This document shows, one piece after another, positions 1-64,000 of a DNA stretch of 64,000 nt. The notes below the pieces were generated by a model, which was not told the DNA's origin, ran no database searches, and saw only the letters and a program-made list of their open reading frames with translations. Source of the stretch: Eukaryota sp. TZLM1-RC (lineage: Eukaryota; Protista; Metamonada: BaSk clade); contig JAUPSS010000005.1 in assembly GCA_040285825.1 (NCBI GenBank), positions 1,488,001 to 1,552,000 on the forward strand. Direction: 5' to 3'. The stretch's first letter is position 1; every line of letters begins with the position of its first letter. Position numbers and translations under genes: made by a program.

Positions 1-1072
1 ACGCCCAAAGGGTGAGTGAGCAAAGCCGCATGAATGCAAGAGACGAGGGTATGGTGATTGAGTACAACTTTAAAGTATGCACAGTACGAACAGCATCATG
101 ATGCAACAATGAGGATGAAAAAGGACAAATGTCCAGATGAAGTGTTGTAATCTTCTTTTCTTTGGGAGAGAGATCAATGGATGTGATGTTTGGACAGTCT
201 ATTATTTTAAGGGTCTGTAACTTGGATGTAGTAGAAAGGTCAATATGTGTAAGTGATTCAAGATCAAGAACTTCAAGACTTACTAAACGTTTATTGGTTC
301 GTAGAGAAAGGAAACTGACATCAGTGGTATTGATAACTAACGATTCAAGAGAGATAAATTCAGATAGCTCATCCAAAACACTAGTGAAATGTACTTCTAG
401 GTGCTTGAGATTTTGAAATATAGAAAGAGAACTGCATTTGAACACAGATAAATTGGAGACGGAGAGACTTGAGAGAGAGGACAAAGAACCAACTGAATCA
501 CTAACATAGAGAGAATCTGTGGCCGTGTCAGAAGGAGAAGAAACCAAAGAGAGTTTACGTAAGGAAGAAGGAATGTGATTCAAAGTACACTGATTAAAAT
601 TCGTGAGACAAAGACTAACGAGATTAGGGAAGGGAAAGAGCACAGAGGACGTAATGTGGAGGGTGGAGGCGTGTTCAATGGATAACTGACGTGTAAATCG
701 TCCATAGATTAATGGGTCAATGGAACTAAGTGTTGCAGAGGGAACAGATAGAGAGAAAGTAGTAGAAGGATAAAGACAACGAGAAAGTTTCTTGAGCAGT
801 TGGTAGGACTTTACATAATGAATGTTGAAAGAAGATCTGGTTAAAGCCTTGAGAGCACATCGTTTGAAGCATCGGCTGACTTTAGTCATGTTGAGAAAAC
901 GTTGAAGAACATCATCTTGGAGAATAAATTGGTTGCCAGGCCGCCATGTAGACATAAGAAGTATGCCCCAATATGCTGACAGTACTTCAGTGCAAAGTTG
1001 ACTGTATAAGCGTATAGAGCGAGCAAAGCGGCACCGTTTAGTTCTGTCGTTGTGTGAATAACGACGATACAT
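1..1072 (-). CDS. F-box-like/leucine-rich-repeat protein, runs off the left edge of the window
   Basis: Open frame from ATG at 1072 (MYRRYSHNDR...LCTEVLSAYW...FLNMTKVSRCF) to the edge, with LRR-like units (FPNLVSLCL, SLRKLSL, FQNLKHLEV, SKLQTLKI). Not in the ORF track because it has no stop in the window. Confidence 0.7.
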   Translation of the reverse strand, partial: MYRRYSHNDRTKRCRFARSIRLYSQLCTEVLSAYWGILLMSTWRPGNQFILQDDVLQRFLNMTKVSRCFKRCALKALTRSSFNIHYVKSYQLLKKLSRCLYPSTTFSLSVPSATLSSIDPLIYGRFTRQLSIEHASTLHITSSVLFPFPNLVSLCLTNFNQCTLNHIPSSLRKLSLVSSPSDTATDSLYVSDSVGSLSSLSSLSVSNLSVFKCSSLSIFQNLKHLEVHFTSVLDELSEFISLESLVINTTDVSFLSLRTNKRLVSLEVLDLESLTHIDLSTTSKLQTLKIIDCPNITSIDLSPKEKKITTLHLDICPFSSSLLHHDAVRTVHTLKLYSITIPSSLAFMRLCSLTLWA

Positions 1073-1122
1073 GGATCATTCTTCTTGTTCACAATATGAG
1101 AATTATAAGCAATATATTATCA

Positions 1123-1284
1123 GTTTTGATAGCTTCACTGGTGATTGACTTCATCAGAGCCAGTGAATTTCAATAAATATTCTTTATCTTTACTATTGTT
1201 GACACTAAGCTTACAGCTTCAATTTGGTAAAATACATGGAAAAATACAAAAATGCTACAGATTTCCTGTAGTAAAAAGCTGCAT
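1123..1284 (-). ncRNA. Candidate omegaRNA scaffold / right end of Fanzor copy A
   Basis: Non-coding 3' region conserved with 18094-18275; terminal hairpin TTCACTGG...CCAGTGAA (1134-1167). Confidence 0.5.
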
Positions 1285-3392
1285 TTAAGACAAATATGCA
1301 GGCCTATCACCAACATTATCCTCTACAAAATAATCTACAATTGCCTTGATGTTGATATTTACTAACTTGTTACGATTTGTACCTTATCCTTTACATCACA
1401 TTCTTCTCTACAAATTTCAGATCGACATCTCAATTGCACAGCAGGATATTTCTCTCTCATTCATGGCCTAGTATTCTCAAAATCATGAAATACATTTACT
1501 GGTTTATAACAAAAAAAATTCTCCATCGAACTCCTCTACTTCATCGATGATTCTTTAAATTCTTTCTCTTTTTGCCATTGTCACCAAACATTAGGATATT
1601 GTCTTCTTGCTTCCATTGCTTTTCAGCCATTTTTCAGCCATTTTTTAATAACTTAGTCTCTATATTCTGATGATCTACATATTTTTGCATTTTTTGAATG
1701 TGCCATATTATTAAACAGTAGTAATCAAATGTAGGTGTCGTGTTTGTCAGCTTGGAATCTACAAAAATATAGAATTTATTATAAATGGAAGATTTTGATT
1801 ATTCTTTTGATAAATAGCTTCTATTTGTTCCACTGTGATTCCATTTTGTATGAAATATTTTCTTTTTTTCAATTTTCTGAATTTTTGGTGAACTCTCGAC
1901 ACTCTTGACCACTTCAATTCTGTCAATCTCAGCCATTTATATTGTTTATCTCTTTTTAGTTGGTCTTTTGCATTAAGTTTGAAACTTTTTTGACTACAAC
2001 AATACAGTAAATCACTTTTACCAGGGTCAATATGTACTTTATGTTTTGATGATGGAAATTCAACATCAAAATCATCCAAATAGTACTCAGTGGTTGCAAA
2101 CTTGGTACTATCAGGCTTGAATGACATGCCAAACCAATCCTCTCTTTCTAGCTCAATACAGGCTGCAAAACCACCAGTTTTTATGTTGTTCTCAAGTTTG
2201 TAACCTTTTTTAGTAAATGGGCTGAAAAATTCAAAAAAAATATGACCTAAAAAATAAATAAATTTTGCTCTTCTGGACTCATTTGATGAATGTCACCTAT
2301 TGAATTCCACTCTGAATAATTTTATTGTCATTAATTTCACCATTTGAAAAAACTGAACGCCAAATACAACATAGTCCTTGGCTATCAACTTCGAAAAATC
2401 CAGGAGTTTCATGACGTACGATTGGAATAGCATTAAATGTTGTTCCCTTTGCTTCTTCTATAAAATTATTAATTTTGATAGCTGATTTGATGAAAGATTG
2501 GGCATGATTTTGCACAGTGAAAAGTAAAGCTTTAAATTCATTAGCATGTTGCTCATTTTTTGAATGTTTTACTACAATAGACTCAGGAAAAAACAACAGC
2601 ACCCAATTCTCATGTGTCAATAATTTACAAATTATCGAATGAGTGCTGTCTAAAATAACAGTTTTTGCTGATTGAAAATTTTCATTGTCTTCGTTCAAGA
2701 TTTCATCATCAGAAGGTTTATAAAATTACCAATTAGATCATCAGTAGTCGAAAAACTGTTACGATTCGTTTAAAAAAATAGATTTTCGACTTGACGTAAC
2801 CTCCAACGAAAAACAGACTTTTCTTTTGCTCATATTTCAACTTCTATTGTCTAAAGATGTAGATTAATAAATTTTTCAATATATTGAGTATACCTCATTT
2901 GAATATTGACTTCTAAATTTGTTTTAATGATTTTTGCTATGTAAGTTCTCAATCTAGTACAATGATTAATGATAAAAAGCGGTATGCCACCATTATTTTC
3001 TATTAACTGTTTATTATTGTTTTCAATGAATTTTTTTAGGTCCTCATTAATTGAAGCAGGTTTACCCCGTTCATTGAGTTCATAATTGTGTTGAATGGCA
3101 AAATTTTTGCTAAGCAACATTTGAACGTGTTGTACTTCTTTTCCAGGTATAAGAGGAAAATCTTGGCCATTTTCAGTTAAATGTAGAAGAAATACTTTGA
3201 GACAGTATGCCCTGTTTATCTGCAATCTGTGAACCAATTGAGCATAACAAACTGCTGAATTACTACAGTGCCATTTTGATCACCTCAATCTTATATTACA
3301 CAATGAAAAGAAGTATGCATTCAAGAACTGAACGAGGATAGTGTGTTTGAACGTTTGATTTTCTGTGCTAAGGAATACTTTGGGATGTCATT
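1285..3392 (-). pseudogene. Fanzor1-type nuclease pseudogene (copy A)
   Basis: Fragments 2851-3237 (YIAKIIKTNLEVNIQMRYTQYIEKFIN), 2297-2698 (FNAIPIVRHETPGFFEVD) and 1759-2127 (RuvC-I HIDPGKSDLLYC), then a C-terminus ending RPAYLS*. The RuvC-II segment is deleted relative to copy B. Start coordinate approximate. Confidence 0.8.
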
Positions 3393-3762
3393 TAATGATC
3401 TTTGATCGGCAATTATCAGATTCAACATGATATTTAGATTTTTTCCTCAAGTTGAATCTGACTTATTCCTTTTTGATAACGATTTTGTAAATTTGCTCAA
3501 GAAAATGATTGATGATATATTGAAGTGAAACACAAATAAAACATTGTTCTTTGCCTAATTGATTCGTAAAGTTAAATCCACTGCTGTTCAATCAATTTAC
3601 AGCATTTTGTGATGTTTGCCACCTGATACAAGTTTGTGATAGTAAGAACAACGATCAACAATGCAGAATCTACAATAAAATTGATTTATAACAAATTAGA
3701 TAGAATAAAATAAACAATTTGTCCTCATCACTCACAAGTCATTCTCAACTTACCATCAATCA

Positions 3763-3836
3763 ATGTCTTGTTCAGAACTGTGGAACTTGGTGAAAGAAAA
3801 CCCCTCAGAACTTGCTAGTTGGGAACGTCTTGTTGT
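3763..3836 (+). pseudogene. Duplicated 5' fragment of PRP39 (first 74 nt of the CDS)
   Basis: Identical to the reverse complement of 14537-14610 (MSCSELWNLVKENPSELASWERLV). Confidence 0.9.
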
Positions 3837-3916
3837 CTTGATTTGTTTTGTTTTGTTTTTAGTAGAAAATACTAAATTTATAACGATTTTAATAGCATAA
3901 AATAAATAAAAAAATG

Positions 3917-6019
3917 TTATGTTCTAAAAAACGTCCTTAAAGAATCAGATTCCACAAACTCAGCCCACCATGGGAAACAATTCAATTCCAACAAAACTCT
4001 ATTTTTAACAACGTTAACGGACCTAAGCCGTCCATCAATGACGTAATCATAAGGAGAAAAAGGTGAATCAAATACATCAAGGAAAGGTGCCGTGAACGAG
4101 ATAATTTTCAAAAAAGGAAAGGAATTTTGAGAAATATTCTTTGGAATTTCATTTGTAATTACCAATTCTTCGAGACTGGTCATCTCTAGCCAATTAATAT
4201 GATATTCATAACATTCCAAGCTCATTTTCTTTATATTACTGGGAAGTTTAATATTGCGTTTCATTACTAATGGAGCAAAATCAGCACTAGTAATTACCAA
4301 TTCCTTCAGGAACACCAAATATGAAAGATCGTCAGCATACGCATTGACCATTTTACCTATAACAATTTTCTGAACAGACGTTGGAAACCTCGGGAACTGT
4401 TCGAGGTAACAATCAATTGTAACGTACTGCAAATTGTTCAAGCAACTCCAATCTAGGCGCTCAAAATAGATAATGTCTTCAACTGAGCTACTGATACAAA
4501 GACTCTTGATATTTGGAAAACTAGACACTAAAAAAGAGTCAACGTCAAAAGTTTGATGGCTAAATAAAACAAATGAAAGATTAGTGGCTTTTGAGGAAAA
4601 AGAAAATTGCTTCCAATCAAAATGACCATCAATATTTATCACCGCCTGGTCGACGTTAACAACAGATGCCAGCTCATCATGACATGAAGTGGATAAGAAT
4701 CTAGTTGCTGAAAAACCCTCAGAAACCCTTCGTGCCAATGAGACTAATTGTTTGGAAGCACCAATTTTAGAAAAAAATCTGCATAGAACGTAAAAATGGC
4801 TATTAAATAATTCATTCAAGAAGTTTAAATACTTGGAAATAATATATTCAACTAAACACAGTGGAATTGAGGGAAAAGACCTCAAAATGCCACTAATTCC
4901 ATTTATCTCGGATCCGAACAACTGAATTGGACTAAAATGGTCTTTGAAATCATTGCAACTCAATTGACCAAAAGTGTTTCTCCCCAGTCCCCAGATTATT
5001 CCACTCTGCTTTAAAAAGATACATTCTTCTCCCGCAAATAGAGTGTCCGGGTGACCCACAGAATCAAGAGGTATAAATTCGACTTCTTCTCCTTTATCTT
5101 CATCTTTGGTTTGAGATAAAAGAGAGTCATGACCATTTAAAACAACAACAGATCCATCAAATTTGATGGCCAAAATGATTGAAATTCCAACAACAATATT
5201 CTTTACACCTGAAACCTTATCGAGCATTGTTGGCTGCTCCCATTCATCATAGTTAAGCTCAGCTGTTTCCCAAATGTTACCCTTGTTATCAAGCAAAAAG
5301 AATTGTTGTTCTTCGTCAATGACAACAAAGCAACATGACACTAATGAGGAGGGGATTTGATCGAGATGAGATACCTCAATTATGTAAAAAGTATCGATAA
5401 AGGAACCAAAATGAACTTTACCAGACTTGGTCAGGGTTATAAAACAGTCATCTTCGTTGTGAAAATGAATGACCTCCTCCAATGATGTCAGAAACGCTAC
5501 TGTCTCCTGGCCTCGCCAATATCCTACCTTACCATCTAGTGTTAGAACAAATGAGTAAAATAAGCCACCGTGCACAGTGTCAACATTAGGTAAAGAGAAA
5601 GATCGACTGCCAATAAGAGGACAAAGGCTTTTTTCAGGTGAAACGTTTCCCCACATGAAGATTTGGTCATCATAGGAGCAAGCATGAGAGCACTGATAGC
5701 CAGCAGACACTGATTTAATGTTGGTTAAGGGAAGTTTGACGGGTATGGGGATAAGAATGGACTCTTGCACAAGTGGCCCATTTAATTGTGGGAGAACTTG
5801 TCCATGGTCATTACATCCCCATCCATACACCATTCCTGTGTGGGTAAGCAGGAGTGTATGTGAAGGAGTGATCCCGTACTTGTAGGCAGTTATAACCTTT
5901 ACCCCTTGTGCAGTGGAAGAGTCTTCTGTATAAAGTTGGTTGTTCAGGCTCATTGACTGAGTAATGTGTGTTCGTTTAACAATATTGTTGATTGGACAGC
6001 GTCGATGCATTATTATCAT
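3917..6019 (-). CDS. RCC1-repeat protein with C-terminal LRR-like region
   Basis: RCC1 motifs (HTLLLTHTGMVYGWGCNDHGQ, SVSAGYQCS, WGLGRNTFGQL) followed by LRR-like units (FPNIKSLCI, LNNLQYVTI, SLEELVI). The true start may be the downstream Met (MSLNNQ). Confidence 0.8.
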   Translation of the reverse strand: MIIMHRRCPINNIVKRTHITQSMSLNNQLYTEDSSTAQGVKVITAYKYGITPSHTLLLTHTGMVYGWGCNDHGQVLPQLNGPLVQESILIPIPVKLPLTNIKSVSAGYQCSHACSYDDQIFMWGNVSPEKSLCPLIGSRSFSLPNVDTVHGGLFYSFVLTLDGKVGYWRGQETVAFLTSLEEVIHFHNEDDCFITLTKSGKVHFGSFIDTFYIIEVSHLDQIPSSLVSCCFVVIDEEQQFFLLDNKGNIWETAELNYDEWEQPTMLDKVSGVKNIVVGISIILAIKFDGSVVVLNGHDSLLSQTKDEDKGEEVEFIPLDSVGHPDTLFAGEECIFLKQSGIIWGLGRNTFGQLSCNDFKDHFSPIQLFGSEINGISGILRSFPSIPLCLVEYIISKYLNFLNELFNSHFYVLCRFFSKIGASKQLVSLARRVSEGFSATRFLSTSCHDELASVVNVDQAVINIDGHFDWKQFSFSSKATNLSFVLFSHQTFDVDSFLVSSFPNIKSLCISSSVEDIIYFERLDWSCLNNLQYVTIDCYLEQFPRFPTSVQKIVIGKMVNAYADDLSYLVFLKELVITSADFAPLVMKRNIKLPSNIKKMSLECYEYHINWLEMTSLEELVITNEIPKNISQNSFPFLKIISFTAPFLDVFDSPFSPYDYVIDGRLRSVNVVKNRVLLELNCFPWWAEFVESDSLRTFFRT

Positions 6020-6519
6020 TTTGATTGGACAAATTGATAAAATCAGACCATGATTTCCAGCATTTCTTTAAGATGTTAATGACATCTATGATGGTTCATG
6101 TACCTTATCAGGTTTAGAAGGTAAAATTGTTTCCCTATTTGAAAAATGTTATTGATAACGACAAAATTTACACTGGTTGATCAAATAATTCTCAACTCTC
6201 TTCTCACAATTTTTCAGTTGCGTCAATGAATTAATTTGTCTTCGTCTTCAATAAAAGAGGAACACCAGTGAAATTCTGAACATATAATGTTGGAGAGATA
6301 ACAACTTTGCTTACCTTGCTCTTTTAAGAAAGCTATAATATTAAAGGAAAAACCAGGGGCAATTTGAAATATCAAGAAATAATCGATTTTTAAGAACAAT
6401 TGAGCAGCTGTGGAATGATGAGGAAAAAATTTCGAAAACAATTGATGGTATACTAACGTAACAACGATGTTTGTCATCAGTGTTTGCAAATTCAACCACG
6501 GGTGCCACTTAATGCATGT

Positions 6520-7250
6520 GGTGCATCAAAACTCTTATTCATTCTTCTTTTTACTAGATTTTCAAAATCAACAGTAAAATTTATGGAAGCTTCTTGAGAA
6601 CGTCCATACAAAAATACAGCGAATGTTCAAATATAATAATCCCCGTTGGGAACATGTTTCAATTTTTTCAAAGGATGCGTAAATTAAATTTACCAAATTT
6701 CTTCCGTTTGTACAACTGCGAATCTTCAAGGTGGGATTTTTGAAATTATGCATTATTTTTGCAAACATTTATTGTCACAACATCAACAACATTCAAGACA
6801 CCATCAAATGAGGGCAGAACAACATTGGCAAGCCGTGTTCCATATTTTGAATTTCTTACTTTTTCATTTATACTAAGAGACCTCAACAATGGTTCTAACA
6901 ATGATTCAATATGATAGGAATTACACATTGCATGGATTTGATCTCTGACAGTATCATAGCCAGTTGGACGATAGGTAGTAAAGCTGTTGCAATTAAATAA
7001 CTGTGATACCAGCTCTACATTTGCAAAACAGATCATTGAACAAATTACAGGGCCATAAATAACATCGCATTCGCATAGAAGTTGTACATTGGTCATCATT
7101 TAAAAATGACCCATAAATTTGGGGAATTTGGTTCAACAAAACTGTAGATGAACTCTTCTTTAAATTAATCAAAAAAATTTCAGAGGCAGGATTTTCTTGC
7201 TTAGCCGTTAGCCGTGCCACGTCGAACAATGAAATTTTTACTTTCAAATT
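6520..7250 (-). mobile_element. Truncated, frameshifted RLE-type non-LTR retrotransposon fragment
   Basis: TTSMRMRCYLWP, YDTVRDQIHAMC, GVLNVVDVVTINVCK; homologous to 16483-17493. Confidence 0.8.
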
Positions 7251-7259
7251 TTTTCAAAG

Positions 7260-8160
7260 CTAAGAAGAACTCAAAACATACAGTAGAACCAAAGAATTAT
7301 TTGTTTTCATGAAATGACTACTATATCAACATTCGTGGTTCAGGAGAAGACGCTAGCAACCAAACTATAACTGAAAAAATCCATTAAAATGACCAATCAC
7401 TTAAAGTTATGTGGTTTTCCTTCTGATGGAACACTTGGATTTGATGATTGGAGAGATGATAATTTCAAAATCAAAAGTTGGTTGCCTACTGTTGAAGGAA
7501 AATCAATAAGGCAACTGTTAAAGAAAGAAACGCGATTATTTCAGATTATTAGTTGAGGATTAATTATTATTATTTATTTTTTTGAGCACGTTACACTTGC
7601 TCTATTTGTGTCTTGAATGATCATAAAGAATTCCTACATTACTACAAGGCAAAAAACAACTATTCTCTCAATGAAGGAGCTTTTTGCTTTTATAAAGAAT
7701 TGAGAGTCATGAAGTTGCAAAGATTCATGGACGGGTTTGAAGCAAAATAGATGAATGAAATGAATAATAAGTTTGGATGTCCAAAAAATAATATTGTAGG
7801 GAAGGGTGATTGGAAGCAAATCAATTTTAAACATCAAACACCTACAAAGATTGTTGGATATCGAAAGATGTTTAAAAAACGTAACTTCCGTCTATTGCTC
7901 CTGGATGAATATAAAACAAGTTGTCGATGTCATGGATGTGTACTTGAGAGAAAAGAAGGCGAAATTGTAAAGAAACAACGAGTACCTAACCCAAGACCTT
8001 ACAGGATAGCAAAGACTCCAACGGTCCTTGGACATAAATTACTCACTTGCACGAAGTGTGGATGTCTATGGAATCGTAATGTCAATGCTGTTCCTAATAT
8101 GATTCATGTTGGGAATGAAATGTTAAAGGAATTGAAAGACCTCAAGTTTGGATAATATCA
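7260..8160 (+). pseudogene. Fanzor1 C-terminal fragments (locus C; apparently two tandem pieces)
   Basis: 7751-8155 reads GDW...PT...GYRKMF...LLDEYKTSCRCHGC...NPRPY...HKLLTCTKC...LWNRNVNA (RuvC-III D>N) and, after a frameshift, GIERP. 7420-7555 reads GFDDW...SWLPTVEGKSIRQLLRK, a second RuvC-II-proximal piece. Confidence 0.8.
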
Positions 8161-8746
8161 TTTTTATTCATTTCATCTTCATCTTCCAGTAATCTCCACA
8201 GGTTACTACTATTTGACAGTTTTGTGATATCAGACGATGTCTGGACTTAATCTTAGAGGCGTTCGTTTTCTATCTATAATAGGGCATTTTACCTATATTT
8301 TCTTTCTCTATTCATCACGACCCGATGTTCTCAAGGCATCATTACGTCCTTCTTTCAGTGAACGCCAGTACAGTTCTACATCCTTTTCTTTTTCCTCTGT
8401 CCAGTTTCTGTCATTACTAATCCTCCTCATTGAATCTGCTTTGTTCGTTAGTGGCTTTTCCTTCCTTTCTTTAAACTCTTGCTTCATATGTATGTAATCA
8501 CTCTCCATCTAACACCAGCCTTTCTACTTCACTCAAGTGCAATACTGACGTTGTTCCTCTATGGACCTCGCGTGAGGGTATCACTACTCTGGAAGTTATG
8601 GTGGTTTACATTGTTATTACCTGTTGTACATGATGGTTGTCTTATTGGTTTGCAAATTGTGAAGTACAAATTGAAAAAATCCAAACAAACTAAGGACAAG
8701 TGATTTATAATATTGTTTTTGAATTTATCATGGTTATTATTTTTAA

Positions 8747-9430
8747 TTAATTGAATTTTACATCCTGTTTGATTAACTTATTGAATTCTCTAATTGCTGG
8801 TCTACTTGAATAAAACAATGGGAAAAACAATAAATTCATAATTAAAGGAAAAATTAAAACAAAAAAGCGACCGACCCACTTTAATCCTCCAGCTAATGGA
8901 AAAATTAATAAATATGAATATTTATCAATTAATAATAGTTTTTCTGGAGAATTTGCAATAATCAATAAAATAAATAGCAATAACAAAGATGATAATGTTG
9001 GTAAAACAAGTTTTTTCTTAAAATAAAATCTACTACTTAAGTAGAAAACAATTGGAGATATAAAAAAATTAGCCAAACTCGAGAAAACTATAAATGACTC
9101 AGGAATTGACCTAAAAAGAACTGAAACCACAAGTGGTGTATAGAGAAGGCAGGGCACATGAGAGTGGAGAAAATGAGGAAGTGTCTCTTTGTGAGAAACC
9201 TTGCTTTGGTGGATTCTTTTGGAGATGGTGAAGAAGAGAAGATAGCGAAACAAGATGAAGATGGAGAGAGTTGAGAGAAGATTTGATGGAGTTGATAAGG
9301 TGGGAAAGAGTTTCGTGTCAGCAGAAATGACAGAAGCCCAGAAGAAGTAAAATGGATGTGAATATGTGAATAGAAGAGAGCAGCATAGTAGAGGCAGCCT
9401 TAAGAACTGCAAGAATAGACGTTTCAACAT
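8747..9430 (-). CDS. Multi-pass membrane protein, unknown function
   Basis: 227-aa ATG-initiated ORF with several hydrophobic segments. Confidence 0.55.
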   Translation of the reverse strand: MLKRLFLQFLRLPLLCCSLLFTYSHPFYFFWASVISADTKLFPTLSTPSNLLSTLSIFILFRYLLFFTISKRIHQSKVSHKETLPHFLHSHVPCLLYTPLVVSVLFRSIPESFIVFSSLANFFISPIVFYLSSRFYFKKKLVLPTLSSLLLLFILLIIANSPEKLLLIDKYSYLLIFPLAGGLKWVGRFFVLIFPLIMNLLFFPLFYSSRPAIREFNKLIKQDVKFN

Positions 9431-9998
9431 TCAATTGGGCAAATTGAAAGATTCAAATAAATTCCAACAATGAAACGAAACCTAAACCAAGAGTTTAAGA
9501 TGTATCGCACAACATTTTTTTAAATCAACTGCATTCAGAATGAATATTTTGTCCAGTGACACGTAAGTTTACGGTTATCCTCAGAATTTTGAAGTAATTG
9601 CAAATGTTTCGATACCTAAAACTAATGTGTTTGAAAAAGCCACATCATCGTCTTGTTAGAACATATGAAAGCTTGGATTAAGAAGTAATACTTCGGGCGT
9701 TTTTGTGGTAGTTGTACCCAAACACTGTGCTTAATCCCTTGCTATATAAATGTTGAAAACCGTTTTTGACTAAACAACTCTTGAAACATCAACATATTTT
9801 ATCATTTAGGAGTGAAACAGTTAATGATGTCAGAGACCAAATCATTCAAAATACATTTCACCTTAGAACCGTTGTTATCGAAGCTAAATCTGGTAGGGTA
9901 CAACAATGATAGTTTGCCCAAAATTACAGATCAAGAGTTGCTGATTTTTGTTCCAGAAGTTCTATTTCTATTTCCTAAAAATGAATTGGTAAAACAAA

Positions 9999-11022
9999 GG
10001 GGATTTTCAAAAATGCTCACGTTTTCACTTTGGAGTTTCAAAAATGCTCACGTTTCGGGCTACCTTTGCTTATATTCCATCAGCCATTCTCCTGACACTG
10101 CTACTTTCAGTTGAGGTTATACTAACATTAACATCACCTATACGAAGTGTTTATATCACTTTAGAGCTGATAAAGACCATTTGTCATCAAAGTGTTTATT
10201 TTTAATACTAGTCTATGCTACATCGTCATTCAGCAAGTCGAAATGATTTTCCATGTCTGAGTCTGGATGACCATCGTCCACGTCGATAAGTTCTGAGACA
10301 TTGTCTTGTTGGAACAAGGACAACCAATCATCTTGTACCAGTGCAACTCTTTGTCTCTTTCTTTGTTGAGAAAAGGCATCAATTTGCTTCTTGCGTGGTC
10401 GTCCACCCACTTTGGGCACACTAGGAGGATCCACCATTTGAAATTTAGACTTGAACTCCCATTCACTTCGATCAGGAACCCTCCCATTGTTCCAGGATCC
10501 CATTGTTCCTGATCAGGAACAATGGGAATACTTGTTTCGTAAGACTTTTTTTAATACTCTAAACTATGAATTTTAGCTATACCATCAAATGGCACAACTT
10601 GCTTCTTTAAGTAAACAGCCAAACTGTGAGTACATGGGTATCCATCATTTTGCCACCCATTACAACTACATTTTTTGTTGATAAAGTCTACGGTAAAAGT
10701 ACTGTTTCTTAAACCAACAACTTCATATAAACCATCATTGCTGTCATTTGTTTTGGTCCAGTGTTGTCGACCATTGTTTTAGCACCATGACGTAAGTTGC
10801 ACGTACTAACAGCAAGTTTAAGCTCATCTTTAGAGTCAAACACAGTTCCAGGTTTCAATGCATCGTTAGACTCATGACGAAGGCGCATCAGCTCTTCTAA
10901 GGCTTTGTTCTCGGCCATAGTGTTCAGATTGGAGGACAGAAGGGGAAATTAGACTCAATTGAAAAACGTGAGCAGATTTGAAAGAAGGGGGGTCCAAACG
11001 TGAGCATTTTTGTAATTAACTC
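9999..11022 (-). mobile_element. Non-autonomous Mutator-like element (MULE), internally deleted
   Basis: 10-bp TSD GTAAAACAAA (9989-9998 and 11023-11032); TIR core CAAAAATGCTCACGTTT; MuDR N-terminal motif GTVFDSKDELKLAV; SWIM finger CSCNGWQNDGYPCTH; PP..GRPRKK tail; no DDE core. Confidence 0.9.
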
Positions 11023-11053
11023 GTAAAACAAATTATTACATTCATATATTCAA

Positions 11054-11476
11054 ATGCATCCTTATTCAGCCTCTCAGCCAATGTCTTCACAGGGCGTTTC
11101 TTCACAGTACCATCATTCATCCCATGCTTCCCAAATTTCTCAATCTGAAACAGAGGAAGATCTAGCAAGAGCTACAGAGTCGGATATCTCCGATCTTCTC
11201 TCACAACTCAAGACATTCACCCCTACCATACCAGAAGATTTGACAAAGTACCTTTTGAACAAAGCTGGTGCTCTGGTAGACAATGATGGTGTCAAGCTTG
11301 TATCTCTTGCTGCTCAAAAGTTCATGACAGAATTACTGGAAGAGAGCGTGCTGTGCTCCTACGCTACTGTGGCCAAAACGGATCCGAACTCCAGAACCTT
11401 TAAGTTGGAGGACTTGATGATGGCGATGAACGAGAAGGGGATTTCGATAGCAAAGCCTCAGTACTTTTTTAAATAA
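11054..11476 (+). CDS. TAF10: TFIID subunit TAF10
   Basis: TPTIPEDLTKYLL..AG, VKLVSLAAQKF, LEDL..A..E.GI...KPQYF signature. Confidence 0.92.
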   Translation: MHPYSASQPMSSQGVSSQYHHSSHASQISQSETEEDLARATESDISDLLSQLKTFTPTIPEDLTKYLLNKAGALVDNDGVKLVSLAAQKFMTELLEESVLCSYATVAKTDPNSRTFKLEDLMMAMNEKGISIAKPQYFFK

Positions 11477-12029
11477 GTTTTTGTATATGGTTTTTTTGGC
11501 AAATATGTGGTTTTTTGGTTTTTTATTTCAGTTTGCAGCTGTTGCAAAAGCTCTATAATGCTGTTTGAATAATACTTTCTGAAGTTTGGAATGGAGTATT
11601 GGAAAACTTAATAAAAACAATATTTGCCGGATTTCTTTTGGTTCAATAATGTTTCCTTAGAATTGTTTCTATTAAATGCTTTTTAAAAATTGACTTTGTG
11701 TACAATTAAAGAAATGCATTGGCATTTACAAAAACATGAAAATCGCAGTGTTTCCCAATGGATTTGAGTATTTGAAATACTTTACATAAAGTTTATAATT
11801 TGATATCAGTGAAATTGTTTTCACTTGTGCAAACACAATTATTTTCACAAACAGAACAAATGCAATAACGCAAGATATCACTGGAAACTTATTGTAAATA
11901 TTACAGTCAGTAAGGGAATGTATTTAAAAATCCAATTATCATTCGCAAGATGTGTAAAAGAATGATTTTATTACTATTCTAATATAATTTGTTATTTGAA
12001 TAAAACGAAAAGTTTTTCTTTTGTACCTT

Positions 12030-12955
12030 CGAGATCTTTGTCTAATCTTCATCTTGCTGTTGTGAAATTACAGAAGTCTGTTTTAACTGGTTTTGAAGAC
12101 CTGGATTTTTCTAAATGACTAAGTGTGACTAAGATTAATTATCCCGTCTTTGCTGCCTTTTTATCAGACATCCAGAATTGCATTAGTTTAATTTCTCAGC
12201 ACCCAAGGCCATTTGGTCTTCACTTAACAAATGAAGATTGAACAAACAACATGCGTCTGAGATTGGGGTTGTATCCAAGTAGACTTTTGGATAATTCTGT
12301 TTGTATTTGTAACGAAAAACCTACTGCCAATTTCCGTCATATTGTTAGTTGTAAGAAATTTCTTCAATACCGGTCAGTTCTTCATAATGCCGTTCGTGAT
12401 GTAACATATGAGGTATTTAAGTGTCACTATTTTAGTTGCAAAGTAGAACCTTTGTAGAAGCATTATAGCGATGTTTGATTCACGTCGTGGTGATTTACTT
12501 ATTCATTATGTGGATTCCTTTCAAATTGTTGTTGATTTCACTACAGTTGATTCCTTTGCTTTAATTTATCGTGATGATATTTTAGTTAGTTCTAATGGTC
12601 ACTTGAACAAGGCTGAGGTTCCTAAACGAGAAATATATACTGGGATATTAAATGATTTAAAGAACCTTTACTCGAAGTTTTCGTTTGTTCCTTCTGCCTT
12701 CTCGATTTTTGGCAACATTGGTCAGGCTGCCTTGAATTTTATCAATTGATTTTGGTAATTTATGTCGTTCAAGTGGTAAGAACTTTGCAGGGTATTTATG
12801 GAAGAATCGTATCATTTTCGCTTTGTACAGAAGTGTTCCCAAGTACTTGAGTTTAATGATGTCCAAACTTTATAAGGATTCATCAAGAGTTGGCGTGGAG
12901 AATTTAGTTTCTTATGTGTTTTATTTTGTTTTGTTTCTTCGTAGAAAATAAATAT
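12030..12955 (+). mobile_element. 5'-truncated, degenerate RLE non-LTR retrotransposon
   Basis: MRLRLGL, CIC...HIVSC, HNAVRD, RRGDL, VVDFTTVD, FVPSAFSIFGNIG. Confidence 0.85.
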
Positions 12956-13014
12956 TAAATAATATAAATTAAAACCATCCTAATTTATAATTTATTTTTT
13001 TATTTGTTAAAATA

Positions 13015-14610
13015 CTAAAATCTAGTTACTTTACACTTCAAATTATTCAGCTCAATTCCTCTTTTAGGATTAACCAGGCTTTGTTCCTCGGTCAAAATCG
13101 ACACTAAATCAATCAAAAAGGATCCCTCATCACTTTCCAATCTTGGTGTAATTATATCTTCCAAAAATTGCAAGAAATTTGCACAAACATCGTCATCATT
13201 TTTAACAAAACTAAATGTCTCAATAAATAACACTTTGAATTCGGGCTTAATGTGGTTTAATAATATTGTAACAACTTCAGCAATAGCTTCAGTTGGAGGC
13301 AAATTTTTAAATAAAATTCGTATTTGAGAAAGAAGAAAAGCAACTTTCAAGGCTTGGTCACTCGACACTTTGGCTAAATAAGTTCTGAAAAGGTCAAAAC
13401 TACTTGACTTTTGTTGAATTCGAAGCAAAAATCCAGCATACTGTAGTGCAGTGCAAACGTCATCAGGAAATGATTTCAGAAGGTCAGAATACTCCTTGCT
13501 GACGTCATCTGCGTCAAAATCAGTTGCCATTTCAAGTAAAGTCAACGCAAAAAGCTTGAATCTCGGAGAATACTTCAAAAACACGTCACTTGCCGGTCTT
13601 ATCCGGTCAACAATCACCTTTGATTGATTAACCCTCACACAATAACTTCCAAACATCACCCAAAACTCCAAATAGTTGGCGCAAGTCACAACACATCGGT
13701 TAAACAAGCTTAAAACGTATTCCTTGTCTTTTTCCATTGATTGCACAGCCACAAGGTAGTCTCTCCAAACAGAAAGTTGCCGTGGAGGTAATGGTTTGGG
13801 ACTAAACCAGGTTCGGCGGAGTTCGGATTCGAATTGAGTTAGTTCATTAAACTCAGCCAAAGTTGATGAATAAAATTCTTCAAGAGAGGAAAGGAAACTA
13901 TCACGTGATGAATGTTGACTGGGTGACGTTAGAGGGGTTAATTTCGATTGGAAACTTGATGGAAACGCTAAAGCTGATGAGAGAGGCTCAGCCAGCACAG
14001 GAGGCTTGAATAATTCTGAAACATTAAGTTTTTCAATAATTTCAACAGCATACTCATAAATATCTTGCAATTTTCTGGTAGGGACCGTCAATGCTACTAA
14101 TAGAATTCCCAACGATCGGCATAAAGCGGAAGCTTGCAGGAAAAGAACATCCGAAAAGAACGGAGTTGGTTCTTCTTCAACTGATGGTTGATCAAAAGAA
14201 CCTTCGATTGACTGTTCATATTCAGCCCACTTCATCCATAAATCGGAGGAAGTGGCGAAAAGACCGACGGTGGAGAGAGCTTGTACATAGACTTCGCGAA
14301 TAGAGGACGGTTCAGAGTTGGAAGTCTGCATAAAAGATGTGTAATCCATCCAGAGTTCAGGGACGAATGGACAAGCTTTTACAGCTGTCTGATAGATGGT
14401 GAGAGCAGCAGTGGTAGAGATAGAGGATTGAAATTCAGCATATTTCTTCCAATAGACATGGAGAAGCGGAAACTCTGAAAGAAAGGCAGAGTAAGCTTCC
14501 TGTGTCTTGGAGGAATCACCATCTTGCTCACAAGCAACAACAAGACGTTCCCAACTAGCAAGTTCTGAGGGGTTTTCTTTCACCAAGTTCCACAGTTCTG
14601 AACAAGACAT
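13015..14610 (-). CDS. PRP39: Pre-mRNA processing factor 39 (U1 snRNP HAT-repeat protein)
   Basis: FLSEFPLLHVYWKKYAEF, FESELRRTWF..KPL...QL..WRDYL, LFNRCVVTCANYLEFW. Confidence 0.88.
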   Translation of the reverse strand: MSCSELWNLVKENPSELASWERLVVACEQDGDSSKTQEAYSAFLSEFPLLHVYWKKYAEFQSSISTTAALTIYQTAVKACPFVPELWMDYTSFMQTSNSEPSSIREVYVQALSTVGLFATSSDLWMKWAEYEQSIEGSFDQPSVEEEPTPFFSDVLFLQASALCRSLGILLVALTVPTRKLQDIYEYAVEIIEKLNVSELFKPPVLAEPLSSALAFPSSFQSKLTPLTSPSQHSSRDSFLSSLEEFYSSTLAEFNELTQFESELRRTWFSPKPLPPRQLSVWRDYLVAVQSMEKDKEYVLSLFNRCVVTCANYLEFWVMFGSYCVRVNQSKVIVDRIRPASDVFLKYSPRFKLFALTLLEMATDFDADDVSKEYSDLLKSFPDDVCTALQYAGFLLRIQQKSSSFDLFRTYLAKVSSDQALKVAFLLSQIRILFKNLPPTEAIAEVVTILLNHIKPEFKVLFIETFSFVKNDDDVCANFLQFLEDIITPRLESDEGSFLIDLVSILTEEQSLVNPKRGIELNNLKCKVTRF

Positions 14611-14984
14611 TGATTGATGGTAAGTTGAGAATGACTTGTGAGTGATGAGGACAAATTGTTTATTTTATTCTATTTAATTTGTTATAAATCTATTTCATTG
14701 TAGATTCTGCATTGTTGAACGTTGTTCTTACTATCACAAACTTGTATCAGGTGGCATACATCACAAAATGCTGTAAATTGATTGAACAGCAGTGGATTGA
14801 TCTTTCCGAATCAATTAGTGAAAGAACATTGTGTTAATTGTGTTTCACTTCAGTATATCATCAATCATTTTGATTGGCAAATTTACAAAATCATTATCAA
14901 CAAATGAAACAGTCAAACTCTACTTGATGAAAAATTTAAATCTCATGTTAAATCAGACCATTGCCGATCAAAGATCATTAAATG

Positions 14985-17900
14985 ACAACCCAAATTATTT
15001 CTTAGTACAGAAAACCAAACGTTCCAGCACTGTACTCGTTCAGTTCTTTCATCCATACTTCATTTCATTGTGTGATATAAGATTGAGATAATCAAAAAGG
15101 CACTGCAGTAATTCAGCAATTTCTGATATTCGTCCTTGTTTTAGTGAAAATAAATAAACATAACATAATTTCTGCAACTAAAGAGAACTGCAAAAGGAAA
15201 AAAGGTTTGTCCAAATTATGTTTGGAATTTGATAGCACTATATTCTTATTCTGATATCAGACACGACATAGAAGATCCATTGACTAGGTTATCTTTATTT
15301 GAAATAAGGAACCATACAAATTCTAGAATTGAATATTTGACCCAATTGTTCGTCATGGAACTTCTGGATTTTTTGAAGTTCACAGTCAAGGACTATGGGG
15401 TAGTTTGCGTTCTGTTTTCACAGATGATGAAATTAATGACAAGAGAAATAATTTGGAGTAAAATTGGATAATTGACATTCAACATATTAGTCCAGAAGAA
15501 CAAAATTTGATACACCATTTACTAAATAAGGCTACATATTTAAGAACACCATAAAAAGTGATGGTTTTGCAGCCTATATTGAGCAAGCAAGGGAGAATTG
15601 TATTGGCATGTCATTCAAGCCTGGTAGTGCAAAGTTTGCAACCTCTGAGAACTATTTGGATGATTTGGATGTTGACTTTCAATCATCAAAACATAAAGTA
15701 CATATTGACCAGGGTGAAAATGATTTACTTTGTTTCTGTGGTAAAATTAGATTCCAACTTAACGCAAAGGACTGACTGAAAAGAGAAAAACAATATGTGT
15801 GGCTCAGATAAACAAAATTGGAGTGGTCAAGGATATGAAGAGTTCACCAAAATTTCAGAAAATTGAAGAAGAAAGAGTTTATTTTGCAAAATGAAATCAC
15901 AGTGGAAATAACAGAAGCTTTTTTATCCAAAGAATCATCAAAACCTTCCAAATGTTTGATTATTGGCCATGAACTAATTTAATTTTTCATTAATGATGTC
16001 AATGTCCCCTTTATCAATTATGATCAGTCTGGTTTTCGTTTTTTGGGTTGTTATCTCGGAAATATTGATGAAGTCAAAGGCCAACTTTCGACTCTGTTGA
16101 CTCAATTTGGAAATGAATTAGAATCAATAAAAAATTCAAATATTGAGAAACATTTGAAATTCTTTTTCCTAAAAATTTGTTATTCTGGAAAATTTACTCA
16201 TATTATGAGATCAACATCACCATCAATTTCTTTGGAGTTTTGTCGAATTGTCAATGAACAAAGAACCAATTTTTCAGTAAAATTATTGGAAATTGATGCA
16301 TCTCAGTTAGGAAGCCACATTTGTTGTGGTACAAATTTTGGTGATGTTGATTTTCATAAATCAAGCTACCTTTGTAAAGCTGCCTTTATTGGAGGTGGTA
16401 AAAGTTTCATTTATGAATTTGTGAATCGTTTTCTTGAAAAATTGATCTCATTAAAAATTGTGGCAGCTCTTATCTTATTTCTTTGCAAGAGGAAATTGAA
16501 GCTCTTTCATCCAATATTCGGTCTAAATGTTTCCCCTCTGATATTGTGGAACTTCCTCCAACAAGCTTGCTCTCCTTACCACTTACTTTTGCAAATTTGC
16601 AGAAAAAAATCTTAAAAGTTTTCGTAAACTTGGATTATATTGTACGTCTTAGCTTGGCTAAGGAAAAAAATCCCGTTTTTGCAAACTTTTTGATTGATCT
16701 TGATGACAGGTGCTCAAGCTGCCTAATCTCCCCAATTCCCAACATTTATGGAATTCTACTCAATGATCACCAATGGACCACTGCAATGAGAATGAGATGT
16801 TTTCTATGGCCTTGTTCTTTACCAAATGATTTAATTTGTCGCTGCAAGAGTGTTGTTACGCTTTCCCATATTTTAAACTGTAAGTATTTTATAACTTATC
16901 ACTCAATTGATCATGACTCAGTTCGTGATCAATTATATGCCATGTGCAAAAGTTTCAATATAGAGGCATTTATTGAGCCACTAGCACGTAAGCTGTCTTC
17001 AGATCAAACTGATGATTCCTGTGGTAAAAGAAGGCCAGATTTAGTAGCTCCAGGGATCGATGGTGTTCTCAATGTTGTAGATGTTGTCTCAGTTGATGTT
17101 TGCAAAAATTCTGCTGCTCGTTTAGTGTATTCCGCTGATTCGCCGTTATCTAACGCCGAAAAAAAGAAGATAAAAAAATATGAAGAACCTTTGGCACAGT
17201 TAGGTAGAGTGGAACATGTGAAATATCAGTTTGTGCCGTTTGCAATTTCTCTTTTTGGCAATATTGGACCTTCAGGGTTGCACTTTTTGGAAAATTTTAA
17301 AAAAGTGTTACTGAATAGGTCTGGTAAAACAATGAACTCCACTTTCTGGTTAAATAGAATTGTCTTTTGCATTTTCAAGTCTATTCCTACAATGATTTCA
17401 AAGGCGCTTTTAGCTATCGGTGTAGAATATGAACGTAATGCTGTGAGTAGGTTTAGTTATAGTGACACTTGTTTGGAGGATATTGAATTCTAGATAGTTG
17501 TTTTATCTAAATAAATATTCTAGTTAAAAAAACCTTCCATTTATAATAATTTCTATTCTTATGTGCTTCCAAGCTGACAAAAATCACAATTACATTTGCT
17601 TACTACTGTTTAATGATATGACCCTTTCAAAATTGCAAAAATATGTTCATCATCAGAAAATAAGACAAAGTTTTTGAGAAGAACGGCTGAACAACAATGG
17701 AAGCAAGAAGACACTATCCAAATGTTTGGTGACAATGGCAATAAGAGAAAAAATTTAAAGCATCATCGATCAAAAAGAGGAGTTGGATGGAGAAATTTCT
17801 TTAAGAGAAATGGTTACACCGTTTGTTTAGTTGATGCGAGAAACACATCTACACAGTGTCCAACTTGTTACAACCCAGTAAATGTATTTCTTGATGTTGA

Positions 17901-18093
17901 GAGTCCTAGGTCATGGATGAGGGAGAAATATCCTGCTGTGCAATTGAGATGTCGATCTGAAATTTGTACAGAAGAATGTGATGGACAGTATAAGGTATGT
18001 GATCGTAACAAGTTAACATGTATCAACATTAAGGCAATTATAGATAATTTTGTAGAGGATAGTGTAGGTGTTTGGCCTTCATATTTGTCATGA
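14985..18093 (+). pseudogene. Fanzor1-type nuclease pseudogene (copy B), interrupted by a retrotransposon
   Basis: Inverted homologue of copy A. HIDQG at ~15701; VDARNTSTQCPTC (catalytic E>A); CDRNKLTCINI (D>N); ends WPSYLS*. Part of the N-terminal lobe is replaced by unrelated DNA (~15125-15340). Start approximate. Confidence 0.8.
15951..17528 (+). mobile_element. 5'-truncated RLE non-LTR retrotransposon (CRE/R2-like: RT end, CCHC finger, restriction-like endonuclease)
   Basis: GFRFLGCYLG (end of RT), CRC...HILNC, HDSVRD, RRPDL, VDVVSVD, AEKKKIKKY. 11-bp TSD AAAACCTTCCA (15940-15950 and 17529-17539). One frameshift at the A-run 16437-16441. Confidence 0.92.
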
Positions 18094-18275
18094 GCTATAG
18101 CTTTTTACAACAGTGAATCTGTGGCATTTTTGGATTTTTCCATGCCATTGGTGCTGTAAGCTTAGCCTCAACAATAGTAAAAGATAAGGAATATCTATTG
18201 AAATTCACTGGCTCCAGTTAAAGCAATCACTAGTGAAGTCTATTACTACAAACTACTGTGAATGTCTATCAAAAC
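18094..18275 (+). ncRNA. Candidate omegaRNA scaffold / right end of Fanzor copy B
   Basis: Conserved with 1123-1284; hairpin TTCACTGG...CTAGTGAA (18204-18237); duplicated terminal motif. Confidence 0.5.
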
Positions 18276-20031
18276 ACTTTTCTGGTTTTTGACCAATTCA
18301 GGCAATCTTGATAGACGTTAGGCATACTTTAGATCTATCACTATATGATATCACGATCAAATTATAGTTCAAGCAGCAACATCACAGTACGTGTACACAA
18401 TACATCGAAAAAAACTTATCTATGGGGTCTCCGGAACGCCTCCGGTCTTTCATTGATAGTGCTCACTGATGGAACAAAGATTTTATTCAATGATACAGTA
18501 TAAATTATTTCAGCTGATGATCACTCATTGACTATTTTGTTTATTCTTGGATGATTTGATAACAAATGCTCAACATAAGTCAAGAAATGTTGTATAAAAC
18601 CAGATGAGATGAGATGGTGAAGCTGATCAAAATAGATTAACACACTTTTTGAGGAATGTTGAGATGTTGAATGAACTCAAGACTAGTTGAATGAAACATG
18701 AATTTAAGAATTCAGGGAATAATTATCAAACGTCCAAAATTTAAGGAATTCATGGAAATTGCTGAATTTAATTGAGAAAATTCAGTCATTCAACACAAAA
18801 TCCTCAATGTGTCGATGTGAAGAAAATTACAATTAATTTATCGAGAAAATTTGATATTTGATATTGTTTGATGAGTTGACAACTGTAAACCATCGAAATC
18901 TCACATCTGTAGAAGTCGAAATACTGGACCACTCTTCCAGTGTCATGGTAGCTCAAACGTTGTGGTTGGATGTGAGGGATGCTGGGACACGTGGCCCATG
19001 TTTCGATGAACCATTCACCTGCGTTCTCAAGAAAGAGTCTTTTGGATCATTATTATTGTTTTTGTTGGCTCTATTCTAGAATGGACCAGGCGATTCAGAA
19101 GAAAGAAGACAACAAATGGCAGAAACAAGACCACACCTTGAACTTACCGGTAACCAGTCACTCCCAAATTATAAGAGTTCAAAACAACGCGGTCTTCTTG
19201 GGGTCAAATGCGAAAAGCATGGAAGGGTGAAAAAAGTTTCATTGAAAAAAACAAATACCCACTATAACTGTATCTCAGGGAAGCTCATCCACAAATGAGA
19301 CTCATAAGTAGACCGTGTTCCAGTCTGATTCTGGGGAGGAATATGGATTCATTTATAAGTATTTTGTGAAATCAAATCCATTGAGGTACCTCGGAAGCTC
19401 AATCTCTTTAGCACAAGGTAATGTTAGACAAAGAGCTTTACCATCTTTAAAAAAATCTATACAAAAATAATGAATGATTATCGTTTTAATTAAAAGAAAA
19501 CTAGAACAGCAAAACATTGTTTTTACAACAATTGATATCATTTTTGATATATTTCGAGAATGAATCAACTTTTTTTCTGAATTACTAGTTAATATTTTTT
19601 AAGGCTGACATTACAAATTAATAAGCCCAGAAGGATTATTGTTGTCAATTCTTTGTGATTTATTCCATCATAGTGTACAAACAAATTGACAACAAAGAAA
19701 AGGCAGAATATGTGAGAATTTTTATTCACTGATCAAAACGAAGGATGAGGGATCAAAAAGAAAAGAAAATTCACATACTGTTCAAAATAACTAAAGCACA
19801 ACATTTCCAATATTTGTTCACAACATCAATAAAAATGTATAAAAATGTTGATTTAAACCATTATTATTTAGATAAATACATGTGGGAATTAGCGTGCAAT
19901 TTTCATAATTGAAACTTCAACATTTCTATTTGCTTTGAACTAATCAGAAAATCACAATAGAATTAATCTTGTCATTGGCCAATCACCCTATTCCACCCTT
20001 ACAACCTTGTCTCCTTTCCAAACCTCACCTT

Positions 20032-20730
20032 ATGGAATCAGATCTCACCTTTCGCATCGAAGATGTACTTCTCAGAGACGAACTGAATGAGGGTTCTGAT
20101 CAAGCCAATACATGTCTATTATACCTCCGTGGACACTGTCTACGTGGTTCTAACTGTCCTTTCCGTCATTGGCGCCCCCCGGAGAAAGAAACAGTCTGCA
20201 AACATTGGATGCGTGGTCTTTGTAAAAAGGGAGAGTATTGTGAATACCTACATCAACTAGACATGGACCGCATGCCTGAGTGTTGGTTCTACTACACTTA
20301 TGGCGAGTGTCACAACCAAGAATGCAGTTTTAGACACATTAACCCCGAGGAAAAAATGTCTGATTGTCCCTATTATGCACGAGGGTTTTGTAAAAATGGG
20401 CCTCGTTGTACGTATCGCCATGTACGTAGACAGCCATGTGAACTTTACCTAGCAGGGTTTTGTCCAAGGGGAAATAAATGTGAGAATGGACATCCAAAGT
20501 TTGAGATGGTTAGAGCGGCCCCTGAAGCTCCAACTACTGACTTTGGAAGTGGTAATAGTAAGCGTATTAGCTGCCATATTTGCAAAGGTCCACATAAAGC
20601 TAATGTATGTCCTGATAAACAAAAACATCATCGCACAGGACCCATAGTCTGTTTTAAGTGTGGAATTCCGGGCCATTTGGCTAATAAATGTACTACTAGG
20701 CAGGGTAGGGGTTGGCACCAAAATAGGTGA
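20032..20730 (+). CDS. CPSF4: Cleavage and polyadenylation specificity factor 30 kDa subunit (CPSF30/Yth1)
   Basis: Five CCCH fingers (VCKHWMRGLCKKGEYCEYLH, MPECWFY, CPYYARGFCKNGPRC) plus two CCHC knuckles. First ATG is at 20032. Confidence 0.95.
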   Translation: MESDLTFRIEDVLLRDELNEGSDQANTCLLYLRGHCLRGSNCPFRHWRPPEKETVCKHWMRGLCKKGEYCEYLHQLDMDRMPECWFYYTYGECHNQECSFRHINPEEKMSDCPYYARGFCKNGPRCTYRHVRRQPCELYLAGFCPRGNKCENGHPKFEMVRAAPEAPTTDFGSGNSKRISCHICKGPHKANVCPDKQKHHRTGPIVCFKCGIPGHLANKCTTRQGRGWHQNR

Positions 20731-21321
20731 TTGCTCTTTATTTAATGATTTTATTGATGTTGAGGGTATTGAAGGATCAAAATAGGGGTGAGTTGTTTTG
20801 ATTGATCATTCTGGTTAACGTGTTTAAAAATAAAGTTTTTGAAAGCTTGTGCAAGTGCATTTGTTAGGTTTTGCTTTATGAATTACTCGCAAACAATGTT
20901 CCTTGGTAGGGGTATAATGAAGTTTGACATGAAGCTATCCTTTGCATAGTTTTGCCTTGTTTCCAAAGTTGTCAAAGACTGAATCGGAAATCTTCAAGTT
21001 TTGAAATCATTGTGTGAGATAGACTAGTTTAATAGCTGTTGATTTTAACTTGGCAAGTAAATGGACACTGTTTGAAATAATATTCATAATTTTCAAATTG
21101 TGCCGATCAAACACACCAAGAGTAATTAATAAAACTTAATACATTGCACTTACAGACATTCACGATTTGCTTTTTGTTATTGAAGACAAACTCTTTGGGG
21201 TTATTTCTTCCTTGTTTTGTTATACAGAATTGGCCTGAGGTGATTCCAAATATCAGGTGACTGCTATTTGAATTTCCTGTTGGTGAATCATAATTTATGA
21301 TTAATCATCTCTCCAAATGCA

Positions 21322-22407
21322 ATGCTTTCAGAAATACTATCACAACTGGAGTCTAAACCTCATCACTCTTATCAATCTTCCAATACTTCATCATCTATAG
21401 ATTACGAGTCCATTCATGTTACCTTTACACTACCACTCAATTTCAGTTCCACTCTACACCGTGATTATGCAAAGTTTTCATCCACCAGTCGTACATCTCA
21501 CTTCATTAGGGTCCATATTAAACCTTTGTTCAATATTTTGTCTTCTATAGCTTCTGATCTCTCTGCTTCCTCCTGCCATGACTCCTCTACTCATGACCAT
21601 TATCTAGACCTTGTTAAGTCTGCTCTTTCTCAGTGGTTTAACTTCCTTTCTATTTCTTTCAAGCATCTATTTCATCCATTTATTGATGCTCTTTTATCTT
21701 CTCTACCAACTCTACTTAGTCCCCTCAGTGAGGATGTTGGAATTACCCTTGCTAAATCACTTACTGAATCAATTCTCTCCTTTCCTTTTGATCATTCGCA
21801 ATTGTTATTATCTTTGTTTGAATCAATTTTTGCTTTATTTAGTCCTTTTGAGCTGATTATTGAGGATTTTAAGCCAAATTTGTATTGTTTTTACCACTCT
21901 GTTTTAATTAAATATTATTCAAAGCAAAAATTGTCAAAAATTGGTGAAATTTTTAGTGATTTGACTTGTCATTTGTCAACTGACAATGTCTGGGACATAA
22001 AGAGATCACTGGACCAATCTGAAATATCCATTCCTAATAGTGTTTCTGTTTTTTGTTTCAAAATCAGTTTAATCAGTGTTGATTTTTTAAAATTAATTGA
22101 TCAAATAATAAAAAAAGAAATCAGGTCTTTTAAATCAACTTTAATTAAACCTGTTGTTTGCTCTTTTTTTCAAGAATTAATTACATTTGTTTCACTCTTT
22201 ATTGATTTATTTGATAATTTAGATATTGAAACTGGTGCTTTAGTTGTGAAGCAAATGTCAATAAAAGTTTTGGAAGGTCATAAAGAACTTCTTTCTTTAT
22301 TCGTCAAGGGAAATTTTGATTTTTTTGTTGACTTTGAGGCTCCTTTTTGTTTGAAATCTTTAGTTAACCAAATAAGGAAATTTGAATTAATGAAACTTTT
22401 TAATTAA
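21322..22407 (+). CDS. Hypothetical helical protein
   Basis: 361-aa ATG ORF with no recognised motif. Confidence 0.6.
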   Translation: MLSEILSQLESKPHHSYQSSNTSSSIDYESIHVTFTLPLNFSSTLHRDYAKFSSTSRTSHFIRVHIKPLFNILSSIASDLSASSCHDSSTHDHYLDLVKSALSQWFNFLSISFKHLFHPFIDALLSSLPTLLSPLSEDVGITLAKSLTESILSFPFDHSQLLLSLFESIFALFSPFELIIEDFKPNLYCFYHSVLIKYYSKQKLSKIGEIFSDLTCHLSTDNVWDIKRSLDQSEISIPNSVSVFCFKISLISVDFLKLIDQIIKKEIRSFKSTLIKPVVCSFFQELITFVSLFIDLFDNLDIETGALVVKQMSIKVLEGHKELLSLFVKGNFDFFVDFEAPFCLKSLVNQIRKFELMKLFN

Positions 22408-23521
22408 TTGTTTTTTTAAGAATAATATTAATGGTTTTTTTGAAGCTCTATTTTTCCAGCTTGCTTTTGTATAATGGTTTTCAATTATCTAGACCTTGTA
22501 CCTAACAGTATCAACCTTCTCAATAAATGAATAAATAATAAATGAATAATAAATAAATAATGGTGCTTATGGGTTAGTAATATCTGTATAACAGATTGTA
22601 AATAATTGTTTCCGAAAACAGAAATCGTAGTAAAAAGAATGCAAATCGACTAAAAATAGTTTAAATATTAAGAAAACAACAGAAAAAATTGCAGACCGAT
22701 TGGTTATAAATGTAAGCAAAGTTTGCCGTTTTGTGAAGTTCTTGACGTTCAACCTGATTTCTGTTGTGATAATGGCTTCTAAGTTTTCTAATTAAAAAAG
22801 AAATCAATTCAAAAAACAACATTGAATATGATTCCGAATTATGATTATTTAAAACAGAGTCCTATTTAAATGGATTTGGTTGTGTTTTGTTTTTGTGTAG
22901 ATACGGCTGATCATATGATTTACTGCTGTAAGAAATGTAATAAATAATTTCTACATTTTGACAAACAAATAGCTGAGAATAAGTGGTTTCCTCCAAAAAG
23001 AAAAGATACAAACTGGTACATAATAATAATTAATGAATAACCAAGTCATTTATATGATGCAACCGCAGATATTCTTGAAAGGAAAAAACGAAAAGATATC
23101 ATTTATTATTAATTATTATTATTTATATCAATTTTTAGCCAAATTCAACGATTCATAAGAAACTAAACCAACCTTAATTTCAACATAATGAAGCCTTAAC
23201 AGAGTTGATCCAAAAAAATTAAACCAATCAAATGAAACGAAATCAGCCCGAATTAATTACAAAACCAAAAACAAAACTATTTTCCCTGGCCAACAATAAA
23301 CGCTGGACAAGGTTTCTGAGACAAGAAAAGAATAAAAAGTTTACACAAATTAATTAACATATCAACAAATTTTTTTATATAAACAATCACCTTTAAAATT
23401 TCGTTCTTTTAGTTTTTTTGAATTTGAAATACATGGAGAGTATCATTACATCGAAACAACTTGAAAAGTTGAGTTAAATTCACTAGTAAAGTCAACTAAT
23501 CCATCTCAATCAATTAAACTT

Positions 23522-24745
23522 TTAATCAAATTCAAAATCAGAATCATCCAAATCACTCAACAAATGATCAAACTTTTCTTGTTCCTTTTTCTTTATCATT
23601 TTGACAATCTCCACAACCTCCAAACAAAATTCCTTGTTGACACCATAAACAGTTTCCATCCCAATCAAATACTCAGCTTCATGGCACCATTTGAGACCAC
23701 AAAGTGAATGGTAAAGCCAAAGTGGATTCACTATGAACAAACCAGGTAAATCTCTGGCGCATTTAACTACATTACCGTCACAATTACCACAAACCAAATG
23801 GGTAGATTCTTCTATAGTTGAAGCCAAGAATCCACCTGCTCTGGTGATCAAAGGGTGTAGTTCATCTTTTATTGGAATTTCGCAAAGGTAAATTCTGCAA
23901 TGAGTTAATGCAGTGCTCCTTTTTTCTTTTATTATTTCAGCTACATTAGTTTCATTACCTTTATCAATAAATTCAAAAAACTTTAAATGAATATAATTTA
24001 ATAATTCCAAAACTTCCAATAAACACTTTTCTTTGGGTATTGGCGGTAACTCCAACTCAGCCGCCACAGACCTCTCCCCCTTCCAATGCAGGAATGGTAC
24101 CACTTGGTGAACAACCCTAGCAAAACTTCCCCACACGTCAATCTTGTCATCAACTATTACAGTCATGGTGGTACCAGCTGGAAAGATCCTAATGATAGTC
24201 TTCCTTCCAGATTTAGGATCAACATCATCACGTGAGAACACGTGAGTTTCTGGTATTTCAGATAAAACACCAAGTATTTTGAGACATTTGAGAGCGTATG
24301 CTCGTGTTCCCATTGTAAAAACATAGACTTGGTAATTTGAGGAGTGGAGCTTCTTGATAAGTTTGGTGGCAAAGGGACGAATCTGAATAAAATAACGATG
24401 ATAATCGAGGTCAAAGAAGGAGATAGCGGCTTCAGGAGTTGATCGGGACAGGAGGTCTTGTTTGGTAAAGGAAATGTCACGCACATTGGCGAGGGGAACA
24501 CACGTGCAGTGGAGTAGAGTGTGATCTAAATCCAGAACAACAGACAGCTTACGCTGTTGGAGTAGTTGTGATCTTTGTGCAGCACCACGTCTAGCAGCCT
24601 CAGTCGACGAAACAGAAAGTGAAAGACTGGCTTGACCAATAGGAACAGAAGATGAAGAAGTTTGAGAGGCTGTAAGACCGACCTGTTCCCCACAGACAGC
24701 GCATAAGTTGTAGTATATGACAGGATGGTCACATAGAGCACTCAT
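23522..24745 (-). CDS. FCP1: RNA polymerase II CTD phosphatase Fcp1
   Basis: CDH..IYYNLCAVCG N-terminus, LVLDLDHTLLH-type DxDxT motif, FTMGTRAYA, IVDD..DVW, C-terminal BRCT (THLVC...VNPLWL). Confidence 0.92.
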   Translation of the reverse strand: MSALCDHPVIYYNLCAVCGEQVGLTASQTSSSSVPIGQASLSLSVSSTEAARRGAAQRSQLLQQRKLSVVLDLDHTLLHCTCVPLANVRDISFTKQDLLSRSTPEAAISFFDLDYHRYFIQIRPFATKLIKKLHSSNYQVYVFTMGTRAYALKCLKILGVLSEIPETHVFSRDDVDPKSGRKTIIRIFPAGTTMTVIVDDKIDVWGSFARVVHQVVPFLHWKGERSVAAELELPPIPKEKCLLEVLELLNYIHLKFFEFIDKGNETNVAEIIKEKRSTALTHCRIYLCEIPIKDELHPLITRAGGFLASTIEESTHLVCGNCDGNVVKCARDLPGLFIVNPLWLYHSLCGLKWCHEAEYLIGMETVYGVNKEFCLEVVEIVKMIKKKEQEKFDHLLSDLDDSDFEFD

Positions 24746-25830
24746 TTGTGCTGATCTGAAATGAATGTATATCTGTAATACAAAACATTTTCATTTATTG
24801 AACATGCATACTTAATTAAATTAATTCATAACTAATGCAAAATTGAATCCACACATATCTTTCATTTATATTGACATAGCAATGATCTAAATGCAGACAT
24901 GATTCAATCTTAAATAATTTTGTTAACCCTTTACTTCCTTTTCTAGATCATTATGATGTTTACTGCGATTCCCCTTGTCACACAAATCATTATGTAAAGT
25001 TTTCCTCTGGTTTTGACTGACTTAAGACATGAACTAATTGTCATTTTGAAAATACAAATGAATAAAGAAGGAAGACAGTCCTGATTTGTGAGTTAACATC
25101 ACCGATGGAACAATATTTAGATAACCAATCATAATTTACATATTACGAAATATCAAAATCTGGAATTGCTATTGTCAAATTTAGATTTTTTGGTTGAATC
25201 ACCATTTTTCAAGTTTCAGCAAAAAGGAATAGTTGCTATTAGCTGCATTTCATTAATGAATAGATTACTCATTCAGAAATCTATAATGATAACCTTTTCT
25301 AAAGAAACAGCATCTCAGGCTCTCTTTTGCTGCGTCTTTTCTGCTGATAGTTTACAATCTCAAATTTTGAACGATAATAGAATGCCATATAAAGTTAAAG
25401 AAATAACTACGTATTTTGATCAAATTTCAACGGAAAAAGGATTTTTGAGAATGAGAGCTCAAAACATATAATAAAAAACATTCGAAATAACCAATGTTTT
25501 TACAGTAAAGTACATCAAATCTTCTTTAAATTTAATTCACTTCCCTCTGATATAGTGATTATTGTTTTTACACACATCAACTATTCAAATCAAAGTCATT
25601 GTTTGTTTGCCAACATGCAGTTTTTATGGATATGTTATCCAGTGATATTTGTGGGGTGCTTAATTAAGTATTTGATTAAGACACACCAAGTCACATTTTG
25701 AACATAGTTAGAGTTAATTTATTAAAAAATGCAATGAAAGTTTTGATGTATTTTCACAATATCTATTTATACAATTGATTCCATCTCAATTTAAAACAAA
25801 ATTTTCAATTTTCTGAAATTCCACAGACAA

Positions 25831-26604
25831 ATGTCCACCTCTCAGTACCCCGAATGCTTCATTTGCGTCATTCATCATGGGTTACTCGTGGATCCTGTCG
25901 TCACACGCTGTGGGCACTCATTTTGCCGAGCTTGTATTGAGCGTTGGATGGAGTATAGCGAGACCTGTCCCCATTGCAGGGAGGCTGTCTGTTATGGTAC
26001 TCTTGTCTGCAACTTCGTGTTGAGAGAGGCGATGGAGGAAATTTTAGGGTTAAGTGGGATTGGCTACCACAAGGAATCAGAACGATCGACTCCATTGGTC
26101 TTTTGTGGGAATAGCGATGAGATTGACCATCTGGGGTCAAGAATCAAAATCTTGAACAGCATTTTGGAACCCTTTGTTGCTTCTTTCTCTGCTGAAGAAA
26201 TGTTCTTCAAAGGACTGAATTCCTACAAGCGACACCAATACCAAAAAGCTGTCTTCTGGTACGAGAAAGCTGCACATGCTGGTAATGTCCAAGCTATGGT
26301 TGATTTAGCTGACTGTTTTAGAGATGGTGAAGGTGTTCAACAAGATCTTCAACAAGCGGTTTTATGGTTACAGAAGAGTGCACAAGCTGGCCATTCTGGA
26401 GCTATGGTGAGTTTAGGTTACTGTTATAGTTTTGGTAAAGGTGTTGAGCAAAACCTTGAGCAAGCGTTTCTTTATTATCAAAAAGCTGCTCATTTGGGAA
26501 ACAGGGATGCAATGTATAATTTGAGTCTGGCTTATGAATTAGGCGAGGGTGTTGTACGAGATGAACAAATGGCATTTCAATGGTACAACAGATGCTATTT
26601 ATGA
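25831..26604 (+). CDS. C3HC4 RING finger + Sel1-like repeat protein (putative E3 ligase), copy 1
   Basis: CFIC...CGHSFCRAC...CPHC; Sel1 repeats AMVDLADCFRDGEGVQQDLQQAVLWLQKSA. Confidence 0.9.
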   Translation: MSTSQYPECFICVIHHGLLVDPVVTRCGHSFCRACIERWMEYSETCPHCREAVCYGTLVCNFVLREAMEEILGLSGIGYHKESERSTPLVFCGNSDEIDHLGSRIKILNSILEPFVASFSAEEMFFKGLNSYKRHQYQKAVFWYEKAAHAGNVQAMVDLADCFRDGEGVQQDLQQAVLWLQKSAQAGHSGAMVSLGYCYSFGKGVEQNLEQAFLYYQKAAHLGNRDAMYNLSLAYELGEGVVRDEQMAFQWYNRCYL

Positions 26605-27302
26605 AGTGTCTACTTAATTGTTAGTGTATTGTAAATATTATTTATTAAGTCAATAAAATTTGTTGATTTTTGGATGCTGAAAGTAACGTCAACTTATTCA
26701 ATTTATAAAAACGACAAGGAATTGTTCGTGGTTCTTTACATTATAATTTTTTTCGTAATGATAACTGCAATAATAATGAACAAATTGAATCCAAGGGCAA
26801 CACTTTAGCTTTTGTCGTTATAGAAAACTGTTATGATTGTAAAGTCGAGATAATAGAATACCATATAAAGTTAAAGAAATACCTAAGTGTTTTGATCAAA
26901 TTTCAACCGAAAAAGGATTTTTGAGATTGAGAGCTCAAAATATATAATAAAAAACGAATAAACCAATGTGTTTGCATTAAAGTACATCAAATCTTCTTTA
27001 AATTTAATTCACTTCCCTCTAATATAGTGATTATTGTTTTTACACACATCAACTATTCAAATCAAATTCATTGTTTGTTTGCCAACATGCAGTTTTTATG
27101 GATCTGGAATCCAGTGATATTTGTGGGGTGCTTAATTAAGTATATGATCAAGACACACCAAGTCACATTTTTAACATAGTTAGAGTTAATTTACTAAAAA
27201 ATGCAATGAAAGTTTTGATGTACTTTCACAATATTTATTTATTCAATTGATTCCATCTCAATTTAAAACAAAATTTTCAATTTTCCGAAATTCCACAGAC
27301 AA

Positions 27303-28076
27303 ATGTCCACCTCTCAGTACCCCGAATGCTTCATTTGCGTCATTCATCATGGGTTACTCGTGGATCCTGTCGTTACACGCTGTGGGCACTCATTTTGCCG
27401 AGCTTGTATTGAGCGTTGGATGGAGTACAGCGAGACCTGTCCCCATTGCAGGGAGGCTGTCTGTTATGGTACTCTTGTCTGCAACTTCGTGTTGAGAGAG
27501 GCGATGGAGGAAATTTTAGGGTTAAGTGGGACTGGCTATCACAAGGAATCAGAACGATCGACTCCATTGGTCTTTTGTGGGAATAGCGATGATATTGACC
27601 ATCTCAGGTCAAGAATCAAAATCTTGAACAGCATTTTGGAACCCTTTGTTGCTTCTTTCTCTGCTGAAGAAATGTTCTTCAAAGGACTGAATTCCTACAA
27701 GCGACACCAATACCAAAAAGCTGTCTTCTGGTACGAGAAAGCTGCACATGCTGGTTATGTCCAAGCTATGGTTGATTTAGCTGACTGTTTTAGAGATGGT
27801 GAAGGTGTTCAACAAGATCTTCAACAAGCGGTTTTATGGTTACAGAAGAGTGCACAAGCTGGCCATTCTGGAGCTATGGTGAGTTTAGGTTACTGTTATA
27901 GTTTTGGTAAAGGTGTTGAGCAAAACCTTGAGCAAGCGTTTCTTTATTATCAAAGAGCTGCTCATTTGGGAAACAGGGATGCAATGTATAATTTGAGTCT
28001 GGCTTATGAATTAGGCGAGGGTGTTGTACGAGATGAACAAATGGCATTTCAATGGTACAACAGATGCTATTTATGA
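27303..28076 (+). CDS. RING + Sel1 protein, copy 2
   Basis: As copy 1, with a few substitutions. Confidence 0.9.
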   Translation: MSTSQYPECFICVIHHGLLVDPVVTRCGHSFCRACIERWMEYSETCPHCREAVCYGTLVCNFVLREAMEEILGLSGTGYHKESERSTPLVFCGNSDDIDHLRSRIKILNSILEPFVASFSAEEMFFKGLNSYKRHQYQKAVFWYEKAAHAGYVQAMVDLADCFRDGEGVQQDLQQAVLWLQKSAQAGHSGAMVSLGYCYSFGKGVEQNLEQAFLYYQRAAHLGNRDAMYNLSLAYELGEGVVRDEQMAFQWYNRCYL

Positions 28077-28773
28077 AGTGTCTACTTAATTGTTAGTATA
28101 TTGTAAATATTATTTATTAAGTCAATAAAATTTGTTGATTTTGGATTCTGAAATTAACGTCAACTTATTCAATTTATAAAAACGACAAGGAATTGTTCGT
28201 GGTTCTTTACATTATAATTTTTTTCGTAATGATAACTGCAATAATAATGAACAAATTGAATCCAAGGGCAACACTTTAGCTTTTGTCGTTATAGAAAACT
28301 GTTATGATTGTAAAGTCGAGATAATAGAATACCATATAAAGTTAAAGAAATACCTAAGTGTTTTGATCAAATTTCAACCGAAAAAGGATTTTTGAGATTG
28401 AGAGCTCAAAATATATAATAAAAAACGAATAAACCAATGTGTTTGCATTAAAGTACATCAAATCTTCTTTAAATTTAATTCACTTCCCTCTGATATAGTG
28501 ATTATTGTTTTTACACACATCAACTATTCAAATCAAATTCATTGTTTGTTTGCCAACATGCAGTTTTTATGGATCTGGAATCCAGTGATATTTGTGGGGT
28601 GCTTAATTAAGTATATGATCAAGACACACCAAGTCACATTTTTAACATAGTTAGAGTTAATTTATTAAAAAATGCAATGAAAGTTTTGATGTACTTTCAC
28701 AATATTTATTTATTCAATTGATTCCATCTCAATTTAAAACAAAATTTTCAATTTTCCGAAATTCCACAGACAA

Positions 28774-29547
28774 ATGTCCACCTCTCAGTACCCCGAATGC
28801 TTCATTTGCGTCATTCATCATGGGTTACTCGTGGATCCTGTCGTCACACGCTGTGGGCACTCATTTTGCCGAGCTTGTATTGAGCGTTGGATGGAGTACA
28901 GCGAGACCTGTCCCCATTGCAGGGAGGCTGTCTGTTATGGTACTCTTGTCTGCAACTTCGTGTTGAGAGAGGCGATGGAGGAAATTTTAGGGTTAAGTGG
29001 GATTGGCTACCACAAGGAATCAGAACGATCGACTCCATTGGTCTTTTGTGGGAATAGCGATGAGATTGACCATCTGGGGTCAAGAATCAAAATCTTGAAC
29101 AGCATTTTGGAACCCTTTGTTGCTTCTTTCTCTGCTGAAGAAATGTTCTTCAAAGGACTGAATTCCTACAAGCGACAACAATACCAAAAAGCTGTCTTCT
29201 GGTACGAGAAAGCTGCACATGCTGGTAATGTCCAAGCTATGGTTGATTTAGCTGACTGTTTTAGAGATGGTGAAGGTGTTCAACAAGATCTTCAACAAGC
29301 GGTTTTATGGTTACAGAAGAGTGCACAAGCTGGCCATTCTGGAGCTATGGTGAGTTTAGCTTACTGTTATAGTTTTGGTAAAGGTGTTGAGCAAAACCTT
29401 GAGCAAGCGTTTCTGTATTATCAAAAAGCTGCTCATTTGGGAAACAGGGATGCAATGTATAATTTGAGTCTGGCTTATGAATTAGGCGAGGGTGTTGTAC
29501 GAGATGAACAAATGGCTTTTCAATGGTACAACAGATGCTATTTATGA
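28774..29547 (+). CDS. RING + Sel1 protein, copy 3
   Basis: As copy 1. Confidence 0.9.
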   Translation: MSTSQYPECFICVIHHGLLVDPVVTRCGHSFCRACIERWMEYSETCPHCREAVCYGTLVCNFVLREAMEEILGLSGIGYHKESERSTPLVFCGNSDEIDHLGSRIKILNSILEPFVASFSAEEMFFKGLNSYKRQQYQKAVFWYEKAAHAGNVQAMVDLADCFRDGEGVQQDLQQAVLWLQKSAQAGHSGAMVSLAYCYSFGKGVEQNLEQAFLYYQKAAHLGNRDAMYNLSLAYELGEGVVRDEQMAFQWYNRCYL

Positions 29548-30244
29548 AATGTCTACTTAATTGTTAGTGTATTGTAAATATTATTTATTAAGTCAATAAA
29601 ATTTGTTGATTTTGGATTCTGAAATTAACGTCAACTTATTCAATTTATAAAAACGACAAGGAATTTTTCGTGGTTCTTTACATTATAATTTTTTTCGTAA
29701 TGATAACTGCAATAATAATGAACAAATTGAATCCAAGGGCAACACTTTAGCTTTTGTCGTTATAGAAAACTGTTATGATTGTAAAGTCGAGATAATAGAA
29801 TACCATATAAAGTTAAAGAAATACCTAAGTGTTTTGATCAAATTTCAACCGAAAAAGGATTTTTGAGATTGAGAGCTCAAAATATATAATAAAAAACGAA
29901 TAAACCAATGTGTTTGCATTAAAGTACATCAAATCTTCTTTAAATTTAATTCACTTCCCTCTGATATAGTGATTATTGTTTTTACACACATCAACTATTC
30001 AAATCAAATTCATTGTTTGTTTGCCAACATGCAGTTTTTATGGATCTGGAATCCAGTGATATTTTAGGGGTGCTTAATTAAGTATATGATCAAGACACAC
30101 CAAGTCACATTTTTAACATAGTTAGAGTTAATTTACTAAAAAATGCAATGAAAGTTTTGATGTACTTTCACAATATTGATTTATTCAATTGATTCCATCT
30201 CAATTTAAAACAAAATTTTCAATTTTCCGAAATTCCACAGACAA

Positions 30245-31018
30245 ATGTCCACCTCTCAGTACCCCGAATGCTTCATTTGCGTCATTCATCATGGTTTACT
30301 CGTGGATCCTGTCGTCACACGCTGTGGGCACTCATTTTGCCGAGCTTGTATTGAGCGTTGGATGGAGTACAGCGAGACCTGTCCCCATTGCAGGGAGGCT
30401 GTCTGTTATGGTACTCTTGTCTGCAACTTCGTGTTGAGAGAGGCGATGGAGGAAATTTTAGGGTTAAGTGGGATTGGCTACCACAAGGAATCAGAACGAT
30501 CGACTCCATTGGTCTTTTGTGGGAATAGCGATGAGATTGACCATCTGGGGTCAAGAATCAAAATCTTGAACAGCATTTTGGAACCCTTTGTTGCTTCTTT
30601 CTCTGCTGAAGAAATGTTCTTCAAAAGACTGAATTCCTACAAGCGACACCAATACCAAAAAGCTGTCTTCTGGTACGAGAAAGCTGCACATGCTGGTAAT
30701 GTCCAAGCTATGGTTGATTTAGCTGACTGTTTTAGAGATGGTGAAGGTGTTCAACAAGATCTTCAACAAGCGGTTTTATGGTTACAGAAGAGTGCACAAG
30801 CTGGCCATTCTGGAGCTATGGTGAGTTTAGGTTACTGTTATAGTTTTGGTAAAGGTGTTGAGCAAAACCTTGAGCAAGCGTTTCTTTATTATCAAAAAGC
30901 TGCTCATTTGGGAAACAGGGATGCAATGTATAATTTGAGTCTGGCTTATGAATTAGGCGAGGGTGTTGTACGAGATGAACAAATGGCATTTCAATGGTAC
31001 AACAGATGCTATTTATGA
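30245..31018 (+). CDS. RING + Sel1 protein, copy 4
   Basis: As copy 1. Confidence 0.9.
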   Translation: MSTSQYPECFICVIHHGLLVDPVVTRCGHSFCRACIERWMEYSETCPHCREAVCYGTLVCNFVLREAMEEILGLSGIGYHKESERSTPLVFCGNSDEIDHLGSRIKILNSILEPFVASFSAEEMFFKRLNSYKRHQYQKAVFWYEKAAHAGNVQAMVDLADCFRDGEGVQQDLQQAVLWLQKSAQAGHSGAMVSLGYCYSFGKGVEQNLEQAFLYYQKAAHLGNRDAMYNLSLAYELGEGVVRDEQMAFQWYNRCYL

Positions 31019-31713
31019 AGTGTCTACTTAATTGTTAGTGTATTGTAAATATTATTTATTAAGTCAATAAAATTTGTTGATTTTGGATGCTGAAATTAAC
31101 GTCAACTTATTCAATTTATAAAAACGACAAGGAATTGTTCGTGGTTCTTTACATTATAATTTTTTTCGTAATGATAACTGCAATAATAATGAACAAATTG
31201 AATCCAAGGGCAACACTTTAGCTTTTGTCGTTATAGAAAACTGTTATGATTGAAAACTCGAGATAATAGAATACCATATAAAGTTAAAGAAATACCTAAG
31301 TGTTTTGATCAAATTTCAACCGAAAAAGGATTTTTGAGATTGAGAGCTCAAAATATAATAAAAAACGAATAAACCAATGTGTTTGCATTAAAGTATATCA
31401 AATCTTCTTTAAATTTAATTCACTTCCCTCTGATATAGTGATTATTGTTTTTACACACATCAACTATTCAAATCAAATTCATTGTTTGTTTGCCAACATG
31501 CAGTTTTTATGGATCTGGAATCCAGTGATATTTGTGGGGTGCTTAATTAAGTATATGATCAAGACACACCAAGTCACATTTTTAACATAGTTAGAGTTAA
31601 TTTACTAAAAAATGCAATGAAAGTTTTGATGTACTTTCACAATATTGATTTATTCAATTGATTCCATCTCAATTTAAAACAAAATTTTCAATTTTCCGAA
31701 ATTCCACAGACAA

Positions 31714-32487
31714 ATGTCCACCTCTCAGTACCCCGAATGCTTCATTTGCGTCATTCATCATGGTTTACTCGTGGATCCTGTCGTCACACGCTGTGGGCAC
31801 TCATTTTGCCGAGCTTGTATTGAGCGTTGGATGGAGTACAGCGAGACCTGTCCCCATTGCAGGGAGGCTGTCTGTTATGGTACTCTTGTCTGCAACTTCG
31901 TGTTGAGAGAGGCGATGGAGGAAATTTTAGGGTTAAGTGGGATTGGCTACCACAAGGAATCAGAACGATCGACTCCATTGGTCTTTTGTGGGAATAGCGA
32001 TGAGATTGACCATCTGGGGTCAAGAATCAAAATCTTGAACAGCATTTTGGAACCCTTTGTTGCTTCTTTCTCTGCTGAAGAAATGTTCTTCAAAGGACTG
32101 AATTCCTACAAGCGACACCAATACCAAAAAGCTGTCTTCTGGTACGAGAAAGCTGCACATGCTGGTAATGTCCAAGCTATGGTTGATTTAGCTGACTGTT
32201 TTAGAGATGGTGAAGGTGTTCAACAAGATCTTCAACAAGCGGTTTTATGGTTACAGAAGAGTGCACAAGCTGGCCATTCTGGAGCTATGGTGAGTTTAGG
32301 TTACTGTTATAGTTTTGGTAAAGGTGTTGAGCAAAACCTTGAGCAAGCGTTTCTTTATTATCAAAAAGCTGCTCATTTGGGAAACAGGGATGCAATGTAT
32401 AATTTGAGTCTGGCTTATGAATTAGGCGAGGGTGTTGTACGAGATGAACAAATGGCATTTCAATGGTACAACAGATGCTATTTATGA
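31714..32487 (+). CDS. RING + Sel1 protein, copy 5
   Basis: As copy 1. Confidence 0.9.
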   Translation: MSTSQYPECFICVIHHGLLVDPVVTRCGHSFCRACIERWMEYSETCPHCREAVCYGTLVCNFVLREAMEEILGLSGIGYHKESERSTPLVFCGNSDEIDHLGSRIKILNSILEPFVASFSAEEMFFKGLNSYKRHQYQKAVFWYEKAAHAGNVQAMVDLADCFRDGEGVQQDLQQAVLWLQKSAQAGHSGAMVSLGYCYSFGKGVEQNLEQAFLYYQKAAHLGNRDAMYNLSLAYELGEGVVRDEQMAFQWYNRCYL

Positions 32488-33184
32488 AGTGTCTACTTAA
32501 TTGTTAGTGTATTGTAAATATTATTTATTAAGTCAATAAAATTTGTTGATTTTGGATGCTGAAAGTAACGTCAACTTATTCAATTTATAAAAACGACAAG
32601 GAATTGTTCGTGGTTCTTTACATTATAATTTTTTTCGTAATGATAACTGCAATAATAATGAACAAATTGAATCCAAGGGCAACACTTTAGCTTTTGTCGT
32701 TATAGAAAACTGTTATGATTGAAAAGTCGAGATAATAGAATACCATATAAAGTTAAAGAAATACCTAAGTGTTTTGATCAAATTTCAACCGAAAAAGGAT
32801 TTTTGAGATTGAGAGCTCAAAATATATAATAAAAAACGAATAAACCAATGTGTTTGCATTAAAGTATATCAAATCTTCTTTAAATTTAATTCACTTCCCT
32901 CTGATATAGTGATTATTGTTTTTACACACATCAACTATTCAAATCAAATTAATTGTTTGTTTGCCAACATGCAGTTTTTATGGATCTGGAATCCAGTGAT
33001 ATTTGTGGGGTGCTTAATTAAGTATATGATCAAGACACACCAAGTCACATTTTTAACATAGTTAGAGTTAATTTACTAAAAAATGCAATGAAAGTTTTGA
33101 TGTACTTTCACAATATTGATTTATTCAATTGATTCCATCTCAATTTAAAACAAAATTTTCAATTTTCCGAAATTCCACAGACAA

Positions 33185-33958
33185 ATGTCCACCTCTCAGT
33201 ACCCCGAATGCTTCATTTGCGTCATTCATCATGGGTTACTCGTGGATCCTGTCGTCACACGCTGTGGGCACTCATTTTGCCGAGCTTGTATTGAGCGTTG
33301 GATGGAGTATAGCGAGACCTGTCCCCATTGCAGGGAGGCTGTCTGTTATGGTACTCTTGTCTGCAACTTCGTGTTGAGAGAGGCGATGGAGGAAATTTTA
33401 GGGTTAAGTGGGATTGGCTACCACAAGGAATCAGAACGATCGACTCCATTGGTCTTTTGTGGGAATAGCGATGAGATTGACCATCTGGGGTCAAGAATCA
33501 AAATCTTGAACAGCATTTTGGAACCCTTTGTTGCTTCTTTCTCTGCTGAAGAAATGTTCTTCAAAGGACTGAATTCCTACAAGCGACACCAATACCAAAA
33601 AGCTGTCTTCTGGTACGAGAAAGCTGCACATGCTGGTTATGTCCAAGCTATGGTTGATTTAGCTGACTGTTTTAGAGATGGTGAAGGTGTTCAACAAGAT
33701 CTTCAACAAGCGGTTTTATGGTTACAGAAGAGTGCACAAGCTGGCCATTCTGGAGCTATGGTGAGTTTAGGTTACTGTTATAGTTTTGGTAAAGGTGTTG
33801 AGCAAAACCTTGAGCAAGCGTTTCTTTATTATCAAAGAGCTGCTCATTTGGGAAACAGGGATGCAATGTATAATTTGAGTCTGGCTTATGAATTAGGTGA
33901 GGGTGTTGTACGAGATGAACAAATGGCATTTCAATGGTACAACAGATGCTATTTATGA
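33185..33958 (+). CDS. RING + Sel1 protein, copy 6
   Basis: As copy 1. Confidence 0.9.
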   Translation: MSTSQYPECFICVIHHGLLVDPVVTRCGHSFCRACIERWMEYSETCPHCREAVCYGTLVCNFVLREAMEEILGLSGIGYHKESERSTPLVFCGNSDEIDHLGSRIKILNSILEPFVASFSAEEMFFKGLNSYKRHQYQKAVFWYEKAAHAGYVQAMVDLADCFRDGEGVQQDLQQAVLWLQKSAQAGHSGAMVSLGYCYSFGKGVEQNLEQAFLYYQRAAHLGNRDAMYNLSLAYELGEGVVRDEQMAFQWYNRCYL

Positions 33959-34289
33959 AGTGTCTACTTAATTGTTAGTATATTGTAAATATTATTTATT
34001 AAGTCAATAAAATTTGTTGATTTTGGATTCTGAAATTAACGTCAACTTATTCAATATATAAAAACTACAAGGAATTTTTCGTGGTTCTTTACATTATAAT
34101 TTTCTTCGTAATCGTTACTGCAATAATCATGAACAATTTGAATCCAAGGGCAACACTTTAGGTTTTGTCGTTATAGAAAACTGTTTAGATTGTGAAAATA
34201 AATATAATATTTATTATATCAATAAAATTGGTTGATGTAAATTCAAAAGGTTTAGACCAACACAAGCTTAAAAGAGATCAATCATGATG

Positions 34290-34765
34290 ATAATGAAAAT
34301 TTGGAGACAGGGAAAACCAGTGATTATTACACAGCCCAACAATTGCTTGACAAGGTTTTAGACCAACACAAGAAACAACACTACCAGGAAGCATTTCATT
34401 GGTTCAAGAAAGCTGCTGCTGGTGGAAGCTATGTTAGGGTTAGGTACTTGTTATCTTGAGGGTTTTGGGGTAGAAAAGGATGAGAAACGAGCTTTTCCTT
34501 GTTAGATAAAGCAGTCGAAGCAGGCAATGTGCAAGCAATGGCTGTTTGGGATATTTTTCCTTGTTTGGGATCATTCCATCGATGGAATGGGCATCGATGT
34601 AGTCCATCATGTAGCTTTTCATTGGTTCAAAAACGCCCCAGAATTAGGTGACCCTGATGAAATGTATAGCTTGGGCTTGAGTTATCAAGATGATGTGCGT
34701 AGAGATCTTCGTCAAGCTATTACTTGGTTCGAAGAGGCCAAGGATGCTGGCAATAATGGGGTTCG
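34290..34765 (+). pseudogene. Degenerate Sel1-repeat gene remnant
   Basis: YQEAFHWFKKAA, LGTCYLEGFGVEKDEKRAF, MYSLGLSYQD...DLRQAITWFEEA, spread over shifting frames. Confidence 0.7.
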
Positions 34766-35097
34766 AAAATTGATTATTGTAAAGAAAACTACATGTTTAA
34801 TAAATAATTTTGATTTTTTTCCCCTTCATATTTTTTTTAGAATGATCTATCTACTTTCATTACAACAGCAGTTATGTATATGTGCAGATCGTACAAATTT
34901 CAATCAAAATATCATCAATCATATCTGATTGAATGGTTAATTGAGATGATTTCTTAATTCGATAAACAATGTACTTGACCTGATTGCGGTAAATTTTCAG
35001 AAAAAAAGGAAGAGGAGAATCAGAATGTAAGTCCATGTATATAATACTTAGTTTTACCATAACCAAGTCAACACTCTTTCTCCACAACTGCTTGCTC

Positions 35098-35160
35098 TGT
35101 GCATTCCTTGATTGTGCATTCCTTGATTGTGCATTCCTTGATTGTGCATTCCTTGATTGT
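35098..35160. repeat. 15-bp minisatellite (TGTGCATTCCTTGAT) x4.2
   Basis: Perfect head-to-tail tandem copies. Confidence 0.95.
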
Positions 35161-35407
35161 CACAATGATATATATTGCATTTGAATAGTAACATTGGTGA
35201 TAAGATGGTTGCATAGAAAGTATCTACTTGACTAAATACGATGATAAGTCTAGTTTCCATATTTTGAATATAGCTTTCAAATGTTCAAGCAATAATTTTA
35301 CGATAAAGGTTTCGGAATAGCTGTAATAGTTTAGTGTTCCTTGTTTGATATCGACTAATTGTTTCTTTATGGGAATAATGAAGCATAAACAAAATAATTT
35401 ATACAAT

Positions 35408-36671
35408 CTAATTAACAACAACACTGGCACTTTGAGTTACAAAACGAACCCACTTTTGAATAGCAGTTCCATCAGCTGATTTAATAGACTTTAAACCAAT
35501 TCCACTAGCAGAAAAAGCAGGAATTTCATAATCAACACTCAAAGGACCTATTTGTTTCTTGGTATTTGGAGTAATACTTTTTTGGAATAATAAAGAAATT
35601 TTAACAGACTTTTCAAAAGTTCCAGTAATTTTCTCCAATGTCCACAAAACTTTACTTTCCTTCCTTACAAATTCCCCTAAATGCCCCATTGGTGAGGAAA
35701 AATTAAATGAAACAGATTCAGTTTGCTTTGGAACTGGCAGCGATAACACAACATTTTTAGCAGTATTTACCTCAGGAAAATCAGCACGAATACGCAAAGT
35801 AACGTCAATAGCATGAGAATCTTGCTCATCAATAAAACTAAATATTCTAAATGGCGACCTAAAACCAGAATCACGGAGATAATACCTAAATAATGAAACC
35901 TCCCCTTCAGGGGAATTGAACTTTATCATTGAATTAGATTTAAAATCAGAACTATTCACAAAAGAAGGAAACCAAATATTTTCTAATCTTCTTGGTACAT
36001 TTGAAAGTAAAAGAGAAAGCCTGGGAGAGCCTTGAATAAAAGAACGAACCTTTACAATTCCAGATAGTTCGCCAAAATGCAAAGAACCATTAGAACCAAA
36101 TGACATTGAGATTCGTTCCAAAATGTCAATAAACACGTCATTTCGTTTTTTTGAGCTGATAACTGATTGATTAGCTGCTGATGACGATACAGTTTTGTGA
36201 TTGAGAAGTGACGTGTCAACTTGCTGAACTACCGGGGTATTAAAGATATGCGGCTTTAACATGTCAGTAGAACAGTCTTGGAGAACACCTGTGTCTACAA
36301 TCTCATCCAAAATCTCATGTACAAGGGCAAAGTTGGTACGAACAGCTCGTTCAGAAAGATCCCCAATGTAATCTTTGATAATGGTGGCAGTGCGATAGAG
36401 AAGTTCAAGTAAGAGTGCAGGTGCGGATGAAGTTTTGGAAGCTATGGTAAATATGAGGTCATTGCGTTGAATGTGGGCAAAGTGGATGTCAGATAGACAA
36501 AAGATAGAAGGAACACTGGGGTTGTTGTTGAAATGACGGAAAAAGACGTTATGTATTGTGCTGGGCACATCTCCAGTGTCTATAATGAGGAGAAACAAGT
36601 CAGAACACACAGTCTTTGAGTACTATACAGTCTCCTCTCAGTGAAAGAACAAAGACTTGGCTAACAAACAT
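35408..36671 (-). CDS. AP4M1: AP-4 complex mu subunit (intact copy), intron 36580-36610
   Basis: Spliced start MFVSQVFVLSLRGDCIVLKDY/TGDV; VRTNFALVHEILDEIVDTG; RNDVFIDILERISMSFGSNG; C-terminal KWVRFVTQS. Confidence 0.85.
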
Positions 36672-37029
36672 TGGAGAGGGTATATGGTAGATGATTCGTG
36701 GTTTTGGGGATCTCCTTGACCAAGAATTTTAGTTTAATGAAAATCGTTTGAAATTTCAAACGATTTTGTAAAATTTCCAATAGAATTCCCTCAAGAGTTA
36801 AATTTAAATAATAATGTATGTGATTTACAGTTGCGATTATTTACTGATTATAATCGTCCAATTTACTTAACACCAGAATTAAAGAACTTGATGTTTAATA
36901 TGATGAAATTGGTTATGATCCACAATTATTGTCACTTTTTTCAAAATGATTTTAACCTCAAATGTTGAAATCAATTTGGGAAAAGTGACAATTTGTTCTC
37001 TTGGTTTGAAGATGATTTACATCCAAGAA

Positions 37030-37300
37030 ATTCGATAAATAAAAGATTATCAGATGAAGCAGAAACTTTTTTGAATGACTTCCAAACAATGGTGCAAGAA
37101 AAACAATGAAAAGATTTGATGTTTTTTTATGGCGTTCACGGCTTCAATTTGCCATTATTAATAGATCACCTCGGTTTTTCAATCGTGTAAGAGAAGCTTT
37201 AGCTAGACAGCAAGCAGATCAAGATTTTGTAGACGAAATCTTGGTTCAATGATAGTCGTCCCATTAGTTATGAGTTTATTGTGTTCAGTGTTCAATAATG
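37030..37300 (+). mobile_element. 3' fragment of RLE retrotransposon in the spacer of the AP4M1 inverted duplication
   Basis: Near-identical to 53265-53510 (...RQQADQDFVDEILVQ*). Confidence 0.85.
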
Positions 37301-37389
37301 AAACATGTCCAAGAAACATTTCATTAAACTATAATTCTTGGTCAAGGAGATCCCCAAAACCACGAATCATCTACCATATACCCTCTCCA

Positions 37390-38654
37390 ATGTTTGTTAG
37401 CCAAGTCTTTGTTCTTTCACTGAGAGGAGACTGTATAGTACTCAAAGACTGTGTGTTCTGACTTGTTTCTCCTCATTATAGACACTGGAGATGTGCCCAG
37501 CACAATACATAACGTCTTTTTCCGTCATTACAACAACAACCCCAGCGTTCCTTCTATCTTTTGTCTATCTGACATCCACTTTGCCCACATTCAACGCAAT
37601 GACCTCATATTTACCATAGCTTCCAAAACTTCATCCGCACCTGCACTCTTACTTGAACTTCTCTATCGCACTGCCACCATTATCAAAGATTACATTGGGG
37701 ATCTTTCTGAACGAGCTGTTCGTACCAACTTTGCCCTTGTACATGAGATTTTGGATGAGATTGTAGACACAGGTGTTCTCCAAGACTGTTCTACTGACAT
37801 GTTAAAGCCGCATATCTTTAATACCCCGGTAGTTCAGCAAGTTGACACGTCACTTCTCAATCACAAAACTGTATCGTCATCAGCAGCTAATCAATCAGTT
37901 ATCAGCTCAAAAAAACGAAATGACGTGTTTATTGACATTTTGGAACGAATCTCAATGTCATTTGGTTCTAATGGTTCTTTGCATTTTGGCGAACTATCTG
38001 GAATTGTAAAGGTTCGTTCTTTTATTCAAGGCTCTCCCAGGCTTTCTCTTTTACTTTCAAATGTACCAAGAAGATTAGAAAATATTTGGTTTCCTTCTTT
38101 TGTGAATAGTTCTGATTTTAAATCTAATTCAATGATAAAGTTCAATTCCCCTGAAGGCGAGGTTTCATTATTTAGGTATTATCTCCGTGATTCTGGTTTT
38201 AGGTCGCCATTTAGAATATTTAGTTTTATTGATGAGCAAGATTCTCATGCTATTGACGTTACTTTGCGTATTCGTGCTGATTTTCCTGAGGTAAATACTG
38301 CTAAAAATGTTGTGTTATCGCTGCCAGTTCCAAAGCAAACTGAATCTGTTTCATTTAATTTTTCCTCACCAATGGGGCATTTAGGGGAATTTGTAAGGAA
38401 GGAAAGTAAAGTTTTGTGGACATTGGAGAAAATTACTGGAACTTTTGAAAAGTCTGTTAAAATTTCTTTATTATTCCAAAAAAGTATTACTCCAAATACC
38501 AAGAAACAAATAGGTCCTTTGAGTGTTGATTATGAAATTCTGCTTTTTTTCTGCTAGTGGAATTGGTTTAAAGTCTATTAAATCAGCTGATGGAACTGCT
38601 ATTCAAAAGTGGGTTCGTTTTGTAACTCAAAGTGCCAGTGTTGTTGTTAATTAG
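37390..38654 (+). pseudogene. AP4M1: AP-4 mu second copy, intron 37451-37481, frameshifted near the C-terminus
   Basis: Near-identical inverted copy. GAAATTCCTGCTTTTTC becomes GAAATTCTGCTTTTTTTC (38534-38551), giving an early stop at 38557. May be an assembly error. Confidence 0.7.
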
Positions 38655-38739
38655 ATTGTATAAATTATTTGGTTTTTGTTTCATAAATTATTTTTTCAAA
38701 TATCTTTTTTTCCAGAAATTCTATTTGTTCAACAACGAA

Positions 38740-39560
38740 TATGAAAACATAAAATACAATATTAAAACTCCAAATCCTCAAAACCTGCCTCCCCCACATC
38801 AAAACAATTAATTACCAAAGATTCAGAAAATTTCCCATAAGAAGACAGTGAATCAGAAATCAGTTTTACCATTCCCTTAAAAATAGAAAATACAATCCTA
38901 AGTTCCAAGCAAAGAAAAAACAAATGGACATAAATTATATTGGGCATGAGAATTTTCATTAACCGAGGAAATGGGTTTCGCATATTTAGCAATTTTATAT
39001 TTTTCGCCTGCAAGAAGAGGATTATTTACATCCGAGTTAATGAAATGTTCGTCAGAGGAATTACAAGGGTCAATAGACATGGCGTCCAAAATAGTAAAAC
39101 TACCATTTAAACCAGGAACAACTAGATCACCTCTAGTCAGACCCATAGAAGCTCTGTTGTAACGCGTACTATCAATATTGGGATCATCAAGAATTAATTT
39201 TGATAACAGTGGTTTCAAAAAGGAATCTACTCGATATGATTTGTACATTACATAAATTTGGTCCCTGAAGTTATTATACACTTAGCTTCTAAATGTACTG
39301 AAATGTTTAAGTCAAGGGATGAGTAAACAAAAGAGGCTTACCACATTTACAAGTTAAATGATTGGGCAAATTGTTTGGCCACAGAAAACAACGAAAACGC
39401 ATGTTTAAAAGCCATTCATTGTTTTTTTAACAAAAGTCCATAAACAGAGGGAATTTGAGTTACTAAAGCAGCAGCAGAACTATCACGAATATCCTTTAAA
39501 AAATTACCGAAAGCGGGTTTTTTAGTTTTGGCCAAGCCAAGTCTTACTTCATAAACCTAG
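38740..39560 (-). mobile_element. 5'-truncated RLE non-LTR retrotransposon
   Basis: NNFRDQIY, TRGDLVVPG, ILDAMSID, GEKYKIAKY, LCPFVFSLLG, ...FEDLEF*. Confidence 0.85.
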
Positions 39561-39693
39561 CCTAAAAATATCTAATAAACCTTTTTTCAAATTTATTTTT
39601 TTATTAAATCTTTATTTTATTTATTTTTGGAAAACGATTCTTAAGTTTTGTGAATCACAAATTTCAATGTCAAATTTCATTAACCATTTATTG

Positions 39694-40824
39694 TAGAGCT
39701 GGTAATGGATGGATGGGTCAGACCCGAAATTTAGTGACACATCCTTATCCATCTGGAATACAGCAGCAAATATCCATATCGATCCAGTATTTATCCATTT
39801 CATCCATCACCAAGGTCTCAATAAAAACCATATTTAAGATAGAAAACAAACTACTAACTACATCCATAAATTGAAACAAAGCAAAGCTTCGACAACTTCT
39901 GGAGATAAGGAAGTTCTTTTATCCGCAACAGTGTTACCAGCGTTTGAAAAAAGACACTCACATGGAACAGAAGTGCCAGCCAATCTCTGGTCATTTTTGC
40001 AAGTGTGAGGTACTGCTTTTTGCCCAATACGTTCCACCATTCTAAGATGTTTGTCTCGAATCCAACTGTATCATCCTCTAGAAATCTCGTGAGTTTGTCT
40101 CTTGTAATACCCCTTGGTTTCTCTTCTTCCCTGCTAGTCTGCTCAGTAGTCCATCTTTCACATCTGATTGTGAGAACTGTTGATGGGTCTGTGCTTGAAA
40201 AAGAGAAGTTGCTGGTCAATAATTGGTCGCCATAGATTTTGATGTTGAAGAAAAAACGGAAGCAGTTCATATATGATTTTGGGGCCAACAATACCAGGAG
40301 TAGCAGAAGTTACGTCATTTAACTTCTCTTCATAATGCAAATAGTTATTACTGTACATGGCTTCTGTAATCAGAGTTAACGGATGGTTGACAGCATTTCC
40401 GAAATCGTCAGGAAAAGAAGATAACAAATGCTCTTCTACATAAGATTCAATTAATGAAGCCGCAATCCCATTGGTTCTTCACTGAAGGTATCGTTTTGAA
40501 CTGAGAGGAGCGACTGAGGTGCAGATGAAATCATGCGAAAGTTTGACTAAGAGAGACTTGACTTGTTGAGACCATGTTGGAAGATATATTGTTTGTTTTA
40601 TATATTTTTACAGGTTCATCATTAATGAAAGCTACCAGTAAATTTATAGTCATGGTAGATCATTGGGGAAGCTCAGGAACTTGAGCATTGTAAAATTTCA
40701 GGTTATCCATGGATGATGAGGTTTCATCCGTTATGCATCCAAAAGACAAAAAACTCATCATGTCCGAGTGGATATGATTGGATGAATGCATAATCCGAAA
40801 ATTGGATATCCATTGCGAGCTCTA
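39694..40824 (-). mobile_element. Non-autonomous hAT DNA transposon
   Basis: TIRs TAGAGCTGGTAATGGAT / TAGAGCTCGCAATGGAT; imperfect 8-bp TSD ATTTATTG / TTTAATTG; hATC dimerisation motif ILEWW...LAKMTRDWLA..TSVPCECLFSNAG...KRTSLSPEVVEALL. Confidence 0.88.
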
Positions 40825-41162
40825 TTTAATTGCATCAATTTTTTAACTGGAACATTTATTGAGATAAAAAACCCATCTAGAATTCAATATCCTCCAAACA
40901 AGCGTCACTATTACTAAACCTACTCACAGCATTAATCAATAGTTTGCATCAATAGTAAACATTGTTTCTTCCAAGTTTCAATTACAGAATTTTCTTCTGA
41001 AAATAGTCTAAAAAGCTTAATGTCTGTCTGATTGTACCATTACCCCCTTCAATTGATAAAGCAAATCCATTTAATAAATTACTTTATTTCAAGAACGAAA
41101 AAAGTAAAAAAATTGATTACATCTTATAAATCCTCTTGTAGATCCTATTGACTAGATTCAAA

Positions 41163-42449
41163 CTACAACTCATCGCGCTCTCCACTAACAAATGGTTCTA
41201 TCACTTTTATCCTGGTTGAAATTTTTTCCAAAACCTCTTCTTCACACCCACAAGGAGACCCCACCTCCATTGAATAAACGCATCGAGAATCTTCTCTTAT
41301 TCCATGAATAGAAGTGTTCTCGGCACATTTTAAGTCAACAGTTAGTGACCTATGTGGACCTCCCCAGCAGTAATCGCCATTTGTAAACGTCATCTGATTG
41401 GATAATTGATTGAAAGAGAATCTATCAAATTTACCCAACAAAACAGATTTTCCATTTTCAATCTGATGGGCACTTTTAAATAGAGAAAATTTATACTCAT
41501 ATGGAGAATCTTTGAACAATAATTCATTAAACTTCCCTTCTTTATCAAAAGTGGCTGATAACCAACACGTTTTCCCGTTCAAAACCTCAGAAACCTTAAT
41601 TAATTCATCCAAAATGGCCTCATGAGTTTCAATATTTTCTTTGATAAAAGTAAATTTTTTCTGCAGTAAAGACACTTCTTCTGAATGAGGTGAAGGTTTA
41701 ATAATCTTGACTTTTTTCAATAAATCAACAATTTTTGATTTAATAAGATCTGTGGATTGGGAAATTTTGTTGGTAATTGTGGATAATAGATCATTTTCTT
41801 TAAGTTGTTTTAATTCAAGTAATTGTTTTTCAAATAACTCCAATTGGCTGGAAATAAAATCAAATGAATCAACAAAAACAAGAGAATCCAAAGGTTCCTC
41901 CTCGATCAAATCCTCATCAATCAAAATCTGATTGCTGACGTCATCAACTTTCTGTTTAATTTCTTCCAAAAAAGCCTTTTGTTTTTGCAACACGAGCTTG
42001 TGCTCTTTCGCATCACCAACCATTTTCTTTCCCTCTTCCTCCATAATCTTCTTCACCCCAAGCGCCGTCTCTAAAAAGTACACCTCATCCTTCAAAGAGG
42101 CAAGTTCCTTCTTGGCTACATCTGTACATGTTTTATTGCACAATGGATCTTCATATTCGTCACTACAATCACAGCAGTCCTTAACACCATCGTTTACTTT
42201 GGAAAAAGATATGTACTTTGCTCCTAAGGGTTCCTGGGGACAACGGAATGATCGAGTGGGGGAATCAGAGATTCCGGCACATGCATTTGTGGTAGGTTCG
42301 TCCGATCCATCTGGACAGTCGCAGAAATTGTCATCGATGAATGAATAGGGGATGGTTAAAGAACCATCTGAACAGGTGAAGTGTGTTTTTAAAGCAAGGG
42401 CTAAGGAGAGAAGGAGAGAGAGGTAGAGGAATCTGTGTACAGAGGACAT
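41163..42449 (-). CDS. PRKCSH: Glucosidase II beta subunit
   Basis: Signal peptide, DDNFCDCPDGSDEP, VNDGVKDCCDCSDE, MRH domain (GDYCWGGPHRS...C), C-terminal RDEL. Confidence 0.93.
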   Translation of the reverse strand: MSSVHRFLYLSLLLSLALALKTHFTCSDGSLTIPYSFIDDNFCDCPDGSDEPTTNACAGISDSPTRSFRCPQEPLGAKYISFSKVNDGVKDCCDCSDEYEDPLCNKTCTDVAKKELASLKDEVYFLETALGVKKIMEEEGKKMVGDAKEHKLVLQKQKAFLEEIKQKVDDVSNQILIDEDLIEEEPLDSLVFVDSFDFISSQLELFEKQLLELKQLKENDLLSTITNKISQSTDLIKSKIVDLLKKVKIIKPSPHSEEVSLLQKKFTFIKENIETHEAILDELIKVSEVLNGKTCWLSATFDKEGKFNELLFKDSPYEYKFSLFKSAHQIENGKSVLLGKFDRFSFNQLSNQMTFTNGDYCWGGPHRSLTVDLKCAENTSIHGIREDSRCVYSMEVGSPCGCEEEVLEKISTRIKVIEPFVSGERDEL

Positions 42450-42482
42450 TGGCTAAGAACCTTTGATGAGTTGAATTAACTT

Positions 42483-42649
42483 CTGTGGTTTTCATTTGAA
42501 ATGCATACTTTCGTCAAGCATCATTCAAACTTATTCCAAGAACTTTCATTCTTGGTGAGATCATCCACAGACGTTCTAGAATCCTCGAATAATTGGCCAC
42601 CAATCTCAGTGAGCCCATTTCTCCTCTAAAACAATACGTAGCTTTGAAG
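42483..42649 (-). ncRNA. Candidate omegaRNA scaffold of Fanzor D
   Basis: Two GAAA-tetraloop hairpins (CCAAGAAT-GAAA-GTTCTTGG; TTTGAA..ATGC..AC-GAAA-GT..GCAT-TTCAAA). Internal CTGTGG is complementary to the terminal CCACAG. Confidence 0.7.
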
Positions 42650-44474
42650 CTAGTTTCTTTGTGGTCTCTGGAACGCTTCTGGTCTTGTTCCATAGTAGTG
42701 CTCACAAATTGCAATTTCTAGCTGATTTAGTGATGCAGAAATGTCTCTAGACCATACTTGATTACATTCCGGACAACTGAAATAGGCGTTGTGAACTTTA
42801 ACTTCACGATCAACTTCTCTATAGATCTTTTGGTGTAGCATCTTGCAGCAGTTCACCTTTGCAGATGTCATATATTCATCTCCGATCTTCACATTAGCAA
42901 ATGAACATTGTAACAACTTGAGAAACGCCTTACGTGGTGTTTTCACTTTTTGACATGATGGACCACCACCTCCGTTGCCAAACCACACCTTTGCTTCTCG
43001 ACCGTTTGCAAATTTTTCACTCTGTTGATAATTGAGCTGGATCTTTTCTGTTTTCTTATAAAGAAGTCAAATGTGTTTCTCCTCAATGCTTTTCGAGCTA
43101 TCAGATATAACTGCTGCTTAAGCAATGGTCGTCTTACGTTATTACCTTCATTGTCCTTATAGTCACCGATAGTTGATACTTCAAGCAGATAATTGTTCAA
43201 TTTCTGCACGTCATAAACATCTATTGATGGGTCAGTGAAGCGGTGTGGTTGATTTTTCGTTACTTTGGTGCCAAGAAGATATTGGAAACGGTCGGCCCTG
43301 AACGTGTTCCAATACTGGAACCACATAGATTTGAGTGGTTGGGGTCGATAGCCCAGAACACCATTTCCGTTTGGTCATCAGGTGCCTGCCACTCAGTAGC
43401 TTTTGGTTTCTGGCGAGGTCTCTGTTGTTCAACCTTGGCTTGCAAGGTATGTTTTCTATTCCAAGTGGTTTCGTAGTAGTCAAGTTCCCCTCTGGATCTC
43501 TTATTATTCAAGGCTTCTCCGGACAATCTCACTCGTGTTGCTTTGGGGTGCGGTTTGAAAGTTATACGGACACTATCACCATTAGAAGACATGGTGTAGT
43601 CATTAGCTTTTGTTTTAAAAAATAAATAAGGGTTTTGCAAAATTGTTTGTGATGTGTTTTTGGAGATAAAATGGTTGAGAACCCATGTGGAAAAGGGGAC
43701 AAAAGCAGGCTTCAAACTAGCGATGGGAGTGAGTCTATGTCGTCTAAAGGTATATGGAAAGGCTTGCTCCAGGTAGTTTTGGATTGTTAAGCTGCAACGA
43801 AAGATGTAGGTACTGTTCTCTTGATTAAGAGTCACTCTTCGAGAAGAAAGAAGAGTGTTGTACCTTTGAGGATCACCAACCAAAAAGTTAAACAGACTAA
43901 GAGCCATGGTATGGTGAGTGTTGAACCAAGGAAGAAGAGGTTCACGAAAGTTCGTGCTGTTGTGAAGAACAGAACCAGCATAAGTGAATGGTGCAGGGCA
44001 GTTATAACCTACCGCATACGAGCGGAAGAAGTTAAGCTTCCAAGACACAAGTCCATCAGCAAGAAGCTGCTGGTAGTTGCCTTGCAGCTGGCGGTACTTT
44101 GCATCCACTAGTTGTTGTAGAGGCCTACTAGTGGGTAGTGCATGATTACGACCTGTTCTTGACAAGAACAAGACAGCAAACGGCCATGATGTAGAGATTC
44201 GCTCGAGCTTCTCATACACATGGCCTTTGCCAGGTCTGTTAAATGGATGTCTGACTTTTGGCTTAGAGACCGCCACAAAGTCAAGACACTGGATCCAGAA
44301 TTGATGCTGAGTCAGGAAATGACTGTCTTCAGGGAAGCGCACAGCAAAAACTCTGGCCAACAAACTGCCGAGGTGAGCCATGGTGGTCACCTTGGTCAGC
44401 TGTCCATCAATGTAATCACACACTGGCCCCTCAAAGAACTGATGAAGGGAGCAGGCACGTGTCCATGTCTGCAT
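42650..44474 (-). CDS. Fanzor RNA-guided endonuclease D (~608 aa after two 1-nt homopolymer corrections)
   Basis: RuvC-I WAIDPNHSN, VWFGNG, RuvC-II GDEYMTSAK, zinc finger NCC...CPEC, RuvC-III WSRDISASLN, C-terminal GTRPEAF. Split over ORFs 43260-44474, 42943-43326 and 42650-42988. Confidence 0.88.
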
Positions 44475-46467
44475 AGTCCTTACTGAAAACGGAAGGTGCA
44501 GACAATCAAAAATGATTGATTTCTCAGTTTCAGTTACTTTTAAATTTGGTGTATTTTCAACTCCTTACATCCACAAAACAATGAAACATGCACAAACTGA
44601 TAAATAGACACATTTATAATAGATACTGGACATGCTTTAAGCATTTTCTTTCCTAAAAATAGTAAACTGATGCGAAATTTGACGAAATTGTTGTTAGTCA
44701 AAGCAGTTGTTCGTTTAATCAAGGGTGTTTGTAGATTCGAAAAATTCGTAAAGCCTCACAATTTAATTATCTTATTCAGTACAAACACGTTACCAAGGGA
44801 AGTCACAACACCCGTTTCTTTCTTCCCATTTCTTTCCTTCTTTGACGAAGAACCTTTTGCTCCTCGTTCAACTATATCTGAATTCGCCATGGATCTTTGT
44901 GGAACTGTTGGCTTTTCTATTATAGCGATTATAGGTTTCGTTTAGTGCGCTCACACATTGACTATAAAACATATAAAATAGACTAACAAAAGACAGTCTG
45001 TAGAGGCACTGCTGGCTATTCTTGAGTCTAAACTCGAGTCTATTGCAGATCGTCCATCCCAAGCTGTGCCAACAACTTCTGCTGTGTCACCCCTTTCAGC
45101 TGCACTTCTTGTTTTGAAACTAGACATCTGAGTACTTATTATTACCTTGTCTCTCTACTTCGCCCTCTTCACCCTCTTTCTACTCATCTTTCTTCCATAG
45201 AAGATGTTCCTCCTGTCTTCACTTGTATTACCATCAGTTATCAATATACACCCTTACACCTCTGGTATCGTTTGTTCACTCTCTACGAATCAACTCACTC
45301 CAATCTTATTCTACTCCAGTCTAACCTACTGCTAATATACATGAACTTCTAAAGTCTAATGAGCAGAAGATTTTTGAACTTAATGAACTCCAATTGAAAC
45401 TGCATTGAAGACACTTGTAATGTTAGTCAACATGGCTTCCTTGCAGAGATTGATTTTGACCAATTTCATATTAATGTAGTGTGATACGATGATAAGTCTG
45501 AAGACATCCACGCTGCTATGAGTGACACATATCCCCTTGAATTCAGGTTCGAAATCTTGAGAAAGCAGATTTTCTGGTTAATAACCTATTTCTGAACCTT
45601 CACTGTTTTGAATGTGCGTGGTTGATAATAATTTGATTCAATACTAGTGAATAATATTTATATAATAATATATATAATAATATATAATATTAGTGACGGT
45701 AGTATTATAATTGATTTAAATTGTAACTAAAAGTGCTAATACTCACCACATAACTAATAGTTCCAAAATAAAATATTATCGATTCATGTTTTATTATAGT
45801 GTTCGTTCAACTGTTGGTAAAAAGGAACCTTGTTGATAAAAACTAAAAAAGAATTAACTTGAAATTTGTCAAAATGTGAATTGCATTTTATTGGCTGATT
45901 CACAAGAGTGCCTTTTTTTTCTTTTTTTTGCGTCTTGGGTTTGTCAAACAGGGTTAACTTGTTGTTAGTCAAATGAAATTGTTTAGCTAGACACATAATG
46001 CAAATGAAGTGCACAACTCCCTGGAGATTTTGGACAAGTATAAAGCAGTATACATAGACCAACAGTGATTGTGTTAAACTATTATTTCTTCAACTTTTGG
46101 GTTATAAGAAATGAAGATATCATTTTTGTTTTGTAGGAGGAAATTGTTGCCTCAGATACACACCTTGGAATTTCAACTTTCTCCTGTTGAAATTCCAAAA
46201 TTGCAATGACTCTATGGCAAAAATAACCCCAATCAATTCAAGTCTGAAATTCTGTGTTGAAGTGGAATTACAGCACCGACCACTGGAATTTCTTAATCTT
46301 TTTTATTGAACTACAAAACTTAATAAAATTAAATCAGCACTAAAGGATCTAAATTCAATGAACCAAGATTTCCTCCACAAAACCTGACCTGATCAAACTT
46401 GACTCTTCATCATCCACCACCCATCTCAACACTAAACTCTTACTTGACATTTCTTTATTGTTAGCAC

Positions 46468-47874
46468 ATGTCAACTACACCAACCCGACCATTGCCTCTT
46501 CCAGATCAGTCAGCTTTTGACAATGCAGAGGACTTCTTCTTGAAGGAAGAACTATCGCCTCTTGTTCGAGATCCACCACCTCTCAAATCCCCTTGCCCCA
46601 GCGCTCGAGTCAATCGATCTCTTTACTCCCCTACGCCACGAGCTGTCCACGCTGAACCTGCCAACATTGTTTCTTTCTCTGAGTTCTCCTCCATTCAGCC
46701 CATCGGCCAAGGTTCGTTTGGGGAAGTTTTCAAAGCCAAATCTCCCATAGACGGTAAGTTCTACGCCATCAAGAAGCTTCACCCCTACAAAGGAATCAAG
46801 GATCGGGAGCGACGACTCCGTGAAATTCTAACTGTCAAGAGCCTTGGTAACCATCCTCATATCATTCAATACATTGATGGTTGGGAGGAGAGTGGGTGCT
46901 TGCACATTCAAACAGAACTGTGTCCTCTTGGTAATCTGGCTAATCTTTTACAGCAAAGCCCTCTTGAAGAGTTTACAATTTGGAATTTTTTATTGGACAT
47001 TACTTTAGGAATTAAACATTTGCATGATTCACACATACTCCATCTTGATATTAAACCAGGTAATATATTCATAACAAAGACCGAAAATGGTACTTTTGAG
47101 CTCAAACTGGGTGACTTTGGAATGGCGATAAACGAGCAGCAGGTGAAAAGTCAATGGACTTCTGGAGACGAAGGCGATGCTGCTTACGTGGCACCTGAAA
47201 TTTTGTCATATACTAGAACTTCCAAACGTTCAGTTGCCCGCCCTGCTGACTGTTTTTCCCTTGGATGTACGCTTTTCGAAATGTGCGCTCACCTCTCCCT
47301 CCCTCCCTCAGGTCCAATGTGGCAAATGTTGAGGAGTGGAGAAGTGGAGCTATCCCCCCATTTGGGAAAGCATTGGTATGGAAGGAGCGAAGGGTTGAGG
47401 TCATTGACGCAGAGCTTGTTGTACCCTGAACCAATAGCAAGGCCAACAGTTGATGATGTTTTGGAGATGGAAAAGATAAAGGAGTTGCTAGTTGAACGTT
47501 ATGATGATCCCTGTCCTTTTCCAAGAAGGGAAGGCTTACGTCACCAATCACATCATCATCGACACGTGGCATCACGAGGCAGTAGTGTTACAGATCTGTT
47601 TACTTGTTCTGTCGGCTCCAGTTTTTCATTATACGATCCTGCGCAAGATGACGAGTGGTTAATGTCATCAGAACCTACGAGAATGTCAAAAAAGTCAGTT
47701 GACGTCTTTGGAAAAAAGGAAAAACGACTATCAGAACTCAGACGACCCAGTTTTTTATCAATCAATTCTGATTGCCTTCCATTCAATTCAGAGGATTTCT
47801 GTGTTGAAATTCGAAATATTGATACACCGCCACCTTTATTGTTCGATAGTGAAGAAGATTCTGTTTTGCATTAG
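46468..47874 (+). CDS. Wee1/Myt1-family protein kinase
   Basis: IGQGSFGEVFK, YAIKK, HLDIKPGNIF, KLGDFG, EGDAAYVAPE, LPPSGPMWQMLRSG. Confidence 0.9.
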   Translation: MSTTPTRPLPLPDQSAFDNAEDFFLKEELSPLVRDPPPLKSPCPSARVNRSLYSPTPRAVHAEPANIVSFSEFSSIQPIGQGSFGEVFKAKSPIDGKFYAIKKLHPYKGIKDRERRLREILTVKSLGNHPHIIQYIDGWEESGCLHIQTELCPLGNLANLLQQSPLEEFTIWNFLLDITLGIKHLHDSHILHLDIKPGNIFITKTENGTFELKLGDFGMAINEQQVKSQWTSGDEGDAAYVAPEILSYTRTSKRSVARPADCFSLGCTLFEMCAHLSLPPSGPMWQMLRSGEVELSPHLGKHWYGRSEGLRSLTQSLLYPEPIARPTVDDVLEMEKIKELLVERYDDPCPFPRREGLRHQSHHHRHVASRGSSVTDLFTCSVGSSFSLYDPAQDDEWLMSSEPTRMSKKSVDVFGKKEKRLSELRRPSFLSINSDCLPFNSEDFCVEIRNIDTPPPLLFDSEEDSVLH

Positions 47875-48076
47875 TTTATTTCATATTTTTAATATGAATA
47901 CCTGTTTATTTCGATTCAATTGTTTTACAACAAGATCAGTATAATTTTATTTATTGTTTAAACAACAAATTGGGTTTTTGTTAATTTAAAAAGTTAGAAG
48001 AAAACACAAAATATTATACAAGTATTAATGAATAAATAACGTTTTTAAAACTAAATTCAAATATATTACAACTTCA

Positions 48077-48919
48077 TCATTTCTTCCTAAAAATTCGAGT
48101 ATTTTTTAAAAATTCCGCCAAGGAAACAAAACCACCGCCACTACGAACTAATACTCGTTCACTGGTTTTCGGAGAATTTCTCTTCACAATCAGATGAATT
48201 TTTCTATCAGACAGATAATAACCATCTTTGCGAGAAATTAATGGAAATTCAAGAGAATTCTCCTTGAAAGCAGTTGAAAGTCTTCGGATTTCCTGCCTTA
48301 TCACGTCATCATCTGATATCTCGTTATCATGAGAGTTAATCACGTCATCATTTTGATCTTGATTTTGATCTTCCCCCATTTGATTTCCCATCGTATCCTG
48401 TTCCACACCAAGCAGTTGACTGATAGTATCTGCACACCACGACACAACGTCACCAACACCCCCCAACTCTTTTCCTATCCTGCTCAACGTCTTCATGACG
48501 GCAGTATCATTGGTTGACTTAGTAAGCCAGGATTCCAAAGACTGAACTTGGGAGTGCAGACGAGAGAGGGTAGAGGAACAGTTGGTGAGGAAAGGGAGGG
48601 CTGTTTCGGCATTAACTCGATTAAGTTCATCACGAAACCTGGAGAGTTCAGAGACAGCAGCATCCAGTTGGTTAGAATAAGTACGTATTTCTTCATTTTT
48701 GGTGATTAGTTTTTCACGGAGAAGAGAAACATCGTCGAAAAGCTCGTCACAACGCAGACATTTGGGAGTTTGTGCAAGTTGAAGGGTTTGTTGACGATAG
48801 TGATCCCGTTCCTGAGCAAGAATTCGTAGCTGATCATAATTCTTTTGAAGTTCAAGGATATAGTACTGTTTCTCTTCTGTGAAGTTGATGCAACATTGAC
48901 ATGTACAAGTGAGTGGCAT
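48077..48919 (-). CDS. Coiled-coil protein with C-terminal GAS2/GAR-like domain
   Basis: Heptad-rich N-terminal half; DGYY...VLVRSGGGFVSLAEFL. Confidence 0.7.
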   Translation of the reverse strand: MPLTCTCQCCINFTEEKQYYILELQKNYDQLRILAQERDHYRQQTLQLAQTPKCLRCDELFDDVSLLREKLITKNEEIRTYSNQLDAAVSELSRFRDELNRVNAETALPFLTNCSSTLSRLHSQVQSLESWLTKSTNDTAVMKTLSRIGKELGGVGDVVSWCADTISQLLGVEQDTMGNQMGEDQNQDQNDDVINSHDNEISDDDVIRQEIRRLSTAFKENSLEFPLISRKDGYYLSDRKIHLIVKRNSPKTSERVLVRSGGGFVSLAEFLKNTRIFRKK

Positions 48920-48988
48920 TGATAGTGAAGAATGTGGCTGAGGATGCGTTATAAGATTCGAAAAATGAGAAATAAGTTGCTTATACTA

Positions 48989-49261
48989 CTGTGAATTTCA
49001 CTTATCATGCATTCCCCTGTGAAATTCACTCCTGTTTTCAACTTTCTCAATGTCTACTCACAGGCTGTAAGAGACATGTAGCATCATTTGACAAAGACAA
49101 TCATGATCTTCATCAATGGGCTACCTCACTTAAATACACCTACTGCATTCACAGAACAAAGCCTCGCGACTTGATGTATCTAAGTGGATCTACCAAATGC
49201 TACTAAGGTATTTGTAGATCGGTCTCAAAAGTTTTTGTTTCTGTATGCTCACGTTCCCTAT
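48989..49261 (-). ncRNA. Candidate omegaRNA scaffold of Fanzor E with duplicated terminal repeat
   Basis: Stems GATCTAC/CAAATGC...GTATTTG/TAGATC (49187-49220), GTAGCAT...ATGCTAC and ATGTCT...AGACAT. Internal CTGTGAAT (49147-49154) is complementary to the terminal ATTCACAG. Confidence 0.7.
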
Positions 49262-51223
49262 TCATCTCCTCAGCAGAGCATCTGGGCAAATGTATCTTTC
49301 CGGCCACAATTCCGCTTTCTTCTTAATTTGAATATTTTTTGCAGCGGAAATATCTCTGTCATATACTATTTGACACTCAGTACAAATACGCATCTGCCAT
49401 GAGCCTGCTTGAATATTCTCGGCCATGCAACAACTTGACATTTTGCTTGTATTAAATTCACTGGTTGACAAGTGCTTCACGTCCTTTTGATAACACAACC
49501 ATTTTCTGAAAGCCCTTGCTGATCCATATCGATTGACTTTTCGGCAATGAGAAGGGAAATTAGCAGAACCCACAGCAAGATAGAGTTTTTCAGGATGTCC
49601 AGCCAGACTTTGAAATTTGTTGAGACTCTCTCTGAACCGTCTCTCTTTTCGTCTGCGGTTATCAAATTTAATTATTTTCCATTTCTGGCGATTACTTTCC
49701 AAATACACTTTCCTCCTGACCAAATTCCAATGGTTCAAATATTGGTTGAAATTTTGAACGGAATATTGGTTGGGAGAGTGTTTACTGGGTGAAGGTTTTG
49801 TCCTGTACCTCCTGCCAGTTGGACAAGGAATAACTCCACATTGATTATCATTTAAGAAGTAACCACATAATCTTGATTGGCCAAGATCAACGCCGATAAG
49901 GGGCCTTTCAGGTAAAATTTCGACTGGATGTCTACGTCTTCGACGGGGCATTTTTTTAGTACCCTTCAACTGTGTTTCTCTGGTTTTGTTGGCATTAGGG
50001 TCACTTTTCATTTCATTTTTTGATCTTCGTTTCTTTTTCGGTGGTTCATCCAGCTCATCTGTGTTTTCTGAGTCATTATTTTTACCTTCAAAGGTCAAAA
50101 GCAGTTCATTACCATTAGTTTTCAATAAAATTTTGTTAAATCTATTTTTCAAACTTTTTTTCTGTTGATATTGAATTTTTGGTAAGGACATTGTTTGAAT
50201 ACTCGTTTCAGACATGTATTTTTGATAAACTTTGTTTTGGAAGATGATCCTTCAATAATTGGAAATTTTTTTCACAGAGTGGAAAATTTGTGAAGGTACC
50301 TCAATAAATTTAGAACCTTTATGAGAAGCTAAAGGTATTATTCTAAATTTCTTCCAGCAATGCATATGAGAAAAGAAAGTGAGTAAGTATTTTGAAATTT
50401 TAAGATTGAAGAGAAAAAGCTCACTAATTTCCTTTGATGAAAAAGTGATTTTTATCATGTGAGGACAGTAGGGAGGCAGTGGTAGGAAATATTTGAAAGA
50501 GATTCAAGATAAACCTACATGCATTCAATAAAAAAAATCTTTCTCTTGAATTATTCAAATTGAAATTGATGAGGTATTCAAGAACAGAATCAACTACTAC
50601 TTCCTCGGGTTGGGCTAGTAGTTCATCTGGCAAAAAGTGAAAGAATATTATTTGCAAAGACATTTGTTTTTATTCAGGGCTCTACAATGAGCACGAATAA
50701 AGTTTTTTGTCCAGGATTGACAAATTTTGGGTAAACATGTCTTAACGTTGGAGGCCAATTGACGAGCACGACAGGCAAGATAAGAAGAAAGCCCTTTTCT
50801 ATTGATAAAATTACAGTTCTGGGACTGCAGCCAATCATTGAGGAAAAGATTGAATGAATTTCTGTAAGGCACTAAAGAATTTTCCCACACAGAAACAAGA
50901 GGCCTGTCTTGTGGGCATTCAGGAAGAAATCCATTGTAAAAGATATGGAGTAATTGGCGTTGGCCTTTAGATGTGGAAGGCTTTGGAAAAGAACCAGTGG
51001 TGATGACGGTCATAAACAGATACCATACATCCTGTTCCACTAAAGCTCTTGATGCCAACGGAAAATTTAGAAGAAAAGATTGAAGTAATAAAGACGCTTC
51101 ATGACAAATCTCGGTGACCACAGGAAGGTCAGTCCGAATTTGTTGCACCGCTGCATGGGTCAGCAGCGAGTTAAGTGCACAAGACCGAGTGAATACACGT
51201 GACACAGAGTGGGTGTCTGTCAT
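49262..51223 (-). CDS. Fanzor RNA-guided endonuclease E (~652 aa after 4-5 homopolymer indel corrections; possibly a young pseudogene)
   Basis: N-terminus FTRSCALNSLL (cf. D WTRACSLHQFF); NLS-like PPKKKRR and PRRRRR; RuvC-I IGVDLG; AVGSANF; RuvC-II SEFNTSK; SCC...CTEC; RuvC-III YDRDISAAKNI. Confidence 0.85.
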
Positions 51224-51799
51224 GTAGTGAGAATAAAGAGCTCATCTATCAAATTTTACACTTGTCACCCATTTTCGACTTCTGGTTGCCTATTCTGGGA
51301 GGTTTTTAACCCTCAACTTGGTTTTGGGAGGTTTTCACTATTCCCACACTTTCCCACACTTTCCATTTACTTTGTAAGAATTCTCCAACTGAGTAGTTCA
51401 GCATCTCAGTTCATTTTATCCACGTCCTCCATCAATCTCAACAGGTTACCACTGTTTGACGTTTTGTGTTATTAGCCGATGTCTAAACTCAATTCTTTAC
51501 AAACCAAGGTGATTCAGCTTAAACACACAATCACTACTTATCAAAACTACTGCAAATCACATAATCTTCCTCTTCCACAAGTAAGTGATGTATTTTGCTT
51601 ATACTAAGATGAATAAACACAACACATTCAGCTAATGTGTGTGTTCAATTTAATTTCTACCACAGAACACAATATAAATGAGTGGGAAATTCATATCATG
51701 GAATGAATTGAAAGCACATGTTGTCACATCACTTGTTGTTAATGTCTGTTCAATTTGTTAATTTTTGGCAAAACTGTCTCATGAATTTCCAAGAGCAAT

Positions 51800-51871
51800 T
51801 CGGTCATAGTATAGTGGTGAGTATCCCCGCCTGTCACGCGGGAGGCCGCGGTTCGATTCCCCGTGACCGAG
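51800..51871 (+). tRNA. tRNA-Asp(GTC)
   Basis: Acceptor stem TCGGTCA/TGACCGA, anticodon arm CCCGC-CTGTCAC-GCGGG, GGTTCGATTCC T-loop, downstream T5 Pol III terminator. Confidence 0.95.
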
Positions 51872-52559
51872 AAACTTTTTAATATATTTCATCATCATAC
51901 GATTGGGTCCGCAAAAATACTATTACTATATAATGTTCCCACCAGTAGTCAACAGTAATTATTGCATTGTCGACAATGAATTAATGCAATCATAGCAATA
52001 ATTGGAGTAATTTCCGATAATGAAATAAGAAATAATATAGAGTTAAATAAAATGTTTAGAATTACTGTAATACATCTAGCTATTCGTTTTCAAAACTAAC
52101 TGTTGGTTGTTCATGTCGGAATGGGTCGGGCTATTTCCTTACAGAAAGTACACAAACCTTCATGATGAAAGTTGAACTTCAATAACAGCTCCATCTCCAA
52201 TTTTCAATGTCAAACCATGGCGAATAAAGTTTCAGAGCTCTAGTCCTTGAAAAAAGGACACGAGTTTCGACTAGAGAAACAGTAAGATGAGAAAACAGAT
52301 TTCCAAATTTGTTTGCATTTTAGCAATAATTACATTATTACAATTGTACCAATACAAATCGCAAAAATGATAACTCAAAAATAAAGTAATTGTAGAGCCA
52401 ACATTATAAACCATAAATTCATTTAAACTATATGTATTTGACAGAAGTTGACCATTTCATCTGCTCTATTCCAAATATTAAAATACAAATAGCAATTCTG
52501 AACTTTATTGAAAATAAATAGGGAAACGGATACTACTAATTTGATCTCTAATAGGCAAT

Positions 52560-52955
52560 TCGGATCACCAATTCAAGCTTCTTTCGCTTTGACCTTGTCA
52601 TCTATTCACACAAAACGATTCCCAACCCAGCTGATTCGTTTGTTATCGAGAAGATCAAGGAAGGAATGAGAGCGCGAAAAGTTGCGAATGATTACTGACA
52701 AAAACTGGGCTGAATCTGGAATGCTCAAAAAACCTGGTAAGCAATATTTTTTAAACTTAGCAGCAACAACTATGAAAAAAGTCAACAAAATCCGAAAGAT
52801 GACGGTTTGGCATACGCAAAAGTCGCCATGATTTTGTGGACTTGCACTCATTACTACGGATCGTTGGGAAGTTTGTCAACTGTCGTCTGTGTTGCAAAAC
52901 ATTGTTCGATTACACAAAGACCACTTTGAAGGTAAACCAGTAGAAAATAAGTTAA
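52560..52955 (+). mobile_element. Relic resembling the C-terminus of pogo/DDE_1-type transposases
   Basis: Frameshifted NWAESGMLKKPGKQYFLNLAA...DDGLAYA..AMI...RWEVCQLSSVLQNIVRLHKDHFEGKPV. Family assignment is from memory of similar sequences. Confidence 0.4.
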
Positions 52956-52984
52956 TTGGCTATAAGTTGAGCAATAAATTAGTT

Positions 52985-53548
52985 TATAATGTCGGTGACA
53001 TTAATTTGGGTTAGTCACTTTCTCTGAATAATTTTGGTTCTGATGATAGAGGTGATGTATACTGTAATTGGATTGATAATTCTGAAGCTATTGTTGACTT
53101 TGGCTCATGTAATGTTGCAAATGATACTTTGGTTCACAGAAGAAAACTTAATCCTGTGACTGCTCTTGATTTTAAAGCAAAGGAGAAACATAGGAAATAT
53201 GATAAAGATATTGAAGAGGCTAATGCCGATAGAAATACACAGCTGGTTTTTATTGCTTTCCCATTTTCGATAAATAAAAGATTATCAGATGAAGCAGAAA
53301 CTTTTTTGAATGACTTCCAAACAATGGTTCAAGAATAAACAATGAAAAGATTTGATATTTTTTTATGGCGTTCACGGCTTCAATTTGCCATTATTAATAG
53401 ATCACCTCGGTTTTTCAATCGTATAAGAGAAGCTTTAGCTAGACAGCAAGCCGATCAAGATTTTGTAGAGGAAATCTTGGTTCAATGATAGTCATCCCAT
53501 TAGTTATGAGTTAATTTAATTAAGTGTGCAAATTCTATAAATAAAAAC
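52985..53548 (+). mobile_element. 3' fragment of RLE retrotransposon (EILVQ* subfamily)
   Basis: DRGDVYC, IVDF, KAKEKHRKY, FIAFPFSI; homologous to 55800-56320 and 37030-37300. Confidence 0.85.
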
Positions 53549-53549
53549 T

Positions 53550-55097
53550 CAGGACAAAATTGGTTTCACAAAGACAATTTCGAATGGTCATTGGACACAA
53601 TTATTCTCACTCAGACTAATTTTTCAATGAGACTAATTCGGCAGTGAGACTAATTACTGCCAACAGTGTATGACTCCAATGAATGATACAATATGATCAG
53701 GGTAGACTAAAATGATATCCTCACGCACCCGCTGTTCTTTATATTCAGCTTCGACATAGTTTCACATAAATAGCATCTTGCTACACACATCTACTAGAGT
53801 ACCCGTTGAAACATTAAGGTAAGATTTCAGCACACTGTGAACTGATTCTACCGTTGAAGTGGCACGTTTTCCAAGATTGAATGTATCAATGAAATGGCAG
53901 CCCAAAAACTTAATACCATACATACTTATAAAATCATCCAGATATTCGACAAGAGAAGGAAGCAATTCGAACTCCTCTCTTATCTCATTCGTGTTGACAA
54001 CCAAAATGGATTCTTCATCTGCGTAACACACTTCTTGCCAAAGCAAACGGGCCTTCTCTTCCAATGAGTTATCACGTATAAACCTTCTCAATTGAGTTTC
54101 AACATTTTTGTTGTTATGTCAGAGACAAAGTCGGTGTTTGACAGATGGAAAAATTGTCCCGATTGCAGTCCCCAATGCTGGTTCGCGATCTGTTAAGTAG
54201 TTTTTGTGTGGGACAGTGATGGAAATAAATGTTTTAAAGTCGCTAGTGCCCAAATGTAATCCTGTTCTGATTCCCGCGAAAGAAAAATAAAAGCAAGCGG
54301 GATTGACGTCATAAAAGATGGAAGAGTCATTACAACCATAAAGGCAAACCATATTGGTTAGTTTTATAAATGAAATCCATCATCAGCACATAAGGATTGG
54401 AATTGACAATGTCTGCCAATGGTTTAAAGGACATCATGCAGTTACGTAAGCTACCATGGTCGTCAGTATGAATCAGAGTTCTGACTGAAATCAAAGACTC
54501 ATTCTTGAGGTGGTCGACCATTGCCTTCATTGTAGGCAAATGTACCTTTTGATTGTTCATTAAAGAAGCTTTCATGTTGGAAATGTCAATACGTTTTAGG
54601 GGACACTTTAGATCTAATGTTATGAGTCAATCAAGAACAGCACGTGGTTCACAATACGCTAGCATTAGAGTTTCAATCCTGTCCTTAAAAAGATCTTTTT
54701 AGTATTGCCGAAAACTTCTGCTTGCGGACAAACAATTATAGGACCTATTATTGTGGGACGTATTTTGGCTGACAACCTGCCATTCAGATTCGGTGTGCGT
54801 GACTCAAAAAACTAAAGTTCCAACCCATTTTCCTCGTTTTACTTCCGTCTTTTTCACATCTTGGACTGTCTCCCTTTTCACATATAAACTGAAAGGTGTA
54901 TTCTGAAGAATAACCGATGATAATGGCATAACCTGCTGCGAAGCGTCTTTCATAAAATGAATTTGTTAAATAAATAAATTTATGGTACGTACGGTGGTAC
55001 ATTAATGTAGAGTCCTATTGTATTGCATTAATTGGCAACATAATTAGTGCAAAAGTATTGTCACAAATAATTAGATGTAAAATGTCCCACATTCCTG
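53550..55097 (-). mobile_element. Degenerate MULE (FAR1/Hop-like) transposase element
   Basis: VLMMDFIYKTNQYGLPL, LTDREPAL..AI..IFP..KHRLC, TSTVESVHSVLK; subterminal AGACTAATT repeats. Ends approximate; no TSD found. Confidence 0.82.
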
Positions 55098-55349
55098 ATT
55101 ATGCTTATCTCAGTCCATCATATGTTGGTTTAGGTTGGACAAAAACCTCAATTGTTACTTCGTGTGCTTTGATCGATGGATGCAGAAGTGCAAGGTTTGA
55201 GTGTTCTGAAAGATTTGCAGATTGGGAAGATTGATTAGTGACAACACAAAGTTTAACTATTTTTGAATTAAATGAAGAAATTTCAAAAATTGATGTAGAA
55301 AAATGGAATCGATGTTTTCCCCATTCATTCAATGGTAATATTCCAGACA

Positions 55350-56322
55350 AGAATTAATTTAATTTAAAATACAGTCTTCGAACATTACAGAAACGACTGA
55401 TTGGAATGTATGAAAATAATCTTGATAATAATATATGCAGCTTGGCTGTTTTAAATCATGATCTTCAGTCATTGTTATTGGAAAAGGGTGTTTGAAACCA
55501 GTCATCAGATTCTTCACTGTTTGTGACCATTGTACCACGAAGATTTGAACTGTGTGCTAGTAATGAAGCGTTTGTAACAAAAATGAGATTATATTTGAAT
55601 AATCCCATTAATCAATTTTTATTAAGAGAAAAATGTATTTGTACTAATTCACCTCAACTCACTTTGCGTCATGCACTGAATTAATCGAAATTAATAACTT
55701 ATCGTTCTTCAATACATGATGCTGTTAGAGACACTGTGTTTAATAGGGCACAAAATGCAAGAATTTCGTGTATCAAAGAGCATCTGCTAAAAAAACACTG
55801 TCATTGAATAATTTTGGTTCCAATGACAGAGGTGATGTATACTGTGATTGGACTGAGAACTCTAAGCTGTTGTTGATTTTGTCTCCTGTAATGTTGCAAA
55901 TGAGACTTTGGTTCAAAGAAGGAAACTTAATCCTGTAAAAGCTCTTGAATTTAAAGCCAGAAAAGACATATAAAATATGATAAAGATATCGAAGAGGCTA
56001 ATGCTGATAGAAACAGACCACTTGTTTTTGTTGCTTTCCCATTTTCTATAAGCGGAAGACTATCAATAGAATCAGGCACTTTATTGAATGACTTCAAAAA
56101 ATAGTTCAAGAAAAAACAATAAAACGATTTGATACTTTTTTATGACACTCTCGAATTCAATTTGCCATAATTAATAGATTACCTCGGTTTTTCAATCGAA
56201 TTAGAGAAGCTTTAGTGAGACAACTAGTAGATCAAGATCATGTAGAGTAAATATTGGTTCAATGAATTTAGTCCCATTAGTTATGAGTTTATTGTGTTCA
56301 GTGTGCAAGTTTGATAAATAGA
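55350..56322 (+). mobile_element. 5'-truncated RLE retrotransposon (EILVQ* subfamily)
   Basis: MRLYL, CIC...HAL, HDAVRD, DRGDVYC, FVAFPFSISGRL; many stops. Confidence 0.85.
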
Positions 56323-56396
56323 CATTAAACACACAAAACAAAGATTTCGCCACTAAGCTAGTTTACATCCTTTTGGCATTGGTATCCTTCTAACCG

Positions 56397-59300
56397 ATGT
56401 CACTGTCTGTATCTTCTACCCTATTCAACTGGCTTGTGGATTATGGTACCTTATCAGATGAATGTGGTGTCGTTCATGGAGAGAAAGTTTTGATACATGA
56501 ACAGTACCTTCCGAAATTCCTCAATGGTATCATTTTGGGACAGCATCTCAAAAACCTCAATCAGCTGCTTTGTTTTGTTGAAAAGGTCTCCTTTGCTTCT
56601 CTTCTTGAACTGAATACCGAATCCGCACGTTCTCAGAACTGGGAACACATCAATACCACTCTACGACATTTGTTCAACGTACAGTTACCACCATCTACTC
56701 TTTCCTCCATAATTTCTGGGGACGTGAGCCTGGTTATTAAACTAATGGAAGAATTGGTTGTACTCGTCAACCGCCACGTAAGCAAGCTAGTTTCTATCAA
56801 ATTCGACCGTCATGTTCTCCCTCATAGACAGCAACTCTCCTTATTTCCTCAACCAACACACAGTCATGAGTCGATTGAGGCTGATGTAGTTGCTGATGAC
56901 GTGCCTCTCTGCTTCCAATCCCCTTTGTTAGATCTCTTGAGCTCAAGTCAAGTCAAGTCAAGCAGTGTCGTCACCACTTCGATTTTTGACCTTTTGTGTA
57001 GTTGTATGTCTGTCTCTTTCAATGTATCGCTCAAAAAGGCAGGAAATCTGTTGACTTCTCAGCGCCACGTCATCAGTTCTATTTTTAGCATTGGTGAGGG
57101 ATCAATTACTTCATCAATTTCCACTTCATTTTCATTCTCTAGATGGAATAGAGTGGAGAAATTCCTCAACCTGCTTGGTACCAACATTGATGTTATGGTT
57201 GATCTGACAAGTGAAAATATTCAAGCTGATCTTCCATTGATCCTTTCTGTTATTGCTCCTTCGTTATACGCACCAAAGGTTGCCCAACAATTACCTAATG
57301 ACTTGTCAGAAAAGTCAATGGAAGTCACAGGACAGGTAGCTCATAATTGTGGCTTTTTGATTAGTGAAATTATTAGAAAATTGCTATTAAAATATCCGGA
57401 TTCTGACGGACTTTCAACGTTTTTCTCATGGTTATTGACCCCTTCAGTGACTGTCATGACGTCACCAGACACGTCATTATTAGCATCTGATTTTGTTGAA
57501 GTTTCAGGCTTAACTCTTTTGTGTATGTCAGCAATTTGTGTACATCAAAGCAGCTCAACCAATCAATCACTTTTGACTTTGATTGACTCAATATTGAGCC
57601 TTGATTATGACAAATTTCTTTACCCTTCTAAAAATTGGTCTCTCAGATCTTTGTTTCCTGGGAGCTGTGCGTTTTTGGAATTTGTTAATTTATTAATTCC
57701 TTTCATTTCAAATGGGCAAAATTATGAATATTTCACTCAATCATCAGTTCCTCTATCAATTTTTGATTATGCACGTGATAGAGTAGTCAACCAGTTTAAA
57801 TCAATCAAAACCAGATCCAGTGCTTTAAAATCTATTTCACTTCTTTGGCGACATTTTCCTGAATCAATCCCTTCTTCTTTATCTGTGGTCTTGACTGATT
57901 TGATCCAAAACGTCCTTTTTCCAACCAATGAAGCGGATTTAAATCTGGAATTAGTTGAAGTTTGCCTGGTTTGCATATTTGAATTATTAATGTTTTCTCT
58001 GGGAAATAATGGTTCCATTAATTCTTCCACTTCATTGGGGCCATTTTTCTTTACAAATTTGGTTCAATGTTTAATTCAATTTTTCGACATTGGCAGGATT
58101 CGATCACTAGTTCTTAATTGCTTGCACAAATTGGTTACTGCTATACCATCTCTTCCACTAATGACCGTGGTTAATTCATTGTTTTTTGCTCGAGGTAGGA
58201 ATCCGAACAGTCCTTTGGTCTCCTTAGAAGTGTTGTTGGTCAATCTTTTGGTCAATCAATTCAGAGATCAATTGAGCTCTGATGAAATTTTCACCAAATT
58301 TTTAACATATTTTTCTCAATGTCTATTATCAAATTCGAGTTCATTATTGGTTCCATTTGGCCAAATTATGTTTCAATATATAATTCCCAATTTAAATGAA
58401 TCAAGGGAAAAAATTGTAATTAATTCTTTCAAAACTTTTTTCCTCTTGCTGCGAGAAAAAGATGAAAGTTCAGAACAAGCCCTAATTGCACGTCTTTTCC
58501 CAATATTTCAGGTCTTCCATGGTCTTCCTGATCAGGGATCAAAAAAGGGATCAGCTAGAACTTTATTGTATGTCGCTATTGACGAATATTTGAAATTTTT
58601 GAAAAGAATTGACAAGACCGCAAATTCTGAAACTTCATTATCCAAAGTTTGTTCGTTTATTTCAAAGTCCCTGTCATCTCCCCACACAATCAATCAAATT
58701 GACGTCACCCAGTTTTTAACCCTCAATCTGTCAGAAATCAAATCAACAGTCAATTTAACCTTAATCACATTTTTGAAATCGGAAACTGTTTACGATGACG
58801 AATCAACTCAAGATGAAGATGCCGAGGATGATGACGTTTTCGAAAGAGTTCCAATCAATCTACCATCAATCACATCTGATTCAGTTACCGTTCCTCACAG
58901 TCAACTCTTTGAAAGAGAGGTCATAGTAGAATGGTTGAGTAAACCGCCAATTGAATCAACTAATAAACCCTTGGATGAGAGGCATGAGGAGTCAAAGGTA
59001 TTGGAAAAGATGAGACCAGAAACAAGAATTCAAAGGGAACGGAGTAAGATGTATATGAAGAGGAATCAAAAAATGATTGAAGAGGTCAAGAACAGACGAG
59101 AGGCTCAAATTGAAAAGGAAAATGAGGAAAAGAGAAGGGAAATTGAGAGAAGATCTTCATTGAAAAGAGCTCTGGCTCGAATCAGAAGAAAAAGGAAAGC
59201 AGAATTAGAGAAACTACAAAATGACACGTCATCAGTTCAAAATGACACGTCATCAGTTCAAAATGATGAAGACAATAATGGAAAATCTTTGAAAAATAGA

Positions 59301-60545
59301 CACTCTATTTTATCCTTATTTAATGATTTTGAACCATTTGAATTGACTTCTGGTGAGTTCTACATCTTTGTCGAATCTAATAGAAAAATTAAGACAAAAT
59401 TTTCACCACTTTCCTCAATTTTTCCAAAGTTGACCGTTCAAAAGATTTCCAAACGCCAATCAAATTCTGATGATCCTCTTATCATCCATGCACGTCATCA
59501 TCGCCTTTGCCAGTTAGAAACACGACTACTATCCGATCTCGATTTTGATTGTGAAACCAAAGAGGTTATTGAGGACAATGCTATTGATATCCATTCCCTT
59601 GATTTGACCAAAACGGGCGATCACTCCATTTTAAGAATGCTTAATACTCAGTTGTTTTCTGAAATAAGTAAATTTATTAATGAACAACGGGAATTTAGAA
59701 GGTCAAAAATTGACGCTTATTCACGTCATCGCTCAAAATTAGAAGCTCAAAAAGCAGAAGAAAAGAGAAGAAAAGATGAAGAATACAGATCTGAATTGAA
59801 TAGAATTAAGAAAAGGGATTTGGAGTTAAAATCACAATTAAATGAATTAAGCCAGGTTTATTCATTTATTAATGAATTCAGGAAACTGGATGAGTATAGT
59901 TGTAATTATGAAGAAAAATATTTTAAAACGCCTGCTGAAAAGCGATTATCAAAGGCAAGAGAAATGGAAAAGTCTAGAATAGCTCAGAAAAAGGAAGAAA
60001 ATAATCGCAATTTTGAGCTCAAAATGATGGAGTTTCATGATAATTATTCAATGCGGATATCTCTTTACCAAAGGAAACTAGCTCAGAAATCTAAAGAAAG
60101 GGTCAAAAAACAGAAGAAAAAAGAAGAAATGAAAGCTAAGTTGATTGAGGAAATGAAAGAAAAGGCCAAAAGAGAAAAACAACAAAGGTTATCAAAATCG
60201 AAAGAATTGCAGCCGGTTCTAATGACAAGAGCTGAAAAAGCTTTGGAACACGCCAGAAAAAAGAGGGATTATGTAAATTCATTTCACGTGGAGGAGGAAG
60301 AACCACCAATTAGTAAGGCAAAGGAGATGTTGAACAAAACCGTAAAACCAAAGGTATCAACTTGGAGAAGGGATCAAAGTATTGAAAATTTGAAGAATGT
60401 CATGTCTTCTGACAATATGGTAAGCTCTGATCAAAGTCAGGAGCAAAATTTTGAAGAGATAAAGGAAGAAATAGAAGGTCAAGAAGATTCTGAAATTGAA
60501 GAAGACATTAAAGAAGTAGAAGAAGAAGGAATTGTCCAAGGTTAG
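56397..60545 (+). CDS. Large protein: CH-like N-terminus, helical middle, charged coiled-coil C-terminus
   Basis: 1382-aa uninterrupted ORF; LFNWL...FLNGIILG...ARSQNWEHI...IISGD; in-frame 21-bp tandem repeat at 59217-59266. Confidence 0.75.
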   Translation: MSLSVSSTLFNWLVDYGTLSDECGVVHGEKVLIHEQYLPKFLNGIILGQHLKNLNQLLCFVEKVSFASLLELNTESARSQNWEHINTTLRHLFNVQLPPSTLSSIISGDVSLVIKLMEELVVLVNRHVSKLVSIKFDRHVLPHRQQLSLFPQPTHSHESIEADVVADDVPLCFQSPLLDLLSSSQVKSSSVVTTSIFDLLCSCMSVSFNVSLKKAGNLLTSQRHVISSIFSIGEGSITSSISTSFSFSRWNRVEKFLNLLGTNIDVMVDLTSENIQADLPLILSVIAPSLYAPKVAQQLPNDLSEKSMEVTGQVAHNCGFLISEIIRKLLLKYPDSDGLSTFFSWLLTPSVTVMTSPDTSLLASDFVEVSGLTLLCMSAICVHQSSSTNQSLLTLIDSILSLDYDKFLYPSKNWSLRSLFPGSCAFLEFVNLLIPFISNGQNYEYFTQSSVPLSIFDYARDRVVNQFKSIKTRSSALKSISLLWRHFPESIPSSLSVVLTDLIQNVLFPTNEADLNLELVEVCLVCIFELLMFSLGNNGSINSSTSLGPFFFTNLVQCLIQFFDIGRIRSLVLNCLHKLVTAIPSLPLMTVVNSLFFARGRNPNSPLVSLEVLLVNLLVNQFRDQLSSDEIFTKFLTYFSQCLLSNSSSLLVPFGQIMFQYIIPNLNESREKIVINSFKTFFLLLREKDESSEQALIARLFPIFQVFHGLPDQGSKKGSARTLLYVAIDEYLKFLKRIDKTANSETSLSKVCSFISKSLSSPHTINQIDVTQFLTLNLSEIKSTVNLTLITFLKSETVYDDESTQDEDAEDDDVFERVPINLPSITSDSVTVPHSQLFEREVIVEWLSKPPIESTNKPLDERHEESKVLEKMRPETRIQRERSKMYMKRNQKMIEEVKNRREAQIEKENEEKRREIERRSSLKRALARIRRKRKAELEKLQNDTSSVQNDTSSVQNDEDNNGKSLKNRHSILSLFNDFEPFELTSGEFYIFVESNRKIKTKFSPLSSIFPKLTVQKISKRQSNSDDPLIIHARHHRLCQLETRLLSDLDFDCETKEVIEDNAIDIHSLDLTKTGDHSILRMLNTQLFSEISKFINEQREFRRSKIDAYSRHRSKLEAQKAEEKRRKDEEYRSELNRIKKRDLELKSQLNELSQVYSFINEFRKLDEYSCNYEEKYFKTPAEKRLSKAREMEKSRIAQKKEENNRNFELKMMEFHDNYSMRISLYQRKLAQKSKERVKKQKKKEEMKAKLIEEMKEKAKREKQQRLSKSKELQPVLMTRAEKALEHARKKRDYVNSFHVEEEEPPISKAKEMLNKTVKPKVSTWRRDQSIENLKNVMSSDNMVSSDQSQEQNFEEIKEEIEGQEDSEIEEDIKEVEEEGIVQG

Positions 60546-60700
60546 ACCTTTAAACTGTATTATTTAAGTAATCTTTTGTGTATAAATTTAATTGAGAAAA
60601 CCAAATCGAATTGAAGTTTATTCTCAAAAAAAGACAACATCAATTTAAAAATATTTAAAAATAAATAAACTAATAAACTAATAAAATCAAACTAAAAACT

Positions 60701-61387
60701 CTACAAAATACCGTATTTCATTTCAAATGCAGTAAGAACTCTTGAAAGACAACCAGCTCCCGACATTGGGTACTCAGAAATTGCTATTTCATTATTATGG
60801 TAGTCAATATCTACTTTACCGTGAGCGTGAGAACCAACCACAAACACCACTGGATCAGAATTCGAAAGACTTCTTGCATAGTCAAATATATTGACACACT
60901 CTGTTGCGGAATAAGAACACAATATCTTGGGAACACCTGATGGCAGATGCTGTTCAATCGGAGCCTTGACAATTCGGAGAAGTTTATCTGGACCATCAGC
61001 AGCTCGTATGGATAGCTTATGGAGGAGCTGTACCATTAGGGCTGAAAAACGCTTAAATGTACGAGGGATTCTGAGTTGAGGGTTGACCTCTATGATCACT
61101 CCCCTTCTAGTCCGGAGAAAGACCTGTAGAAGACCTGCCTTGTTTAGTGGTGAATCCAAGAGCGTCATGAGACACTGATGTACGATATCAGGACGATATT
61201 CACCCGTATCACGATTCAGCTTGCGCAAATAACCAACATGATCATCAGAGTTTAAAAGCTGGTAACGGTCCCTAGTTTTAGCTGTTTCCAGTCCACAGTT
61301 CTCAAGAACTACAAAAAGACGAGGCCCTGAGTTACGTTCCGCTGCATTTTGAGGTAGCTGTGGTGCTTTGGGTTTTGGAAGACTCAT
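60701..61387 (-). CDS. EMG1: 18S rRNA pseudouridine methyltransferase Nep1/Emg1
   Basis: LLNSDDH, RPDIVHQCLMTLLDSPLNKAG, RIPRTFKRF. Confidence 0.96.
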   Translation of the reverse strand: MSLPKPKAPQLPQNAAERNSGPRLFVVLENCGLETAKTRDRYQLLNSDDHVGYLRKLNRDTGEYRPDIVHQCLMTLLDSPLNKAGLLQVFLRTRRGVIIEVNPQLRIPRTFKRFSALMVQLLHKLSIRAADGPDKLLRIVKAPIEQHLPSGVPKILCSYSATECVNIFDYARSLSNSDPVVFVVGSHAHGKVDIDYHNNEIAISEYPMSGAGCLSRVLTAFEMKYGIL

Positions 61388-61930
61388 TGTTGAAAATGAT
61401 GTTTATAGAAGTAAATGAGCTGATGTTGGAGAATTCTTTGTTTTTCAATAAGATTGAACTGAATCCCTCTTGAACCCATATGTTTTTAACAGAAATTCTG
61501 CAAAGTCATTATAGCTGAAAAAATTAAGCCGCTTCTTTTCAAATGATGCCGAAAGAATCGTTGGTTTTAATATAGGAAATTGGAAATCAACAACCATTGA
61601 TTTTAACCTTCAAGGTTGATTGCAAACTGATAAAATTCTTGAACCCTTTTTTGGCAGCAGATATATGTACAGTAAGCGGTGTAATTATTTTGAACCAGAC
61701 TAATTTTCTATTATTTTCCTGATAGCAATTTGTTGCTTTTCCTTGTCAGGTACAGTTAATGATATTTTCACGTGCTTCTTTTGTTGAATTACTCAAGTCA
61801 CTTGGCCTAACTTGGAAATGCACAAGTCTGCTTGATTTCGATGTGAAAGATTGACGACCAATTATTTAATATATTTAATTATATTGGATATTGTTCCTGG
61901 AATTCTATCAATTTAACAATCATTTCGAAG

Positions 61931-62584
61931 TTACAAGTATAGTTTATTTTGTTTGATGTAATCCAGAACTGGTTGGCTGATGTAAGTTAGTACTTCATTG
62001 TCAGACTCCCCTCTTGCGATCAACTCTCGTGTAGCGGTCGAACTAATGGGACGCTCCTCAAGCTTGTTGCAAGGGATAAAAGAGTCCCTGAATCTACAAA
62101 GTCGGGTGGTTTCTATTACGCTATCAAGATCTGTTACACCTCTTTGTATAACGATCACTTTGAACTCTGATAATAAGGGTTCCAAAGTTTCTATAGGCCA
62201 TAACACAGGTGATGAACAACTCATCTGCTCAACAAGGTCAGCACCTGACAACATTAGTACTTTGTGGTTGGAGTACTGATCTTGAATACGTTTGAGGACA
62301 GTGTAAGATCTGACATAGTTTTTTTGATTGGATTCCCACTCATCAATACAAATAAGAGATCTTATGGGAGAAAGACCAATAGCTTTGTTGAGCATATTCA
62401 AGCGATGTATGATAGGCAGAAGACCGGGTTTGCCATAATGGTTGGAAACAGGTGAAACAATCACTTGCTGAACAGAATATCCATGTTTTTCTGCACAGGA
62501 CACCCCCTCCTCCATCATGGCAATATGAAGCTTTGTTGGAGGGTTGAAGGAGCCAAGAAAGACGAGTATAGTTGGATAACCCAT
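61931..62584 (-). CDS. NMNAT: Nicotinamide/nicotinate mononucleotide adenylyltransferase
   Basis: GSFNPPTKLH, SPVSNHYGKPGL, HRLNM, WES, GADL, ISST..R, VLDYIKQNKLY. First ATG is at 62584. Confidence 0.92.
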   Translation of the reverse strand: MGYPTILVFLGSFNPPTKLHIAMMEEGVSCAEKHGYSVQQVIVSPVSNHYGKPGLLPIIHRLNMLNKAIGLSPIRSLICIDEWESNQKNYVRSYTVLKRIQDQYSNHKVLMLSGADLVEQMSCSSPVLWPIETLEPLLSEFKVIVIQRGVTDLDSVIETTRLCRFRDSFIPCNKLEERPISSTATRELIARGESDNEVLTYISQPVLDYIKQNKLYL

Positions 62585-62769
62585 TCTTACAGACAATGCT
62601 CGAACAATAAAGCATGTTCAAGCATTCTGAATTCTGATTGAAAAGTGTTGTCTTATTTATTCTTGATATTTAAGAAAAAAGCATCAGACACAAGGATGGA
62701 TCGGCTGAATCATCTGAACGTTTGGTCCCTCCAGAATGGTAATTTCATCACTGGTGGAAAACTTTAAAA

Positions 62770-63270
62770 TAAATTTTTATTATTATTATTAAATTATTCT
62801 AAAAAATACAGTCTAAAAGTCAATATCTTCAAAACAAACTTCCACACTAACAAACCGTACAGCAGCAATATTTTTAGAATGGGCACTGAGAGACATCAGA
62901 GCTTTCGAAATCATTTTAGGAATTACTTTGAAAATAGTAAAAACAATACCATTAACCAGAAACAACGATCATTCATTCTTCTTTTTACAAGATATTCAAA
63001 TAGATCAATAAAAATCATTGCAGTGTTTCTAAGACGTCTATACAAAGAACTAGCAAATGGGCAACTTTGGCAACCCACATGTTTCAATTCTTTTATTGAA
63101 TTTGTATACAATTCTGAATCACAAAGAAGCGATACTTCTCAAAATACATGTGATGAACCGATTATTTAAGTCCCTTTTTTATTGTCAACTTAATCATCTT
63201 AAATCTATGGAAAAACGTTGATTGTTGACAATTAATTCTAAATGTTAACTCTTGTATTACCACTTTTTAT
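62770..63270 (-). mobile_element. 3' fragment of RLE retrotransposon (EDIDF* subfamily)
   Basis: VFTIFKVIPKMISKAL...VCFEDIDF* matches the C-terminus of 16483-17493. Confidence 0.8.
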
Positions 63271-63280
63271 TCATATAAAT

Positions 63281-64000
63281 CTAATTGGAAAAGTTCCACA
63301 AACTAGCTCTGGCTATTGGCCCTGCTCTACTACGAGTGGAAGCACTTTGAATTTCTGTCCCTGGTGAAAAAGGTGATGGCGGTGATAGGGGTGTTAGGGG
63401 TGTGGGACGATAATTTAACCCAGATGATGTTAATGGAGGCAAATCATCAGGTAGATGAATGTCCACTCCCTTCTTCACCTCATCTATTGACCAGACCTTT
63501 GTCCACATCTCGGGTTGCATGTTCAAAGAAAGGTAATTGTGAAAATACGGAACTTTCAGATTAGGATCTTCATCAGAAGGCATCCTCTTTTTGGGAAGGT
63601 ATTCAAAAAGATTGTAAAACAATGCAAATACTCTGAACAACGATAAAACTAATCGGTAGAGAGGTGCCAGTAACACTACAACGAGAGGACTTTGGAGGTC
63701 CTTTCGACGGCGTAATTTGACATAGTTAAAAGCAAAAAACACAATATACTGGAGCAAAAGCACTCTGAAATATATCAAGAATAATGAATTAACATCATCA
63801 TGCATGACAAAGTACAAAATAATTAAGAAATGGAAATAATCCCTGATGATAGTGATAATTTCATAAATATAAAATGGCTTGAGAATGATGGTGTTAACGT
63901 TCCAATAGCGTACTAAATGCTCCAGGTACTTGAAGAAGAATCTGTGGGCACACGCATCCTACAGTTAAATGGGAAAAAGAGTCACAAACCCATGATTTGA
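63281..64000 (-). CDS. Membrane glycosyltransferase family 2-like protein, 3' part; intron 63959-63989
   Basis: Splicing gives ..KSW/DACAHRFFFKYL (the QxxRW-like region) followed by TM helices. The gene starts beyond the window. Confidence 0.6.

Follow-up and report, generated by a model that had tools for sequence, protein, structure and literature searches.

The window, i.e., the whole stretch of 64,000 nucleotides analysed here, stems from Skoliomonas litria TZLM1-RC and contains two minus-strand Fanzor elements, D and E. Each lies directly upstream of a host reading frame on the same strand and is enclosed by a short direct repeat. The features are as follows, with the basis of the call in brackets.

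41163-42449, minus strand: host glucosidase II beta-subunit gene, directly downstream of D, same strand
42473-42482, no strand: 10-bp target-site duplication (TSD) of D, 3'-side copy (exact repeat)
42483-45850, minus strand: Fanzor element D, 3368 bp, decayed D-type Fanzor1 copy (paralogue identity)
42483-42494, minus strand: 3' terminus of D, TGAAAACCACAG (motif search, paralogue comparison)
42650-44474, minus strand: Fanzor1 coding region of D, three ORF pieces (ORFs, paralogue comparison)
45825-45850, minus strand: D-specific 5' extremity, 26 nt, absent from paralogues (paralogue comparison)
45851-45860, no strand: 10-bp TSD of D, 5'-side copy (exact repeat)
48077-48919, minus strand: host ORF of 280 aa without a clear domain, directly downstream of E, same strand
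48977-48988, no strand: 12-bp TSD of E, 3'-side copy (exact repeat)
48989-51594, minus strand: Fanzor element E, 2606 bp, decayed member of the E-type family, which has a high copy number (paralogue identity)
48991-49029, minus strand: 3'-terminal hairpin of E, 11-bp stem, 17-nt loop (DNA fold -9.1 kcal/mol, z -4.35)
49262-51223, minus strand: Fanzor coding region of E, two ORF pieces (ORFs, comparison with the E-type copy L011)
51356-51594, minus strand: 239-bp 5' segment of E, upstream of the family core (core start ~51355)
51595-51606, no strand: 12-bp TSD of E, 5'-side copy (exact repeat)

Both coding regions are frameshifted. Measured against intact 609-aa paralogues, that of D has lost 4 nt near 43229 and 1 nt near 43017, and that of E carries seven small indels compared with the intact 651-aa copy in L011. 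Single-sequence searches for a Fanzor identity returned nothing useful. A profile (A4) comprising the D-type family, its relatives and the E-type L011 protein gave E=5.5e-49 against SpuFz1 (8gkh, positions 15-585), 1.6e-45 against PpFz1 and 3.5e-38 against GtFz1; in total, three solved Fanzor1 structures (8gkh, 9cf0, 9cer) were matched by the D-family profile. In the A4 alignment, the RuvC triad (D377, E535, D579) and the zinc finger residues C545, C569 and C572 are invariant or nearly so, and Pfam TNB domain matches were found. On the strength of these profile matches, D and E are assigned to Fanzor1. The Fanzor ORFs are intronless. A conserved tail with a hairpin occupies the 3' end, where an overlap with the omegaRNA would be expected, and a search of Rfam gave no match for this tail. 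The hairpin of E stops 2 nt short of the element end, while the one preceding the 3' terminus of D is weak (z -0.85).

The repeat of D, GAATTAACTT, is located at 42473-42482 and 45851-45860, and that of E, TTGCTTATACTA, at 48977-48988 and 51595-51606. Both pairs are on the same strand and occur just twice in the 64-kb window, and in both the lower copy adjoins a plus-strand CTGTG, the reverse complement of the minus-strand CACAG. The window contains TGAAA-NN-CACAG at two sites, the ends of D and E only. This is in good agreement with the preliminary description, which had reported exact direct repeats right after CACAG and had taken them for TSDs. The competing explanation is that they are chance matches in A+T-rich DNA, as might be suspected from the fact that most paralogues have no such repeats and that 5' boundaries are not conserved. 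When anchors were placed at random in the window, flank words of at least 10 nt recurred 1.5-4.5 kb away in 1.2% of cases, and words of at least 12 nt in 0.2%; for anchored exact repeats of 10 bp and of 12 bp to arise jointly by chance, the probability is ~2e-5. In a census of 18 element ends from this genome, which probably holds more than 100 copies, four had an anchored repeat that was exact over 10 bp or more, against a local null of 1.55% (binomial P=1.5e-4). Moreover, the E repeat coincides with a boundary defined independently by reads, and a repeat in the paralogue L012 with the homology boundary of that copy. Chance is thus extremely improbable, and the repeats of D and E are genuine TSDs.

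The boundary of E is seen in the strain's own reads. Contig record 8 of run X1 agrees with 51326-51596 except at 1 mismatch, breaks exactly at the predicted 5' boundary and continues with 781 divergent nucleotides; its depth is ~3x that of unique DNA. The 239-bp 5' segment of E is missing in six fetched E-family copies and is found elsewhere in the genome. Positions 51595-51596 are also common to the second copy in the reads, and the true TSD of E could be 10 bp long. No empty allele of D or E was recovered.

The two ends of the elements behave differently among paralogues. D shares 96-97% identity with L001 and L003-L006 over window positions 45824-42481, and E 89-98% with L007-L012 over 51355-48987. 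At eight D-type and eight E-type ends the likeness stops 0-2 nt past CACAG; these alignments show that both families truly end at CACAG on the 3' side, exact to the base, as had been proposed. Upstream, D begins 26 nt ahead of the shared sequence with a stretch that looks like templated filler, an imperfect copy of the adjoining T-rich ...CAACA motif. Compared with L010 and L011, which have 20 and 59 nt of private 5' sequence, respectively, L012 begins 27 nt later, and ~11 nt of an E-type tail stand at the 5' end of L004, the same tail abutting its relative L006. Further duplications anchored at CACAG were found in L010 (10 bp), in L011 with its intact 651-aa Fanzor (11 bp) and in a minus-strand unit of L010 (13 bp); L012 has a 12-bp duplication with 1 mismatch exactly at its homology boundary. 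The six duplications (10, 10, 11, 12, 12 and 13 bp) mostly belong to copies whose 5' ends are private or truncated, and the 5' junctions of these copies show microhomology or templated filler. Duplications are absent from the pairs with a common 5' end (L007 and L008, L004 and L006, L005 and L002a) and, despite private 5' ends, from L001, L003 and L009. Altogether, 4-6 of the 18 ends bear a duplication, and the majority of the copies are without a TSD.

The D and E families are therefore not defined by duplications: the majority of copies have none, and the 5' end varies between copies. The preliminary description had proposed an element type with CACAG and a TSD in every copy, and had reasoned that copies with other 5' boundaries or without repeats would reduce the matches to chance. 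CACAG was indeed kept in the other copies; 5' ends were not conserved and TSDs were not universal, and chance is still excluded by the statistics.

No terminal inverted repeat (TIR) above shuffled controls was found in D or E, and inspection of the ORFs of both elements revealed no transposase, which bears out the earlier observation. The mobilising enzyme must thus act in trans. Neither left-end inverted repeats nor 5'-3' complementarity exceeded shuffles in D, E and nine other copies, and no transposase was seen next to the elements at any of the 13 loci inspected. D and E each represent a multi-copy Fanzor1 family of S. litria, as dead copies without a transposase. A MULE transposase, named earlier as a possible source of the duplications, is unlikely in view of the missing TIRs, the ragged 5' ends and the TSDs of 10-13 bp: MULEs have long TIRs and ~9-bp TSDs whose length does not vary within a family, and Fanzor-bearing MuDR elements have TSDs of 9 bp (PMC3627910). 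Classification as non-autonomous MULE/MuDR elements is contradicted by the lack of a TIR and by duplications of 10, 11, 12 and 12 bp within the E family alone.

A related explanation regards the copies as broken classical TIR elements (CTGTGG...CCACAG with a 2-bp TA or AA duplication, Tc1/mariner-like as SPu-1) that were moved by a DDE or MULE transposase. In L005 and L002a the tail recurs in inverted orientation ahead of the D-type body, at one and the same position; this inverted tail matches the 3' end in 16 of 17 terminal nucleotides and has its own hairpin with a 9-bp stem; both copies are flanked by AA on both sides, and L010 by TA on both sides. A MULE transposase fragment is located in L002, and SpuFz1, which among solved relatives stands closest to the D-type family (E=5.5e-49), resides in SPu-1 of Spizellomyces punctatus, an element with TIRs and TA duplications (PMC3627910). 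SPu-1 resembles the elements here in having a single ORF and a length of about 2-3 kb; it has 33-bp TIRs and TA duplications, whereas D and E have no TIR and duplications of 10-12 bp. However, D, E and nine other copies are without a left-end inverted repeat, yet they are young, dispersed and often equipped with intact ORFs. Cut-and-paste transposition yields neither 5'-truncated copies at new sites nor TSDs of 10, 11, 12 and 13 bp in one family, and a TA insertion in L010 would require that the tandem duplicate was already present in the empty site. We consider this explanation quite unlikely.

The main rival is retroposition, in which Fanzor transcripts ending at or just past CACAG would be inserted at staggered nicks by target-primed reverse transcription (TPRT) through a non-LTR reverse transcriptase acting in trans. 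It predicts 5' truncation, 5' transduction, filler and TSDs of variable length, and the fixed 3' end, the variable or truncated 5' ends, the 10-13-bp TSDs and the microhomology or filler at 5' junctions are consistent with it, as is the absence of introns from the Fanzor ORFs. TPRT is also active in this genome: a poly(A)-ended insertion at 15951-17528 has an 11-bp TSD, and its empty site is kept at 1786-1796. The minus-strand unit of L010 begins exactly with the start codon of a COMM-domain ORF, as would fit an mRNA-derived copy if 5' UTRs are very short; by analogy with Giardia, very short 5' UTRs are assumed for this organism. The 3' side agrees less well. Although 5' truncation and variable TSDs are present as in retroposons, there is no poly(A), A-rich or microsatellite tail; the duplication follows CACAG directly in every case, and the tail of the one poly(A) retroelement available in the window does not resemble the Fanzor tails. 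Further points against TPRT are the missing TSD in over half of the copies and a gene for an MJ1316-domain protein lying antisense within the E-type unit. Retroposition is thus a serious but less probable alternative.

The antisense MJ1316-domain gene is carried by one E-type subfamily of about 20 copies. The MJ1316 domain stands for the recognition of RNA 2',3'-cyclic-phosphate ends.

The Fanzor might also mobilise itself, its own nuclease and omegaRNA end, perhaps together with the MJ1316-domain protein, making the break or processing the template without a dedicated transposase. This would be in line with the lack of a transposase at 13 loci, with the omegaRNA-like tail as the only conserved cis-sequence and with an RNA-end-recognition domain gene that travels with one E-type subfamily; Fanzors as the cause of non-canonical TSDs have been a matter of speculation (Craig 2022, 10.1101/2022.12.15.520654). 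On the other hand, the duplication spans guide positions 1-13, the guide of a donor copy matches its own old site only, and the genes of D and E are dead. In addition, the cuts of known TnpB/Cas12-type enzymes are generally located far from the TAM. Self-mobilisation is thus doubtful. Equally doubtful is a more general version, a transposase-free spread in which the CACAG-ending omegaRNA-like tail is the sole cis signal and 10-13-bp duplications arise, perhaps via an RNA whose processed 3' end is handled by the MJ1316 protein. Unrelated genes that acquire the tail would then be mobilised too, as the COMM-domain unit in L010 suggests.

The reading we favour, with a probability of roughly 0.55, is a one-ended, 3'-anchored copy-and-paste process by an enzyme supplied in trans, rolling-circle-like, with end joining at the 5' side giving rise to the TSD. 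Only the 3' terminus would be fixed in sequence, namely a short hairpin, the ATGCA...TGAAA-NN motif and CACAG. The 5' end would be the point where copying stopped or started, hence its variation from copy to copy. For private or truncated 5' ends, we infer that end joining at a staggered break subsequently closed the junction with the target, which would leave microhomology or a short templated filler together with a duplication of 10-13 bp; copies with the 5' end common to their subfamily would mostly remain without duplication. The machinery is most likely of the rolling-circle type (HUH/Helitron-like) rather than a MULE, because the same signature is known from CRe-1/2/3 and MCi-2 (PMC3627910). 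Points against a Helitron-like reading are the 3' end CACAG instead of CTRR, the lack of an asymmetric terminal inverted repeat and the weak hairpin of D. The absence of a duplication from L001, L003 and L009, in spite of their private 5' ends, likewise speaks against the favoured reading.

CRe-1/2/3 of Chlamydomonas reinhardtii are non-autonomous Helitron2-type Fanzor1 elements, often 5'-truncated, with TSDs of 7-19 bp (PMC3627910, Bao & Jurka 2013). Like the elements described here, they encode Fanzor1 and no transposase, their 3' ends are almost always intact while 5' truncation is frequent, and TSDs of variable length (7-19 versus 10-13 bp) occur on a fraction of the copies only. Copies ending at the consensus or shared 5' end have no TSD, a 3' hairpin is present, and additional sequence sometimes follows the 5' TSD. 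The conserved 3' end with heterogeneous 5' ends and the variable TSDs on a subset of copies are thus shared, with L001, L003 and L009 as exceptions. In contrast, the end CACAG is not Helitron-like, no Helitron with the same termini has so far come to light here, and the T-rich tetranucleotide rule is not clearly obeyed. Asymmetric terminal inverted repeats were not detected, and the 3' hairpin is strong in E only.

MCi-2 of Mucor circinelloides is an unclassified, TIR-less Fanzor1 element with 11-12-bp TSDs and variable 5' regions (PMC3627910). It resembles our elements in the lack of TIRs, the presence of TSDs and the 5'-variant subfamilies, with differing, "fuzzy" 5' regions on a nearly identical Fanzor-bearing 3' region. 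Its TSDs follow the pattern ATAATTNNNN(N), whereas the six duplications here have no sequence pattern in common, and MCi-2A holds a partial Crypton gene where one E-type subfamily has the MJ1316-domain ORF instead. A TIR-less Fanzor type, as proposed in the preliminary description, was therefore already on record. D and E are a new example of a known pattern, i.e., a fixed tail end, a ragged head and duplications on some copies, and not a new type, because Fanzor elements with this very pattern had been reported from a green alga and a fungus by 2013 (PMC3627910). Replitron-1 of Chlamydomonas, an HUH copy-and-paste element, likewise shows variable-length TSDs and a fuzzy end with parental flank sequence (Craig 2022/2023, 10.1101/2022.12.15.520654); unlike here, the fuzzy end is the right one, a Rep gene is present and a Fanzor is not. 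The bacterial TnpB-only elements of the IS200/IS605 group share the asymmetric ends, the hairpin near the right end, the absence of a transposase gene and a guide derived from the right flank. They insert next to a fixed TAM without a TSD, whereas duplications and no fixed upstream motif are found here; membership in this group is contradicted by the duplications and by four E-family copies without a constant upstream motif.

The tetranucleotides before the six 5' duplications are TTTC, ATCT, TTTT, ATAT, ATTA and TTAT, which are only loosely T-rich and not distinguishable from the background of a genome with 65% A+T. TTTC and ATCT had been put forward as TAM candidates; this does not agree with four nearly identical E-family copies that have ATCT, TTTT, ATAT and ATTA. 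These four differing tetranucleotides in one family suggest that insertion is not coupled to a TAM. If so, the guide RNA may not act in homing at these sites as textbooks describe, and each guide would begin with 10-13 nt that are nothing but duplicated target. TnpB-type enzymes generally need more guide match than 10-12 nt to cut. The self-targeting puzzle raised earlier is accordingly weak, as the filled allele keeps just 10-12 nt of guide match. The D and E boundaries and TAMs proposed so far need correcting ahead of biochemical work. Movement of transposase-less Fanzors in eukaryotes has been an open question since 2013, and Skoliomonas, with two young high-copy families, intact genes, precise 3' ends and duplications on a subset, is a good system for finding the one-ended mobility enzyme.

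Finally, the elements differ from CRe-1/2/3 in their host, here a metamonad, and in their position just upstream of same-strand start codons. The 3'-side TSD of D is located 24-33 nt 5' of the start codon of the glucosidase II beta gene (ATG at 42449), and that of E 57-68 nt 5' of the start codon of the ORF at 48077-48919 (ATG at 48919).

Two Fanzor elements on the minus strand of the window, D (42483..45850) and E (48989..51594), are each flanked by a direct repeat, which is exact and lies where the preliminary description had placed it:

42473 and 45851: direct repeat of D, GAATTAACTT, exact, 2 occurrences in 64 kb
48977 and 51595: direct repeat of E, TTGCTTATACTA, exact, 2 occurrences in 64 kb

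Neither word occurs anywhere else in the window, which consists of A+T-rich eukaryotic DNA. Its protein matches assign it to the metamonad flagellate Skoliomonas litria, strain TZLM1-RC (assembly GCA_040285825.1). At random anchors in the window, the flank word recurs 1.5-4.5 kb away with a length of at least 10 in 1.2% and of at least 12 in 0.2% of cases, and on these rates the chance of observing both repeats jointly is approximately 2e-5. In D and E alike, the lower copy of the repeat directly adjoins CTGTG, i.e., CACAG on the minus strand, and TGAAA-NN-CACAG is found at two places in the window, only at the ends of D and E. An empty allele was looked for by comparing 45750-51700 with the Logan contigs of four DNA runs under two organism labels; they contain no joint that skips E, but as they barely cover the unique flanks, this speaks neither for nor against such an allele.

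Paralogues from 12 loci of the same genome (L001-L012) confirm CACAG as a real, base-precise 3' end. Together with the window they provide 18 ends, eight D-type, eight E-type and two related tails, which resemble each other as far as CACAG and lose this similarity 0-2 nt beyond it. The first flank base is A in D-type and T in E-type ends. Approximately 30 terminal nucleotides are common to all tails and have the form ATGCA...TGAAA-NN-CACAG. The tail of E folds into a hairpin with an 11-bp stem ending 2 nt before the terminus (z -4.35), while the hairpin of the D tail is weak. A "repeat-spacer-repeat" arrangement of the E tail was rejected, since its two repeats pair with each other as the arms of a single hairpin. 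No known RNA families or ribozymes were found near the CACAG ends, the only hit being a tRNA-Asp(GTC) gene at 51799-51872 (+), approximately 200 bp beyond the 5' end of E. This proximity is probably a coincidence, because there are no tRNA genes near any other copy; targeting of tRNA genes was rejected, as none is present in any of the 12 loci.

Both elements carry minus-strand ORF pieces with a Cas12f/TnpB zinc-finger (TNB) domain, and show approximately 22% identity at the N-terminus. The family of D has 24 members in a 90% cluster, including intact 609-aa genes; that of E is larger, with 82 members in one cluster alone, and an intact 651-aa E-type gene is located in L011. Single-sequence searches against the PDB returned nothing informative, whereas a profile of the D-type family, its distant relatives and the E-type protein of L011 matched the solved Fanzor1 proteins SpuFz1 (E=5.5e-49, nearly full length), PpFz1 and GtFz1. 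With a conserved RuvC Asp-Glu-Asp triad and conserved zinc-finger cysteines as well, the D-type and E-type genes are true Fanzor1. Relative to intact copies, D itself has two frameshifting deletions and E seven small indels; both are dead. In agreement with the preliminary description, they contain neither a transposase nor terminal inverted repeats (TIRs) above shuffled controls, and no second gene was found in the 1.2-kb D-type leader. Their neighbours are ordinary host genes, namely glucosidase II beta, a protein kinase and a 280-aa ORF without a clear domain. Elsewhere in the window, six tandem 1471-bp units (25370-34320; 91-100% identical) each encode a 257-aa RING-finger and Sel1-repeat protein, and a 1.37-kb inverted duplication (35378-36742 and 37319-38684; 98-99% identical, arms 576 bp apart) spans an adaptor-complex mu-subunit gene.

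The 5' ends are ragged. The D-type core begins at window position 45824, 26 nt inside the predicted boundary of D. L001 and L005 agree over approximately 150 further bp, the 5' piece that L004 and L006 have in common is a different one, and L003 begins later. The E-type core begins at approximately 51355, 239 bp inside the predicted boundary of E, and is preceded by lineage-specific segments: those of L007 and L008 agree at 99.6%, a second partial copy present in L010 is similar to that of L009, and a 400-bp segment is common to L010, L011 and L012. Differing 5' boundaries had been named in advance as the sign of chance matches, and on the face of it they are what we find; the boundaries are nevertheless rescued by a read contig and by the private ends of L010-L012. 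The contig, 1052 nt from the strain's own DNA run and with a depth of about 3x that of unique DNA, matches window 51326-51596 with one mismatch and then diverges over 781 nt. Thus, the 5' segment of E also occurs elsewhere, embedded in longer sequence, and the copy in the window stops exactly where the duplication starts. In each of L010, L011 and L012, the duplication is located at a 5' end private to that copy; L012 begins 27 nt after L010 and L011, which have 20 and 59 private 5' nucleotides, respectively.

In their sequence, the 5' junctions look like products of end joining. The filler of L010 is made up of three 8-mers in tandem, a blend of duplication end and element start, that of L011 opens with an imperfect copy of its own duplication, and within the 26 nt of D the neighbouring T-rich ...CAACA motif recurs in imperfect form; L012 is joined via a 2-nt overlap. 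The 5' end of L004 carries approximately 11 nt of an E-type tail, the very tail that directly abuts its close relative L006, as would be expected if copying began slightly upstream of the parent. In L006, the D-type copy begins right after the last base of the E-type tail, both being stacked head to tail (2366-3758 and 3748-6991). Three pairs of copies have a common 5' end without a duplication, i.e., L007/L008, L004/L006 and L005/L002a (the latter a full D-type copy in L002).

Each of the 18 ends was scanned upstream for its own flank word. Anchored repeats were found in L010 (10 bp), in the intact copy of L011 (11 bp), in L012 (12 bp with one mismatch, exactly at its own homology boundary) and at a minus-strand unit with a D-like tail in L010 (13 bp, or, if counted from CACAG, 16 bp with one mismatch). 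They are absent at 11 ends (L001, L002a, L002b, L003-L006, L007-L009 and the E-type copy in L006) and likewise at a solo tail in L002. In the repeat-less copies, no approximate duplications (12-mers with at most 2 mismatches, 14-mers with at most 2 errors) occur at the boundaries, and a single match with one mismatch inside L006 was judged to be chance. Of the 18 ends, 4 have an exact anchored repeat of 10 bp or longer, compared with 1.55% under a local null (P=1.5e-4). The duplication phenomenon is real, but it concerns a minority of copies and does not define the families. The proposal that D and E define an element type by CACAG plus a target-site duplication (TSD) is not supported, given repeats at a minority of ends and ragged 5' ends.

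The best reading of these sequences would be a 3'-anchored, one-ended copy-and-paste process, driven in trans, whose 5' junction would be closed by end joining across a staggered break. Mobilisation by a MULE transposase, as had been suggested for D and E, is unlikely in view of missing TIRs, variable duplication length and ragged ends. The main rival is target-primed reverse transcription. The same 5' features are expected from it, and a poly(A)-ended insertion of approximately 1.58 kb in the window itself (15951-17528) has an 11-bp TSD and an empty site that is preserved; the Fanzor copies, however, have no A-rich tail, and most of them show no duplication. The poly(A) insertion, whose ORFs have no Pfam match, belongs to a large inverted duplication (1129-3836 vs 14537-18243): one arm contains it, the other the empty site at 1786-1796.

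The analogy with published elements and the terminal hairpin lead us to favour a rolling-circle (HUH) machinery for one-ended copy-and-paste. The Chlamydomonas elements CRe-1/2/3, non-autonomous Helitron2 Fanzor1 elements, have intact 3' ends and frequent 5' truncation, 7-19-bp TSDs on 10-70% of copies but none on copies with the consensus 5' end, and sometimes extra sequence after the 5' TSD, which Bao & Jurka 2013 read as one-ended rolling-circle transposition (PMC3627910). Mucor MCi-2, which lacks TIRs, carries 11-12-bp TSDs and comprises subfamilies that differ in their 5' regions, with "fuzzy" 5' ends, on a common 3' region, was left unclassified (PMC3627910). Variable TSDs and fuzzy ends derived from parental flank were also reported by Craig for de novo insertions of an HUH element (10.1101/2022.12.15.520654). 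With the Fanzor1 elements of Bao & Jurka 2013, the D and E families share the precise 3' end, the ragged 5' ends and TSDs on some copies, whereas the Helitron-specific CTRR end and asymmetric inverted repeats were not found in them. As this signature was already described in 2013, the proposed type represents a known, still unexplained one-ended Fanzor1 pattern, now seen in a metamonad. Yoon et al. 2023 (PMC10711439) showed that the guide-RNA scaffold incorporates short, fixed TSDs, which cannot apply to variable duplications of 10-13 bp.

TTTC and ATCT had been put forward as TAM candidates. The tetranucleotides preceding the 5' duplications are ATCT, TTTT, ATAT and ATTA in four nearly identical E-family copies and TTTC in D. 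No single TAM can account for all of these; the TAM must be very loose, unless insertion is uncoupled from it. A self-targeting puzzle, also raised there, is not apparent to us, because the filled allele retains only 10-12 nt of guide match, and in TnpB-type enzymes a match of this length should not allow cleavage.

At eleven of the 18 Fanzor 3' ends, an ORF beginning with ATG follows downstream on the same strand at a distance of 14-80 nt (33 nt for D, 69 nt for E), which places the target duplications in host gene leaders. The solo D-like tail remnant in L002 (12100-12254) ends 73 nt upstream of the ATG of an ERCC3-type helicase, and another 298 bp upstream of it lies the end of the full D-type copy L002a, an arrangement that suggests repeated insertion at one gene start.

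A search for TIRs and ATIRs was negative except for L005, where an inverted tail copy equals the 3' end at 16 of 17 terminal nucleotides. Such copies lie upstream in L005 and L002a and, in another arrangement, in L010. The inverted Fanzor-type tails (CTGTGGTTyTCAC...), upstream of D-/E-type copies, are:

L005 3383-3501: inverted tail
L002 9639-9757: inverted tail
L010 2940-3060: inverted tail

They contain repeated TTTCACCAAC motifs and a hairpin with a 9-bp stem. The fragment has identical boundaries in L005 and L002a, two different loci, and may be either a canonical left end or a co-mobilised piece of a different insertion.

The minus-strand unit of L010 (2922-3548, 595 bp) extends from the ATG of a 116-aa COMM-domain ORF to the D-like tail ...GTGAAAACCACAG, and is flanked by the 13-bp repeat TTTTAGATAAAGT. 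Its target word is found a third time where the neighbouring E-type copy ends (6366-6375). This represents either two insertions of opposite orientation at one site, or a host-type gene mobilised by a Fanzor tail.

Opposite to the Fanzor strand, one E-type subfamily carries a small ORF for an MJ1316 "RNA cyclic group end recognition" domain (PF04457, 45 bits):

L011 6001-6492 (+): MJ1316-domain ORF
L012 6001-6396 (+): MJ1316-domain ORF
L010 3650-3940 (-): MJ1316-domain ORF

The gene is unmentioned in the Fanzor papers compared here. The ORF begins approximately 25-75 nt from the E family core, inside the duplication-bounded unit, and is multi-copy, with one 17-member cluster and others.

Follow-up and report, generated by a model that had tools for sequence, protein, structure and literature searches.

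The window analysed here is a stretch of 64,000 nucleotides from Skoliomonas litria TZLM1-RC (assembly GCA_040285825.1, JAUPSS010000005.1:1488001-1552000). Three consecutive ORFs were located on its minus strand, at 44474-43260 (404 aa), 43326-42943 (127 aa) and 42988-42650 (112 aa). In the initial annotation these had been joined by one added A at each of two A-runs and read as a near-intact, potentially active Fanzor nuclease that gene callers would miss. The joining itself was reproduced: addition of one A at 43264-43266 and of one at 43013-43017 gave 608 codons with zero internal stops, and both junctions were exact. The ORFs are part of a larger element, referred to as copy D, which ends close to a host gene on the same strand. 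The features of the locus are:

42482..45824, minus strand: copy D, whole element, ~3.34 kb, delimited by blastn against the sister loci L001-L007
43260..44474, minus strand: ORF piece 1, 404 aa, with the WED/REC N-terminal region and RuvC-I, terminating at TAA
43344..43346, minus strand: codon of the RuvC-I aspartate, D377 of AIDPNHSNLCG (motif at 43352-43320), aligned with 'IDPN' of SpuFz1
43260..43262, minus strand: lesion 1, nonsense codon TAA against CAA (Q405) in seven of seven sisters, C>T at 43262
43226..43233, minus strand: lesion 2, 4-bp deletion outside a homopolymer, at ~43229/43230 with an alignment ambiguity of a few bases
43013..43017, minus strand: lesion 3, loss of 1 bp from an A-run, A5 in copy D against A6 in seven of seven sisters
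42953..42955, minus strand: R509C (CGT>TGT) in the 'SRQ' motif, Arg in each of the six relatives aligned, which represent three Skoliomonas strains
42875..42877, minus strand: codon of the relocated RuvC-II glutamate, E of GDEYMTS (motif at 42883-42863), aligned with DEYKTS of SpuFz1
42764..42853, minus strand: zinc ribbon (TNB), NCCKMLH ... CPEC, within the PF07282 match on residues 34-88 of piece 3
42743..42745, minus strand: codon of the RuvC-III aspartate, D of SRDISAS, aligned with 'NRD' of SpuFz1
42482..42649, minus strand: conserved 3' non-coding tail, candidate omegaRNA scaffold, terminating in ...GAAAACCACAGA
41163..42449, minus strand: host gene for the glucosidase II beta subunit (Pfam PF12999 and PF13015), with signal peptide and RDEL end

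The codons TAA, TAG and TGA each terminate long host ORFs in the window, including the gene that ends in RDEL. An alternative code with TAA read as Gln, as in some diplomonads, was ruled out on these grounds; the S. litria TZLM1-RC genome uses the standard genetic code, and TAA acts as a true stop. An intron that would bridge the first break was also rejected. The sole GT..AG span across this break is 43 nt long and its removal leads to a stop, and the sister copies read a continuous ORF at the same place. An in-frame ATG extension upstream of 44474 is present in the sisters; it was judged non-coding because the homologues from strains GEM-RC1 and RCL begin where the 44474 ATG lies.

From 5' to 3' the element comprises ~1.3-1.35 kb of non-coding DNA, then the interrupted Fanzor1 ORF, and finally a 3' tail ~168-169 nt long with a sharp boundary at ...CCACAGA. 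Only short ORFs were present in the 5' ~1.3 kb, and comparison with the GEM-RC1 relative gave no cross-species coding signal. Neither a second conserved ORF or transposase nor terminal inverted repeats were found in the element. The 5' homology of the sisters extends 116-159 nt further upstream than copy D, the 5' end of which is probably truncated by ~100-145 nt relative to theirs.

Several minor features were also recorded in the 5' part (window 44475-45824, minus strand; L005 2248-3500). The subterminal direct repeat TTTCACCAACACTAT occurs three times, and an ORF of 57-64 aa (MSSFKTRSAAERGD...) is present in copy D and in both sisters whose 5' regions were listed. The outermost 5' segment exists in two variants, one in L001 and L006 and the other in L005 and L007. 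Copy D carries ~120 extra bases around 45600-45750 that are absent from the sisters.

Catalytic motifs, profile matches and predicted fold

The RuvC aspartate of IDPN, the glutamate of DEYMTS, the aspartate of SRD and the zinc finger (CC..H..CPEC), which had been named in the initial annotation, were all located, and the triad of D, relocated E and D is complete across the pieces of copy D. A D-x-N variant at RuvC-I had been named for SpuFz1, and the alignment does show IDPN in this protein; D377 also aligns with the 'DPG' of classic Fanzor1. At the canonical RuvC-II position (strand VWFGNGG) no acidic residue is present, G/N standing there instead. A rearranged RuvC-II site with a relocated glutamate has been described for Fanzors (PMC10530073). 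The stretch NCCKMLH...CPEC...SRDISAS occupies 42853-42731, and the aspartate D606 in the corresponding 'NRD' of SpuFz1 lies at the active site (PMC10432273).

The published signatures of Fanzor1, 'DPG' at RuvC-I and 'TDG' in the WED domain (Yoon et al. 2023, PMC10711439), occur only as variants. The clade has DPN, as does SpuFz1, and copy D has SNG at the place of the classic TDG; its relatives have TDG, SDG or TNG. Because these variants lie inside an otherwise matching alignment, DPN and SNG were counted as deviations that do not exclude the clade from Fanzor1.

Conventional domain searches detected little of the protein. Pfam PF07282 (Cas12f1-like TNB) matched piece 3 with an E-value of 6.4e-06 at 26.7 bits, just over its cutoff of 26.3, and scored 20.5-28.1 bits in the relatives; the NCBIfam search gave TnpB matches below threshold only. 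A profile built from Skoliomonas sequences alone had no significant match in the PDB, its zinc ribbon matching LaTranC only marginally (E 0.18), and the clade is therefore highly divergent. When the same profile was compared by hhalign with classic Fanzor1-like proteins, the probability was 99.9% with an E-value of 6.6e-35 over 543 columns. The link to the Fanzor1 structures in the PDB thus needed a bridging profile through the classic Fanzor1 sequences. With this combined profile SpuFz1 (8gkh) was matched over its full length at E 2.9e-47, PpFz1 at E 1.7e-34 and GtFz1 at E 1.5e-31, while TnpB and Cas12f were far weaker.

The fold was examined on AlphaFold2 models of two intact relatives, P0012 and P0128, and not on copy D. 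The model of P0012 from GEM-RC1 reached a pLDDT of 84.7 and a pTM of 0.80. In the Foldseek search its top seven matches were all Fanzor1, with a TM of 0.60 to SpuFz1, and Fanzor2 ranked 29th with the RuvC part alone aligned. P0128, a 609-aa sister from the 90% cluster of copy D piece 1, was modelled with a pLDDT of 80.2. Its Z-scores, over 455-508 residues, were 21.1 for GtFz1, 20.0 for PpFz1 and 17.5-19.5 for SpuFz1, against 14.4 or less for Cas12 and TnpB. The profile and AlphaFold comparison with Fanzor structures that had been proposed for the locus thus returned the Fanzor1 fold, which has an enlarged REC with long paired helices, a WED domain, a split RuvC and a zinc ribbon, and the original identification as a Fanzor could be sharpened to Fanzor1 (profile 99.9%, fold Z 17.5-21.1). 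Both the sequence profiles and the predicted fold lend good support to the placement of the family in Fanzor1 proper.

Among characterised systems, SpuFz1 of Spizellomyces punctatus (PDB 8GKH, 9CEU-9CEZ; Saito et al. 2023, PMC10432273) is of similar length (~600-640 aa) and shares the fold over ~500 residues (Z 17.5-19.5, TM 0.60). Both have IDPN at RuvC-I, the relocated glutamate in DEY.TS, NRD or SRD at RuvC-III and a C-terminal zinc ribbon, and both are encoded by a single-ORF element with the ORF close to the 3' end. In contrast, the identity between SpuFz1 and the Skoliomonas family is only 13-16%. SpuFz1 elements possess well-conserved terminal inverted repeats (PMC10432273), whereas none were found in the Skoliomonas element, which bears ~1.3 kb of non-coding 5' DNA and is represented in the window by a pseudogene. 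Activity and omegaRNA have been demonstrated for SpuFz1; both are putative for the Skoliomonas family.

The model of the intact sister was structurally closest to GtFz1 from Guillardia theta (Z 21.1 over 455 residues) and PpFz1 from Parasitella parasitica (Z 20.0 over 503 residues; PDB 9CER and 9CF0/9CF1, PMC11423790), which have the same domain order. Identity to them is only 12-13%, however, both are larger and contain extra insertions, and their hosts, a cryptophyte and a fungus, are unrelated to the metamonad. Fanzor2 (ApmFz2, PDB 9B0L) and ISDra2 TnpB (PDB 8H1J, 8EXA) share the RuvC and zinc-ribbon core and presumably the RNA-guided mechanism, and a relocated glutamate is also found in Fanzor2 (PMC10530073). 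They differ in that the C-terminal RuvC part alone aligns, over ~240 columns (Foldseek ranks 29 and 50), and in that they are without the large REC half of the Fanzor1 type.

Sister copies and lesions of copy D

Copy D was 91-97% identical at the nucleotide level to seven sister loci (L001-L007, local blastn) from 45824 to 42481/2, and so represents a single copy of a ~3.3-kb dispersed element. The family as a whole is multi-copy and dispersed, with sharp 3' ends. The protein search with piece 1 gave 18 matches, 17 from TZLM1-RC (GCA_040285825.1) and one from the sister strain GEM-RC1. Piece 1 was 95% identical to P0001 and shared its 90%-identity cluster with the 609-aa sisters. This cluster, around the best match, has 24 members, among them the 404-aa fragment of copy D itself, three proteins of 609 aa (KAL0225856.1, KAL0215550.1 and KAL0223918.1) and one of 607 aa.

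The genes of the three 609-aa proteins (sisters P0125, P0128 and P0134) are uninterrupted ORFs of 1830 nt that translate straight to the deposited sequences, and they are annotated merely as "hypothetical protein". The expectation that gene callers would miss this nuclease was thus not confirmed, as intact sisters had already been called under that label. Since uninterrupted 609-residue sisters exist elsewhere in the genome, copy D is not a hidden working gene. In the 607-aa sister P0137 (KAL0211183.1, L007 3501-5324) the ORF is open, and a 6-nt in-frame deletion removes the Asp-Pro of IDPN and hence the catalytic aspartate of RuvC-I.

A search of 1.84 billion cluster representatives gave 110 matches. 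All full-length close relatives with a source looked up came from TZLM1-RC, GEM-RC1 or TZLM3-RCL; among the intact ones, RCL contributed eight proteins 592 aa long and three 605 aa long, and GEM-RC1 several with 589-590 aa. The more distant matches covered only the C-terminus and were to metagenomic Fanzor1-like proteins, and the clade appears to be confined to the three Skoliomonas strains. Within the library that could be searched, no paper joined Fanzor with Skoliomonas or metamonads. For P0012 of GEM-RC1 (L008 2501-4299) the annotated 589-aa model requires an 'intron' of 29 nt, and tblastx placed a frame shift between ~3403 and ~3544 of this locus. The 29 nt may be a very short real intron or an annotator's patch over a frameshift. 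GEM-RC1 has four other family members of 589 or 590 aa.

The lesions of copy D were called by DNA alignment with the seven sister copies, on the assembly sequence of S. litria TZLM1-RC. Three lesions break the ORF, and none of them is shared by the sisters. The initial annotation had attributed both breaks to slips in A-runs. This held for 43013-43017, with A5 instead of A6, but not for 43264-43266, where the break consists of CAA>TAA and, ~30 nt further downstream, the 4-bp deletion. At this deletion the sisters have CTGACCCACTCATCAAT and copy D has CTGACC----CATCAAT (over a shorter span, CTGACCCACTCATC and CTGACC----CATC). After the two-A repair 12 residues at the first site are out of frame, VTKNQPHRFTDP in place of the sisters' QRKINHSASLTHS; the frame is regained numerically, since +1 combined with -4 makes -3. 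The repair at the second site agrees with the sisters (KVKKFANGRE).

The consensus of the eight copies is an open frame of 609 codons. Over the ORF copy D differs from it by 42 substitutions, compared with 11-19 in the intact copies, and ~27 amino-acid replacements separate copy D from the family consensus. Its private changes comprise 26 nonsynonymous and 9 synonymous ones, against a random expectation of 3.5:1 (binomial 0.37), and thus look neutral. The changes common to the two older copies, by comparison, have a ratio of 9:8 (P=0.02), a sign that the source gene was once under selection. Copy D is a pseudogene, because the TAA is a true stop, two frameshifts are present, no intron rescues the frame, ~27 replacements have accumulated and the ratio looks neutral. 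The view of copy D as near-intact and potentially active was accordingly abandoned in the face of the nonsense codon, the two frameshifts, the replacements (R509C among them) and the neutral-looking 26:9. It is also unfit for "repair" and expression, as the repaired product would contain 12 wrong residues and retain Cys at an Arg position. Judged from their open frames, the three intact annotated 609-residue copies, and not copy D, are the candidates for activity.

The 3' end and the adjacent host genes

The 3' end of copy D (42482) lies 32 nt upstream of the ATG (42449) of a host gene in the same orientation, which encodes the glucosidase II beta subunit. This start codon is genuine, because the protein begins with a signal peptide. 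A same-strand annotated ATG was present 13-79 nt past the 3' end in five of the seven family members whose 3' end is complete, a count that covers these seven only. The five intervals are 42449-42482 in the window, 4885-4900 in L002, 5498-5512 in L004, 5498-5539 in L006 and 5492-5572 in L007.

The tail of copy D differs from the family consensus at one of 169 positions, compared with 2.6% in the ORF. Together with the last 150 nt of the ORF it forms the best-conserved part of the copy, with 2 differences in 319 nt where the remainder of the ORF predicts ~9.5 (Poisson 0.004). The fold z-score of the tail was -2.33, a modest value. No compensatory pairs (0) were detected among the eight copies, which are too similar for covariation to be informative. 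In characterised Fanzor1 systems the omegaRNA derives from the 3' end of the element, with the flanking DNA as guide (PMC10432273). By analogy, the tail and the end of the ORF may tentatively be proposed as a candidate omegaRNA scaffold and the host DNA past 42482 as a candidate guide.

Competing readings and other features of the window

Copy D is very probably a dead insertion of a young, multi-copy, Skoliomonas-specific Fanzor1 family that has decayed neutrally. The ancestral gene would have encoded a Fanzor1-type RNA-guided nuclease of 609 aa, composed of an N-terminal WED/REC half, a zinc ribbon and a split RuvC whose triad is D377, the GDEY glutamate at its relocated position and the SRD aspartate. 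Once inserted, copy D would have decayed neutrally, gaining CAA>TAA, the 4-bp deletion, the 1-bp deletion in the A-run and the ~27 replacements, so that it would be unable to make the nuclease. Intact members, if they resemble characterised Fanzor1 and TnpB systems, would be co-transcribed with an omegaRNA at their 3' end. Its scaffold would be the ~170-nt conserved tail with the ORF end, and host DNA immediately beyond ...CCACAGA would act as the guide; cleavage and mobility are likewise putative.

Could copy D instead be intact in the living cell, every break of the ORF being an assembly or consensus error? The assembly was produced from Nanopore R9.4 reads at 41x and corrected with Illumina reads at 206x (PMC11316075). 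A5 instead of A6 at 43013-43017 has the form of a classic Nanopore homopolymer error, short-read correction is harder in repeats of 96% identity and can be imperfect there, and an assembly error in this A-run is possible. Lesion 3 is, however, the sole break that is plausible as such an error, and it makes no difference, because the other two remain. These are a C>T substitution and a deletion outside a homopolymer, both private to copy D; mis-mapped reads from paralogues would have drawn the sequence towards the consensus and not away from it. Among the young copies, copy D has also accumulated the largest number of substitutions; its N:S ratio looks neutral, R509C replaces an Arg common to all aligned relatives, and the genome had been corrected at high Illumina depth. 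An intact copy D is therefore highly improbable. An assignment to Fanzor2, prokaryotic TnpB or bacterial contamination can hardly be entertained at all. It would fit the Pfam result, which is a generic TnpB/Cas12f zinc ribbon barely over threshold, and the failure of the family-only profile to find a significant PDB match by sequence. The full-length profile-profile and fold matches nevertheless favour Fanzor1 over Fanzor2 and TnpB, and the copies lie on Mb-scale contigs of three Skoliomonas assemblies, the fetched loci being flanked by eukaryotic genes (AAA proteasome ATPase, Piezo, EB1, protein kinase and SPT16).

Two further readings concern the position of the 3' ends. The dead element may have been co-opted, its 3' end serving as putative promoter or leader of the glucosidase II beta gene and its tail being kept by selection at the level of the host. 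We regard this as possible but unlikely; it is compatible with a dead insertion and not an alternative to it. The element end 32 nt before a genuine ATG, the same-strand ATG beyond five of the seven complete 3' ends and the 2 differences in the last 319 nt point in this direction. The low divergence of the tail is explained equally well by constraint on the source element before insertion (omegaRNA), though, and gene models may begin just after repeat-masked DNA, as RepeatMasker was used in the annotation pipeline (PMC11316075). A bolder and rather improbable proposal is that the clade is active through its intact 609-aa copies and inserts in a directed manner just upstream of host start codons. 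The leader of the host gene would then form the guide part of each copy's omegaRNA, and dead copies such as D would end as host promoter or 5' UTR. If true, this would constitute a targeting rule together with a spread that needs neither terminal inverted repeats nor a transposase, which is undescribed for any Fanzor or TnpB.

Natural intact sister genes are available in place of a repaired copy D. The family represents a divergent Fanzor1 clade, ~15% identical to SpuFz1, barely visible to Pfam and multi-copy in three Skoliomonas genomes. Its hosts are free-living anaerobic metamonads, by which the known host range of Fanzor1 is extended, and the clade offers new natural pairs of nuclease and candidate omegaRNA for testing.

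Two other features of the window were noted. A second, distantly related Fanzor ("Fanzor E"), likewise split into several ORFs, is located at 49262-51223 on the minus strand. It was 20% identical to piece 1 of copy D in tblastn (E 1.5e-05), and its C-terminal ORF of 317 aa matched PF07282 with an E-value of 3.2e-07. A gene of 280 aa begins on the same strand ~340 nt downstream of it. At 25831-33958 on the plus strand a tandem gene array was found, consisting of six ORFs of exactly 257 aa each at a spacing of ~1.47 kb.
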